This document shows positions 1 through 21,544 of a stretch of DNA of 21,544 nucleotides, one piece after another. The translations under genes were made by a program, and so were the position numbers. Under the pieces are notes generated by a model, which saw only the letters and a program-made list of their open reading frames with translations, had not been told where the DNA came from and searched no databases. Numbering within the stretch: the first letter of the stretch is position 1; every line of letters begins with the position of its first letter. The stretch lies in contig JBAXKC010000043.1 of assembly GCA_037137535.1 (NCBI GenBank), forward strand, positions 1 to 21,544, in the 5' to 3' direction. This DNA comes from a bacterium. Its GTDB lineage: Bacteria > Cyanobacteriota > Vampirovibrionia > Gastranaerophilales > JBAXKC01.

Positions 1-59
1 GAAAAATCAGGATGTTTATTTTTTATACTTTTCAGGTACTTTGCGTAACTCCTGTTAAC

Positions 60-98
60 AAAAAAAACGGACTTTTATCTTCAAAAATAAAAGTCCGT
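60..98 (-). terminator. Intrinsic (rho-independent) terminator downstream of the MCP gene
   Basis: Perfect 12-bp inverted repeat ACGGACTTTTAT (67-78) / ATAAAAGTCCGT (87-98) with an 8-nt loop. The A-run at 60-66 gives a poly-U tail on the minus strand. It lies about 50 nt after the MCP stop. Confidence 0.85.
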
Positions 99-150
99 CA
101 ACATTATAAAAAAATTTAAACTATTAATAAAAAGCGTGATGATTTTACAC

Positions 151-2778
151 TTAAAGTTTAAATATCTGCACAATATGAGCTAATTTTTCGGCTATACCAG
201 CTAGTACCTGACTTGTAGCAGCAATTTCCTGACTTGAAGCCGTCTGTTGTTGAACAGCAGCAGCTACTGTTTGCGTATTATCAGAGGCTTGTTTTGATAT
301 ATTTGAAATATGTTCAATAGATTGAACTATTTCTTGTACTCCACTTGTTATGATTCCTGCATCTTTTGCTACATTATTTGCTTTTTGAGATACATCTTTA
401 ACAGCAGTGCTTATTTCCTCAAAGGAATTACCAGCTTCATCTATTAGCATATTGCCGACTTTTACAGCTTCTATTCCTTCTTCCATAGAGATATTAGCTT
501 TAATTACTTCTGTATTTATCTCTTTTATTATAGTTCCAATTTGTTTAGCTGCTGTTGATGTTTGTTGAGCTAAATTTCTTACTTCCGCTGCTATTACTGA
601 AAAGCCTTTGGCATCTTTTCCTGCTCTTGCCGCTTCTATAGAGGCATTAAGAGAAAGTAATCCTGTTTGTTGTGCTATTTTAGAAATCATAACAGTCATG
701 TTATTTATTTCTTTTGATTTTATTCCTAAATCATTAACAATTAATGAAGAAGCAATAACTTTTTCATTAATTTCTTTTATTTGTAATATGGCTTTTTTAA
801 CGTTTTCATTTCCTTCTAGTGATTTTTCTGCAGTTGAATTTGAGAGTTCAGACATATTTAAAATATTATCGTTAACTTTGTTTATTTTTTCAGAAATCTC
901 ACATGCAGTCAGATATGATTTTTCGCTCATAATGGCCTGAGTTTCCGCACCTTCGGCAACATCTTGAATAGACATTGATACTTGCTCAATAGCCCTTGAT
1001 GATTCATCCGTAATTGCAGTAAGTTCTTCTGCGGCTGCGGACATTTGAGAAGCACCATCAAAAATTTGTCCTACTATGTCTTTAAGATTTGTTTGCATTT
1101 TTCCAAATGCTTGGAACAAATCATCAATTTCTTCATCTTCAATATCTTCAATTTGAAGTTTTTCTGTAAGATCCTCATCCGCAATTCTATTTGCTACTTT
1201 TGTCAGTTTTTGGAAAGGATTAGCTATATTTTTAGCAATAAAGAAAGCAATTACCCCTGCTATTGAAACAAAACTCACAATTAAAAGTATCGAATTTAAT
1301 GTATTTTTTTGTTGAGAGCTAGAGGCTTCATTTACTGATTTTGCATTAAGTTCTTCCATTGCTTCACTTGTACTTTGTTCTGCAACAGGTTTTAATTCGT
1401 TAACAGCGGAAGAAGAGGCTTCTTCCGATACTTTGTTCATAAGTATAATTGATGCTGAAACTTGTTTTTTTGCTTCTTCATTCATAACATTTTCTGATTT
1501 TTTAGCAGCATTTATTGCTTTTGATTCCATTGAGGATACGGCCATTGCTAAATGTTTATCTGCTGTTGCTCTGATTATTCCCAGTGTGTTATTAGTTTGA
1601 CTGTTTATTTGATTTTGCATATCCTTTACAACCGAAAAAGCTTCTGCTGTTGGCTCAACAATGATAACATTCCAGCCTAGCGATTTAACAGTAGAATGCA
1701 AACCAAGAACTTCGGTTCCGTCATTTAAAGTAAATACTTTTTTGTCATTATTTCCAGATTTTATGGATTTTACAATTGGATTTGAGGATAAATTTGCTTT
1801 TTTAAGCATAAGTTGTTTATCAGGGTGAAAAATTATTTGTCCGTCATGATCAAGGATAAAAATATAACCTGATTTCCCTATTTTTGTATCAGAAAGAAGA
1901 CTTTCTATACTTGAAAGGTTTAAATCTGCAACAATTGTTCCAACATATTTACCTGGGTAAAGTTGTATAGGAATTCCTAATTTTACATAAGGATATTGTC
2001 TTTTAGATATTTTTACGTCTGATACATATAACTTTCCTCGAGCAGCACTGGCGAACTCAGGAGAAGAAGAGATATCTTTAAGATCGGAAGCATATACCGC
2101 TTCATCAATAGATACTTTTGCAAGCTCTAAACCTGTTTTGTCGGTAATAGCTATATTTGAAAGTTCAGGGAATTTTTTTTGCATAGAAGTAAAAATTGAA
2201 TTAAGAGCAATTGGATCAAGTTTTTTTACATCGGCTAATCCTGCAAATAGCTGTAGAACCTCTTGTGAGTGAACAACCTTTATGTAAATTTCTTTTGCTA
2301 TATTGTCAGCTTTTTCTTCGTTTGTTTGAATAACAGCTCTTCCAAGACTTTCTTTTGAAAGATTTATAAGGTTATTTCCTGTATTTCTGATAGCTGTTTC
2401 TGTAACTTTGCCCACATTGTCATTGGTGTCTTTAATAGTTCTTTTAGAAAGAGCGCTTAATTCATTGCTTGTAGAAAGAAGCGATTGCTTACTTAAATTG
2501 ACAAGACTTTCAGATGTATTGTTTATTGTCTTATTACTTAAATCTGACGAATTTTTCAAGGATTTATGGAGAATTCCTCCAGAAATATTTATCAGACGGT
2601 CGCTTGTATTTTTTATATATGATTTGCTTATTGACCCTAGAAAAGAACTCGTCTTCATTAAACTGTTTTTACTGGAGTCACTTAGTAAAAAGCCCATTAA
2701 TATAAGAGGAACTCCTACTAGAAAAAGCAGCCAAATGACTAATTTTATTATTATTTTTCTTTTCTTTTTTCTTGCCAT
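151..2778 (-). CDS. Methyl-accepting chemotaxis protein, 875 aa: TM1 - helical repeat stalk - dCache_1-like sensor - helical repeat stalk - TM2 - HAMP - MCP signalling domain
   Basis: Signalling-tip motif IAQQTGLLSLNASIEAARAG..GFSVIAAEVRNLA. Cache motifs YVSDV, GTIVADLNL, GKSGYIFILDHDGQIIFHPD and GWNVII. TM segments at about aa 9-32 and 497-515. HAMP-like segment NPFQKLTKVANRIADEDL...EEIDDLFQAFGKM. Confidence 0.95.
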   Translation of the reverse strand: MARKKKRKIIIKLVIWLLFLVGVPLILMGFLLSDSSKNSLMKTSSFLGSISKSYIKNTSDRLINISGGILHKSLKNSSDLSNKTINNTSESLVNLSKQSLLSTSNELSALSKRTIKDTNDNVGKVTETAIRNTGNNLINLSKESLGRAVIQTNEEKADNIAKEIYIKVVHSQEVLQLFAGLADVKKLDPIALNSIFTSMQKKFPELSNIAITDKTGLELAKVSIDEAVYASDLKDISSSPEFASAARGKLYVSDVKISKRQYPYVKLGIPIQLYPGKYVGTIVADLNLSSIESLLSDTKIGKSGYIFILDHDGQIIFHPDKQLMLKKANLSSNPIVKSIKSGNNDKKVFTLNDGTEVLGLHSTVKSLGWNVIIVEPTAEAFSVVKDMQNQINSQTNNTLGIIRATADKHLAMAVSSMESKAINAAKKSENVMNEEAKKQVSASIILMNKVSEEASSSAVNELKPVAEQSTSEAMEELNAKSVNEASSSQQKNTLNSILLIVSFVSIAGVIAFFIAKNIANPFQKLTKVANRIADEDLTEKLQIEDIEDEEIDDLFQAFGKMQTNLKDIVGQIFDGASQMSAAAEELTAITDESSRAIEQVSMSIQDVAEGAETQAIMSEKSYLTACEISEKINKVNDNILNMSELSNSTAEKSLEGNENVKKAILQIKEINEKVIASSLIVNDLGIKSKEINNMTVMISKIAQQTGLLSLNASIEAARAGKDAKGFSVIAAEVRNLAQQTSTAAKQIGTIIKEINTEVIKANISMEEGIEAVKVGNMLIDEAGNSFEEISTAVKDVSQKANNVAKDAGIITSGVQEIVQSIEHISNISKQASDNTQTVAAAVQQQTASSQEIAATSQVLAGIAEKLAHIVQIFKL
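1327..1641 (-). repeat. Seven degenerate 15-aa repeats between the Cache domain and TM2 of the MCP (aa 380-484)
   Basis: AFSVVKDMQNQINSQ / TNNTLGIIRATADKH / LAMAVSSMESKAINA / AKKSENVMNEEAKKQ / VSASIILMNKVSEEA / SSSAVNELKPVAEQS / TSEAMEELNAKSVNE. Position 8 is always M/I/L, position 5 is mostly V/L/I/M and position 12 is mostly A/S. Confidence 0.7.
2359..2673 (-). repeat. Seven 15-aa repeats between TM1 and the Cache domain of the MCP (aa 36-140)
   Basis: SKNSLMKTSSFLGSI / SKSYIKNTSDRLINI / SGGILHKSLKNSSDL / SNKTINNTSESLVNL / SKQSLLSTSNELSAL / SKRTIKDTNDNVGKV / TETAIRNTGNNLINL, followed by SKESL. Confidence 0.8.
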
Positions 2779-2818
2779 GATTTTTTACAAGCCCACCCTT
2801 ATTAAATTCTAAAAATTT

Positions 2819-2855
2819 AACTAATGCTTAGGTTTTAATAGCCTAAGCATTAGTT
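2819..2855 (-). terminator. Strong stem-loop between the substrate-binding protein gene and the MCP gene (partial terminator or mRNA-stabilising hairpin)
   Basis: Perfect 14-bp inverted repeat AACTAATGCTTAGG (2819-2832) / CCTAAGCATTAGTT (2842-2855) with a 9-nt loop, 10 nt after the upstream stop. The minus-strand tail AAATTTTT is an imperfect U-tract. Confidence 0.65.
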
Positions 2856-2865
2856 TATATGAAAT

Positions 2866-3858
2866 TTACTTGCTGTCTGCTTCAATAACTTTTGTTACTT
2901 TATTGAAAAATTCTTCTGGTACTGTAATTCCAAGAGCTTCAGCTGCTTTTAAATTAACAATAATATTTGGAACATCTTGAAGTTGAACAGGCATTGTTTG
3001 AGGTGATTGACCTCCTAATACTTGTTTTGTCATTCCCCATGTTTGAGTTCCAAGCTTAAAGTAATCAGAACATAAACTTGTTAATGCTCCAACTGTTGTT
3101 GGTGGCTCATTTGCTGAAAATACAGGGATTTTAGCAGCAGTTGCAACTTTAATGATTTTTTCTGCATCTACACTTCCAACCATTGTATCAGCAGGGAGAA
3201 AAATAGCATCAACTTTGCCAACAAGGGCTTCAGTTGCTGCGGCCAACTCATCAACGCTTTTAGCAGGACTTGTGAGGATTTCTGTAAATCCAAGCTTTTC
3301 TTTTGCTACATTAACTTCATTAACTTGAACTAAAGCATTACTTTCGGCATCTTTATAGATAATTCCAAGTCTTTTTACGTTTGGAACAACTTCTTTAAAG
3401 GATAAAATTTGTTTTTCTACAGATTGTTTATTGCTTGTTCCTGTAAAATTATTTTTTGTTTCTGTCAAACTTGCTACAATTCCTGATTTCACAGGATCAG
3501 TTACAACTGAAAACAGTACAGGAGTGGTAACACCATGTTCAAGTAAATACTTTGAGCCTGTTGTTCCAACGCTACAAATAGCATCATAGTTTCCTGCTTT
3601 TACTTGTTCTACCATTGTCGCTGCACTTGCGGGATCTTTTTTAACATCATAAGTATCTATAACAATGTCTTTTCCTGCGACAAGTCCATCTTTTTCAATT
3701 CCGTCTAAAAATCCTTTATAAGCTTGATTTAGAAGACTTGAGTTTAAATCCCAGCTCCATATAGCTATTTTATTGATTTTTTTTGTAGCCGCCATAGAGG
3801 GCAGAGCCATAAAACATAGTAAAAAGAACATCAAAAAGACTGCAAATAATTTTTTCAT
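2866..3858 (-). CDS. ABC-transporter-type substrate-binding protein (ABC_sub_bind/TrpX-like family), 330 aa, Sec signal peptide
   Basis: Family motifs PVLFSVVTDPVKSGIV, NFTGTSN, VPNVKRLGIIY..ESNA, VDAIFLPADT, DYFKLG and IVNLKAAEALGITVP. The start is moved from the ORF-track 3885 to ATG 3858 because AGGAG (3867-3871) lies 8 nt upstream and MKKLFAVFLMFFLLCFMALPSMA is a typical signal peptide. Confidence 0.88.
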   Translation of the reverse strand: MKKLFAVFLMFFLLCFMALPSMAATKKINKIAIWSWDLNSSLLNQAYKGFLDGIEKDGLVAGKDIVIDTYDVKKDPASAATMVEQVKAGNYDAICSVGTTGSKYLLEHGVTTPVLFSVVTDPVKSGIVASLTETKNNFTGTSNKQSVEKQILSFKEVVPNVKRLGIIYKDAESNALVQVNEVNVAKEKLGFTEILTSPAKSVDELAAATEALVGKVDAIFLPADTMVGSVDAEKIIKVATAAKIPVFSANEPPTTVGALTSLCSDYFKLGTQTWGMTKQVLGGQSPQTMPVQLQDVPNIIVNLKAAEALGITVPEEFFNKVTKVIEADSK

Positions 3859-3994
3859 GGAATTTACTCCTAACTTTAAACTCACTCATAATAAATTAAT
3901 AATTTATATTATTAATTCCTAAATTATAATATCATTTTTTTTAAAATTTGTGTAATATAATTTCAATTTTAATATATTTAACGAATAAAAACAG

Positions 3995-6769
3995 TTATTT
4001 ATTCTCTGCTCTAAGTAAACAACTGATTTGTTGACTATACTTCTGATAAAAATAGGATAATAACAGCATTATTACTCCCAATCCAATATACGAAATAACT
4101 CTATATAATTGACTAAGGAAAGAAAGATCAATTATGAATACTTTTAATACCGTTATTCCAAGGATTGATAACGCTATATACCATACAGGTTTTATTTTAT
4201 GCAGGATTCCCCAAATCATAAGTCCTATAGAATACATTAGCCATACGCCTGAAATTACAAGTTGTTTTAAATTGTTAAAAAGGTTTAATTTTCCACTATC
4301 AGTGGCAATAGAGCTATTATTTGTTAATAAAAAGATTTCTTTGGCAAACAAATCTTTAACTTCAATTGTTAAAATGAAGAAAATTAAAAGGCTTAAAGTT
4401 ATTTGTATTAATTTAATATACGGATAAATTAAATTATCCTGTGAATTTTGTTTTAGCCATTTTGTTATACAAATAAGTGTAATTATCAGAATTGAAAACA
4501 TAAACATTCTTTCATTGAAGAAAATCGTATAATTCTCAATAGGCACAAAAGAAAATCCATAGAAAATCCCAGCTGATAATGCTAATATTATGCTAAAACT
4601 TCCGCATATAATTAATGGTGTGTTTTTCTTTTTAATTCCTTTTTTAATCAAAGGAATCGAATATAAAGACCAGACTATTGCTAGAAGCATATTTTTACTA
4701 AATAATATACTTTGAGTTATTCCTCCTGTTAAGTTTGTTTTCTTTGTGAAAAAGTCTGAAATTTCACAATTCAACAGGATAAAAATTAATAAACACCAAA
4801 GATAAGTACAAATATTTTTTATGCCTTTAGCCCAAGAATAATTTTGTTCATATTTTTTAATAATATTTGAAGTATACATAAGGCTTAGAGCGGTTAGGCA
4901 AAATGCAACAAAACGCATATTAATTAAAGGTAAAAAGCTTTCAATCGGAGTAAAGGTTAATCCTGTAATTAATAATTGTAAAACCGCAATTGAAATGCCT
5001 GCAAAGCCTGAATATATAAATGATTTTGTTGTTTTATTGAATCCTGCTCTTAATAGCTGAAGCGAATAAGACATCCAAACTATAACTTGTATCATGGATT
5101 TATTAAAGTTAATCAAGTTTGCGGTGTTATTGATTGAATTAAAGGCAAGTTTTGTCATAAAATCATTTACTTCAACGCTAAAGATGATAAATAAAAGTGT
5201 ACACCAGCAATAGTTATAATACTCTTTGAGCAATTTTGTATTTTCTGTTTTATTTAATAATTTTGAACTTATTGCCAGTAAACTTATTAAAATAAGGTAT
5301 GTCATTGTTCTTAGGTTTAATAAAGGAGTATAGTTGTTTAATTCTATAAAACCAAGTGCTTGTTTATTAAAAAGTAACGTTATCATTGAAATAGAAAATA
5401 AATAGGTTGCAGTCTTATATACATAGTTTTTTTGATATTTAAGACCAAGCCATAGTATAGCAAAGGCTTCAATTGACCACATTATTATTTTACTAAATCC
5501 TGTATATTCAATATTAGTAGCGATAACAAGTAATAAAATAGAGGCAATGATGTTTTGTTTCAGATAGTTTTCAGGTTTGTTGAATTTCTTATAAGTGATA
5601 AGTCCCAAGGCAAAATAGATTAAAGATATTATAAAAGTGATAATCGCTATTGAATTATGACTGCAAATTGTATTCATTCCTGCATAAAACATAATTCCGT
5701 TTAATATATTTGAGTAAATTCTTGTATTATTTCCTTTTGAAACTCGGAAAAGGTCTAGCCCTGTGTATCCCATCCATATTGAGAATAAGAAAATAAATGA
5801 AAGCATTGCATTATTAGTTATAGTTGGATTTGTTGTAAAAAAGATGAAATAAGTAGTAAAAATACTTATAAATTCTAATGATTTCCAATTTTCTTTTTTT
5901 ACAAGTAGTGCTATAATCCATCCGTTTAAAAATATAAGATAAGTTAATAACCCCACTATATTTCCTCCGCCCGAATATAGAAGAAAAGGAGTTATAAATC
6001 CGCCTGTCAGTCCTAGTAAGGCAACGGCAACCGAGTCATATTTTAAAGCCTGTTTAAAGGCAAGAATTGTTGATCCGCTCATTAAAACTAATGCAAAACG
6101 ATAATCAATTAAGTGGTAAAAATTAGACGAAGCAAAGGTTGAAAGATAGGAAACCGCTATTCCTGCTCCTGCAAGTCCTTGTGAGAAAGATTTATAATGA
6201 TCTTGTTTAAAGAAATGATTTGCTCCGTAGATAAGTCCTGCCGCAACTAAATAACCTGTTAATATTTGAATGAGAGGGTTGATCCAGTTTTCATCAAAAG
6301 CATATTTTAGAAAAAATCCCATTCCTAAAATTAAAGCTAAAGCTCCGATTTTATTAAACAGGTTCGCCGTTATAAATGTTTCAATCTCTGATTTTTCTCG
6401 TGCTTGCTTATCAGTTTTAGAAAGAATAGGTTCTTCGTTTTCAATTTCTTTTTTTTCTTCATAAAGCTCATTAAAAATAGGCTCATAAGGTTTTTCGGCT
6501 TCTTTTATTATTTCAACTGTTTCTTCCTGAATAATTTCTTCTTTAATAGGTTCTTCCTGATTATCAGAAATATGATTTAGTTTTTTTATTTCAGATTCAA
6601 GCGTAAAAATTCTATATTTTAATTGTCGTATTTCTTCGTTGAACTCTTCTTTAATCTCTTGAATAAGATAAAGAAGAGTTTCTTTATTATTTTTAGGTGA
6701 AGTATTATTTGTTTTCACCAGCCATACAATTCCGTAGATTATTAAAATTAAGAATAATAATGTCATCAT
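3995..6769 (-). CDS. DUF2339-like polytopic membrane protein, 924 aa
   Basis: N-terminal TM, coiled coil and acidic linker, then the family-typical ETFITANLFNKIGALALILGMGFFLKYAF, FSQGLAGAG and LLGLTGGFITPFLL. The C-terminus has LKVFIIDLSFLSQLYRVISYIGLGVIMLLLSYFYQK. It starts 6 nt after the upstream stop, so it is likely co-transcribed. Confidence 0.85.
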   Translation of the reverse strand: MMTLLFLILIIYGIVWLVKTNNTSPKNNKETLLYLIQEIKEEFNEEIRQLKYRIFTLESEIKKLNHISDNQEEPIKEEIIQEETVEIIKEAEKPYEPIFNELYEEKKEIENEEPILSKTDKQAREKSEIETFITANLFNKIGALALILGMGFFLKYAFDENWINPLIQILTGYLVAAGLIYGANHFFKQDHYKSFSQGLAGAGIAVSYLSTFASSNFYHLIDYRFALVLMSGSTILAFKQALKYDSVAVALLGLTGGFITPFLLYSGGGNIVGLLTYLIFLNGWIIALLVKKENWKSLEFISIFTTYFIFFTTNPTITNNAMLSFIFLFSIWMGYTGLDLFRVSKGNNTRIYSNILNGIMFYAGMNTICSHNSIAIITFIISLIYFALGLITYKKFNKPENYLKQNIIASILLLVIATNIEYTGFSKIIMWSIEAFAILWLGLKYQKNYVYKTATYLFSISMITLLFNKQALGFIELNNYTPLLNLRTMTYLILISLLAISSKLLNKTENTKLLKEYYNYCWCTLLFIIFSVEVNDFMTKLAFNSINNTANLINFNKSMIQVIVWMSYSLQLLRAGFNKTTKSFIYSGFAGISIAVLQLLITGLTFTPIESFLPLINMRFVAFCLTALSLMYTSNIIKKYEQNYSWAKGIKNICTYLWCLLIFILLNCEISDFFTKKTNLTGGITQSILFSKNMLLAIVWSLYSIPLIKKGIKKKNTPLIICGSFSIILALSAGIFYGFSFVPIENYTIFFNERMFMFSILIITLICITKWLKQNSQDNLIYPYIKLIQITLSLLIFFILTIEVKDLFAKEIFLLTNNSSIATDSGKLNLFNNLKQLVISGVWLMYSIGLMIWGILHKIKPVWYIALSILGITVLKVFIIDLSFLSQLYRVISYIGLGVIMLLLSYFYQKYSQQISCLLRAENK

Positions 6770-6775
6770 TGTTTT

Positions 6776-9700
6776 TTACGCTCCAACGTTATTCAACCTT
6801 TGATAATACCACTTCTCTACTTCTTTACGCTTAACTTTTCTTGTTGCAGTTTTTGGTAATTCTTCAAGGTTAACCGTAATAACTGTCGGGCATTTATAAG
6901 AAGCAAGTTCAGCTTTTGCCTGTTTATTTACTTCTGAGGTAATAATTTTTTCTAATTCTTTAGGATTGTGCTGATATTGTTTAACTAAGTCATCGGAGGG
7001 AACTATAACGGCACATACTTCTTCTGTTCCGTCTTTTGCTCCGCCCTTAATTTTAACGCTCATAACGCATAGTTCTTTGATTAGTTCATTTTTGGATAAG
7101 GTTGCTTCGACTTCTTCGGGGAATATTTTCTTTCCTCCGCCTAAAACAATCATATTTTTAATTCGACCTGTTATATAAAGGAATCCGTCCTTGTCAAACT
7201 CTCCAATATCGCCTGTATGAAACCAACCTTCTTCATCTATTACTTCTGCGGTCATTTGAGGATTGTTGTAATAGCCTTTCATTAAGTTTGGACCTTTAGT
7301 TAAAATTTCACCTTCTTCTGAAAGTCTTATGATCACACTTGGAAGAGGTTTTCCTACAGAGCCGATGCGATTATCTTCGGGCGTATTTGTAGTTATTGAC
7401 GGGCTTGTTTCTGTCAATCCGTAACCTTGATAAATTGGAATTCCAATTCTTTCAAAGAATTCTCCTACTTCTGTTTCTAGTGGCGCACCGCCGCAGACAA
7501 AGCCTTTTAATTTTCCGCCAAAACCTGCAATAACTTTCTTAAACATAATTCTTCTAATGTGAATAGGCATGTATTTTGCAATTTTATACATAAATTCAAA
7601 GAGGTTTTGAGCTGTTTTATCTGATTTGCGAATTTCTTTTTCTACGCTGTTTTTAAGCATTTTTACAAAAAGCGGAACGACAATCATATATGTTGCCTGT
7701 CTTTCCTTCATAACTTTGCCGATTTCTTTAGGATTTAAGCTTTTGCAGTATGAAACTCTAGCTCCCATATAAAGCATTCCAAGAAAGCCGACATTCAGCT
7801 CTAAAAGGTGATTTAAAGGTAAGATTGAAACAAGAGAATCATTGGAATTGATTTTAAATACTGATTCAAAATCTTTTAATTGGGCGATAATATTTCCGAA
7901 AGTTATCATAACTCCTTTTGGATTACCTGTTGTGCCTGATGTATAGATAATTAAAGCTGTTTCGTCAAGTGTTCTGTCTCTTCCAATATCGCCTTGCGGA
8001 GCTTTTAGTTCATAAACAGATCTAAATTCACAACTTTGCGGTTTTTCTTCTATTACGAAGATATTTTCTATTGAAGGTATATTTTTTTGTAATTCTTTAG
8101 CTGTCTCAATATAATGTGCGGAAACGCATAATATTTTTGGTAAACAATCTGACAAAATAGAAATTAATTCAGCGTTAGTCAGCTTTATATCAAGCGGAAC
8201 GGTTATTGCTCCTGTCTGTATGGATGCAAATAAAGCAATTCCCCACTCTGGTCTTGATTCTGATAAAATAGCAATTTTATCGTTTCTTTCAAGTCCGTTA
8301 GCGATTAAATAATTTGCAAAGTTTTTTGCCTGTCTTGAAAGTTCAATGTAGCTTAATTCTTTCCAGCTGTCTTTATCTTTAAGTGATAAGGCTTTAACAG
8401 GTCCGTGGATGTCGCCTTTAAACTGCATTAGGTCAAGCACGTTTTCATAATCAGTTTTAGCTGCTTTTATTTTTTCTTTTCTTTCAATAGAATCCTTCAT
8501 AAATTGAACTCTGTCTTTGAGTTCATCAACAACGTTATCTTCCAGGTTGTAGATAGGTTGCCCGAATTGAATAGTGATTTTCTTGAATGTAGGAAATAAT
8601 TTATTATAAGCCCAAGCTTCAAAACCGCCGTGAATTACAAACGGAACTATGGGAGTGTTGCTGTTTTTTGCCATATAAGCAACGCCTTTGTTGAATTTGT
8701 TCAGTTTCCCGTCAGTAGTTAATTTCCCTTCGGGAAATATACAAAGGACTTCACCTTTTAATAGTTTTTTAACGGCAACATCAAGGGCTTCAACTCCTTT
8801 TCGAGGTTTAATTGCTATTACGTTAAAATAGTTTATGATTAACCTTATTACGGGAAGATTAAAGGCAACTTCGCCTGTGATAAACCATATCGGTCTTTTA
8901 CAGGCTACTTGAAGTATTAAAGTGTCAATCCAGCCTGTATGATTACCTGCAAGTATCATTTTACCGCTAGTTTTAAGATGTTCTCTTCCTTCAATTTTTA
9001 TTGGAAAGAAAACTCTAAAAATACTGCCAAATGTTGTACGTACTAAAAAGTGACGGAATGGGCTGTCAAAAAGTAACACAATAAGCGCCATTGAAAAACT
9101 TAATGCGGAAACGCTTTTAAATACATTAATCGGGCTTTTAATTGTCAAAACTTCGGATACAATCCACATTGTAGCTAGAAATGCACCTGTTGTAACGGTT
9201 GAGCGGAAACCGAAGATTTTTCCTCTTAATCTGTCTGGGGTTACTTTTTGGAGAATTGTATCTAATGTAATTAAAATAATAGAATTTGCAATTCCTATTA
9301 AAACCAGCCAGCCCCAAGCCATTGAATAAGTTTTTACAAGCTGAGCCGTTGCTGTTGTAAGGAAAATAGCAAGAAATGAGCCTGCGAGCAAATAAGAAAT
9401 TCTGATATATTTGCTTAAATACAAGGTGATTAATGTTCCCAATATCATTCCCACTCCAAGCATTCCTTTGAGTTTGCTTACTCCCGAAATTCCGATTTTA
9501 AAATAGTCGGTAGCTAGAGCGTTCATTGAATTGAAAAATGATGCTGTAATTAAGGACAAAGCGACTGATAGAAGAATTAATCTTAAAGTTTTTTTATGTT
9601 TTTTTAAATAAGCTAAAGTAAATCCAAAATCTTTAAATACGGTGTTATAAATACATTTGCCTACGCAGATTGTTGTATGTTTGCCAAGCTTCAAAAGTGA

Positions 9701-10282
9701 TGCGAATAAGGCTGAAATAATATAAATAAAACCGTTTAGGAATAAGCCGTTAGCTAAGCCTATTTTGTTGATATAAATTCCTGAGATTATCGCTCCTAAA
9801 AGGATTGCGATAGTTGCTGTTCCAGAATTTAAAGCATTGGCTAATTGTAAATGTTCTGATTTTACAATGTTTGGCAGGGTACTTTGTTTTGCAGGATAAT
9901 AAAAAGCAGAACCGATTCCCATTAAAAATGAAAACCCGTATATTGAAAAATTGGTATCTGCGATTATAATGGTATTTTTGAATAAAAAGGCAGGAATAAT
10001 AAAGACTAGAAGGGCCCTATAGGCATTACTGCACACCATAATCCATTTGCGGGAAAATCTGTCGGCAATACCCCCCGCTAAAGGACTTAGTAAGAGAGAA
10101 GGCAACATGAAGAAAAACAGAATTTTTGCCATTTCAGAACCGGCTTTTTGTGAAAAGCTTATCACCCAACTCATTAAAGCAATTTGAATAATGGAATCTC
10201 CTAAATAAGAGCAAATTTGCCCCAGCCATAATTTAAGAAATTCTTTGTTTTTAAATAAATTCGTAAATTTAATCTGCTTCAC
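6776..10282 (-). CDS. Three-domain fusion, 1168 aa: MFS transporter + PlsC-type lysophospholipid acyltransferase + AMP-forming long-chain acyl-CoA/ACP synthetase (LplT/Aas-like lipid salvage)
   Basis: GTG start with AGGAG at 10291-10295. MFS motif A is GGIADRFSRK. Acyltransferase motifs are NHTGWID (HX4D) and IFPEG. Adenylation motifs are YTSGTTGNPKG, GYGLTE, GWFHTGD, ITGRIK and LPKTATRKVKR. Confidence 0.92.
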   Translation of the reverse strand: MKQIKFTNLFKNKEFLKLWLGQICSYLGDSIIQIALMSWVISFSQKAGSEMAKILFFFMLPSLLLSPLAGGIADRFSRKWIMVCSNAYRALLVFIIPAFLFKNTIIIADTNFSIYGFSFLMGIGSAFYYPAKQSTLPNIVKSEHLQLANALNSGTATIAILLGAIISGIYINKIGLANGLFLNGFIYIISALFASLLKLGKHTTICVGKCIYNTVFKDFGFTLAYLKKHKKTLRLILLSVALSLITASFFNSMNALATDYFKIGISGVSKLKGMLGVGMILGTLITLYLSKYIRISYLLAGSFLAIFLTTATAQLVKTYSMAWGWLVLIGIANSIILITLDTILQKVTPDRLRGKIFGFRSTVTTGAFLATMWIVSEVLTIKSPINVFKSVSALSFSMALIVLLFDSPFRHFLVRTTFGSIFRVFFPIKIEGREHLKTSGKMILAGNHTGWIDTLILQVACKRPIWFITGEVAFNLPVIRLIINYFNVIAIKPRKGVEALDVAVKKLLKGEVLCIFPEGKLTTDGKLNKFNKGVAYMAKNSNTPIVPFVIHGGFEAWAYNKLFPTFKKITIQFGQPIYNLEDNVVDELKDRVQFMKDSIERKEKIKAAKTDYENVLDLMQFKGDIHGPVKALSLKDKDSWKELSYIELSRQAKNFANYLIANGLERNDKIAILSESRPEWGIALFASIQTGAITVPLDIKLTNAELISILSDCLPKILCVSAHYIETAKELQKNIPSIENIFVIEEKPQSCEFRSVYELKAPQGDIGRDRTLDETALIIYTSGTTGNPKGVMITFGNIIAQLKDFESVFKINSNDSLVSILPLNHLLELNVGFLGMLYMGARVSYCKSLNPKEIGKVMKERQATYMIVVPLFVKMLKNSVEKEIRKSDKTAQNLFEFMYKIAKYMPIHIRRIMFKKVIAGFGGKLKGFVCGGAPLETEVGEFFERIGIPIYQGYGLTETSPSITTNTPEDNRIGSVGKPLPSVIIRLSEEGEILTKGPNLMKGYYNNPQMTAEVIDEEGWFHTGDIGEFDKDGFLYITGRIKNMIVLGGGKKIFPEEVEATLSKNELIKELCVMSVKIKGGAKDGTEEVCAVIVPSDDLVKQYQHNPKELEKIITSEVNKQAKAELASYKCPTVITVNLEELPKTATRKVKRKEVEKWYYQRLNNVGA

Positions 10283-10332
10283 TTTTTGTTCTCCTAATAA
10301 ATTATGTTATCGTTTTTTCTATTCTTATTTTC

Positions 10333-11058
10333 TTAGAACTGTTCAAGCCAATTATTACAGACATTTATAAATGTATCATGAGATTGAAGATATAAATCTT
10401 CGGCATGACAATTATTCTTAAAAATATTTAGTGACTTTGATTGACAAGCTTTATTATATAGTTTTTCTGCATGCCATGGATATACAGTAGGGTCTATTTC
10501 ACCTGCAAGAAATAAAATTGGAATAGGAGCTATATCTTGAACTATATTAATTGGCTTAATCTTTTTTAAAAATGGATTGTCAACTCTTATGCTAAGAGCG
10601 TTTTTAAATTCGAATTTCTGGAACGTAGGGATAAATGCTTCAGGTTTATACCAATGATTTTCAATTTTATCAAAGTCGCAAGGGGTGCTTACAGTTATAA
10701 GCATTTGAATATCCTTATGTTTTGCAGTATGAATAATTGCAGTAGCTCCACCCATCGAAAATCCAATGATTCCAACCTTTGAGTACTTGTTTTTTGCATA
10801 ATCAACAACCGTTTTTAAATCCATAGCTTCTTTTGCGGAAAAAGTAAATCGCCCCGAACTTTTTCCATGTCCTCTAAAATCCATAGTGATGACATCATAA
10901 TGGACAGCGAAATCTTTTGCCATTGACTTAAATGGCTTAGAATCTTTTGTCATAGCCCAGCCTGGGCAAATTATAATTACAATATCTTTTCCTTCTTTAT
11001 AATGATTAATTGCAATTTTGATATTGTCTTCAGTTTTTAAAAATAGCTCTTCCATCAT
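10333..11058 (-). CDS. Alpha/beta-fold hydrolase (possible esterase/lysophospholipase), 241 aa
   Basis: DFRGHGKS, nucleophile elbow GFSMGG, candidate catalytic Asp in GEIDPTV and His in NNCHAE. AAGGA lies upstream. Confidence 0.88.
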   Translation of the reverse strand: MMEELFLKTEDNIKIAINHYKEGKDIVIIICPGWAMTKDSKPFKSMAKDFAVHYDVITMDFRGHGKSSGRFTFSAKEAMDLKTVVDYAKNKYSKVGIIGFSMGGATAIIHTAKHKDIQMLITVSTPCDFDKIENHWYKPEAFIPTFQKFEFKNALSIRVDNPFLKKIKPINIVQDIAPIPILFLAGEIDPTVYPWHAEKLYNKACQSKSLNIFKNNCHAEDLYLQSHDTFINVCNNWLEQF

Positions 11059-11113
11059 TATTTCTTGTCCTTATATTGAGAATTGAGAAAATTAATTGAA
11101 TATGTTTCTTGTT

Positions 11114-11866
11114 TTAATCTTTATTCAAGTATTGATATAAATGAATTTGAGCTTCTTTTGTTATTGCATTTCCATTTTTATCAATAGTGTAAGTTTGATT
11201 GTTGTTTTCAGTTGTAATAGAAAATTCCATATTTCTCTCTGTTTTTCCTGTGTCAAATAGATTTAAAGCGAATGTTTTATTTGGCGCTATTTTAAGCGGG
11301 AATTTAGAGAGTTTAAACTTGTTTGCTTCGTTTATTGCTATTAAGTCTCTTGCAGGAAGAGAAACAGCTAAATATGGAACTGAAATAAGACTAAGGCTTG
11401 ACTCTTTCATTAAATTTAAGGATTTATGAGAGGTATTTGGTATTGAATCAAGATAAAGTTTATCTTTGCTGATTAAATAAGAGGTTCCATAAAAAACTGT
11501 ACCAGGTATAGTAACAGTAAATCCTATTGCGCCAATCGCCAATCCAATCGGTGCTACTATAAGTTCGCCTGTTTTTGAGAAAATATCCAAGGCTCTGTTT
11601 TGCTGTTTTTGAACTATAAATTGATGAGGATTTTGAACACTTGATATTTGAGTAAGGTATATATTTTCTGAGGAAGTATTTTTGATTTTGTAAGTATAAG
11701 CATGGTTTTTCTCTTTTAGGTAGCTTTTTAAATTGTACTTTTCTTTTATAATTTCAAATGGTTTTGCTTGATAAGCGTTTTGAGTGATTAACTCTTCAGC
11801 ATAAGTGCAAGTCGCATTTGTTACTGTTGCTAAAAGTAATAAGGCAGTAGCAATTTTCTTTTTCAT
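11114..11866 (-). CDS. Hypothetical exported protein, 250 aa
   Basis: Strong RBS AAAAGGAG just upstream and signal peptide MKKKIATALLLLATVTNATCTYA. There is one internal Gly-rich hydrophobic segment (LIVAPIGLAIGAIGFTVTIPGTVF). No family was recognised. Confidence 0.75.
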   Translation of the reverse strand: MKKKIATALLLLATVTNATCTYAEELITQNAYQAKPFEIIKEKYNLKSYLKEKNHAYTYKIKNTSSENIYLTQISSVQNPHQFIVQKQQNRALDIFSKTGELIVAPIGLAIGAIGFTVTIPGTVFYGTSYLISKDKLYLDSIPNTSHKSLNLMKESSLSLISVPYLAVSLPARDLIAINEANKFKLSKFPLKIAPNKTFALNLFDTGKTERNMEFSITTENNNQTYTIDKNGNAITKEAQIHLYQYLNKD

Positions 11867-12067
11867 AATAATCTCCTTTTAAATAATAATTATCTTGTGT
11901 TACATATAAATTTCAAAAATTCAAACAAGTTCCTAAAAATTCGCATAAAAAAATCAGGATCGTTCTTTATTACACTTATAGACTCAGAGGTGAAATAAAA
12001 AATTTCCATAATAAAAGCTCCTTTCAATAATCAAAGGATTTTTAAAATTAGAATTTAGAGACCTTTT

Positions 12068-12541
12068 TTAGTTTTTATTTAATTTTTCAAACCATTTGCC
12101 AAGTATTTCAGAAATTTGTTTTAATTCTTGATTTTCTAGCAAGCCTGTTAATTCTTTTATTTTTTGAAGGTAAGAAGGCCATGCTTCGTCTAATAGTTCA
12201 GAGCCTTTTTGCGTTATTTTTATTATATTTACTCTTCTGTCGCCTTTTTGGGCTTCACGAATAATAAGATTTTCTTTTGTTAACCTGTCGAGCAGTTTTG
12301 TCATGTTAGAGGCAGTTACAATAAGCTTTTTACCTATTTCTACCTGACTTAAGCCGTCATCTCCGCCCTGATGTTTAATTATCATAAGTGCATTAAATTT
12401 GGCTGTGCTAAGATTATAAGGTTTCAAGATTTCTTCCACTTCTTTTTCAATCAATGAAAAAACAGCAGCCATTCCATATACAGTATTTTCTGCATAATTA
12501 TCATTTTCAAAATCAATGCCAAAAGGTTTAACTTTTTCCAT
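12068..12541 (-). CDS. MarR-family transcriptional regulator, 157 aa
   Basis: LKPYNLSTAKFNALMII, LSQVEIG, TASNMTKLLDRL and wing motif GDRRVNIIKITQKG. AGGAG at 12550-12554. Confidence 0.93.
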   Translation of the reverse strand: MEKVKPFGIDFENDNYAENTVYGMAAVFSLIEKEVEEILKPYNLSTAKFNALMIIKHQGGDDGLSQVEIGKKLIVTASNMTKLLDRLTKENLIIREAQKGDRRVNIIKITQKGSELLDEAWPSYLQKIKELTGLLENQELKQISEILGKWFEKLNKN

Positions 12542-12565
12542 AAATAATGCTCCTTTATTAACTAT

Positions 12566-12594
12566 AGTTTATATGCGAATAGTTTCCATGTCAA
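12566..12594 (-). promoter_or_regulatory. Sigma70-type promoter of the marR gene
   Basis: On the minus strand, perfect TTGACA (12594-12589), a 17-nt spacer and TAAACT (12571-12566), just upstream of the marR RBS. Confidence 0.7.
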
Positions 12595-12612
12595 GTATTA
12601 AAGTGGAAACTA
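12580..12612. promoter_or_regulatory. Candidate MarR operator (inverted repeat)
   Basis: TAGTTTCCA (12580-12588) and its exact reverse complement TGGAAACTA (12604-12612) flank the -35 box. The related palindrome AACTATAGTT (12560-12569) overlaps the -10. Confidence 0.55.
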
Positions 12613-12668
12613 ATATATTCTTAATAAGTGAGTTATAATTGAAAATAATAAAAAAACGGATAAATTAT

Positions 12669-14153
12669 ATGGCTATTAAAGGTTTTGCCTCTTCAATCAG
12701 TACAAAAAACTTTTCGGAACAATATAAAGAATTTAATTTTAATCTTTTGGGAAAAACTGACTTATCAGTTACGTCAGTAGGTTTTGGGAGTTATAGAATT
12801 GATATTAGGTCTGATATAAACAAAAAATCACTTAAACAGGCACTTTTATCCGGAATTAACCTCATTGATACAAGCTCTACATATACAAACGGAAATTCTG
12901 AACTTCTTATAGGCAAAGTATTAAAAGAATTAACAGATTCTAATGATTTATTAAGAGAAAATCTTGTAATAGTTACTAAAGGCGGATATTTGCAAGGTCA
13001 TAACTATGATTTAAGCCAAAAACTAAAAAAAGAAAATAATGCTTTTCCTGATTTAGTTGAATATCAAAAAGGTTTAGAGCATTGTCTCCATCCTGAATTT
13101 TTAGAAGATCAGATAAATAGAAGTCTGGAAAGATTGGGGATTGAAACTATTGATGTTTATTTACTCCATAATCCCGAATATTATCTTAAATGGGCGGAAA
13201 AAAAGAACATAGATTTAATTCTTGCCAGAAAAGAGTATTATTCAAGAATTAAAAAGGCTTTTGAATATTTGGAAAAAGAAGTTCAAAAGGGAAGAATTAA
13301 GAATTACGGGATTAGTTCTAATACTTTTCCTGCTGATTCTAATGATTATAGTTTTACTTCTTTAGATACTGTTATTAAAATTGCTGAGGAAATCGCTGAA
13401 AATAATCATTTCAGCATTATAGAATTTCCGATGAATTTAGCGGAAACGGCTGCTTCTAGGCAAATAAATCAATCAAATAATATGACATTGCTTCAAGTAG
13501 CCGAAGCTAAAAATTTAGGTGTTTTAATTAATCGACCGTTAAATGCTTTTCATAACAATAAACTTATTAATTTAGCCGAGCCTGTCATTATTAATGAAGC
13601 TCCCAGCGTAGAATTTATCAATAATACGCTAGAAAATATAGATAAACTGGAACAATTAATCTCTCAAAAAGTATATGAAAATAATGCATTTTTGTTAGAA
13701 ATAGAAAAATATCTGTTTGTTTTTAATGAATTACAATTTAGTTGGCTAGATATAAATAATATTTCAAATTGGCAATCAGCCTTAAATCAATATTTTTTGC
13801 CAAGATTTTATTATTCTAAAAATATGATTAAAAAGAGTGCTTTAAAAAATAAAGAATCGGAAAATAGATTAATAGCTGAAATAGATAAATTATTTGAGCT
13901 TATCTCTTCTTATTTTAATAATGAACATTTGCAATTAATAATAAGGATAAAAGAAAACATAGTTAAGCAGCTACCCGAATTATCCTCAAGAAAAAATTTA
14001 AGTAGTATGGCAATCTGTTCATTAAGATCAACTGACGGAATAACGGCAGTATTGGTTGGAATGACTCAACTTTCTTATGTTGAAGATGTTATTAAAGAGT
14101 TACAATTATCGCCTATTAAGGATATTGATTGGATAAAAGTTGAAATTGATTAA
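12669..14153 (+). CDS. Aldo/keto reductase family protein, 494 aa, long form with an inserted helical segment
   Basis: LGKTDLSVTSVGFG, with the catalytic tetrad in IDTSSTY (D,Y), IVTKGG (K) and YLLHNPE (H). Also SLERLGIETID and AVLVGM. ATG 12669 (ACGGA upstream) is preferred over the ORF-track TTG 12639, which overlaps a TATAAT at 12634-12639. Confidence 0.9.
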   Translation: MAIKGFASSISTKNFSEQYKEFNFNLLGKTDLSVTSVGFGSYRIDIRSDINKKSLKQALLSGINLIDTSSTYTNGNSELLIGKVLKELTDSNDLLRENLVIVTKGGYLQGHNYDLSQKLKKENNAFPDLVEYQKGLEHCLHPEFLEDQINRSLERLGIETIDVYLLHNPEYYLKWAEKKNIDLILARKEYYSRIKKAFEYLEKEVQKGRIKNYGISSNTFPADSNDYSFTSLDTVIKIAEEIAENNHFSIIEFPMNLAETAASRQINQSNNMTLLQVAEAKNLGVLINRPLNAFHNNKLINLAEPVIINEAPSVEFINNTLENIDKLEQLISQKVYENNAFLLEIEKYLFVFNELQFSWLDINNISNWQSALNQYFLPRFYYSKNMIKKSALKNKESENRLIAEIDKLFELISSYFNNEHLQLIIRIKENIVKQLPELSSRKNLSSMAICSLRSTDGITAVLVGMTQLSYVEDVIKELQLSPIKDIDWIKVEID

Positions 14154-14468
14154 TTTATCCACAAACAGGAACAAATGTATTATTAATCTTTATTAGTATT
14201 TATAAAAACTAGAATGAGAATTTAATATTAAATTATATGTAAATAATGAAAAATATATTTGTAATTATTAACAGCTCTTAATAAATTGCAAATAGGCTTT
14301 TTAGTGAAAATTTAAGCTATATAAACGTTTTCATGCGTATTGCCTGATTTTAATTGCCTATACTATTTAGTGGTTGCTGTTACGGTTGTAGTTATGGTAG
14401 ACTGCCACAGATGGATGAATAGTCCAAAGTATTATCGGTAAAGCAATAAACTATTTAGGAGATTAAAG

Positions 14469-17400
14469 ATGCCAGTTAATTTGTATGAAAACGAGAATCC
14501 TTCAGTTTATAAATATACTTATGAATATGGAAGATTTAATGAACTTTTAAGTGAGAAAGAATACAGCTTAGATGGATCTACTTTAATCTCAGAATCTAAA
14601 TACACATATAATTATAATGCAGATAATACTTTGGTTTTAGTTGAAGCACACAAAGATATTTATAATGATGATATTAAAACAGCAGTAATCAAATATGAAT
14701 ATAATGAAAGTGGAGATGCAGTTACTAAGGAATCTTATTTTAATTGTGATCCTAAATTAGGGTTATTACCTACTTATATTAAGCATTTGGACGAAAATGG
14801 AAATGTAATTTCTTCAGAATATCTTAGTAATCGCTTTGACGAAAACGGAAATATAATTTCTTCTACAATGTACGATAATTTAGAGCTTTTAGCTAATTCT
14901 GAATTAATGGGAAATGTTAAAGATATAGCAACTGCCGGTTTAGCGGCAGCAGTTTCAGCTGAAGATTTAACTCATACAGCTTTAGAAAATGCTACAACTG
15001 CTAAAAATAATGCTATTGCTACTGCTGCCGCTACACAAACAGCTTTAGAAAATGCTACAACTGCTAAAAGTGAAGCTATTGCTGAAGCAGCTACGACGCA
15101 AACAGCTTTAGAAAATGCTACCTCTGCTCTTGCGACAGCAACTTCAAATGCAACAGCAACTGAAACGGCGAAAATTAATGCTACAACTGCAAGAACTAAT
15201 GCAATTGAAGCGGCAGCAATTACGCAAACCGCTTTGGATAATGCAACAACTGCGAAAACAAATGCTATTGCTGCCGCTTCAGTTACCCAAACCGCTTTAG
15301 ATAATGCTAGCTCTGCTCTTGCAACAGCAATTGCAAATGCAACAGCAACTGAAACTGCGAAAAATAATGCTACAACTGCAAGAACTAATGCAATTGCTGC
15401 TGCTGCAATTACACAAACAGCGTTAGATAATGCTACCTCTGCTCTTACATCTGCAACTTCAAATGCAACAACAACACAAACAGCATTGGATAGTGCCACA
15501 ACTGATAAAAACAATGCTATTGCTGCTGCTGCAGTTACACAAACAGCTTTAGAAAATGCTGCCACTGTTAAAAATAACGCTATAGCTGCCGCTGCAGTTA
15601 CGCAAATCACTTTAGAAAATGCTGCCTCTGCTCTTGCAACAGCAATTGCGAATGCAACAGCAACTGAAACTGCGAAAACTAATGCTAATACTGCAAGAGA
15701 TAATGCTATTGCTGATGCTGCAATTACGCAAACAGCTTTAGATAATGCTACATCTGCTCTTGCAACAGCAACGTCAAATGCAACAGCAACTGAAACTGCG
15801 AAAATTAATGCTACCACTGCGAAAATTAATGCTATTTCTGCTGCTGCAATTACGCAAACAGCTTTGGATAATGCAACAACCGATAAAACTAATGCTATTA
15901 CTGCCGCTGCAGTAACCCAAACAGCTTTAGATAATGCTACCTCTGCTCTTGCAACAGCAACTTCAAATGCGACAGCAACTGAAACTGCGAAAACTAATGC
16001 AACAACTGCAAGAACTAATGCTATCGCTGCTGCCGCAGTTACGCAAACCGCTTTAGATAATGCTGTCTCTGCTCTTGCAACAGCAACGTCAGATGCAACA
16101 GCAACTGAAACTGCGAAAATTAATGCTACTACTGCAAGAACTAACGCAATTGCTGCCGCCGCAGTTACTCAAACCGCTTTGGATAATGCTATAACTGCTA
16201 AAAACAATGCAATAGCTGATGCCGCAGTTACTCAAACAGCTTTAGATAATGCTACATCTGCTTTAGCTTCAGCTGTTACAAATGCCGGAACTACTCAAAC
16301 TGCATTAGATAATGCTACTACTGCTAAAAGCAACGCTATTACAGCTGCAGCTACTGCCGCTTTGGCTCTTACGAACGATGCTACTAATATATCGCTTATT
16401 GCTGCTAAACAAGCGGCAGATGCACTTGTAGTAACAAAAACAAATGAATTAGATGCCCTCAGAACACCGGAATACCTTGCGGCTCTTGCCTTAAAAGAAG
16501 AAGCTGTTGCAGCTGCAGTAATAACAAATAATGCATTAGTTGCAGCAACATCAGCTCATGATGCTGCTGTCGCGGCAGCCGCAGCTACTCAAACAGCCTT
16601 AAATAATGCAACAACTACATGGGGTAATGCCGTAACAGCAGCAGCACTTACAGAAACAGCTAAAATTAACGCTGCAACTGCATTAAGTGATGCCGTAACA
16701 GCAGCAGGAATAACAGAAACAGCTAAAACTAATGCCACAACTGCATTAAGTGATGCCGTAACAGCGGCAGGAATAACAGAAACAATTAAAACTAATGCCA
16801 CAACTGCTCGTGACACAGCTGTTACTGCTGCGGCATTAACTGAAACAGCGAAAACTAATGCTGTAAATGTCTGGAATGATGCTGTAGCAGCTGCAGTAGC
16901 CACTCAAACAGCAAAAGATAATGCTGTTACTGCCTTATCAACTGCAAACACAAATGCTGCAACTGCATTAACAGCAATGAATAATGCCACAACTTTATTA
17001 AATAATGCAATTGCTGCTGCCAATAACACTGAAGCTTCAAAAGTTGCAGCAACAAATGCAAAAGTAACTGCAGTTGCAAATGCTGCAACTGCATTAGCAG
17101 CAAAAAATGCTGCAACTACTGCAAAAGCTGATGCAGTTGCAGCAGCTGTAATCACTCAAAATGCTGTAAATACTGCAACTACTGCAAAATCAGATGCAGA
17201 AGCAGCCGCCGCATTAACTCAAGCAGATGTAGACGTTGCTTCGTTAGCCTGGAACAATGCTGTAACTGGTGCAGCAACGGCCGCAAGTAATCTTGCTGAT
17301 GATCCTTCAAATGTAACTCTTCAAACGGCAAAGGATAATGCTGATGCTTTAGTTGTCTCTACATTAGCGACTTTAACAAATGCAACAACCATTGATGATG

Positions 17401-20400
17401 CTTATGATGCTATAGTTGTAACAAAAACAGCTGAATTAGCCGCTGCCGTAGCGGCAGATAATACAGCTGATGCACTGGTTATAACAAGAAACTCTCAATT
17501 AGCAACTGCAAATACAGCATTAACAACAGCAAATGCCTTAGTAACAAGTAAAACTAATGCTTTGAATATGGCTATATCAATAGATAATGTAACTGATGCT
17601 TCAGTTATAACAAGAGCTAATGAATTAAATACCGCTACAACTGCATATAATACAGCAACTGCTTTAGTTACAACAAAAACAAATGAATTAACTACTGCCA
17701 CATCAGCAGATGATGCTGCAGATGCTCTAGTCGCTACTGACTTAACTGCCAAAAATGCTGCTATATCAGCAGATAATGCAGCTGATGCTTTAGTTACAAC
17801 AAGAAATAATGAATTAAGCGCAGCTACAACAGCAGATACAACAGCTGATGATTTAGTCGCAACAAGAACAAGTGAGTTAAATACTGCTACAACAGCAGAT
17901 ACAACAGCTGATAACTTAGTAACCACAAGAACTACAGAATTAGCGACAGCCACAACAAATGATCAAAATGCTGACGCTTTAGTTGTTTCAACATTAGCTA
18001 CAAAAGTAAGTGCTACCAATGCCGATAATACAGCTGATGGTATAGAATCATCAACAAATGCAACATTAATAAGCGCTACTGCTGCAGATAATGCAGCTGA
18101 TACTCTGGTAACAACAAGAACCAACGCAGTAAACGCTACAATCTCACCGGAAGCTATAGCCGCAGGTGAAGCGCTAAATTCAGCAATCAATGCCGCTGCA
18201 ATAACTCAAACTGCAAAGAATACAGCAACAACAGCATTAGCAACGGCAATTTCAAATGCGACAGCTACTGAAGCTGCTAAAATTAATGCTACAACTGCTC
18301 GTGATGCAGCTGTTACAGCTGCGGCATTAACTGAAACAGCAAAAAATGATGCGGATACAGAATGGAATAATGCAGTTTCAGCAGCTGTAATAACTCAAAC
18401 GGCAAAAGACAATGCTACAACTGATTTAGCAACCGCAACTAATGCCGCAGCCGCTACTCAATCTATAAAAGATACGGCAGTAACTGCACTTGCAAATGCT
18501 GAATCTGCAGCTGCTATAACTCAAACAGCTAAAGATAATGCTACATCAGCACTTACATCAGCAACAAATAATGCTGCTATAACTCAAACAGCAAGAGATA
18601 ATGCCATAGCTGCTTATAATAGTGCTGTATCAGCAGCAGCTACAACCCAAACTGCCAAAGATAACGCTACAACTGCTTATAATAATGCTGTTTCATCAGC
18701 AGCTATTACTCAAACAGCTAAAGATGCAGCCAGTTCAGAGCTGGCAACCGCAGTATCAGCTGCTATTGTAACTCAAACCGCTAAAGATGCGGCAGTTGCT
18801 GCATTGGCAAGTGCAAATACTAGCGCAGCAGCAACTGAAACTGCTAAAATAGCTGCAAATACAGCATTAACAACAGCAAATACTAATGCCGCAGCAACGG
18901 AAACCGCAAAAAACAATGCAATAACGGCTTATAATAATGCTGTCACTGCTGCTGCAGTTACAGAAACAAATAAAACAAATGCAAGTTCAGATTTAGATGC
19001 TGCAGTTGCGGCAGCGGCTACTACTCAAGCAACTAAGGACGCAGCCAGTACTGCTCTTAGTTCTGCAGTTACAGCAGCAGCTGCTACTCAAGCTACAAAA
19101 AATACTGCAACTTCTGAATTAACCGCCGCTACAAATGCGGCTCTTGAAACTCAAGATGCTAAAGATGCTGCAACATCAGCATGGAATGATGCAGTCTCCT
19201 TTGCCGCATTTACACAAACCTCAGTAGATGATGCAACAATAGCATTAAATAGTGCAAATACTGCAGCGTCAGATGCAGCAGCTGCATTAGTAGGTCATGA
19301 ATCTGATGCGGGGCTTATTGCCGCAAAAGCAGCAGCTGATGATCTTGTTATTTCTGCAACAGCTGATCTTACAAATGCTACAACAATAGATACTTTTATG
19401 GATTCATTGGTTTCTACAACAGCATCAGATTTAACAGCGGCAACAAATGCTGATGATGCGGCGGATGCTTTAGTTTTAACAAAAACTACTGCATTAACTA
19501 ATGCCACAAATGCTGATGATACTGCGCAGGCTTTAGTTGCAACAAGAACAACCGCTTTAACTAATGCTACAAATGCAGATAATACTGCAGATGCTTTGGT
19601 GGTAACAAGAACAACCGCTTTAACCAATGCTACAAATGCAGATAATACTGCTAATGCCTTGGTTACCTCAACATTAGCCGCTAAAAATGCTGCAATAACC
19701 GCAGATAATACTGCTGATGCTTTAGTTGTTACAAGAACAAATGAATTAACTGCGGCAACAACAGCAGATACAACAGCTGATAACTTAGTCACAACAAGAA
19801 CTACTGAATTAGCTACTGCAACAACAGCAGATAATACAGCCGATGCTTTAGTGGTAACTAAAACCACTGCTTTAAATAATGCAACTAATTCTAACAACGT
19901 ATTAGAGGGTTTAGTTTCAGCAAGAGCTGCTGACTTAGCAACTGCGACAACTAATGATAATAATGCGGATGCGTTAGTTGCCTCTAGGTTAGCCACAAAA
20001 AATACGGCAATATCAACAGACGATATTGCAGATGCATTAGTTACAACAAGAACCTCTGAATTGACAACTGCGACAAATAATGATAATACAGCAGATGCTT
20101 TGGTTACAACAAGAACTAATGAATTGGCAACGGCCACAACTAACGATAATATTGCAGATGCGTTAGTTACAACAAGAACAAATGAATTAGCTACTGCCAC
20201 AACTGCGGATAATACAGCAGATGCTCTAGTTGCAACTAAATTAGGACTATTAAATGCTGCTATTAGTGCTGATGATACAGCAGATGCCTTGGTTGTAACT
20301 CGAAATAATCAACTGACTACAGCTACAAATACTGATAATACAGCAGATGCGTTGGTTGTAACTCGAAATAATCAACTGACAGATGCTACAAGTGCCGATG

Positions 20401-21544
20401 ATGTAGCAGATGCCTTGGTTGTAACAAGAACAAACGAATTTACTGCATTGACAACAGGAGGAGGACTTGCAAGCGCTGAAACCGCAATAGCAACTGCCGA
20501 AACGGCATTAGTAAATGCCCAAACAGCTGCAACTACAGCTGCAGACGCACTTGCAAATAATGCTGATGTAAATGCATTGATTGCCGCAAAAGCTACAGCA
20601 GATACATTAGTTGTAACAACAACAACAGCATTTAATAATGCTCAAACAGCAGATACAACAGCTGATAATTTAGTCACAACAAGAACAAATGAATTAGCTA
20701 CTGCAACAACAGCAGATAATACAGCTGATGCTTTAGTTTCATCAACAACTGCTACATTTGATGCAGCAGTAACAGCCGATACAACAGCAGATAACTTAGT
20801 CACCACAAGAACAAATGAATTAGCTACTGCAACAGCAGACGATACAACCGCAGATAACTTAGTCACCACAAGAACAAGTGAATTAGCTACTGCAACAACA
20901 GCAGATAATATAGCAGATGCTTTAGTTACAACAAGAACAAATGAATTAGCTACTGCGACAACCGCAGATAATATAGCAGATGCTTTAGTCACAACAAGAA
21001 CAAATGAATTAGCAACTGCGACAACAGCCGATAATACAGCTGATGCTTTAGTTTCATCAACAACGGCTACCTTTGATGCAGCAGTAACAGCAGATACAGC
21101 AGCAGATGACTTAGTCGCAACAAGAACAAGTGAATTAAATGCTGCGACAACAGCAGATACAACAGCAGATAATTTAGTCACAACAAGAACAAATGAATTA
21201 GCTACTGCGACAACAGCGGATACAACAGCAGATAATTTAGTCACAACAAGAACAAATGAATTAGCTGCGGCAACAACAGCCGATACAACAGCTGATAATT
21301 TAGTTACAACAAAAACTAATGAATTAGCCGCAGCTACAACCGCAGATACAGCCGCAGATAATTTAGTTTCATCAACAACTGCTACATTTGATGCTGCATT
21401 AACCGCAGATACAAGCGCAGATGATCTAGTTTCATCAACAACTGCTACATTTGATGCTGCATTAACCGCAGATACAACCGCAGATGATCTAGTAACAACA
21501 AGAACGACTGAACTAGCTACGGCTACAACTAATGATCAAAATGC
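14469..21544 (+). CDS. Giant Ala/Thr-rich 21-aa-repeat coiled-coil protein, at least 2358 aa, 3' end outside the window (absent from the ORF track)
   Basis: AGGAG at 14457-14461 and ATG at 14469. Manual translation stays open in one frame from MPVNLYENENPSVYKYTYEY to ...ATATTNDQNA at the window end. It was probably omitted from the track because it has no stop codon. No signal peptide. Confidence 0.95.
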   Translation, partial: MPVNLYENENPSVYKYTYEYGRFNELLSEKEYSLDGSTLISESKYTYNYNADNTLVLVEAHKDIYNDDIKTAVIKYEYNESGDAVTKESYFNCDPKLGLLPTYIKHLDENGNVISSEYLSNRFDENGNIISSTMYDNLELLANSELMGNVKDIATAGLAAAVSAEDLTHTALENATTAKNNAIATAAATQTALENATTAKSEAIAEAATTQTALENATSALATATSNATATETAKINATTARTNAIEAAAITQTALDNATTAKTNAIAAASVTQTALDNASSALATAIANATATETAKNNATTARTNAIAAAAITQTALDNATSALTSATSNATTTQTALDSATTDKNNAIAAAAVTQTALENAATVKNNAIAAAAVTQITLENAASALATAIANATATETAKTNANTARDNAIADAAITQTALDNATSALATATSNATATETAKINATTAKINAISAAAITQTALDNATTDKTNAITAAAVTQTALDNATSALATATSNATATETAKTNATTARTNAIAAAAVTQTALDNAVSALATATSDATATETAKINATTARTNAIAAAAVTQTALDNAITAKNNAIADAAVTQTALDNATSALASAVTNAGTTQTALDNATTAKSNAITAAATAALALTNDATNISLIAAKQAADALVVTKTNELDALRTPEYLAALALKEEAVAAAVITNNALVAATSAHDAAVAAAAATQTALNNATTTWGNAVTAAALTETAKINAATALSDAVTAAGITETAKTNATTALSDAVTAAGITETIKTNATTARDTAVTAAALTETAKTNAVNVWNDAVAAAVATQTAKDNAVTALSTANTNAATALTAMNNATTLLNNAIAAANNTEASKVAATNAKVTAVANAATALAAKNAATTAKADAVAAAVITQNAVNTATTAKSDAEAAAALTQADVDVASLAWNNAVTGAATAASNLADDPSNVTLQTAKDNADALVVSTLATLTNATTIDDAYDAIVVTKTAELAAAVAADNTADALVITRNSQLATANTALTTANALVTSKTNALNMAISIDNVTDASVITRANELNTATTAYNTATALVTTKTNELTTATSADDAADALVATDLTAKNAAISADNAADALVTTRNNELSAATTADTTADDLVATRTSELNTATTADTTADNLVTTRTTELATATTNDQNADALVVSTLATKVSATNADNTADGIESSTNATLISATAADNAADTLVTTRTNAVNATISPEAIAAGEALNSAINAAAITQTAKNTATTALATAISNATATEAAKINATTARDAAVTAAALTETAKNDADTEWNNAVSAAVITQTAKDNATTDLATATNAAAATQSIKDTAVTALANAESAAAITQTAKDNATSALTSATNNAAITQTARDNAIAAYNSAVSAAATTQTAKDNATTAYNNAVSSAAITQTAKDAASSELATAVSAAIVTQTAKDAAVAALASANTSAAATETAKIAANTALTTANTNAAATETAKNNAITAYNNAVTAAAVTETNKTNASSDLDAAVAAAATTQATKDAASTALSSAVTAAAATQATKNTATSELTAATNAALETQDAKDAATSAWNDAVSFAAFTQTSVDDATIALNSANTAASDAAAALVGHESDAGLIAAKAAADDLVISATADLTNATTIDTFMDSLVSTTASDLTAATNADDAADALVLTKTTALTNATNADDTAQALVATRTTALTNATNADNTADALVVTRTTALTNATNADNTANALVTSTLAAKNAAITADNTADALVVTRTNELTAATTADTTADNLVTTRTTELATATTADNTADALVVTKTTALNNATNSNNVLEGLVSARAADLATATTNDNNADALVASRLATKNTAISTDDIADALVTTRTSELTTATNNDNTADALVTTRTNELATATTNDNIADALVTTRTNELATATTADNTADALVATKLGLLNAAISADDTADALVVTRNNQLTTATNTDNTADALVVTRNNQLTDATSADDVADALVVTRTNEFTALTTGGGLASAETAIATAETALVNAQTAATTAADALANNADVNALIAAKATADTLVVTTTTAFNNAQTADTTADNLVTTRTNELATATTADNTADALVSSTTATFDAAVTADTTADNLVTTRTNELATATADDTTADNLVTTRTSELATATTADNIADALVTTRTNELATATTADNIADALVTTRTNELATATTADNTADALVSSTTATFDAAVTADTAADDLVATRTSELNAATTADTTADNLVTTRTNELATATTADTTADNLVTTRTNELAAATTADTTADNLVTTKTNELAAATTADTAADNLVSSTTATFDAALTADTSADDLVSSTTATFDAALTADTTADDLVTTRTTELATATTNDQN
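14970..16355 (+). repeat. Block A1: 22 x 63-bp type-A repeats (T[QE]TA[LK]xNATTA[KRL]xxAIAAAAx)
   Basis: Exact 63-bp period. Three subtypes: a = TQTAL..K, b = TQTAL..SALATA, c = TETAK..R. Order is a a b c a b c b a a b c b c a b c b c a b a. Confidence 0.92.
16467..18146 (+). repeat. Internal module 1: about 13 type-A repeats (16467-17279), turn (17280-17339), about 13 type-B repeats ADxLVxTRTNELxxATTADxx (17340-18146)
   Basis: Manual translation and unit counting. Bounded by TPE (Pro 16467) and SPE (Pro 18147). Confidence 0.9.
18147..20456 (+). repeat. Internal module 2: about 18 type-A repeats (18147-19274), turn (19275-19334), about 18 type-B repeats (19335-20456)
   Basis: Manual translation and unit counting. 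Ends at a GGG linker (20457-20465). Confidence 0.9.
20598..21544 (+). repeat. Block B4: at least 15 x 63-bp type-B repeats, continuing beyond the window
   Basis: ADNLVTTRTNELATATTADTT-type units, with Phe variants (mostly VSSTTATFDAA) at units 1, 3, 8, 13 and 14. Confidence 0.92.

Follow-up and report, generated by a model that had tools for sequence, protein, structure and literature searches.

A chemoreceptor whose dCache sensor probably stands on a long periplasmic stalk of fifteen-residue repeats

Among the extracellular sensors of bacteria, Cache domains are to our knowledge the most common. In the accepted picture they sit directly on the transmembrane helices, and this placement constrains every model of how a ligand moves TM2. 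Here we describe P0001, a methyl-accepting chemotaxis protein encoded in the window (the whole 21,544-nucleotide stretch of bacterial DNA that was analysed). It has a known domain order (TM1, dCache_1, TM2, HAMP, MCP) with a rare insertion that we did not find in published work. The equivalent of about 30 helical turns is inserted between sensor and membrane on each side of the Cache domain, and the two arms stay equal to the residue even between proteins with only 21% identity. The likeliest reading, and one we hold with reasonable though not high confidence, is that the two arms pack antiparallel into an extended coiled coil, probably right-handed, and that this stalk raises the sensor by about 16 nm.

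Results

Domain architecture and distance between sensor and membrane

P0001 has the layout of a transmembrane MCP, with two TM helices around the sensor followed by HAMP and a C-terminal MCPsignal domain (Table 1). Hydropathy is highest at aa 9–27 and aa 497–515, on either side of the sensor. The dCache_1 match (PF02743) covers positions 3–239 of the 240 in the profile. The Pfam search at E ≤ 1 returned Cache, HAMP and MCPsignal only, with no 4HB_MCP, TarH or HBM. When each arm was compared alone with PDB sequences, the best match of the N arm was a designed repeat protein (E = 0.28) and the C arm had none.

Table 1. Features of the receptor gene and its surroundings, in window coordinates
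Feature	Position	Strand	Evidence
Whole gene, methyl-accepting chemotaxis protein P0001, 875 aa	151..2778, stop codon included	-	ORF list, translation, Pfam
TM1, ~aa 9-31	2686..2754	-	hydropathy; helix in AF2 model
N arm, aa 32-144, ~7.5 pentadecads, consensus.LI.LS...I..TS.	2347..2685	-	autocorrelation, Fourier, phase, register
dCache_1 sensor, aa 145-373	1660..2346	-	Pfam 74.4 bits (cut-off 45); AF2; fold matches
C arm, aa 374-492, seven pentadecads, consensus.A...M...S.....	1303..1659	-	autocorrelation, Fourier, phase, register
Pro464 codon, motif LKPVAE	1387..1389	-	anchor measurements
TM2, ~aa 493-515	1234..1302	-	hydropathy
HAMP, aa 513-567	1078..1242	-	Pfam 33.2 bits (cut-off 25)
MCPsignal (PF00015), aa 643-827, C-terminal	298..852	-	Pfam 118 bits (cut-off 34.6); heptad (3.50) periodicity
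Terminator-like hairpin 3' of receptor gene	66..99	-	consensus scan
Periplasmic solute-binding protein gene, PF04392, TrpX-like	2866..3885	-	directly upstream of receptor, Pfam 193.5 bits
13-bp inverted repeat with T-rich tail, terminator-like	2811..2854	-	read from sequence; absent from consensus-scan list

The gap between TM1 and dCache in P0001 measures about 113–117 residues and the gap between dCache and TM2 about 119–123. For comparison we used the best 150 of 4938 matches (E ≤ 0.001, among 1.84 billion). In this set the TM1-to-dCache gap has a median of 8 residues and is 12 or less in 128 of the 136 measurable proteins, and the dCache-to-TM2 gap has a median of 17 (n = 142) and spans 6–36 outside the stalked proteins. 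The excess of P0001 over its ordinary relatives is about 109 residues on the N side and 106 on the C side. A sequence-only reading of this DNA had noticed about 105 extra residues on either side of the Cache domain, within positions 1327–2673 (aa 36–484 of P0001), and the measurement bears this out. It had also stated that ordinary dCache sensors sit directly on their TM helices, which agrees both with the medians above and with text in PMC4822843, where the first Cache helix of canonical dCache receptors is described as a direct extension of TM1. P0001 departs from the usual dCache_1 architecture, in which the terminal helices are directly continuous with TM1 and TM2; this continuity is a feature of the architecture and not a property of the dCache_1 domain itself.

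The same genome holds 24 ORFs with an MCP signalling domain. Their periplasmic spans are mostly about 153–168 or 278–296 residues, and spans of 457 and 469 occur only in the two stalked receptors. Since the other MCPs of this genome have ordinary spans, the stalk is specific to these receptors and does not reflect a general need of the envelope.

Fifteen-residue periodicity of both arms

Both arms of P0001 repeat every fifteen residues. BLOSUM-scored autocorrelation at lags of 15, 30 and 45 residues, with 500 shuffles per lag, gave z = 5.9, 6.1 and 5.9 for the N arm (aa 36–140) and z = 3.2, 3.5 and 2.9 for the C arm (aa 380–484). The hydrophobic Fourier spectrum peaks at 3.75 residues (15/4) in both arms. 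Of 1000 shuffles per arm, none attained this peak for the N arm and 6 did so for the C arm. In the cytoplasmic domain of the same protein the peak is at 3.50. All 12 stalk segments from eight proteins peak between 3.73 and 3.77, which was reached by 0–8 of 1000 shuffles. Among 1553 ORFs of at least 250 aa in the same genome, the stalked receptors rank second and third for 3.75-residue periodicity over 105 residues, with scores of 169 and 156 where the 99th percentile is 102.

The phase of the hydrophobic seam is coherent along each arm, staying constant within about 25 degrees over aa 30–154 and within about 0–42 degrees over aa 375–489. Laid out in register, the arms contain eight 15-mers at aa 31–150 and seven at aa 382–486, so that the seven copies per side counted earlier from sequence were about right. 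Hydrophobic or small residues occupy repeat positions 2, 5, 10 and 13, and positions 8 and 15 are strongly polar. The seam residues are Leu and Ile in the N arm and Ala, Val, Met and Ser in the C arm. Autocorrelation, Fourier peak and constant phase agree, and a fifteen-residue period on both sides of the sensor, as proposed from sequence, is confirmed. The further proposal that pentadecads mark right-handed coiled coils accords with PMC4786415, in the part of its text consulted, which gives this periodicity as characteristic of such structures.

At the DNA level, Tandem Repeats Finder detected no tandem repeat within the arms, which indicates that the repeats are old and diverged. A recent repeat expansion was considered and set aside, as the repeats lack DNA-level similarity to each other. 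Recurring N-x-S/T motifs in the N arm were considered as N-glycosylation sequons and dropped because the Asn is not conserved among P0014 and its relatives.

Paired changes of arm length among relatives

The changes in N- and C-arm length in 13 full-length relatives were 0/0 in eight, −15/−15 in three, −86/−86 in one and +2/+4 in one. Thus the two arms change equally, to the residue, in 12 of 13 proteins, P0176 (+2/+4) being the exception, and the co-variation in length that the sequence-only reading had suggested looking for is present. Between conserved anchors, the arms measure 123/140 residues in P0001, P0165 and P0014, and five relatives of P0014 (P0168 and P0172–P0175) share its lengths. 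They measure 108/125 in P0002, P0007 and the G023 gene, and 37/54 in the short-stalk form P0010, whose excess is about 17–19 residues per arm; two of the C spans were counted by hand. In all full-length members measured, Pro464 precedes the HAMP Pro by 57 residues, and the C-arm length changes are all located above it.

P0169, the intact allele of the G023 gene, has one 15-residue gap in each arm. Its N-arm deletion aligns to a different repeat from that of P0002 and P0007. In a phylogenetic tree P0169 grouped with the proteins that have seven repeats in each arm (SH-aLRT 86), and the short form P0010 was nested within the stalked clade (support 95); this tree came from a rapid search, not run to completion, that gave long-branch warnings, and the stalk columns were included. 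Given the different repeats deleted and the placement in the tree, paired changes probably happened more than once. A relative of 21% identity, from a MAG labelled Betaproteobacteria, has identical arm lengths and identical register, built from ordinary helix-forming residues. Within the P0014 group the core positions are conserved and the exposed positions are not.

The cytoplasmic hairpin of chemoreceptors evolves in length by symmetric insertions and deletions in both of its arms, as set out for the heptad classes of Alexander and Zhulin in the part of PMC5907407 consulted. The arm lengths reported here show that evolution by symmetric indels operates in the periplasm too.

The stalked family is very rare, being found in two of 401 genomes of the order. 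A word-indexed protein search with P0001 found P0002 as the only stalked relative, the same search with P0014 found the five relatives named above, and profile A4 returned ordinary Cache proteins only. Family alignment A3 found no relative when searched against genome contigs and none against metagenome contigs; P0002 matched two metagenomic loci only, both through the cytoplasmic domain. The ESM Atlas contained only ordinary dCache clusters and no large cluster with the stalked architecture, a result that says little because the Atlas excludes small clusters. In the published literature, subscription journals excepted, we found no description of a periplasmic coiled-coil stalk that carries a Cache domain or any other chemoreceptor sensor.

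Predicted structures of the sensor and the arms

In the AF2 model of P0001 the Cache domain is predicted with pLDDT of about 92–98 over aa 140–390. It matches 3li8_A (VIA Z 20.4, rmsd 2.8, 226 residues aligned) and 6iop_A (VIA Z 20.1, rmsd 3.2, 230 aligned), and about 38 further Cache-type sensor entries are among the 50 matches listed for this model. The modelled sensor folds as a double PAS-like domain whose N-terminal helix is long. Its alignments with PDB sensors, consulted for the amino-acid-binding motif, did not extend beyond the domain's central strand.

In the AF2 models of P0001 and its paralog, DSSP assigned helix all along the two arms, save one low-confidence break in each arm of P0001. 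These breaks lie mid-stalk, at aa 85–88 and 436–439, with pLDDT below 50. Among helical structures this monomer best matches 4x0r_A, the four-helix stalk of MxB (Z 10.8, rmsd 4.2, 187 aligned, range 31..494); the breaks together with this match give a folded-back model. The helix at aa 89–179 is unbroken and confident and runs into the Cache domain. For P0165, the paralog from the same genome modelled over aa 30–529, AF2 predicts unbroken helices of 158 and 145 residues (model residues 2–159 and 355–499). The best non-Cache matches of the P0165 model are long antiparallel two-helix hairpins, namely 4ke2_A (Z 10.5, rmsd 5.2, 193 of 196 residues aligned), the Smc coiled coil 5xg2_A (236 of 237) and the soluble chemoreceptor 3g67_A (210 of 213). 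The match to 4ke2_A informs on shape only, as long helices often reach a Z of this size. The lower half of the stalk reaches a pLDDT of only 53–72 in both models, and the stalk part of both model alignments holds fewer than ten sequences.

Solute-binding-protein genes beside the receptor genes

A solute-binding-protein gene adjoins the receptor gene in three of the three loci with context (window 2866–3885, L023:10332–11171 and L024:2915–3763). Precedents for binding-protein genes beside genes of Cache-type receptors are given in PMC8050422, as far as its text was consulted. The product of the gene in the window scores 190 bits against the NCBIfam TrpX model, below the curated cut-off of 390, and no transporter genes lie near it in the window, which makes it an orphan binding protein. 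The terminator-like hairpin at 2811..2854 suggests that it and the receptor gene may be transcribed separately. Because such a gene adjoins the receptor in all three loci, a solute-binding protein may supply the sensor's input. This arrangement hints at binding-protein-mediated sensing, with the neighbour in the window as the candidate partner. PstS-family proteins are encoded beside the paralog P0165 and beside the G023 gene, and the G023 gene also lies beside a gene for a phosphate-selective porin.

Discussion

Alternative readings of the arms

We weighed the extended stalk against three other accounts. That the arms are not helical at all, forming flexible low-complexity linkers or a beta-solenoid of fifteen residues per turn and leaving the periodicity a structurally meaningless product of repeat duplication, deserves hardly any credence. 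Ser, Asn and Thr, residues of low helix propensity, are indeed abundant in the N arm of P0001, and some antifreeze proteins contain fifteen-residue beta-helical repeats. Yet the hydrophobic residues recur once per 3.75 residues and do not alternate as in a beta-strand, the C arm is rich in Ala, Glu, Lys and Met, AF2 predicts helix throughout, and a DNA-level repeat is absent. The equality of the arms in residues also argues for the same rise per residue in both, and lengths and register are conserved at 21% identity. The beta-solenoid was dropped on the non-alternating hydrophobic pattern and the equal residue counts. A compact fold-back is a more serious competitor, though still an unlikely one. 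Here each arm would be a hairpin of about 54 residues up and 54 down, and the four helices would make a bundle like that of Tar. The Cache domain would sit in the membrane-proximal loop of this bundle, so that the sensor would not be elevated; the bundle itself may bind ligands. The sequence-only reading had named a compact globular or four-helix ligand-binding domain as the outcome that would speak against its stalk. A four-helix fold is suggested by the P0001 model, which breaks the arms exactly mid-way and matches 4x0r_A, and equal arm lengths suit a four-helix bundle as well. However, the breaks have pLDDT below 50 and fall on ordinary repeat sequence (INNT and AKKQ) without Gly or Pro, the hydrophobic phase passes straight through both sites without a jump, and the P0165 model is extended, with no such breaks. 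The Pfam result above includes no match to 4HB_MCP, TarH or HBM. As the helix at aa 89–179 continues confidently into the Cache domain, a downward second helix would push this domain into the plane of the membrane. The −15/−15 variants would move each turn by 7.5 residues, to another position of the repeat, and the extra residues of P0010 are too few for folding back.

A third account accepts the extended stalk and makes it mainly a docking or sensing surface for a binding protein, another envelope component or the geometry of the envelope, which is possible, although we rather doubt it. The adjoining binding-protein genes favour it, the repeat surface is conserved in pattern (Ser, Thr, Asn, Lys), and the text consulted of PMC8050422 describes binding proteins that attach side-on to the sensor domains of receptors. 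Set against this are the lack of conservation at exposed positions in the P0014 group, where the core positions are kept, the repeat number of six or seven, which suits a spacer better than a specific site, and the terminator-like hairpin between the two genes in the window. The extended antiparallel stalk is thus the account we prefer. Of what had been proposed from sequence, the extended arrangement gains from the seam phase, the equal changes of the arms, the P0165 hairpin and the short form P0010, and is countered by the breaks in the P0001 model and its match to a four-helix stalk.

Proposed mechanism and its significance

In the preferred reading, the dCache_1 sensor would be raised off the inner membrane on two continuous alpha-helices of about 110 residues each. 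The N arm would prolong TM1 and run straight into the first Cache helix, and the C arm would return from the Cache domain to TM2. The arms would pack antiparallel through a seam of one residue per turn with 15/4 periodicity, probably with a right-handed supercoil, and dimerisation of the receptor would make the stalk a bundle of four helices. With a rise of about 0.15 nm per residue, the 105–109 extra residues would span about 16 nm. A ligand-induced shift between the two Cache boundary helices could then be relayed, in the manner of a piston, down the stalk to TM2 and HAMP, comparable to the relay in the cytoplasmic four-helix hairpin of every chemoreceptor and over a similar distance.

Since helical arms would separate the sensor from the membrane, the conformational change of the Cache domain would have to survive a 16-nm antiparallel 15/4 coiled coil. 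The natural length series of about one, six and seven repeats offers ready-made constructs for studying signal propagation. The arrangement raises the questions of what purpose and what mechanism lie behind sensing so far from the membrane, and of what worth sensing lies 16–24 nm above the inner membrane. As one tentative answer, about which we are more sceptical than convinced, the stalk could be a molecular ruler that places the Cache sensor beyond the peptidoglycan and near the outer membrane, where it would sample entering solutes directly or through the neighbouring binding protein; in one relative the gene for the phosphate-selective porin would round off such a cluster. If so, the signal would cross about 16 nm of right-handed periplasmic coiled coil and then the cytoplasmic hairpin, a helical path of over 40 nm in total. 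Transmembrane signalling would then have been solved in a new way, and the natural versions with 1, 6 and 7 repeats would allow piston and rotation models to be set against each other.

Comparison with known systems

Canonical dCache_1 receptors (PctA, Mlp24/Mlp37, Tlp3) have the same domain order as P0001, and their sensor structures are its best fold matches (VIA Z 19–20). They differ in their gaps, with medians of 8 and 17 residues compared with about 117 and 123, and in P0001 these gaps carry pentadecad periodicity. The cytoplasmic hairpin of chemoreceptors resembles the proposed stalk in being antiparallel, forming a four-helix bundle in the dimer and relaying signals over tens of nanometres, and symmetric length changes are common to both. 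The stalk lies on the opposite side of the membrane, has a 15-residue unit (3.75, right-handed type) in place of a 7-residue unit (3.50, left-handed), shares no sequence similarity with the hairpin and would carry a globular sensor at its tip instead of the kinase-binding hairpin.

Pentadecad repeats also occur in the stalks of trimeric autotransporter adhesins of the YadA type. They share the 15/4 periodicity of the arms of P0001 and, as proposed for these arms, hold a head domain well away from a membrane on a long, rigid stalk. The adhesin stalks differ in being parallel trimers with an outer-membrane anchor and in not signalling, and the likeness is not a claim of sequence kinship. HBM and other elongated helical sensors (CtpL, McpS, TorS) share with P0001 an elongated all-helical periplasmic part. 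In HBM sensors the ligand-binding modules, of about 250 residues, are built from the helices themselves, whereas the helices of P0001 would be regular repeats that carry a Cache domain, and the protein lacks a Pfam match to HBM, 4HB or TarH at the E value given above. According to the text consulted of PMC8050422, PstS, a phosphate-binding protein, stimulates CtpL, and by analogy P0165, with its PstS-family neighbour, may be stimulated by a binding protein in a CtpL-like way. A purely geometric analogue of the P0165 stalk model is 'Maxi' (4ke2), the hyperactive antifreeze protein of winter flounder, whose helical hairpin has about 195 residues; this is a soluble eukaryotic protein unrelated to P0165, and the likeness is one of shape only.

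A chemoreceptor with long flanks on both sides of its Cache domain

We analyzed the window's chemoreceptor, P0001, whose gene and domains are listed together with the neighbouring features below. Beyond the three domain families in the list, Pfam gives no family for P0001 at E ≤ 1. The stretch singled out by the sequence-only reading (1327-2673, i.e. aa 36-484) consists of the Cache domain and two flanks that lie outside every family model.

Coordinates of the receptor, its domains and neighbouring features
Feature	Position	Strand	Basis or remark
P0001 ORF, 875 aa	window 151..2778	minus	ORF + translation
TM1	~aa 9-31		hydropathy
dCache_1	aa 145-373		Pfam 74.4 bits, cut-off 45
P464 codon	window 1387-1389	minus	within C-arm helix, ~29 residues above TM2
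TM2	~aa 493-515		hydropathy
HAMP	aa 513-567		Pfam
MCP signalling domain	aa 643-827		Pfam
PF04392 solute-binding-protein gene	window 2866-3885		directly upstream of P0001
DUF2339 gene, 924 aa	window 3995-6769	minus	directly upstream of binding-protein gene
Fusion gene, 1168 aa	window 6776-10282	minus	MFS transporter + acyltransferase + AMP-binding enzyme
ORF, >2358 aa	window 14469-21542	plus	runs off window end
P0165 (paralog in the same genome) with its PstS-family gene	L023:7665-11171		PstS-family gene 30 bp downstream
Receptor copy in G023	L024:3811-6335	minus	frameshift at ~codon 170

A full HMMER scan of P0001 aa 1-520 against 1.84 billion representatives returned 4938 matches (E ≤ 0.001). 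In the best 150 of these we measured the gaps from TM1 to the extrapolated Cache start (N gap, median 8, n=136 measurable) and from the Cache end to TM2 (C gap, median 17, n=142 measurable). With gaps of 117 and 123, P0001 carries ~109 and 106 residues beyond these medians, in agreement with the ~105 extra residues per side noted earlier from the sequence. Within the same 150 matches, the N gap reaches 90 or more in P0001, P0006, P0007, P0008, P0009 and P0014, and the C gap does so in P0001, P0007, P0011 and P0014; P0010 lies in between (N 25, C 36). The MCP signalling domain is carried by 24 ORFs of the window's genome, with periplasmic spans of mostly ~153-168 or 278-296 residues. Spans of 457 and 469 residues are found only in the two stalked proteins, P0001 and P0165; thus, among the genome's receptors the stalk is specific to these two.

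Both arms carry a fifteen-residue periodicity

The two stalk segments, TM1 to Cache (N arm) and Cache to TM2 (C arm), both repeat every 15 residues, as the sequence-only reading had claimed. BLOSUM autocorrelation (500 shuffles) peaks at lags 15/30/45 with z = 5.9/6.1/5.9 in aa 36-140 and 3.2/3.5/2.9 in aa 380-484. The hydrophobicity spectra of both arms peak at 3.75 residues (15/4), with a peak height equalled by 0 of 1000 shuffles for the N arm and 6 of 1000 for the C arm; the peak of the cytoplasmic domain is at 3.50. Along aa 30-154 the 3.75 signal keeps a phase of ~-90 to -113 degrees, and along aa 375-489 one of ~0 to 42 degrees, and therefore each arm has one unbroken seam. Aligned in register, the 15-mers give the pattern.LI.LS...I..TS. 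for the N arm (eight copies, aa 31-150) and.A...M...S..... for the C arm (seven copies, aa 382-486). P0001 and P0165 come 2nd and 3rd when the 1553 genome ORFs of at least 250 aa are ordered by their 3.75 periodicity in 105 residues. Tandem Repeats Finder detected no DNA repeat in either arm; the arm repeats are therefore ancient.

The two arms change length together

Spans ran from the PLILMG motif's end to NxEKA (N) and from where QPTxEAF ends to the HAMP Pro (C); for P0014 and P0010 the C span was counted by hand. N/C spans are 123/140 in P0001, P0165 and P0014 (change 0/0), 108/125 in P0002, P0007 and both halves of the gene in G023, a second genome of the order (-15/-15 relative to P0001), and 37/54 in P0010 (-86/-86). 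P0169 shows a single 15-residue gap per arm. A second anchor pair gives 125/145 in P0014, P0168 and P0172-P0175, and 127/149 in P0176. Across 13 full-length proteins the changes are 0/0 in eight, -15/-15 in three, -86/-86 in one and +2/+4 in one. The lengths on the two sides of the Cache domain, whose co-variation the sequence-only reading had raised, thus change equally, to the residue, in 12 of the 13.

Every full-length member measured has the P464 proline (LKPVAE) 57 residues ahead of its HAMP Pro, and the length changes of the C arm all fall above this position. P464 stays helical in the AF2 models of P0001 and P0165, and may be a hinge or kink.

The N-arm deletions of P0169 and of P0002/P0007 aligned to different repeats. 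In a maximum-likelihood tree from a quick search (careful search unfinished, long-branch warnings, stalk columns included), P0014 is basal in the stalked clade, followed by the short P0010 (SH-aLRT 95), and P0169 groups with 7/7 proteins (SH-aLRT 86). Together, the deletion positions and the tree tentatively suggest repeated origins for the paired changes and a secondary loss for the short form.

Extended or folded-back stalk

The shape of the stalk was judged by DSSP strings and by the solved structures on which AF2 monomer models superpose. The P0001 model (aa 1-520, 70-sequence alignment, mean pLDDT 83.4) has helices at 2-84, 89-179, 382-435 and 440-519, with pLDDT <50 at both breaks and 53-70 in the lower stalk. 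Among helical structures it best matches the four-helix stalk of MxB (4x0r_A; Z 10.8, rmsd 4.2, 187 aligned, model residues 31..494). With each arm broken mid-way, this model folds back into a compact shape, the outcome that the sequence-only reading had named as contrary to its extended stalk. The P0165 model (aa 30-529, mean pLDDT 81.8) agrees with that reading: each arm forms one unbroken helix (2-159 and 355-499), and among helical structures the model superposes on long hairpins of antiparallel helices: 4ke2_A (193/196 residues, Z 10.5, rmsd 5.2), 5xg2_A, an Smc coiled coil (236/237 residues, Z 9.7), and 3g67_A, a soluble chemoreceptor (210/213 residues, Z 9.0). Such Z values are common for long helices, so these matches speak to shape only.

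Equal arm lengths alone are compatible with both forms. However, the sites of the low-confidence breaks in the P0001 model, INNT and AKKQ, are ordinary parts of the repeats and contain neither Gly nor Pro; the 3.75 seam holds its phase across the breaks, which are absent from the P0165 model. In addition, the confident helix 89-179 enters the Cache domain, and a second helix running downward would place that domain in the membrane plane. Finally, the ~17-19 extra residues per arm of P0010 can only extend straight. On these grounds, the extended form is favoured.

Since 15/4, or 3.75 residues per turn, gives right-handed supercoiling, described in passages of PMC4786415 as being as pronounced as the left-handedness of heptads, the two arms may be read as an antiparallel, right-handed coiled coil. 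Large N-arm residues (Leu, Ile) would lie opposite small or flexible C-arm ones (Ala, Ser, Val, Met), and the receptor dimer probably forms four helices. An α-helix rises ~0.15 nm per residue, and the 105-109 extra residues would add ~16 nm. The stalk would have to relay any shift that ligand binding causes between the Cache domain's first helix and its last.

An ordinary dCache chemoreceptor has the same domain plan, to which P0001 adds the paired pentadecad stalk. This addition is unprecedented: no paper in the full-text literature searched, which is that outside subscription journals, describes a coiled-coil stalk in the periplasm that carries a Cache or chemoreceptor sensor. The large clusters of the ESM Atlas include none of this architecture, and the PDB contains no sequence relative of either arm.

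Distribution of stalked receptors

P0165 is encoded on another contig and is 37% identical to P0001 over aa 1-520; P0009 is a fragment of it. The gene in G023 (73% complete) is split, and because another assembly holds an intact 841-aa allele, P0169, the frameshift could reflect either an error in assembly or a recently formed pseudogene. Of 41 relatives, 2 have a match that covers the stalk, as do 2 of 401 genomes from the order. When 401 genomes across the phylum were sampled, such a match came solely from the genome of the window; the 18 other matching genomes aligned only at ~aa 131-401.

P0014 (21% identity) comes from a MAG labelled Betaproteobacteria and has a near-identical cluster mate, P0168, and five relatives (P0172-P0176), one of them from a MAG labelled Chitinophagales. 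P0014 (Betaproteobacteria) and P0174 (Chitinophagales) are 63% identical to each other, whereas the close relatives of P0001 come from relatives of cyanobacteria; this distribution points to horizontal transfer or mislabelled bins.

Neighbouring genes

In each of the three loci with gene context, the receptor has a solute-binding-protein gene as its neighbour. The PF04392 protein of the window is TrpX-like (190 bits, under the cut-off of 390), and no transporter genes were found near its gene. No pstCAB genes were found near P0165 and its PstS-family gene. In G023 (L024:1472-6335), the receptor is followed by a PstS-family gene and then by a phosphate-selective porin (Porin_O_P) gene; this grouping of genes may be a phosphate-taxis module. 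According to passages of PMC8050422, binding-protein-stimulated receptors include Cache-type ones with an adjacent binding-protein gene, and CtpL with PstS is listed among them. Given these precedents and the three loci, binding-protein-mediated input is, by analogy, a reasonable secondary hypothesis. In the window, a 13-bp hairpin followed by a T-rich tail lies between the binding-protein and receptor genes, which makes their co-transcription doubtful.

The DUF2339 protein is polytopic in the membrane, and its N-terminal region is helical and rich in Glu and Lys. The fusion resembles the diderm pair of lysophospholipid transporter and acyltransferase/acyl-ACP synthetase. The ORF at the window's end has no Pfam match and a G+C content of ~41%, versus ~30% in the rest of the window. 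Past the first ~150 residues it is made up almost wholly of tandem repeats rich in Ala, Thr and Asn, one type of ~33-36 residues (…ATATETAKINATTARTNAIAAAAVTQTALDNATSAL…) and one of 21 residues (…TTADNLVTTRTNELATATTAD…), and looks like a giant fibrous repeat protein.

What the first reader, a model, noticed from the sequence alone, without database searches (positions are those of the whole stretch)
14970..21544. Nested mirror architecture: a giant protein that appears to fold like an RNA multi-branch loop (long stem carrying two coiled-coil arms)
Seen: block order is A x22 - turn - short B - PE - [A x13 - turn - B x13] - PE - [A x18 - turn - B x18] - GGG - short A - turn - B x15 or more. The outermost blocks have no adjacent full-length partner, yet they mirror each other across more than 4 kb. 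Counting back from the end of A1, subtype-a units (TQTAL...K) fall at 1, 3, 8, 13 and 14. Counting forward in B4, the Phe-variant units fall at 1, 3, 8, 13 and 14. Lys codons 16326, 16200, 15885, 15570 and 15507 pair with Phe codons 20631, 20757, 21072, 21387 and 21450, and every pair sums to 36957. One c-type unit also has Lys there and has no Phe partner. Established: 21 residues is three heptads, and an alpha-helix rises about 0.15 nm per residue. Inference: A1 and B4 form an antiparallel stem of about 70 nm, ending in a small helical node from which two hairpin arms (about 40 and 55 nm) branch, giving a Y-shaped single-chain fibre. I know of no described family with this layout, but I could not search.
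Basis: partly seen in the sequence, partly recalled or inferred. Interest (0 to 1): 0.93.

Follow-up and report, generated by a model that had tools for sequence, protein, structure and literature searches.

The report
Orphan giant protein of nested helical hairpins
A giant bacterial protein with no known relatives is built of 21-residue repeats whose odd units mirror each other across up to 4 kb of gene, which suggests that one chain folds into a long helical stem carrying two helical hairpin arms.

Summary
One ORF (14469 to the window end, 2358+ aa) holds an N-terminal domain of 167 aa, then only 21-residue repeats of two kinds, A and B, in the stated block order.

I found the same mirror logic in both inner arms. 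All 8 Trp/Tyr at A position 12 face a B unit with Leu/Ala at position 10, against 1 of 23 other units. An unsupervised covariation scan over all 46 unit pairs exceeds 1500 of 1500 permutations. The two strands of each arm match in length to one residue.

AlphaFold2 folds one arm tip as two long helices, and its nearest solved folds are helical hairpins.

Searches of Pfam, NCBIfam, PHROGs, PDB, 1.84 billion representative proteins and the Atlas found no relative.

The most likely reading is a single-chain nested antiparallel coiled-coil fibre with register-setting key pairs. The branched shape, the node geometry and the function are not shown. The downstream prediction could not be tested because the 3' end could not be retrieved.

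The parts
14457..14461 (+). Shine-Dalgarno-like AGGAG, 7 nt before the ATG
   Evidence: read directly
14469..21544 (+). giant ORF, 2358 codons visible, 3' end outside the window
14469..14969 (+). N-terminal non-repeat domain (residues 1-167). It is Tyr-rich (16 Tyr), has no evident signal peptide by eye, and looks like YD/MORN-type beta-hairpin repeats
   Evidence: Pfam below threshold only: DUF3836 E 0.0089, MORN_2 E 0.13. Atlas leads to RHS_repeat/DUF3836 clusters score 0.83-0.89, under the 0.9 mark. No match starts before residue 134 among 1.84 billion representatives
14970..16355 (+). A1: 22 A units (residues 168-629), of subtypes a (Lys at position 12), b (Leu) and c (Arg). Proposed first strand of the stem
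   Evidence: 5-unit (315 nt) internal periodicity
16356..16418 (+). turn motif 1 (residues 630-650, contains LIAAK). No Pro or Gly
   Evidence: drawn as continuous helix at low confidence
16419..16472 (+). short B segment (651-666), then the Pro-Glu junction (667-668)
   Evidence: helix break at 664-666
16473..17279 (+). A2 (residues 669-937, 269 aa), outgoing strand of arm 1. Trp at position 12 in W718, W802, W928
17280..17336 (+). turn 2 (938-956, contains P946)
   Evidence: helix break at 944-950; the covariation centre is 947
17337..18152 (+). B2 (957-1226, 270 aa), returning strand of arm 1, then Pro-Glu (1227-1228). Position-10 Leu at L966, L1092, L1176
18153..19274 (+). A3 (1229-1602, 374 aa), outgoing strand of arm 2. 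Aromatic residues at position 12: W1299, Y1383, Y1404, Y1488, W1572
19275..19331 (+). turn 3 (1603-1621, contains G1609, H1610, G1615)
   Evidence: AlphaFold2 loop at 1608-1612; covariation centre 1612
19332..20465 (+). B3 (1622-1996, 375 aa), returning strand of arm 2, then Gly-Gly-Gly (1997-1999). Position 10 is Leu or Ala at A1652, L1736, A1820, L1841, L1925
20466..20594 (+). short A segment (2000-2023) and turn motif 4 (2024-2042, contains LIAAK, no Pro or Gly)
20595..21542 (+). B4 (from residue 2043): 15 full units visible, with Phe at position 13 in units 1, 3, 8, 13, 14. Proposed second strand of the stem; it continues beyond the window

Best explanation
The gene encodes a giant, acidic fibrous protein rich in Ala (29%) and Thr (23%) that is almost entirely alpha-helical.

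Architecture. After an N-terminal beta-type domain of 167 aa, the chain is four tandem helical hairpin modules. They share one homologous turn motif and are separated by three short linkers: Pro-Glu, Pro-Glu and Gly-Gly-Gly.
- The two middle modules are complete hairpins. If they are helical at 0.1485 nm per residue, they form arms of about 40 and 56 nm.
- The first and last modules are lopsided. The long unpaired A1 strand (22 units) and B4 strand pair antiparallel with each other over about 1,400 intervening residues, giving a stem of about 65-70 nm.
- This stem closes the chain into a three-way junction. It places the N-terminal domain and the unseen C-terminal part side by side at the stem base.

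Register and partner choice. These are set by irregularly spaced 'key' pairs at a core position.
- In the stem, Lys at A position 12 sits opposite Phe at B position 13.
- In the arms, Trp or Tyr at A position 12 sits opposite a B unit remodelled to Leu/Ala at position 10, often with Lys at position 13.
- Because the two codes differ, A1 should not mis-pair with B2 or B3.

Growth. Both stem strands appear to have grown by matched 5-unit (315 nt) duplications.

What is shown and what is inferred.
- Shown: the block order, the mirror covariation, the equal strand lengths, the helical prediction and the orphan status.
- Inferred: antiparallel pairing as the cause of the mirror, pairing within one chain, the branched shape, and the register-code role.
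- Function is inferred only weakly. I take it to be a rigid structural fibre or spacer. It has no Sec signal, so it is either exported by a route that reads the missing C-terminus or it is an intracellular scaffold.
For: Stem mirror:
- 5 of 5 a-type units face 5 of 5 Phe units among 15 paired units, and all codon sums are 36957 (p = 3.3e-4).
- This is the best of 324 block, orientation and shift comparisons.

Independent arm mirror:
- 8 of 8 aromatic A-position-12 residues face Leu/Ala at B position 10, against 1 of 23 other units (Fisher p = 1.1e-6).
- Residue sums are constant: 1894 for arm 1 and 3224 for arm 2.

Unsupervised scan of all 441 position pairs:
- Pooled over 46 unit pairs, the top pair is A12-B10 with z = 7.03, reached by 0 of 1500 permutations.
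- Stem alone gives p = 0.02 and arm 2 alone p = 0.039.

Geometry:
- Strand lengths between linkers and turns are 269/270 and 374/375 aa.
- The covariation centres are 947 and 1612. They coincide with P946 and with the AlphaFold2 breaks at 944-950 and 1608-1612.
- The arm-2 tip (292 aa) has a best model with pLDDT 83.8 and pTM 0.56: two helices of 151 and 134 residues.
- Its nearest solved folds are helical hairpins of chemoreceptors and Smc, for example 5nnv_D with TM 0.54/0.61.

Other points:
- No long inverted DNA repeats exist, so the mirror is at protein level.
- A1 and B4 both peak in DNA self-identity at a 5-unit offset (0.79 and 0.81). Duplicate segments diverge alike, 0.83-0.85 against 0.82.
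- A whole-chain two-fold pairing (a single sum of 2675) does not fit the arms. A2/B3 and A3/B2 reach at best p = 0.036 with n = 8.
Against: - The variant classes were defined after looking at the sequence.
- Whole-unit Mantel tests are weak for the stem (r 0.16, p 0.06) and for arm 2 (r 0.18, p 0.13).
- The raw max-MI test is not significant for the arms (p 0.22). Arm 1 alone gives p 0.2.
- The arm-2 pattern is nearly palindromic, so a parallel pairing at shift -2 also scores p = 0.003.
- Only 1 of 5 AlphaFold2 models of the arm tip is confident; the others have pLDDT 45-57.
- The 673-aa construct is poor (pLDDT 56.6, pTM 0.23). It does not break the helix at turn 1, and it adds breaks inside A2 and B2.
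- No tool gave coordinates, so the predicted register was not compared with the covariation register.
- 3.5 residues is not the dominant hydrophobic period.
- A two-helix coiled coil with an Ala/Thr-rich core may not be stable alone.
- There is only one sequence and there are no homologues, so there is no independent evolutionary covariation.
- The 3' end, with stem units 16-22, is missing.
Confidence: 0.5

Rival explanations
1. The helices and the A/B antiparallel code are the same, but the long-range A1-B4 pairing is between chains. A1 of one molecule pairs with B4 of another, giving a domain-swapped antiparallel dimer or an open-ended polymer or network. The two arms remain local hairpins.
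For: Covariation cannot tell pairing within a chain from pairing between chains. A1 is made about 1,400 residues before its partner, which favours capture by another chain. Many long coiled coils are oligomers (general knowledge).
Against: Short A and short B (about one unit each) and the three linkers sit exactly where a closed three-way junction needs them. A single global two-fold pairing is not supported for the arms. Nothing here excludes a swapped dimer.
Confidence: 0.2
2. The same nested pairing holds, but the molecule is not branched. The Pro-Glu and Gly-Gly-Gly linkers act as tight reversals, so both arms lie back along the stem. The result is a tapering rod of 6, then 4, then 2 helices, or a four-helix cap at the node formed by two mini-hairpins at turns 1 and 4.
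For: All four turn motifs are homologous and have the same spacing: the innermost A unit start plus 40 gives the B unit start (609/649, 917/957, 1582/1622, 2003/2043). This suggests that turns 1 and 4 are real turns. The hydrophobic face is broad. A second Thr/Ala/Val face appears on a helical wheel, which is my inference. Two-helix Ala/Thr cores are weak by themselves.
Against: A1 unit 22 is a-type and needs the Phe unit of B4, not the default short B. Turns 1 and 4 lack Pro and Gly, and turn 1 was drawn helical, at low confidence. No mirror or parallel code links the arms to the stem.
Confidence: 0.15
3. The mirror patterns are by-products of repeat history or chance, and the protein is an ordinary unpaired, parallel-oligomeric or disordered low-complexity repeat protein.
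For: The classes were chosen post hoc. The whole-unit tests are weak. The 5-unit periodicity in both A1 and B4 makes some coincidences easier: shifts of +5 and -5 leave only 3 and 2 mismatches. The complex-prediction job gave no verdict, which counts neither way.
Against: Three independent block pairs all peak at the predicted antiparallel shift 0. The unsupervised scan is reached by 0 of 1500 permutations. Tandem duplication makes direct patterns, not mirror patterns. No inverted DNA repeats were found. Arm strands are equal to within one residue.
Confidence: 0.1
4. The ORF is not a real gene, or is an assembly artefact of a repeat.
For: The window ends inside the repeats. No identical or similar protein exists in the protein collections.
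Against: There are 7 kb of open frame in AT-rich DNA with a good AGGAG 7 nt before the ATG. Composition and periodicity are strongly protein-like. The last 100 nt are at most 77% identical to any other part of the gene. The long minus-strand ORFs inside it are most simply shadows of the biased codon usage (inference).
Confidence: 0.03

Closest known systems
SMC / MukB coiled-coil arms (PMC2141774, title and abstract seen in the listing; Smc fragment 5nnv_D)
   Same: A very long intramolecular antiparallel coiled coil, about 50 nm (figure recalled), that folds the chain back so that the N- and C-terminal parts meet. 5nnv_D has the highest TM-scores among the matches listed for the arm-tip model (TM 0.54/0.61).
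   Different: SMC has ATPase head halves and a globular hinge, non-repetitive arms and no side branches. No SMC or any other Pfam family matches this protein, and the Foldseek E-value is 0.033, which is not significant.
Chemoreceptor (MCP) cytoplasmic signalling hairpin (PDB 2ch7, 9a69, 3zx6; PMC6628036, passages read)
   Same: A helical hairpin built of paired heptads with both strands equal. Families differ by paired numbers of heptads. This is the closest precedent for two strands that must lengthen together. These are the top Foldseek hits.
   Different: MCP hairpins have 12-32 paired heptads (126-336 A). They work as homodimeric four-helix bundles with a conserved tip. Here the arms equal about 39 and 54 paired heptads and the stem about 66. 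There is no MCPsignal match, the repeats are of 21 residues, and the arrangement is nested. The MCP gene at 151-2778 in this window is a separate, ordinary one.
Designed coiled-coil protein origami (PMC7878764 and PMC10416210, abstracts seen in the listing)
   Same: [quoted passage not shown] This is the logic proposed here, with a Lys/Phe code for the stem and a Trp-Tyr/Leu code for the arms.
   Different: Origami proteins are man-made, and the abstract calls them distinct from natural compact proteins. They use short modules that close into polyhedra. Here the segments are 270-460 residues long, natural, and form a tree rather than a cage. This is 'works like', not membership.
Hyperactive type I antifreeze protein of winter flounder (PDB 4ke2_A)
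   Same: An Ala- and Thr-rich helical hairpin. It shows 26% identity over 218 aligned columns, the highest identity among the hits.
   Different: E = 0.036 and TM 0.27/0.38. Its 11-residue periodicity and water-filled four-helix dimer are recalled from memory, not tested. Here Ala is 29% and the repeat is 21 residues. B blocks do show a 10.5-residue hydrophobic period. Ice binding is only a speculation.
Other repeat proteins hit by sequence (P0002 and P0003)
   Same: They have Ala/Thr/Asn/Asp-rich heptad or 21-residue repeats, with 36-37% identity over 135-420 residues.
   Different: They have different architectures, with only one repeat type, no A/B alternation and no turn motifs. P0002 is a 2708-aa protein with other large domains. 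P0003 has an Ala/Lys-rich 21-mer. The best E-value is 1.1e-11 among 1.84 billion proteins. I read these as compositional convergence.

Membership tests
Intramolecular antiparallel coiled-coil hairpin (generic fold class) | Two long helices adjacent in sequence, joined by a short loop | tested here: met
   AlphaFold2 on residues 1456-1747 gives helices 1457-1607 and 1613-1746, pLDDT 83.8, in 1 of 5 models. The Foldseek neighbours are helical hairpins.
Intramolecular antiparallel coiled-coil hairpin (generic fold class) | Strands of equal length with complementary core residues in mirror register | tested here: met
   Strands of 269/270 and 374/375 aa. 8 of 8 aromatic residues face Leu/Ala, against 1 of 23 other units. 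In the unsupervised scan, 0 of 1500 permutations reach the observed value.
Canonical heptad coiled coil | Dominant hydrophobic periodicity of 3.5 residues | tested here: inconclusive
   A 3.5 peak is listed in A1, A3, B3 and B4, ranked 4th or 5th, and is not among the five listed for A2 or B2. The strongest periods are 5.24 in A1, 4.2 in A2 and A3, and 10.4-10.5 in the B blocks. The a/d assignment on a helical wheel is my inference.
SMC / MukB / Rad50 | ABC ATPase head halves at both termini, plus a hinge or zinc hook at the tip | tested here: not met
   No Pfam or NCBIfam family matches the 2358 visible residues. The C-terminus is unseen.
Methyl-accepting chemotaxis protein signalling domain | Match to the MCPsignal profile with the conserved hairpin tip | tested here: not met
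   No Pfam hit for P0001 at E <= 0.01. There is only fold-level resemblance, E 3e-3 to 2e-2.
RHS / YD-repeat proteins (N-terminal domain only) | Match to the RHS_repeat profile; many YD repeats forming a shell | tested here: not met
   RHS_repeat is not listed even at E <= 10. Only DUF3836 (E 0.0089, 16.4 bits against a cut-off of 25) and MORN_2 (E 0.13) appear. Atlas leads score 0.83-0.89, under the 0.9 mark.
Type I secretion (RTX-type) giant adhesins | C-terminal secretion signal and Ca-binding nonapeptide repeats; beta-rich Ig-like repeats | not testable with these tools
   The C-terminus lies outside the window. No RTX or Ig-like family matches the visible part, and the repeats are predicted helical.
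Type I antifreeze proteins | 11-residue Thr-X10 repeats in an Ala-dominated helix | tested here: not met
   The repeat is 21 residues and Ala is 29%. The 4ke2_A match has E 0.036. The family definition is recalled from memory.

The most novel reading that the evidence does not exclude
This is a natural counterpart of designed coiled-coil origami. A single chain of about 2,500 residues is built only of A and B helices and folds like an RNA multi-branch loop. It has a stem of about 70 nm, closed by pairing across about 1,400 residues, and two hairpin arms of about 40 and 56 nm that meet at a three-way junction. Two orthogonal side-chain codes specify both partner and register: Lys/Phe in the stem, and Trp-Tyr/Leu in the arms. 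The protein has lengthened by matched duplications on both strands of a helix pair. It would define a new protein family and a new architectural principle for natural fibrous proteins.
Probability: 0.4. Interest if true: 0.88.

Novelty: new variant of a known kind. Interest (0 to 1): 0.72.

Why it matters
Long antiparallel coiled coils are known as single hairpins, such as SMC arms, chemoreceptors and the dynein stalk. A chain of nothing but such helices, closed by a long-range stem into a branched tree, has to my knowledge only been built by design. My literature searches were narrow and turned up only the designed origami proteins.

If the reading is true, three things follow.
- It shows that nature uses sparse, irregular key pairs as a 'bar code' to keep near-identical repeats in register and to keep three helix pairs orthogonal.
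- It gives protein designers ready-made rules for long, rigid, branched nanostructures.
- It poses a clear evolutionary puzzle: how two strands 4 kb apart in a gene duplicate in step.

The protein also marks an orphan family with no detectable relative among 1.84 billion representative sequences.

Tried and rejected
- Complex prediction on A1 residues 462-629 with B4 residues 2043-2210 scored 0.01 against a mark of 0.34. The controls were not run and the verdict was 'no answer'. It counts neither for nor against binding.
- AlphaFold2 on residues 588-1260 without an alignment gave too poor a model to judge the node or arm 1 (pLDDT 56.6, pTM 0.23).
- Whole-unit Mantel correlation and raw max-MI are insensitive here. 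They are reported as weak or negative.
- Retrieving the 3' end or relatives failed throughout:
  - The search for related loci with the giant protein and with the upstream reductase found nothing (64 and 158 pattern matches, none confirmed).
  - The search for homologous proteins at near, shorter and longer lengths found nothing.
  - Plasmid blastn and phage tblastn found nothing.
  - The Atlas gave no usable hit for residues 1-2044.
- Of the 11 weak hits, I read 4 and judged them compositional. The other 7 were not inspected.
- A DNA-level inverted duplication as the source of the mirror is rejected. Only short arms of 18-36 nt at 70-94% complementarity were found.
- A single whole-chain two-fold (antiparallel homodimer with sum 2675) is rejected for the arms.
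- A beta-solenoid reading is rejected on the helical predictions.
- The promoter and terminator scan upstream of the gene gave nothing above shuffles. Rfam gave nothing in the window.
- The taxon of the window was not determined.
Full report
WHAT IS THERE

The window is AT-rich DNA, with GC 0.27-0.36 up to 15 kb. It carries ordinary chromosomal-type genes on 151-14153:
- a dCache/HAMP chemoreceptor;
- an ABC substrate-binding protein;
- a DUF2339 membrane protein;
- a fused MFS-acyltransferase-acyl-ACP synthetase;
- an alpha/beta hydrolase;
- a 250-aa ORF without a family;
- a MarR regulator;
- an aldo-keto reductase.

From 14469 a single ORF runs to the window end, with 2358 codons visible. 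An AGGAG sits 7 nt before the ATG.

Residues 1-167 are a Tyr-rich non-repeat domain (16 Tyr) with no evident signal peptide by eye. Its matches are all sub-threshold or weak: DUF3836 and MORN-variant in Pfam, and RHS_repeat/DUF3836 clusters in the Atlas at 0.83-0.89.

Everything after residue 167 is 21-residue (63-nt) repeats. The composition is Ala 29.3%, Thr 22.6%, Asn 9.5%, Asp 7.3% and Leu 7.3%. There are 223 acidic residues against 93 basic ones, and only three Pro and fourteen Gly.

CHECK OF THE OBSERVATION

- A1, 22 units (168-629);
- turn motif 1 (630-650);
- short B (651-666);
- Pro-Glu (667-668);
- A2 (669-937), turn 2 (938-956, with P946), B2 (957-1226);
- Pro-Glu (1227-1228);
- A3 (1229-1602), turn 3 (1603-1621, with G1609 and G1615), B3 (1622-1996);
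- Gly-Gly-Gly (1997-1999);
- short A (2000-2023);
- turn motif 4 (2024-2042);
- B4 from 2043, with 15 full units before the window ends.

The five Lys codons and the five Phe codons are at the stated coordinates, and each pair sums to 36957, which is a residue sum of 2675. Counted from the node, a-type units fall at 1, 3, 8, 13, 14, 18, 21 and 22 of A1. Phe units fall at 1, 3, 8, 13 and 14 of the 15 visible B4 units. The lone c-type unit with Lys (K452) faces a default B unit.

IS IT MORE THAN CHANCE?

For the stem, the contingency table is [[5,0],[0,10]], p = 3.3e-4. With the cruder class 'any Lys at position 12' it is [[5,1],[0,9]], p = 0.002.

I scanned all 324 combinations of A block, B block, orientation and unit shift with at least 8 pairs:
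- A1/B4 antiparallel at shift 0 was best.
- A3/B3 antiparallel at shift 0 was second (p = 7e-4).
- A2/B2 antiparallel at shift 0 was fifth (p = 0.014).

These three are exactly the nested pairs. For the two arms, shift 0 was fixed beforehand by aligning the turn motifs.

Shift 0 leaves 0, 1 and 1 mismatched special units. Shifts of 1 to 3 units either way leave 4 to 10. The 5-unit periodicity of the stem gives secondary minima of 2 and 3 at shifts of -5 and +5.

THE ARMS CARRY THEIR OWN MIRROR CODE

All eight Trp/Tyr at position 12 of an A unit face a B unit with Leu or Ala instead of Thr/Asn at position 10. These are W718, W802 and W928 in arm 1, and W1299, Y1383, Y1404, Y1488 and W1572 in arm 2.
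- The residue sums are constant: 1894 in arm 1 and 3224 in arm 2.
- Only 1 of the other 23 arm units has Leu/Ala there (Fisher p = 1.1e-6).
- In 4 of the 8 pairs, position 13 of the B unit is also Lys.

So an aromatic residue faces a remodelled partner, often with Lys, in the arms. A Lys faces a Phe in the stem. The same kind of pair is used in both orientations, but the two codes are distinct.

CONTROLS AGAINST POST-HOC CHOICE

I ran a scan with no chosen classes. It computes mutual information for all 21 x 21 position pairs, converts each to a z-score against permutations of unit order, and compares the maximum with the permutation maxima.

| Data set | Result |
|---|---|
| All 46 pairs pooled | top pair A12-B10, z = 7.03; 0 of 1500 permutations reach it |
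| Arms pooled | p = 0.0013 |
| Stem alone | p = 0.02 |
| Arm 2 alone | p = 0.039 |
| Arm 1 alone | p = 0.2 by maximum, 0.015 by the count of z > 3 |

The weaker tests must also be told:
- Whole-unit Mantel correlations are r 0.16 (p 0.06) for the stem, r 0.18 (p 0.13) for arm 2 and r 0.53 (p 1e-4) for arm 1.
- Raw maximum MI is not significant for the arms (p 0.22).
- Arm 2's pattern is nearly palindromic, so a parallel alignment at shift -2 also scores p = 0.003.

WHY THE MIRROR MEANS ANTIPARALLEL PAIRING

Tandem duplication produces direct order, not mirror order. The region has no long inverted DNA repeats, only arms of 18-36 nt at 70-94%. So the mirror exists only at protein level.

The strands of each arm are equal to within one residue, 269/270 and 374/375 aa. 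The covariation centres are residues 947 and 1612. They coincide with the helix-breaking residues and with the breaks that AlphaFold2 places at 944-950 and 1608-1612. A selection pressure that links residue i to residue S-i around a turn is what an antiparallel helix pair produces. This last step is inference.

STRUCTURE PREDICTION

Residues 1456-1747 (the tip of arm 2) were folded without an alignment.
- The best model has pLDDT 83.8 and pTM 0.56, with two helices of 151 and 134 residues and a five-residue loop.
- The other four models scored 45-57.
- Foldseek against the PDB gave no hit at E <= 0.001.
- The top matches include chemoreceptor cytoplasmic hairpins (9a69_B, 2ch7, 3zx6) and Smc arm fragments (5nnv_D, TM 0.54/0.61). 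They also include the RipA N-terminal domain, the winter-flounder hyperactive antifreeze (4ke2_A, 26% identity) and chains of axonemal doublet-microtubule structures.

Residues 588-1260 gave an all-helical but poor model (pLDDT 56.6, pTM 0.23). It broke at the first Pro-Glu, at turn 2 and at the second Pro-Glu. It did not break at turn 1, and it added breaks inside A2 and B2.

No coordinates are returned, so I could not compare predicted contacts with the covariation register.

The hydrophobic Fourier spectrum does not have 3.5 residues as its main period. A blocks peak at 4.2 and 5.25, and B blocks at 10.5 and 3.0. On a helical wheel the covarying positions (A12; B9, B10, B13) fall on the stripe formed by positions 1, 5, 8, 12, 15, 19 of A and 2, 6, 9, 13, 16, 20 of B. 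That is a heptad-like a/d pattern rich in Ala. This assignment is my inference and was not tested.

THE NODE IS UNRESOLVED

All four turn motifs are homologous and share the same spacing: the innermost A unit start plus 40 gives the B unit start. That argues that turns 1 and 4 reverse the chain. The result would be two one-unit mini-hairpins that, with the stem ends, form a four-helix cap.

Against this, turns 1 and 4 are the two without Pro or Gly. Also, the key-pair rule is satisfied only if A1 unit 22 (a-type) touches B4 unit 1 (Phe) and short B (default) touches short A (default). That fits a stem running straight through both motifs to a three-way junction at the three linkers. In that case the arms are blunt to within one residue, and the stem has an overhang of about six residues. 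Both versions keep the nested topology.

EVOLUTION OF THE REPEATS

A1 DNA is most similar to itself at a 5-unit offset (0.79, against 0.62-0.72 at offsets that are not multiples of five; 0.78 at ten units). B4 also peaks at 5 units (0.81, against 0.72-0.78).

The 5-unit segments that face each other have diverged to a similar degree: 0.83-0.85 nt identity in A1 and 0.82 in B4. The two strands of the stem therefore seem to have grown by matched 315-nt duplications. The only precedent I know is the paired heptad classes of chemoreceptors (PMC6628036, passages read).

RELATIVES

None were found.
- Pfam, NCBIfam and PHROGs: 0 families for the whole protein.
- PDB sequences: 0 at E <= 1.
- 1.84 billion representative proteins, queried with residues 1-1200: 11 at E <= 0.001, 1 at <= 1e-10, 0 at <= 1e-30. 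The 4 I read are other repeat proteins with different architectures. The other 7 were not inspected.
- The word-indexed 5.8-billion-cluster search: 0 at near, shorter and longer lengths.
- Atlas: no usable hit.
- Plasmid and phage collections: no match.
- Genome contigs: nothing for the protein or for its upstream neighbour.

MECHANISM AND FUNCTION

Best reading, confidence about 0.5: a single-chain nested antiparallel coiled-coil fibre.
- At 0.1485 nm per residue the strands correspond to about 69 nm (A1), 40 nm (arm 1) and 56 nm (arm 2).
- Sparse key pairs fix register and partner.
- The stem brings the N-terminal beta domain next to whatever follows B4.

What the fibre does is open. There is no Sec signal, the surface is acidic and rich in Thr, Asn and Ala, and no functionally linked neighbours are visible. 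I lean to a structural spacer or surface fibre exported through a signal in the missing C-terminus. An intracellular scaffold is the alternative. The resemblance of composition and fold to the helical-hairpin antifreeze protein is a lead only.

Rivals:
- inter-chain A1-B4 pairing (0.2);
- a compact rod or four-helix cap instead of free branches (0.15);
- chance or repeat history (0.1);
- an artefactual gene (0.03).

COMPARISON AND NOVELTY

The building block, a long intramolecular antiparallel coiled coil, is known from SMC/MukB (PMC2141774, abstract seen in the listing) and from chemoreceptors. The organising principle is one chain folded by long-range pairing of orthogonal coiled-coil segments. 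That is the principle of designed coiled-coil protein origami, which its authors describe as distinct from natural compact proteins (PMC7878764, abstract seen in the listing).

My three literature searches for a natural branched or nested single-chain coiled coil, or for an Ala/Thr-rich giant bacterial coiled coil, found none. They were narrow and cover open-access text only.

I rate this a new variant of a known kind. It is a new orphan family and a new topology built from a known element. Interest is 0.72.

Noticed in passing
window 14970-16355 and 20595-21542: Both stem strands have a 5-unit (315-nt) super-repeat. The facing duplicate segments are about equally diverged (0.83-0.85 against 0.82 nt identity). 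This suggests matched duplications in two gene segments 4 kb apart.
   Followed up: partly
window 16356-16418, 17280-17336, 19275-19331, 20538-20594: All four A-to-B transitions share one homologous turn motif. It ends in LIAAK in three of them and in a variant in turn 2. Only the two arm turns contain Pro or Gly.
   Followed up: partly
window 16557 (H697) with residues 1188-1208: The only His at A position 12 also faces a non-default B unit, with Ser-Ser-Thr-Asn at positions 7-10. It may be a third kind of key pair.
   Followed up: no
window 14972-15817, 16589-16903, 17495-17953, 19295-20200, 20642-21244 (minus strand): Long ORFs of 104-301 aa lie antisense to the giant gene. They are most simply shadows of its Ala/Thr codon bias.
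   Followed up: no
window 15001-21000 against the flanks: GC is 0.39-0.43 inside the repeats against 0.27-0.36 in the rest of the window. GCN and ACN codons explain this, so it is not evidence of transfer.
   Followed up: no
window 6776-10282 (minus strand): A 1168-aa three-part fusion of an MFS transporter, an acyltransferase and an AMP-binding enzyme. It best matches acyl-ACP-phospholipid O-acyltransferase models, though below their cut-offs.
   Followed up: no
window 12639-14153 (plus strand): An aldo-keto reductase homologue of 504 aa with a TTG start. The Pfam domain covers only residues 58-296, so it carries a long unexplained C-terminal extension.
   Followed up: no
window 11114-11866 (minus strand): A 250-aa ORF with no Pfam family. 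It has only weak lipoprotein-like matches (PHROG E 0.0028; YdgH E 0.027).
   Followed up: no
protein P0003: An unrelated 937-aa protein from the representative library carries about ten copies of a different Ala/Lys-rich 21-residue repeat. Its copies resemble the A unit, which looks like convergence on the same period.
   Followed up: no

Follow-up and report, generated by a model that had tools for sequence, protein, structure and literature searches.

Mirrored residue pairs in a giant bacterial repeat protein point to a register-specific antiparallel helical hairpin

The DNA window analysed here (the whole stretch of 21,544 nucleotides) contains an open reading frame (ORF) for a giant repeat protein of at least 2358 amino acids, which is still open where the window stops. 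Residues 667-1227 of this protein likely constitute one intramolecular antiparallel alpha-helical hairpin with register-specific pairing at column 19 of its 21-residue units, embedded in a giant fibrous protein. The evidence for this is a set of variant residues in the two arms that mirror each other about a turn. Permutation and register-shift statistics show that this mirroring is not random and is tied to the cognate register.

Results

Architecture of the Giant ORF and Family Searches

The ORF is built from A-type and B-type 21-residue repeats (Table 1), whereby each unit corresponds to 3x7 residues and the repeats run free of indels across ~2200 residues. The protein is Ala- and Thr-rich. 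Beyond residue 101, prolines occur only at P667, P946, and P1227, and there are five tryptophans in the entire ORF, of which W718, W802, and W928 are the only ones within residues 667-1226. The start of the N-terminal domain has no signal-peptide-like character. The genes adjoining the ORF are of chromosomal housekeeping type; one unrelated neighbour gene at 151-2778 is matched by PF00015.

Table 1. Positions in the window of the giant ORF, its arms, and its turns
Feature	Coordinates	Strand	Remarks
Giant repeat protein ORF P0001	14469..21542	+	2358 codons, 3'-open at window end
Shine-Dalgarno AGGAG	14457..14461	+	ATG 7 nt downstream
N-terminal non-repeat domain, ~residues 1-150	14469..14918	+	Y/D/N-rich beta-hairpin-like motifs
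Arm A0, residues 169-638, 22 A-type units, 63-residue super-repeat	14973..16382	+	partner arm absent from window
Turn T639 (NDATN) and short B-type helix B0 (residues 640-666)	16383..16466	+	turn motif aligns with hairpins 1-3
T666-P667-E668, base of hairpin 1, A1 helix start	16464..16472	+	P667 + P1227 = 1894 = 2x947
Arm A1, residues 668-944	16470..17300	+	W718, W802, W928, L834, L876; helical in models
Loop D945-P946-S947-N948, axis S947 (17307)	17301..17312	+	sole non-helical residues within the 171-residue AlphaFold2 model
Arm B1, residues 949-1226	17313..18146	+	markers L966, L1092, L1176, L1018, Y1060
S1226-P1227-E1228, hairpin 1 end / hairpin 2 start	18144..18152	+	
Arm A2, residues 1228-1611	18150..19301	+	aromatic markers W1299, Y1383, Y1404, Y1488, W1572
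S1612 of GHESD, hairpin 2 mirror axis	19302..19304	+	homologous to S947
Arm B2, residues 1613-1996	19305..20456	+	partners A1652, L1736, A1820, L1841, L1925
G1997-G1999 break, short A-type helix A3 (residues 2000-2032), and turn D2033	20457..20567	+	
Arm B3, residues 2034 to window end	20568..21542	+	at least 15 B-type units, including its own variant unit

None of the searches found a homologue of the giant protein, and its 2358 residues matched no Pfam (E 0.01), NCBIfam, or PHROGs family. An MCP signalling domain was rejected: PF00015 matched neither P0001 nor the hairpin region, the latter searched against Pfam at E 10, and the conserved signalling tip is absent. An SMC/Rad50-type arm was likewise rejected, given that no family of Pfam or NCBIfam matched the 2358 residues and that the apex consists of a four-residue loop; the C-terminus lies beyond the window. 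The profiles of RHS/YD-repeat proteins were unmatched as well, and with residues 1-170 a Pfam search at E up to 10 gave only the sub-threshold leads DUF3836 (E 0.0089, under its cut-off) and MORN_2 (E 0.13). ESM Atlas neighbours of the N-terminal domain carry RHS_repeat with scores of 0.83-0.89, which is a lead only. A phage structural protein, such as a tail fibre, was dismissed on the grounds that there was no PHROG, no tblastn match of the hairpin among 50,697 phage records, and a housekeeping-type neighbourhood.

Mirrored Residues in Hairpin 1

Hairpin 1 comprises residues 667-1226. Its arms are exactly equal, with 279 residues on each side between P667 and P1227 (667 + 1227 = 2x947), which corresponds to 13.3 units per arm and agrees with the about 13 units given in the sequence-only reading of this DNA. 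That reading had also named ten codons that form five pairs symmetric about the DDPSN turn. All ten are present at these positions, and each pair sums to 34614 (1894 in residue numbers), which places the axis at Ser947 of DDPSN (TCA at 17307). The TGG codons at 16620, 16872, and 17250 (W718, W802, and W928) of the A arm are mirrored by TTA codons at 17994, 17742, and 17364 (L1176, L1092, and L966) of the B arm, resulting in the pairs W718/L1176, W802/L1092, and W928/L966. In the same way, TTA at 16968 and 17094 (L834 and L876) is mirrored by TAT at 17646 (Y1060) and TTA at 17520 (L1018), resulting in L834/Y1060 and L876/L1018.

When the units are stacked from the turn, the B-arm Leu at column 19 is confined to units 0, 6, and 10 of 13, and it is in these same units that the A arm carries Trp. 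The column 8 stack about S947 reads AQQLELQEEEEQN in the A arm and KDDLDYDDDDDDD in the B arm, and therefore units 3 and 5 constitute a hydrophobic pair; here, the suggested mirroring of units starting with A-L by units with Tyr or Leu was recovered. The turn-proximal unit 0 is also deviant at column 8 in both arms (A and K), which had not been mentioned before. The proposed residue-level covariation turned out to be slightly too fine, since A19 covaries also with B17, B20, and B21. Thus, short patches change together.

The Same Rule in Hairpin 2

Hairpin 2 (residues 1228-1996) has arms of 384 residues each about the axis S1612 (1227 + 1997 = 3224 = 2x1612). The A2 markers W1299 (18363), Y1383 (18615), Y1404 (18678), Y1488 (18930), and W1572 (19182) are mirrored, in reverse order, by A1652 (19422), L1736 (19674), A1820 (19926), L1841 (19989), and L1925 (20241) of the B2 arm, with each of the five codon pairs adding up to 38604. 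The column 8 pair has no testable counterpart in hairpin 2, and pooled over the hairpins it reaches z 2.43 (p 0.051). A further mirrored pair, F1581/F1643, is located at column 10.

Statistics of the Pairing

Over both hairpins, all aromatic A-arm residues at column 19 face Leu or Ala (8/8; 0/200,000 within-hairpin permutations). A three-class pairing rule is obeyed by 28 of the 31 units (0/200,000 permutations), whereby its Arg/His-Asn class was defined post hoc with the data already seen. For the Trp and Leu units of hairpin 1, the hypergeometric p is 0.0035 with Leu-only partners and 0.014 with all non-Thr/Asn partners, while hairpin 2 taken alone gives p 1.2e-4. By simple counting, C(13,2), the column 8 pair of hairpin 1 has a chance of 1/78.

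In an unbiased scan, all 21x21 column pairs were compared, with hairpins 1 and 2 pooled and the two turn-proximal units left out (27 unit pairs). The A19/B19 mirror pair came out top of the 441 column pairs, with z 6.25 compared to a family-wise 95% threshold of 5.28. In the comparison with shifted unit registers (-5 to +5, n=11), the signal appeared in register 0 only, with a maximal z of 6.51 compared to 2.5-5.1 elsewhere. The column 19 mutual information is 0.885 and 0.684 for the cognate arms and 0.19 and 0.18 for the non-cognate arms. For hairpin 1 on its own, with the two turn-proximal units dropped, total mutual information over the 21 columns is marginal (reached by 191/5000 permutations), and cyclic shift 2 then exceeds the true register. 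The non-cognate combination A2-B1 gives p 0.006 for total mutual information with the turn-proximal units and 0.022 without them, and in an axis scan in single-residue steps 1894 ranks only 6th of 63.

Structure Models and Fold Matches

AlphaFold2 predicted a two-helix hairpin for residues 862-1032 (171 residues) with pLDDT 97.4 and pTM 0.77, consisting of helices 863-944 and 949-1031 and the loop 945-948; three of the five models reached at least 96.7. The suggested prediction of the whole 560-residue segment was poor (pLDDT 62, pTM 0.24). The 560-residue model is nearly all helix according to DSSP, but the blocks predicted with confidence (residues 796-906 and 1086-1176) do not mirror one another. 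Both arms are predicted to be alpha-helical and to be connected by a short helix-breaking turn, and by sequence they match in length.

In Foldseek, long helical hairpins matched best, namely those of the RipA N-terminal domain (TMq 0.88), of colicin E3 (0.71), and of Tsr (0.70). The RipA and colicin E3 hairpins are among the best superpositions, with the entries 6ewy (TMq 0.88), 9hmx_A (0.86), and 2b5u_A (0.71, rmsd 2.2 over 137 columns).

Helix Geometry and Interface

Columns 8 and 19 are both located on the 3-4 stripe {1,5,8,12,15,19}, a candidate a/d stripe that has the highest joint hydrophobicity of the two arms among the seven possible ones (3.97), followed by {3,7,10,14,17,21} with 3.53. 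This proposed core stripe would include polar Gln/Glu-Asp and Ala-Asp layers. By Fourier analysis, the 3.5-residue hydrophobic harmonic is weak, with amplitudes of 1.17 in the A arm (3.59 at period 4.2) and 1.73 in the B arm (4.40 at period 10.5). Large hydrophobic residues are found on two faces, at columns 15 and 19 plus 10 of the A arm and at columns 1 and 15 plus 14 of the B arm. Of the antiparallel two-helix coiled coil claimed initially, the antiparallel hairpin is backed by the equal arms and the AlphaFold2 model, whereas the strictly two-helix part is not, given the weak harmonic together with the second hydrophobic face of each helix, due to which a larger bundle is possible.

Discussion

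Proposed Pairing Mechanism and Competing Explanations

According to our model, the A-type arm of three-heptad units would ascend to the DPSN loop and the equally long B-type arm would return, forming a hairpin of ~41 nm if fully helical, with T/S-P-E motifs at both ends. With antiparallel arms of the same length, residue 947-d would lie level with residue 947+d. At column 19, the side chain of one arm would then dictate its opposite number: A-arm Trp or Tyr is paired with B-arm Leu or Ala instead of the consensus Thr, often with loss of a neighbouring Arg/Lys, Arg or His is paired with Asn, and Lys or Leu with Thr. Leu-Leu or Leu-Tyr twice takes the place of the Gln/Glu-Asp pair that is usual at column 8. 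Judged from the sequence pattern, the paired side chains may touch across the helix interface, and the sporadic hydrophobic pairs may act as staples in an Ala/Thr interface that would be weak without them, and may bias the arms towards the right 21-residue register. In that case, the markers would serve as a register barcode.

A serious contender, which we rate somewhat below even, is that the paired variants are true contacts without a register function, acting as sporadic hydrophobic staples or folding nuclei, while the register is set by the covalent turn and the equal arms. The loop and the Pro/Gly boundaries would suffice to define the register, and the markers of hairpin 2 are a poor code, since a slip by 4 units retains 3/5 marker pairs. 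In hairpin 1, however, any whole-unit slip leaves at most 1/5, and among near-identical units a bulged mis-zippering by 21 residues should be cheap if there were no markers. It is also possible, if unlikely, that the mirrored A-B contacts are part of a larger bundle, either a trimer or a dimer of hairpins, the latter giving a four-helix bundle like those of ROP and the cytoplasmic domains of chemoreceptors. The second hydrophobic face of each arm could accommodate another helix, the second-best joint stripe contains the mirrored phenylalanines of column 10, and the top fold matches include Tsr (1qu7), other chemoreceptors, and 4ke2, which are hairpins that dimerise into four-helix bundles. Against this, the AlphaFold2 monomer is already a confident two-helix hairpin without any partner.

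Pairing of the arms between two chains, in a domain-swapped antiparallel dimer or polymer, is in our opinion highly unlikely for hairpin 1. A symmetric swapped dimer would fit the mirror symmetry about the turn equally well, and some intermolecular A-B pairing is plausible since A0 and B3 have no cis partner in the window, but the four-residue Pro-containing loop, the equal flanking arms, and the confident intrachain model argue against it. Close to untenable is a structurally meaningless origin by chance or as a by-product of repeat duplication (e.g., an ancient inverted DNA duplication): the classes were picked after inspection of the sequence, special turn-proximal units inflate total mutual information, and in each arm of hairpin 1 the similarity of adjacent DNA units peaks at (8,9) (0.95 and 0.79), hinting at paired duplications, but the family-wise threshold was passed, register 0 is unique among the 11, hairpin 2 replicates the rule, no permutation reached the observed pairing, unit genealogies are not significantly correlated (Mantel r 0.09 and 0.11; p 0.30 and 0.19), and reverse-complement similarity of A versus B does not exceed shuffles (scores 18 and 19; null means 18.8 and 19.2), by which an inverted DNA repeat was rejected.

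Comparison With Known Helical Hairpins

The MCP cytoplasmic hairpin (Tsr 1qu7; Thermotoga maritima 2ch7) is likewise long, helical, and antiparallel, with arms based on heptads, and is reported to have changed in length via symmetric heptad insertions or deletions in both arms (PMC5907407). The giant protein, in contrast, is unrelated in sequence and lacks the conserved signalling tip. Its arms exceed those of the MCPs in length by a factor of two to three, are composed of 21-residue repeats of two different types, and occur as several hairpins per chain. The arms of SMC, Rad50, and MukB, as outlined in PMC4255302, are intramolecular antiparallel coiled coils of ~50 nm between an N-terminal and a C-terminal helix. 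SMC fragments are among the fold matches (5xg2, TMq 0.45; 5nnv, TMq 0.42), whereas the giant protein has no ATPase head or hinge detectable with Pfam, consists of uninterrupted strict tandem repeats, and turns in a four-residue loop rather than a domain. The colicin E3 receptor-binding and RipA N-terminal hairpins are likewise isolated two-helix antiparallel hairpins; they are non-repetitive and far shorter, and with E-values of 0.06 or above and 14-18% identity, these matches reflect a resemblance in shape only. Ala-rich antiparallel helical hairpins are also known from the Alacoil concept (ROP) and from the winter flounder type I antifreeze protein Maxi (4ke2), which is Thr-rich as well and has the top identity among the matches listed (26%), yet a TMq of 0.40. 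Maxi has an 11-residue periodicity and dimerises around water, whereas the period of the giant protein is 21 residues.

Repeated units have served as a source of statistics for contact inference in repeat proteins, as in PMC8078820. Methods of this kind draw on family alignments across many species, whereas here the two arms of one molecule form the paired alignment.

Implications

Register is hard to assign in long antiparallel coiled-coil arms such as those of SMC, Rad50, and chemoreceptors, and covariation normally requires thousands of homologues. Here, one sequence without detectable relatives carries its own paired alignment of 31 unit pairs in two hairpins. Because odd residues of one arm are located exactly opposite matching odd ones, the fold becomes readable from this single sequence, including where the chain turns, how the arms are registered, and which column is a candidate interface, and it can be checked against shifted registers.

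As a whole, the protein may be a structural fibre of extended shape, for which export by a non-Sec route is probable. A speculative extension, which we regard as clearly unlikely, is that the A/B repeat alphabets and the column 19 pairing code act as an address system that selects the partner stretch. It would set the register in the 41-nm and 57-nm hairpins, keep A1 off B2, and might direct A0/B3 pairing between molecules into a defined fibre or lattice, which would make it nature's counterpart to designed orthogonal coiled-coil "origami". If the contacts of the favoured hairpin are confirmed, it would be a natural case of near-identical repeats that escape mis-zippering, would provide simple design rules for long register-specific helical hairpins or rods of set length (~41 and ~57 nm), and would establish giant fibrous proteins of this type as a new bacterial family.

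Organization of the repeat gene and its surroundings

The repeat-protein ORF, with an AGGAG 7 nt ahead of its start, encodes an N-terminal, non-repeat domain of ~150 residues followed by an unbroken lattice of 21-residue units. These are of two types, whereby A-type units build the arms that precede a turn and B-type units the arms that come after it (see the table). Family searches with the N-terminal domain yielded sub-threshold leads only (DUF3836, E 0.0089; MORN_2, E 0.13); in the ESM Atlas, RHS_repeat clusters were reached at 0.83-0.89, and this RHS/YD-like direction is likewise a sub-threshold lead only. From residue 169 onward, the protein consists of 29% Ala and 23% Thr, with 10.2% D+E vs 4.2% K+R. 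From its acidic composition, few aromatics, single Cys, and lack of a signal peptide, we infer that it may be an exported fibrous protein. Due to the Ala and Thr codons, the G+C content of the repeat region (~39-43%) is higher than that of the neighbor genes (~27-36%). Long antisense ORFs (104-301 aa) lie on the minus strand within the repeat gene (14972-15817, 16589-16903, 17495-17953, 19295-20200, and 20642-21244) and probably arise as a side effect of the GCN/ACN-rich codon lattice.

The surrounding genes look like bacterial chromosomal genes and include a chemoreceptor, an ABC substrate-binding protein, a DUF2339 membrane protein, a hydrolase, and a MarR regulator gene. The large fusion protein among the neighbors resembles acyl-[ACP]-phospholipid O-acyltransferase models, with 401.7 bits vs an NCBIfam cut-off of 1221. 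The aldo-keto reductase match spans only residues 58-296 of the 504-aa ORF; its start may have been set too early, or its C-terminus may be extended by a part that belongs to no family. A promoter/terminator scan upstream of the repeat gene gave four sites, all on the minus strand, where 3.9 are expected by chance.

Features of the repeat gene, its hairpins, and neighboring ORFs
Feature	Residues	Window position	Strand	Remark
Fusion ORF		6776-10282	-	1168 aa; MFS transporter + acyltransferase + AMP-binding acyl ligase
ORF without family		11114-11866	-	250 aa; no Pfam or NCBIfam family; weak PHROGs "lipoprotein" match, E 0.0028
Aldo-keto reductase ORF		12639-14153	+	504 aa; TTG start; directly upstream of repeat gene
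Repeat-protein ORF		14469-21542	+	2358 codons; 3' end open at window edge
N-terminal domain		14469-14918		Y/D/N-rich beta-hairpin-like repeats; no signal-peptide-like start
A0	169-638	14973-16382
Turn T639	639
B0	640-666			short
T-P-E	P667	16467-16469
A1	668-944
Loop DPSN	945-948	17304-17306 (P946)
B1	949-1226
S-P-E	P1227	18147-18149
A2	1228-1611
Turn S1612	1612			GHESD
B2	1613-1996
GGG	1997-1999
A3	2000-2032			short
Turn D2033	2033
B3	2034 to window end	20568-21542
Trp (TGG), A1	W718, W802, W928	16620, 16872, 17250
Leu (TTA), B1	L1176, L1092, L966	17994, 17742, 17364
Leu (TTA), A1	L834, L876	16968, 17094
Tyr (TAT), Leu (TTA), B1	Y1060, L1018	17646, 17520
Arg-Asn pair	R781-N1113	16809, 17805
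His-Asn pair	H697-N1197	16557, 18057
Arg-Asn pair	R1278-N1946	18300, 20304
Units 8-9, A1		16674-16799
Units 8-9, B1		17814-17939

Two probable hairpins with arms of equal length

Hairpin 1 (residues 667-1227, arms A1 and B1) and hairpin 2 (residues 1228-1996, arms A2 and B2) have arms of 279/279 and 384/384 residues, respectively, because their boundary residues mirror about S947 (667 + 1227 = 1894 = 2 x 947) and S1612 (1227 + 1997 = 3224 = 2 x 1612). With the alpha-helix rise of 0.148 nm per residue, the arms would be ~41 and ~57 nm long, if helical. Past residue 101 of the 2358-residue ORF, the only prolines are P667, P946, and P1227, of which P946 marks the turn of hairpin 1 and the other two its base; the T/S-P-E motifs of both base prolines resemble helix N-capping boxes. 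All four turns have a motif in common. For the two longest arms, A0 and B3, the window contains no partner in cis. A0 comprises 22 A-type units with a 63-residue super-repeat and a 315-nt DNA period at 82% but no aromatic markers, and B3, which continues past the window, shows a variant of its own, with Phe as the last residue of the unit, at units 0, 2, 7, 12, and 13. Pairing of A0 with B3 in eight registers gave no signal (best z 1.06), and for B1 and A2 paired around the S-P-E junction, the maximum z was 2.3, which is noise level.

Mirrored variant residues in both hairpins

A sequence-only reading had proposed five mirrored residue pairs in hairpin 1 as a register barcode. Every one of its codon coordinates proved right, and all five pairs sum to 34614, which sets the axis at the TCA codon at 17307, S947 of DDPSN. 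The sequence was stacked as 21-residue units running outward from S947 (unit 0 next to the turn), with columns denoting positions within the unit. At column 19, Leu occurs in B1 solely in units 0, 6, and 10 of 13, exactly the units that carry Trp in A1 (hypergeometric p = 0.0035 for hairpin 1 alone), and these Trp are the only ones within residues 667-1226. At column 8, Leu in A1 is confined to units 3 and 5, where B1 has Leu and Tyr in place of Asp; as an addition to the five pairs, the turn-proximal unit 0 is off-consensus at this column in both arms (Ala, Lys).

Hairpin 2 is an independent replication of this mirroring. The column-19 aromatics of A2 (W1299, Y1383, Y1404, Y1488, and W1572 in units 14, 10, 9, 5, and 1) face L1925, L1841, A1820, L1736, and A1652 of B2, respectively, which are the sole residues other than Thr/Asn at column 19 among 18 B2 units (p = 1.2e-4). 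In both hairpins together, 8/8 column-19 aromatics are opposite Leu or Ala, and 28 of 31 units fit a three-class rule, each with 0/200,000 within-hairpin permutations doing as well. The Arg/His class of this rule, with 3/3 opposite Asn, was matched by 826/200,000 permutations and was defined after the data were seen; Asn is present at column 19 in only 5 of the 31 B units. The column-19 mutual information amounts to 0.885 and 0.684 for cognate arms, those of one hairpin, vs 0.19 and 0.18 for non-cognate arms. Since hairpin 2 is without column-8 variants, the column-8 pair cannot be replicated.

Independently of the residue classes of the sequence-only reading, all 21 x 21 column pairs were scanned in an unbiased manner with both hairpins pooled and the two turn-proximal units left out (27 unit pairs). 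A19/B19 ranked first of 441 column pairs, with a z of 6.25 that exceeds 5.28, the family-wise 95% threshold. The runners-up were A19/B17 (z 4.44) and A19/B20 (z 3.98), so that a short patch changes together, and A8/B8 reached only z 2.43 (p 0.051). The shifted-register control came out clearly for the mirrored register: the maximum z was 6.51 at shift 0, again for A19/B19, and 2.5-5.1 in the remaining ten registers (shifts -5 to +5), at unrelated column pairs.

The special turn-proximal units inflate the total mutual information computed across all columns; even the non-cognate A2-B1 combination gave p 0.006 when they were included and 0.022 when they were not. With these units left out, hairpin 2 holds (17/5000, best of 16 shifts), and hairpin 1 alone is marginal (191/5000), with cyclic shift 2 scoring higher. 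In a single-residue axis scan with this measure, 3224 ranked 1st of 63 for hairpin 2 and 1894 only 6th of 63 for hairpin 1. Counting any aromatic opposite any Leu across axis shifts was uninformative because a conserved Leu is present in every B unit.

Predicted structure of the hairpin

An AlphaFold2 single-sequence model of the 560-residue segment, the check suggested along with the barcode, gave a nearly complete helix with a break at 941-950; the model is poor (pLDDT 62, pTM 0.24), its confident blocks are not mirror images, and a Foldseek search with it found nothing. Residues 862-1032 were modeled with an alignment to the homologous center of hairpin 2 (46% identity). This model of the central 171 residues (pLDDT 97.4, pTM 0.77; three of five models at least 96.7, two ~50) contains the helices 863-944 and 949-1031, joined by the four-residue loop D945-N948. 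As these helices are equal, continuous, and antiparallel, residues 947-d and 947+d lie at equal height in the predicted hairpin. A complex prediction of A arm 795-940 with B arm 954-1099 scored 0.31 vs a mark of 0.34.

Foldseek matches of the 862-1032 model are long two-helix hairpins, among them the RipA N-terminal domain (TMq 0.88 and 0.86), colicin E3 (0.71), and Tsr (0.70), as well as other chemoreceptors and Smc fragments. All matches have E values of at least 0.028 and identities of mostly 9-18% (26% for 4ke2), thus the likeness is one of shape only.

Among the seven possible 3-4 stripes, the highest joint hydrophobicity (3.97; next 3.53) belongs to {1,5,8,12,15,19}, the stripe that contains both covarying columns, 8 and 19; this gives indirect support for possible side-chain contacts between the mirrored residues. 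An exactly mirrored pair, F1581 (19209-19211) and F1643 (19395-19397), is found in hairpin 2 at column 10 of unit 1, on another helical face than column 19; such a pair may point to a wider interface or to a special cap close to the turn.

Pairing model and alternatives

The best reading of these data is an intramolecular antiparallel helical hairpin whose A-B interface includes column 19 and, with less certainty, column 8. Typically, this interface would hold small and polar residues (Ala, Thr, Gln/Glu-Asp). Unevenly spaced along the arms, Trp/Tyr in A would be paired with Leu/Ala in B, often with loss of an adjacent Arg or Lys, or a Gln/Glu-Asp pair would be replaced by Leu-Leu or Leu-Tyr. 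Such variant pairs should stabilize the hairpin and, because they are irregularly spaced, should also penalize mis-zippering by 21 residues. A whole-unit slip retains at most 1/5 pairs in hairpin 1, and a slip of four units keeps 3/5 in hairpin 2, so that the register lock is plausible but not more, and a plain stabilizing role of the pairs is a serious alternative to it. It is also possible that the arms form a higher-order bundle: hydrophobicity shows a weak 3.5-residue harmonic and there is a second hydrophobic face on each helix, which, together with the mirrored Phe pair, disfavors a simple two-stranded coiled coil; the two-helix hairpin has the model of residues 862-1032 on its side. An inverted DNA duplication as source of the mirror pattern is excluded, as there is no reverse-complement similarity between the arms (scores of 18 and 19 for the reverse-complemented A arm against the B arm, shuffle means 18.8 and 19.2; at the mirror offset itself, complementarity of 0.196 and 0.188, less than the mean over offsets).

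A Mantel test of the unit genealogies was not significant. At the DNA level, no other neighboring units in either arm of hairpin 1 resemble each other as closely as units 8 and 9 do (95% identity in A, 79% in B). Duplication of a unit in one arm, with a counterpart at the mirrored place of the other, would be consistent with this.

Relatives and comparison with known hairpins

No homologous protein was found at E <= 0.001 among proteins of near, longer, or shorter length. When residues 1-1200 were compared by phmmer with 1.84 billion representatives, 11 matches reached E <= 0.001 (best 1.1e-11); the five inspected were low-complexity Ala/Thr/Asp-rich look-alikes with other architectures. Scanning genome contigs with either hairpin 2 or the aldo-keto reductase encoded upstream yielded no confirmed locus, tblastn against plasmids and phages no match, and a PDB sequence search nothing below E 0.2; in the ESM Atlas, the hairpin scored 0.77 at best. 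No account of a comparable protein turned up in the open-access library that was searched.

Long helical hairpins are already well known from chemoreceptors, SMC/Rad50, colicins, and RipA, and for those of chemoreceptors, length changes through symmetric heptad indels are reported (PMC5907407). What is new here are two complementary 21-residue repeat types, several exactly arm-symmetric hairpins within one giant chain without detectable relatives, and a pairing rule for which one sequence supplies both the reading and the controls.

Follow-up and report, generated by a model that had tools for sequence, protein, structure and literature searches.

A giant, probably RTX-type protein of a gastranaerophilalean bacterium with a predicted nested, branched coiled coil inserted in a split beta domain

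Introduction

The 21,544-nucleotide stretch of DNA analysed here (the window) is the entire contig C43 of a 2.95 Mb genome of the order Gastranaerophilales, and it closes with a giant open reading frame (ORF) that is still open at the contig end. The encoded protein carries blocks of tandem 21-residue units of two types, A and B, arranged around short turns. Some of these blocks lie next to a partner of the same length. The outermost two, A1 and B4, do not, and they are separated by more than 4 kb of gene. The question that this locus raises is how such a chain folds, and in particular whether its two distant ends meet.

Several known systems bear on this question, as described in the available text of the sources cited. 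RTX exoproteins are secreted by type I systems (reviewed in PMC3034196), and in RTX adhesins, such as AhLap, small ligand-binding domains bud from "split" domains (PMC12077191). The RTX adhesins are defined by a retention module together with Ig-like extenders, and retention modules can be missed (bioRxiv 2025.09.30.679566). Enterococcal PrgA has a length of 38.5 nm, and its authors described it as the longest two-helix coiled coil reported from bacteria up to that time (bioRxiv 10.1101/2020.06.18.156562). In designed coiled-coil origami, identical modules can be reused because folding follows the shortest chain distance (PMC7878764).

Here, we report a computational analysis of the gene, its probable continuation on a second contig, its repeat layout, the pairing of its blocks and their predicted structure. 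The gene product is probably a type I-secreted RTX protein in which a branched, intramolecular, antiparallel coiled coil of ~2,390 residues is inserted in a loop of a beta domain.

Results

The gene and its surroundings

The features of the locus on which the analysis rests are as follows.

14458..14463, + strand: Shine-Dalgarno-like AGGAGA, read from the sequence, with the ATG 5 nt downstream
14469..21544, + strand: giant ORF, 2,358 aa, 3' end open at the contig end
14469..14882, + strand: residues 1-138, the putative N-terminal half of an RHS/YD-like beta domain that the repeats split, by match to a paralogue on contig C18
14907..16370, + strand: A1, 23 A-type 21-residue units, the first degenerate; predicted outgoing strand of the stem, ~72 nm
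16371..16466, + strand: turn 1 and the short B1 helix (node); the turn is homologous to turns 2-4, and the segment is rich in bulky hydrophobics
16467..18146, + strand: arm 1, comprising A2 (276 aa, starting at PE), turn 2 and B2 (276 aa); ~41 nm
17295-17318, + strand: turn 2, within arm 1
18147..20456, + strand: arm 2, comprising A3 (381 aa, starting at PE), turn 3 and B3 (381 aa); ~57 nm
19290-19313, + strand: turn 3, within arm 2
20457..20576, + strand: GGG break, short A4 helix and turn 4 (node)
20577..21544, + strand: B4, predicted to return along the stem; 15 units lie in the window, of an estimated 23

From residue 147 onward, the protein consists of 29% Ala and 22% Thr. Pfam and NCBIfam place zero families on the 2,358-aa part, and no signal peptide is apparent at its N-terminus by reading. 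A promoter scan returned 4 sites against 3.2 expected, none of them on the + strand. The stretch is present in five metagenome runs from freshwater or lakes, belonging to three studies, with run X5 containing only a small share (0.12) of its words.

Elsewhere in the window, the - strand encodes a chemoreceptor (151-2778) whose dCache sensor spans residues 145-373 and is flanked on each side by ~110-120 apparently helical residues, like a periplasmic stalk under the sensor; this gene adjoins one for an ABC substrate-binding protein. A single 1,168-aa protein (6776-10282, - strand) fuses MFS, acyltransferase and AMP-binding domains and is presumably Aas-like.

Repeat layout of the insert

The block order that had been read from the letters, A1-turn-short B1-(T)PE-A2-turn-B2-(S)PE-A3-turn-B3-GGG-short A4-turn-B4, is present in the sequence, and inside every block the motif anchors recur in an unchanging 21-residue phase. 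The unit counts required adjustment: A1 contains the 22 regular units expected and, in addition, a degenerate 23rd at residues 147-167, and the helices of the two arms, which had been given 13 and 18 units, comprise 12+1 and 17+1 units each once the turn is taken as the centre. The helices are exactly equal in length about the turns (276/276 residues for A2/B2 and 381/381 for A3/B3), and all four turns are homologous to one another. At 0.1485 nm per residue, the computed lengths are 72 nm for the stem and 41 and 57 nm for the arms; the earlier estimates were ~70, ~40 and ~55 nm.

Ala is invariant at positions A8, A15 and A19 (51/51 A units) and at B15 (44/44 B units), Thr occupies position A1 in 49/51 A units, and Asp occupies B19 in 41/44 B units. 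The conserved face is broad, including positions 1, 4, 5, 8, 12, 15, 16 and 19. The hydrophobicity period of the B blocks peaks at 3.5; that of the A blocks peaks at the edge of the scan (4.2), so the heptad assignment of the A blocks rests on the invariant positions. Several helices of the node contain up to 7.7 bulky residues per 21, compared with 3.4 in regular units, as would befit the core of a small bundle. The arm tips are bare 8-residue turns that carry no domain.

Probable continuation of the gene on a second contig

The ORF most likely continues on contig C46 (C46:3-5522, 1,839 aa), which opens in frame with four B units followed by a beta-rich region, RTX repeats and a secretion-type tail. 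In a search of the genome contigs with the repeat profile, C46 was the only match besides the window contig. The join rests on unitig depths rather than on a spanning read: in run X1, which is probably the source sample, no piece spans the gap between the two contigs, and the junction contigs are readable. One of these (depth 29, with the gene at ~22) loops from 21542 back to 21480, and a second (depth 24) enters a unit of the unit-15 type via a different codon and leaves into a unit with Phe at position 12 (Phe-12). Together, they imply three copies of the unit-15 type and therefore Phe at B4 unit 18, as had been predicted. The end of the depth-24 contig and the start of a node of depth 61 fall at the same unit offset; this node is the C46 head unit, present in three copies. 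From these contigs, our best estimate is that B4 has 23 units, the same number as A1, that the gap measures 245 nt and that the complete protein has ~4,280 aa; the ~22 units originally expected would then be one short.

In favour of the join, a 93-nt contig of run X5 departs from the window letters at 8 positions, a number that the periodic C46 unit reproduces, three listed places included. An X1 contig of depth 3 that matches window positions 16416-16440 and 21417 onward contains a full B-type unit with Tyr-12 that is absent from the window, possibly from a rarer relative with homologous repeats in the same water. A contig of run X2 lacks one A1 unit (63 nt; window 14975-15039), perhaps as an artefact of the graph; this skip was left unused, as 31 letters can be placed on either side of it. 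A short contig of run X4 shows a 6-nt insertion in the N-terminal domain (14524) and has loose ends, so it may come from another organism.

A beta domain split by the repeats

The segments on either side of the repeats match adjacent parts of one protein. Residues 1-138 encoded in the window align with residues 2-135 of a paralogous RTX protein encoded on C18 (39% identity, E 2e-16), and the part of C46 right after B4 aligns with its residues 140-357 (32%, E 4e-18), in an alignment that extends into the first RTX repeats. In the paralogue (C18:49784-55009), the beta domain, which is termed RHS/YD-like here on a weak profile match, is unbroken; a second, similar beta-rich block lies near residues 520-800 of that protein. 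The repeat module of ~2,390 residues occupies the place of four paralogue residues. Because the insert replaces four residues of one domain, the start of A1 and the end of B4 would be neighbours if the domain folds, and, with neither block having a local partner, A1 would then pair with B4. The reasoning does not draw on the repeat statistics, and it lends support to the join to C46 as well. Relatives of the beta domain were found in 0/400 genomes of the class, and a search among proteins of 579-2,000 aa returned the C18 paralogue itself only.

On the C46 part, PF00353 RTX repeats are recognized with E 1.8e-123 in 22 stretches, which count for this protein only if the join holds; overall, Pfam finds RTX and one weak RHS repeat only. 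Given the join, the product would be a type I-secreted RTX exoprotein. The tail of C46 resembles, by reading, the ends of several other RTX ORFs in the genome, which contains 11 RTX-bearing ORFs. Exporter components of the HlyB/HlyD type (TIGR01846 and TIGR01843, over the cut-off) are encoded at two loci, on C1 and C5, neither of which adjoins the gene.

The same genome contains further giant exported-type RTX ORFs at C2:136781-149131 (at least 4,117 aa) and C20:16915-25125 (2,737 aa), as well as a haemagglutinin-like ORF at C20:2-8314 (at least 2,771 aa) whose terminal repeats reappear at the start of C44 (C44:3-1637). At C36:16660-17814 (- strand), a HlyD-like match is interrupted by two TAG stops.

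Two assignments within the RTX proteins were considered and rejected. The definition of an RTX adhesin of the LapA/MpIBP type does not apply: a search for the N-terminal retention module NF033682 found it neither in the genome (0 matches) nor on the protein, and the repeat region is helical rather than made of tandem Ig-like extenders. The protein shares with these adhesins a module projecting from a split domain, and the projected module is not a known ligand-binding domain. As to an RTX toxin, a serralysin or an EglC glycanase, Pfam finds no catalytic domain, and the NCBIfam matches are many short stretches over the repeats, with the EglC profile exceeding its cut-off (729.9 vs 700) through 18 short stretches in the repeat part.

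Lys and aromatic residues as probable marks of the register

The original prediction had derived the pairing of A1 with B4 from a mirrored placement of Lys and Phe codons. All ten codons that it named are correct, with five AAA Lys and five TTT Phe. Among the 15 B4 units in the window, 5/5 Phe-12 units face A1 units with Lys at position 12 (Lys-12), a residue carried by 6/15 of the A1 units opposite (p 0.002 at fixed register and 0.015 when any register or orientation is allowed; 5,000 shuffles). With B4 at 23 units, 7/7 aromatic units face one of the 9 Lys-12 units of A1 (p 1.5e-4), and a count one unit lower or higher matches 5 to 7 of the 7; the Lys of A1 units 9 and 21 lies opposite no aromatic residue. 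Beyond the window, Phe had been forecast not only at unit 18 but also at units 21 and 22. Unit 21 has Leu instead; unit 22 is aromatic, with Tyr in place of Phe. Taken alone, these predictions outside the window are weak (p = 0.107).

The arms bear the same Lys/aromatic pair with the roles swapped: Lys is on the A helix in the stem, and the aromatic residue is on the A helix in the arms. In arm 1, the Trp-12 units 1, 7 and 11 of A2 lie opposite the Leu-9 units 1, 7 and 11 of B2 (3/3 among 12); in arm 2, 3/3 Leu-9 units lie opposite aromatic-12 units, which make up 5/17; and 4/4 arm B units with Lys-12 are opposite Trp or Tyr. In a scan of 234 combinations of blocks, orientation and offset, first, second and fourth place go to the three native antiparallel registers (shuffle p, corrected for register, 0.015, 0.009 and 0.037), and third place to a parallel A3/B3 register, slightly above the native one (p 0.011 vs 0.015). 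These marker p values are optimistic because the features were picked after looking, and when all position pairs are tested without such a choice, the result is borderline (family-wise p 0.047, 0.020 and 0.050; 300 shuffles).

Similarity of whole units is not significantly mirrored (Mantel test; r 0.17 and p 0.059 for the stem, and values close to zero for the arms at the register in use for this test). Set against the matches of the marks, this weak mirror indicates that the signal resides at a few interface positions and does not reflect a shared duplication history. Side-chain volumes are best balanced in the antiparallel orientation, one heptad off the register first assumed (sd 21 vs 45-60 for parallel), which leaves the axial register defined to about one heptad.

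Predicted structure of the arms and topology of the chain

For a 272-residue piece of arm 2 (A3/B3), modelled with the other three turns supplied as alignment rows, AlphaFold2 gave two helices broken at turn 3 (pLDDT 97.2, pTM 0.69), a confident model in which the fragment folds as an antiparallel hairpin. Among 48,161 chains of solved structure, the folds nearest to the model are antiparallel two-helix coiled coils: PrgA (6Z9L; Z 13.9, rmsd 6.2, 258 aligned), SMC (5XG2; Z 13.4, rmsd 2.9), the colicin hairpin (2YSU; Z 12.6) and a chemoreceptor (2CH7; Z 11.4), where Z values for long helices reflect a common arrangement only, not kinship. For the colicin E and ROP hairpins, the middle of the aligned stretch falls at residues 113-115 of the model, which is the predicted turn. 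Foldseek returned zero matches at E 0.001 or better. A stalk of a trimeric autotransporter or of a phage tail fibre was rejected: the model is a hairpin, the tail is of RTX type, and the phage searches returned no match.

The split beta domain, the matching unit count, the role-swapped marks in the arms and the confident hairpin model of arm 2 all support the nested topology that had been proposed, in which A1 would pair with B4 while two hairpins close locally, and which we hold to be highly probable. Every A-type helix would pair with a B-type helix, A2/B2 and A3/B3 closing at their turns and A1/B4 joining across more than 4 kb of gene to form a ~72 nm stem with its base in the beta domain. 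A small helical node would be built from B1, A4, the turns and the helix starts capped by PE, and the occasional Lys/aromatic pairs at position 12 would mark the register.

The same pairing is compatible with a shape other than an open Y, which we consider unlikely but worth weighing: the two arms could lie side by side as a four-helix bundle of ~41 nm. The molecule would then resemble a tuning fork or be a single rod, and four-helix bundles may also arise by dimerisation of stems or of entire molecules, as they do in chemoreceptor hairpins. If each break reverses the direction of the chain, the eight helices would form an up-down node from which both arms exit on the same side; the cytoplasmic domains of chemoreceptors are among the closest folds, and the conserved face is broad. 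However, no A2-B3 or A3-B2 covariation appears in any of the 234 registers, the arms differ in length by five units, all blocks are net negative with outer faces of Thr, Asn and Asp, and the stem, built from the same repeats, has only two helices per chain.

A1 and B4 might instead pair between molecules by domain swapping, linking chains into a mesh or sheath. The 1,400 residues that separate the two blocks, the interchangeability of the A and B modules in consensus and the period during export in which B4 would be exposed unpaired leave room for such exchange. It is nevertheless improbable, with both ends of the insert tied to halves of one beta domain, which favours closure within the chain, and with coiled-coil origami folding by the shortest intra-chain distance, according to the available text of PMC7878764.

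Finally, it is very improbable that the marks arose by chance or as a by-product of repeat expansion, that the join to C46 is wrong and that the region is an ordinary low-complexity helical linker, as could be argued from the weak whole-unit mirror, the post hoc features, the failure of the searches to return a homologue, the join made without a spanning read and a single-sequence AlphaFold2 model of 796 residues that is helical but of low confidence (pLDDT 52.5) and unusable for topology, because evidence resting on different data agrees: the beta domain is split, the helices are equal in length, the markers match in three separate cases, and the read graph gives a consistent unit count.

Homologue searches

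Homologues of the repeats were found in 0/300 genomes of the order and 0/40 relatives. Of 400 genomes searched across the phylum, the one that matched contains, on inspection, an unrelated repeat, and all seven phmmer matches among 1.84 billion representatives are low-complexity look-alikes on reading. Word-index protein searches for the repeats, contig scans (metagenomes, genomes and viruses) and tblastn against phages each returned 0; the best score of an Atlas search with the repeats was 0.75. In the literature searched outside subscription journals and supplements, a nested branched coiled-coil layout was not found described for any natural protein, and the available text of a review of appendages (PMC7616799) and of a survey of giant genes (bioRxiv 2023.11.21.568195) contains no such layout.

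Discussion

The nested architecture is well supported, and the protein that contains it appears to be an RTX exoprotein of a variant not found in the searches made here. With RTX exoproteins and adhesins, as far as the available descriptions of these go, it shares nonapeptide repeats, a module budding from a split domain, a putative secretion-type tail at the C-terminus and HlyB/HlyD genes elsewhere in the genome. It differs from the adhesins in that the split domain is RHS/YD-like and the budding module would be a 2,390-residue branched coiled coil.

Type I export proceeds with the C-terminus first. Folding would accordingly begin with the RTX roll and the second half of the beta domain; B4 would emerge and wait while arm 2 and arm 1 zip from their turns; and A1 would finally zip down B4 starting at the node, with the first half of the beta domain closing last and locking the base. 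The swapped Lys/aromatic marks may add discrimination between stem and arms during this process. On balance, we favour the view that the protein is a natural coiled-coil tree, whose single chain folds in the manner of an RNA multibranch loop to give a ~130 nm forked fibre, in which the swapped pairs would act as compensatory register marks that prevent mispairing during export.

Long antiparallel two-helix geometry is shared by SMC arms, the receptor-binding hairpins of colicins and chemoreceptor hairpins, all of which are unbranched and lack tandem 21-residue repeats. Small branch points or branched fibres occur in the ClpB middle domain, the dynein stalk and buttress, the streptococcal antigen I/II stalk and tetrabrachion, which variously have two hairpins per chain, a stalk from distant segments or a long branching stalk; they are, however, far shorter, or pair a helix with polyproline, or consist of several chains. 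To our knowledge, none of these four is a nested single-chain tree of tandem repeats.

PrgA is the top fold match to arm 2; by the available account, it too is an extracellular two-helix stalk formed by distant N- and C-proximal segments, as proposed here for A1 and B4. However, PrgA is unbranched and has a globular CAP head, whereas the present protein would have a ~72 nm stem and two further hairpins; the similarity is one of fold. A CAP head and a cell-wall anchor of the PrgA type are absent from the 2,358-aa part by Pfam and NCBIfam, and the tips are turns. Designed coiled-coil origami, as presented in PMC7878764, likewise shapes a single chain through long-range pairing of modules, but it is artificial, with short modules that form polyhedral cages, whereas the present protein is natural, far larger and tree-like.

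As for function, we favour a mechanical role because the tips are bare, the surface is acidic and Thr-rich, and a retention module was not found. The molecule could tentatively be a slender, ~130 nm bristle or spacer with a forked end, borne by the cell surface or the matrix and serving as a steric shield, a source of drag or a scaffold for adhesion. Partial accounts of other systems offer functional parallels only. The giant exported surface proteins SwmA and SwmB of Synechococcus have been linked to motility and grazing defence (PMC4949707); these giant exported proteins belong to planktonic cyanobacteria, and the likeness is one of function, by analogy. Pili raise drag and aid escape from predation (PMC7994388), which is again an analogy.

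RTX adhesins, as described in the sources available, gain their reach from Ig-like domains arranged in strings; the long two-helix coiled coils of bacteria that the fold search returned are unbranched. If the reading proposed here is true, the surface appendages of bacteria would gain a new structural class, its stem almost double that of PrgA in length, and the protein would be a natural counterpart of designed coiled-coil origami at a far larger scale, built with a simple two-module A/B pairing code that has its own register marks. It makes testable how like modules escape mispairing during vectorial secretion, and the A and B modules could serve as parts for long rods and three-way junctions.

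Follow-up and report, generated by a model that had tools for sequence, protein, structure and literature searches.

The segment between P1227 and G1997 of a giant protein encoded by an uncultured freshwater bacterium very probably forms a single intramolecular antiparallel two-helix coiled-coil hairpin. In the arrangement that we propose, an A arm would ascend to a tight turn, GHES(D), from which a B arm would return, and each arm, of about 385 residues, would measure an estimated 57 nm or so if fully helical. The arms would be built from two complementary kinds of 21-residue unit, A and B, with irregularly placed special pairs that would keep a repeat prone to slipping in register and identify the partner arms. 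The corresponding open frame is interrupted by the end of the contig, at the end of the window (the whole stretch of 21,544 nucleotides analyzed here). The features of this segment, designated hairpin 2, are listed below, X units being those whose position 12 is aromatic.

14469..21542, forward strand: open frame of the giant protein, 2358 aa, interrupted by the contig end
18147..19292, forward strand: hairpin 2, A arm (aa 1227-1608), 18 A units, predicted helical
18363 (W1299), 18615 (Y1383), 18678 (Y1404), 18930 (Y1488) and 19182 (W1572), forward strand: X units of the A arm
19293..19307, forward strand: turn GHESD (aa 1609-1613), mirror axis at S1612 (nt 19302)
19305..20456, forward strand: hairpin 2, B arm (aa 1613-1996), 18 B units, aa 1613-1747 helical in the short AlphaFold2 model
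19422 (A1652), 19674 (L1736), 19926 (A1820), 19989 (L1841) and 20241 (L1925), forward strand: partner units of the B arm
20457..20465, forward strand: GGG1997-1999, helix breaker closing hairpin 2, with G1997 mirroring P1227

From P1227 to T1996, the segment consists of 18 A units, the GHESD turn and 18 B units. Leu or Ala occupies unit position 9 in only five of the B units, and these are the mirror partners of the five aromatic A units. The coordinates and residues that the initial annotation had given for this pattern were all verified. The pairs L1736/Y1488, L1841/Y1383 and L1925/W1299 each yield a nucleotide sum of 38604, that is, a residue sum of 3224 and an axis at S1612, while W1572, in the second unit from the turn, lies opposite A1652 (MDSLV unit) and Y1404, in the tenth, opposite A1820 (LEGLV unit), A1652 and A1820 being the sole Ala residues at B position 9. 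Across the 18 unit pairs the residues are LWLLLYLLLYYLLLWRLL at A position 12 and TATTTLTTTALTTTLNNT at B position 9, with the special pairs irregularly spaced at k = 2, 6, 10, 11 and 15; F1991, at k = 18, lies opposite a default unit. The remainder of the repeat region is organized into further arrays and turn motifs, including a second and shorter hairpin.

14970..16358, forward strand: A-I array (aa 168-630), 22 A units, proposed ascending stem strand with B-IV as partner
16359..16466, forward strand: turn motif T1 (axis T639) and a single B unit, stopping before P667
16467..18149, forward strand: hairpin 1, P667 to P1227, 13+13 units, axis S947 (nt 17307)
20466..20597, forward strand: short A-like segment and turn motif T4 (axis D2033, nt 20565)
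20598..21542, forward strand: B-IV array, 15 complete B units up to the contig end

The proposal of a reusable A/B pairing code (aromatic with Leu or Ala, Arg with Asn, Leu with Thr by default) holds in its central part. The units behave as antiparallel partners, and the aromatic rule recurs in hairpin 1, where Trp at k = 1, 7 and 11 lies opposite Leu (3/3), and in the stem described below. The Arg-Asn component is weak: both TTARD units of the hairpins do face TRNN (k = 16 in hairpin 2, k = 8 in hairpin 1), as had been noted, but Asn at B9 is also found opposite Lys, His and Leu, and in the stem three Arg units, one of them ...TARD..., lie opposite Thr. Exceptions to the pairing comprise L-N at k = 17 of hairpin 2, where its second TRNN lies opposite Leu, the F1991 unit noted above, and L-A and K-N in hairpin 1. 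Two complementary whole-unit types, X (TA[YWF][ND]xAV) and Z (L..KN.AI or its Ala-9 form), describe the code better. Co-variation with A position 12 extends over the entire Z motif (B positions 7-16), and the code is therefore not a set of single-residue contacts. In structural terms, an X unit with its aromatic at position 12 (TA[YW]NxAV) would lie opposite a Z unit, in which Leu is shifted from position 12 to position 9 and replaced by Lys at 12 (L..KN.AI), or opposite the Ala-9 variant.

Each unit spans 21 residues, or three heptads, and carries invariant stripes at T1/A8/A15 and A19 in A units and at A1/A15 and V5/L12 in B units. Conservation is complete at A8, A15 and A19 of the A units (Ala in 53/53) and nearly so at V5 (45/46) and L4 (43/46) of the B units. 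We infer that the small stripe of the A units would lie opposite the large V5/L12 and the A1/A15 positions of the B units, a stripe-to-stripe placement that assumes a register one residue off the axis of the initial annotation. Ala is also frequent beside the proposed core, at A4, A11 and A18 of the A units and at A18 of the B units. In the Kyte-Doolittle power spectrum 3.5 is not the leading period, the peaks lying at 4.2 in the A arm and at 3.0 and 10.5 in the B arm.

The observed register is unlikely to arise by chance. At a fixed register, 5/5 matches have a probability of 1/8568, or 3.4e-4 if a one-unit shift either way is allowed, and of all the possible unit shifts, circular or linear, parallel or antiparallel, antiparallel shift 0 alone yields 5/5. 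Parallel registers reach a maximum of 4/5, because a spacing of about four units is common to both arms. The register-shuffling check that had been suggested bears out the pairing: total mutual information, computed over all 441 column pairs with none picked, ranks the true register first of 36 in hairpin 2 and first of 26 in hairpin 1, and for the pooled hairpins it amounts to 155.9, compared with 138.5 ± 3.7 for shuffled unit order (0/2000 shuffles match). A12-B9 is the top column pair of the 441 after z-scoring (z 6.5), and the highest raw single-pair value lies within the permutation maximum (p 0.29). With unit classes defined post hoc from the same data, cognate arms in register show 0-1 mismatched unit types, and every full-overlap alternative shows more.

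The ends of the arms follow the same symmetry. Beyond residue 150 the protein contains only three prolines (667, 946 and 1227), and both 667+1227 = 2x947 and 1227+1997 = 2x1612 are exact. Nucleotide 18147 starts the P1227 codon and nucleotide 20456 closes T1996, the next codon, G1997, being the exact mirror of P1227. The two arms, P1227-V1608 and D1613-T1996, are of equal length, are separated by a short turn and are bounded by symmetric helix breakers. The earlier statement that length was tuned separately for each arm is correct in the sense that hairpin 1 comprises 13+13 and hairpin 2 18+18 units, with residue-equal arms within each, and an alignment of the turns on L(I/Q)(A/T)AK indeed brings the axis Ser of GHESD into line with the Ser of the hairpin 1 turn, DDPSN. 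Tandem Repeats Finder reported periods of 63 and 126 nt. A DNA inverted repeat was ruled out, since the on-axis reverse-complement identity is 18.8%, compared with an average of 25% for the full set of offsets, and no long DNA arm pair was found on the hairpin 2 axis.

Structure prediction, which had been proposed as a check, supports the helix-turn-helix topology in part of the segment. The best AlphaFold2 model of aa 1477-1748 (pLDDT 85.3, pTM 0.58) consists of two long helices, at construct residues 2-132 and 137-271, with a break at residues 133-136, which correspond to G1609-S1612 and define a turn of four residues; the other four of the five models were weak (mean pLDDT 68.6, 53.1, 50.4 and 45.9). 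The single-sequence run on the full-length segment (aa 1227-1996) was poor, with a mean pLDDT of 43 and a B arm drawn as strands at pLDDT 27-50, and this model was discarded. The best structural matches to the short model are long antiparallel two-helix hairpins: the Smc arm 5xg2 (Z 13.6), RipA 6ewy (Z 13.5, rmsd 2.0 over 200 residues) and the chemoreceptor 2ch7 (272 aligned residues, the full length of the model; Z 12.1, TM 0.51), with Foldseek E-values all above 0.001 and Z scores of about 13 being common for long helices. The matches also include a further Smc arm fragment, 5nnv, and Maxi (4ke2), an Ala/Thr-rich helical hairpin with 26% identity to the modeled segment (E 0.14). The repeat period of Maxi is 11 residues.

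Beyond the two hairpins, the first A array (A-I) and the last B array (B-IV) obey the same pairing in 15/15 units with the roles swapped, the Phe units of B-IV (SSTTATFDAAV) falling at k = 1, 3, 8, 13 and 14. This putative stem pairing is a new observation absent from the initial annotation. Turn motifs T1 and T4 are likewise symmetric (639+2033 = 620+2052 = 2672). A complex prediction of A-I units 2-9 (aa 441-608) with B-IV units 2-9 (aa 2065-2232) returned a score of 0.02 without controls, which speaks neither for nor against binding.

The frame begins with a beta-rich (YD-like) domain that is colinear with a paralogue on contig C18 of the same genome.

14469..14882, forward strand: N-terminal beta-rich (YD-like) domain, aa 1-138, colinear with the C18 paralogue

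This domain shares 39% identity with aa 1-134 of the paralogue (E 2e-16). A Pfam search of aa 1-170 returned no families, YD-repeat models included, the YD-like appearance being a judgment by eye, and no Pfam family was matched over all 2358 residues. In the paralogue the domain is uninterrupted; here, the entire repeat region appears to be inserted at one point of the domain, which is also a new observation. The gene probably continues on contig C46, an assignment based on shared B units and on colinearity with the C18 paralogue. C46 opens with B units, which are followed by 22 stretches of RTX nonapeptide repeats (C46 open frame against HemolysinCabind, E 1.8e-123), that is, the tandem GGxGxD calcium-binding repeats near the C-terminus that characterize RTX type 1 proteins. 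The predicted total for B-IV is 22-23 units, and therefore 3-4 units (189-252 nt) would be absent between C46 and the contig of the window (C43). No suffix/prefix overlap joins the two contigs, and no bridging piece was present in the Logan contigs of four runs; short-contig joints within the repeats of these runs were distrusted as a link, and parts of the stretch uncovered in runs X2, X3 and X6 were left uninterpreted. Two HlyD-type secretion genes score above the family cut-off in the genome, on contigs C1 and C5, and none was found among the six C46 neighbors and three window neighbors scanned.

Together, the stem pairing and the one-point insertion point to a three-armed nested coiled coil in an RTX-type protein. 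Whether the whole repeat region, of at least 2300 residues, constitutes a natural single-chain 'coiled-coil origami', with three cognate antiparallel arm pairs, one junction and a marker bar code, we consider an evenly balanced proposition. The arm pairs would be the stem A-I/B-IV (~70 nm), hairpin 1 (~41 nm) and hairpin 2 (~57 nm), meeting at a junction capped by two mini-hairpins, and the entire structure would interrupt, at a single point, the beta-rich domain of what would be a giant RTX surface protein. The aromatic X markers and the Z markers, with their Lys and shifted Leu, would fix both register and partner choice, with X carried by the A strand of each hairpin and by the B strand of the stem.

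Several alternative explanations bear on the interpretation of P1227-G1997 as a hairpin. It is conceivable, with a modest share of our confidence, that the hairpins are real and pack side by side, hairpin to hairpin or as dimers, in four-helix bundles whose contacts are marked by the special units. The flanking Ala residues would create wide small-residue faces, comparable to those reported for the antiparallel honeybee-silk tetramer (PMC12284834), and chemoreceptor hairpins and Maxi are among the fold matches; the hairpins are nonetheless of unequal length (13 and 18 units), and therefore cannot pair with each other over their full length. We deem it unlikely that the same A:B pairing occurs between chains, in antiparallel dimers, fibers or a lattice. 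An antiparallel homodimer centered on S1612 would equally be expected to give a constant i+j, and the mirror pattern therefore cannot separate pairing in cis from pairing in trans; the genome also encodes many RTX proteins that could build surface layers. The axes at 947, 1612 and 1336 (stem), however, are nested in one chain, where a single dimer axis is insufficient, every axis sits in a turn motif rich in G, P, S, D or N, the arm ends (Pro or GGG) are exactly opposed and the AlphaFold2 monomer folds as a hairpin.

It is highly improbable that the mirror pattern arose by accident as the tandem repeats evolved, from a higher-order periodicity in arms that make no contact. The spacing of variants by about four units in both arms, the 63- and 126-nt periods and the parallel shifts reaching 4/5 are all compatible with such an origin, but three arm pairs repeat the pattern in the register dictated by the turns, the helix breakers are exactly symmetric with no DNA palindrome, and tandem duplication yields direct rather than mirrored order. 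Equally hard to credit is a B arm formed by a beta-rich, solenoid-like repeat, as might be suggested by the strands with 21-residue spacing in the full-length AlphaFold2 run and by a B consensus with 33% Thr. In that run the B arm reaches only the low pLDDT given above, whereas the confident short model shows one helix over aa 1613-1747; moreover, unit-for-unit mirroring needs an equal rise per unit in both arms, and the nearest sequence look-alike, P0002 (E 2e-12), contains ADAEVLRLTGEL-type repeats that by eye resemble a heptad coiled coil. The intramolecular two-helix hairpin remains the reading that we favor for P1227-G1997.

The giant protein is apparently a surface-type protein unique to its source bacterium. 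No homologues were detected among 40 relatives of the same order (0/40), and neither a word-indexed search of proteins of near length, with the hairpin region and the N-terminal domain as queries, nor scans of genome and metagenome contigs returned a usable homologue. A phmmer search of 1.84 billion representatives gave 13 matches at E <= 0.001, the four retrieved being low-complexity or other repeat proteins, and the best score in the ESM Atlas was 0.76, with nothing usable. The accessible literature on RTX antiparallel coiled-coil hairpins and 21-residue antiparallel repeats describes nothing like this protein.

Comparison with known systems highlights both shared and distinctive features. 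The arms of SMC, MukB and Rad50 are intramolecular antiparallel coiled coils formed by one folded-back chain (PMC2141774), and as in those proteins, long helices of equal length, distant from each other along the chain, would here pair antiparallel over tens of nanometers. Unlike them, the segment lacks an ATPase head, hinge or hook domain (no Pfam families) and has a turn of only four residues, and its arms consist of two tandem families of 21-residue units with markers, several hairpins being nested in one chain. The cytoplasmic hairpin of chemoreceptors (2ch7) is likewise long and helical with a tight U-turn; this resemblance is topological only, since the MCP signaling domain was unmatched in Pfam, and the segment lacks conserved signaling heptad repeats and resides in a presumably secreted RTX protein. 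The small residues of the proposed core are shared with Ala-rich antiparallel coiled coils, including the Alacoil concept, Maxi and honeybee silk, where small residues are reported in the core of antiparallel helices (PMC12284834). In contrast to bee silk, with its four separate chains, and to Maxi, the protein repeats every 21 residues and has both of its complementary kinds of unit in a single chain.

The modules of coiled-coil protein origami (CCPO), which is man-made and yields polyhedra, are short, about four heptads. The fold of such a single chain is set by long-range pairing of cognate orthogonal coiled-coil segments (PMC7878516, PMC7878764 and PMC10416210). Here too, segments follow a defined order, with three putative cognate arm pairs bearing different marker patterns; unlike CCPO, the protein is natural, its arms span 280-480 residues, the pairing is nested, and orthogonality would stem from the spacing and polarity of marker units. 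Giant RTX adhesins, such as the Marinomonas ice-binding adhesin, use tandem Ig-like beta domains as extenders (PMC4083281). The protein resembles them in being very large and repetitive, with many RTX calcium-binding repeats at its end and HlyD-type proteins in the genome, and differs in that its repeat region is predicted to be helical, self-folding and inserted into the N-terminal domain at one point.

In a long repetitive coiled coil any repeat could pair with any other, which makes slippage a problem. This natural protein appears to solve it by means of aperiodic complementary marker layers, and the same marker pair with its polarity swapped appears to keep the three arm pairs from cross-pairing. 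If this is confirmed, the addressing logic used by protein designers in coiled-coil origami would have a precedent in nature, and a tertiary architecture of ~100 nm would prove readable from sequence alone. Giant RTX surface proteins would also gain a new kind of extender, which in place of a string of Ig-like domains would be a helical, branched structure set within a domain.

The window spans the entire contig C43 of a genome of 2.95 Mb and 31% G+C. The open frame at 14469-21542(+) encodes a giant protein (P0001) of 2358 residues and extends past the contig end. Past a beta-rich N-terminal domain of ~140 residues, Ala makes up 29% and Thr 23% of the protein, which is built of 21-residue units of two kinds, with consensus TQTAKDNATTALxxAVxAAAI (A units) and ADALVTTRTNELATATTADNT (B units); a Pfam scan of the 2358 residues returned no family. 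Freshwater and lake metagenome runs from two studies contain pieces of the window, those from the second study being mostly identical to it. Among metatranscriptome contigs from the sample of the main holder, one of 229 nt matches positions 20366-20594 exactly, which is at most a weak hint of transcription, DNA carry-over being possible. Judged by eye, none of these three neighbours has an evident connection with the giant gene:

151-2778, minus strand: chemoreceptor-like protein (by eye)
3995-6769, minus strand: large multi-pass membrane protein (by eye)
6776-10282, minus strand: fused transporter / acyltransferase / acyl-activating enzyme (by eye)

The initial annotation had proposed that the 18 A and 18 B units of hairpin 2 (P1227-G1997) pair in mirror order about the turn GHESD, and the coordinates and residues it listed were all found in P0001. 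With units numbered from the turn outward (k = 1 to 18), position 12 of the A units reads LWLLLYLLLYYLLLWRLL and position 9 of the mirrored B units reads TATTTLTTTALTTTLNNT. All five aromatic A units (k = 2, 6, 10, 11, 15) oppose the only five B units whose position 9 is Leu or Ala, the lone Arg unit (TTARD) lies opposite Asn (TRNN), and Leu-Thr accounts for 11 of the 18 unit pairs. Since the mirrored pairs all sum to residue 3224 (nt 38604), the axis is indeed placed at S1612, the Ser of GHESD.

The probability of a 5/5 match is 1/8568 at fixed register and 3.4e-4 with a one-unit slip allowed. Because both arms space their variants roughly every 4 units, shift nulls were added; no unit shift, circular or linear and in either orientation, reached 5/5 except antiparallel shift 0, the best parallel registers giving 4/5. 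The register-shuffling check suggested by the initial annotation was performed with no column selection, on mutual information summed across the 441 A-by-B column pairs, and ranked the true register of hairpin 2 first of 36. With hairpins 1 and 2 pooled, total mutual information was 155.9, as compared to 138.5 ± 3.7 for shuffled unit orders, none of 2000 shuffles equalling it. After z-scoring over 46 unit pairs (both hairpins plus 15 stem pairs, described below), A12-B9 is the top of the 441 column pairs (z = 6.5). The raw maximum mutual information by itself is unexceptional (P = 0.29). A DNA palindrome, which would trivially produce mirror order, is excluded: reverse-complement identity is 18.8% on the axis, compared with 25% on average, and the hairpin 2 axis has no long inverted pair in the DNA.

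The same arrangement recurs in hairpin 1 (P667-P1227), where the 13 unit pairs about S947 read WKKKLLWRLLWHK / LTNTATLNTTLNT, with three of three Trp opposite three of three Leu and Arg opposite Asn, and where the true register comes first of 26 in the all-column statistic. When the four turn motifs of the protein are aligned on L(I/Q)(A/T)AK, S947, the Ser of DDPSN, coincides with the position of S1612, as had been claimed. Past residue 150, the only prolines are at 667, 946 and 1227, and the only Gly triplet is at 1997-1999. These helix breakers are symmetric about both axes (667 + 1227 = 1894 = 2 × 947; 1227 + 1997 = 3224 = 2 × 1612), so that the arms of each hairpin are equal to the residue, with 279 and 384 residues between breaker and axis on each side of S947 and S1612, respectively. 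This symmetry is independent of the aromatic and Leu columns.

A third arm pair, not listed in the initial annotation, involves the A array at the start and the B array at the end of the repeat region, neither of which has an adjoining partner:

14970-16358, plus strand: A-I, 22 A units, ending at turn motif T1 (axis T639); no adjoining B partner
20598-21542, plus strand, probably continuing at nt 3-260 of contig C46: B-IV, starting after turn motif T4 (axis D2033); no adjoining A partner

Among the first 15 units of A-I, those of type TQTAL...K occur at k = 1, 3, 8, 13 and 14, and B-IV units of type SSTTATFDAAV occur at k = 1, 3, 8, 13 and 14. Unit types agree in 15 of 15 positions at antiparallel shift 0, the runner-up among 48 shift and orientation combinations reaching 12 of 15, and under a simpler rule of Lys at A12 all five Phe units land on five of the six Lys units. 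All-column mutual information also peaks at this register, narrowly (72.0 versus 70.7; 16 of 1000 shuffles equal or exceed it). The unit-for-unit match implies a long stem, and from this pairing 3-4 B units would be expected to be missing between the window and C46. The turn-motif copies with axes T639 and D2033 (16359-16466 and 20466-20660) each form a one-unit mini-hairpin. As their axes sum to 2672, the stem register value, the junction may form a short four-helix cap, with hairpins 1 and 2 leaving at its base.

C46 opens in frame with B units, followed by a second beta-rich stretch, RTX nonapeptide repeats over ~1600 residues (HemolysinCabind, E = 1.8e-123, 22 stretches) and a stop codon. 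The ends of the two contigs share no overlap. On contig C18 (from nt 49787), a paralogous RTX gene carries this N-terminal domain in one unbroken piece, without A or B units. Residues 1-138 of P0001 (14469-14882) align with residues 1-134 of the C18 protein (39% identity, E = 2e-16), and residues 90-370 of C46 (nt 270-1100) with its residues 139-420 (33% identity, E = 3e-28). This colinearity supports C46 as the probable continuation of the giant gene. From the same two alignments, the repeat region (at least 2300 residues long) is an insertion whose flanking positions are separated by four residues in the paralogue. A folded domain can accommodate an insert only if the insert's ends are neighbours, and antiparallel pairing of A-I with B-IV would draw these ends together. 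Elsewhere in the genome, RTX-repeat open frames are numerous (C2, C20, C5, C8, C68, C62, C33, C17, C36, C1), the longest being 4117 aa, an unusually large set given the genome size of 2.9 Mb. Two genes for HlyD-type adaptors of type 1 secretion score above the family cut-off.

Structure prediction, also suggested initially, gave one confident model, with two helices, for the six turn-proximal units per arm, but no usable model of the full segment. The single-sequence model of all 770 aa of hairpin 2 was unusable (mean pLDDT 43), with a helical A arm and the B arm as strands at pLDDT 27-50. For aa 1477-1748, the best model (pLDDT 85.3, pTM 0.58) has helices at 2-132 and 137-271 with a break at G1609-S1612, the remaining four models having mean pLDDT of 68.6 to 45.9. 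In Foldseek and VIA-align searches, it matches long two-helix antiparallel hairpins over its full length:

Smc arm (5xg2): Z 13.6
RipA coiled coil (6ewy): Z 13.5, rmsd 2.0 over 200 residues
Chemoreceptor (2ch7): fold match
p85 iSH2: fold match
Flounder antifreeze Maxi (4ke2): fold match

All Foldseek E-values exceed 0.001 and Z values near these are common for long helices; the matches inform on topology alone. In the A units, T1, A8 and A15, which share one heptad position, are small and invariant, as is A19, and positions 5 and 12 hold large variable residues; in B units V5 and L12 are invariant and A1 and A15 small. A hydrophobic periodicity of 3.5 is not dominant. If both arms have positions 5, 12 and 19 as 'a' and 1, 8 and 15 as 'd', an antiparallel a-d' core would need A position p opposite B position 20-p, one residue off the originally proposed axis. 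We infer from these columns that such packing would give large-small layers (A8-L12, A15-V5, K/L5-A15), together with A19-A1, T1-D19 and L12-R8, and would place A12 opposite B8, next to B9 and B12. Trp or Tyr, both bulky, could then fit at A12 if B12 Leu were replaced by Lys and Leu gained at B9, or if B9 were reduced to Ala.

In the hairpins, the aromatic marker unit X (TA[YW]NxAV) lies on the A strand and its partner Z (L..KN.AI; unit residues Leu9, Lys12 and Ile16) on the B strand. Polarity is swapped in the stem, where the A strand carries the Lys unit (TTAKNNAI) and the B strand the aromatic one (TATFDAAV). In both settings the aromatic residue and the Lys occupy position 12 of their own strands, so that their indices total the axis sum plus 3. 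By this numbering, Lys would lie three residues N-terminal along the X helix's own direction in both polarities, a constant offset that a two-fold-symmetric antiparallel pair would require. The general code claimed initially held for aromatic-Leu/Ala pairing in hairpins 1 and 2, but Arg-Asn, though seen in both hairpins, is not a general rule, as B9 Asn also faces K, H and L, and stem Arg units, including TARD at k = 11, face Thr. Marker spacing is irregular (2, 6, 10, 11, 15 in hairpin 2; 1, 7, 11 in hairpin 1; 1, 3, 8, 13, 14 in the stem). Cognate arms in register have 0-1 mismatched units under a simple compatibility rule and all full-overlap alternatives have more. Given this spacing and these mismatches, we propose that marker units may lock the register and choose the partner arm; as the unit classes were set after data inspection, the proposal is a hypothesis rather than a test.

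Searches of protein, genome-contig, metagenome-contig and ESM Atlas collections found no relatives of P0001, and the three internal arm pairs are therefore the only replicates. The only look-alike of the B unit by sequence (E = 2e-12, 39% identity) is P0002, a 2249-aa lipoprotein-like protein from a representative library, whose ADAEVLRLTGELADVTSDKND repeats span 14 or 21 residues; unlike P0001, it has a single unit kind and no A arm. Intramolecular antiparallel coiled coils with equal arms are an established fold class, with examples in SMC/MukB (PMC2141774), chemoreceptors and other proteins. Giant RTX proteins are likewise a known class, their described extenders being Ig-like domains (PMC4083281). 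The closest concept is designed coiled-coil protein origami (PMC7878516, PMC7878764, PMC10416210). What is new in P0001 is that the arms are made of two complementary repeat families, that aperiodic complementary marker units are mirrored across three nested arm pairs, and that the entire repeat structure is inserted into a domain.
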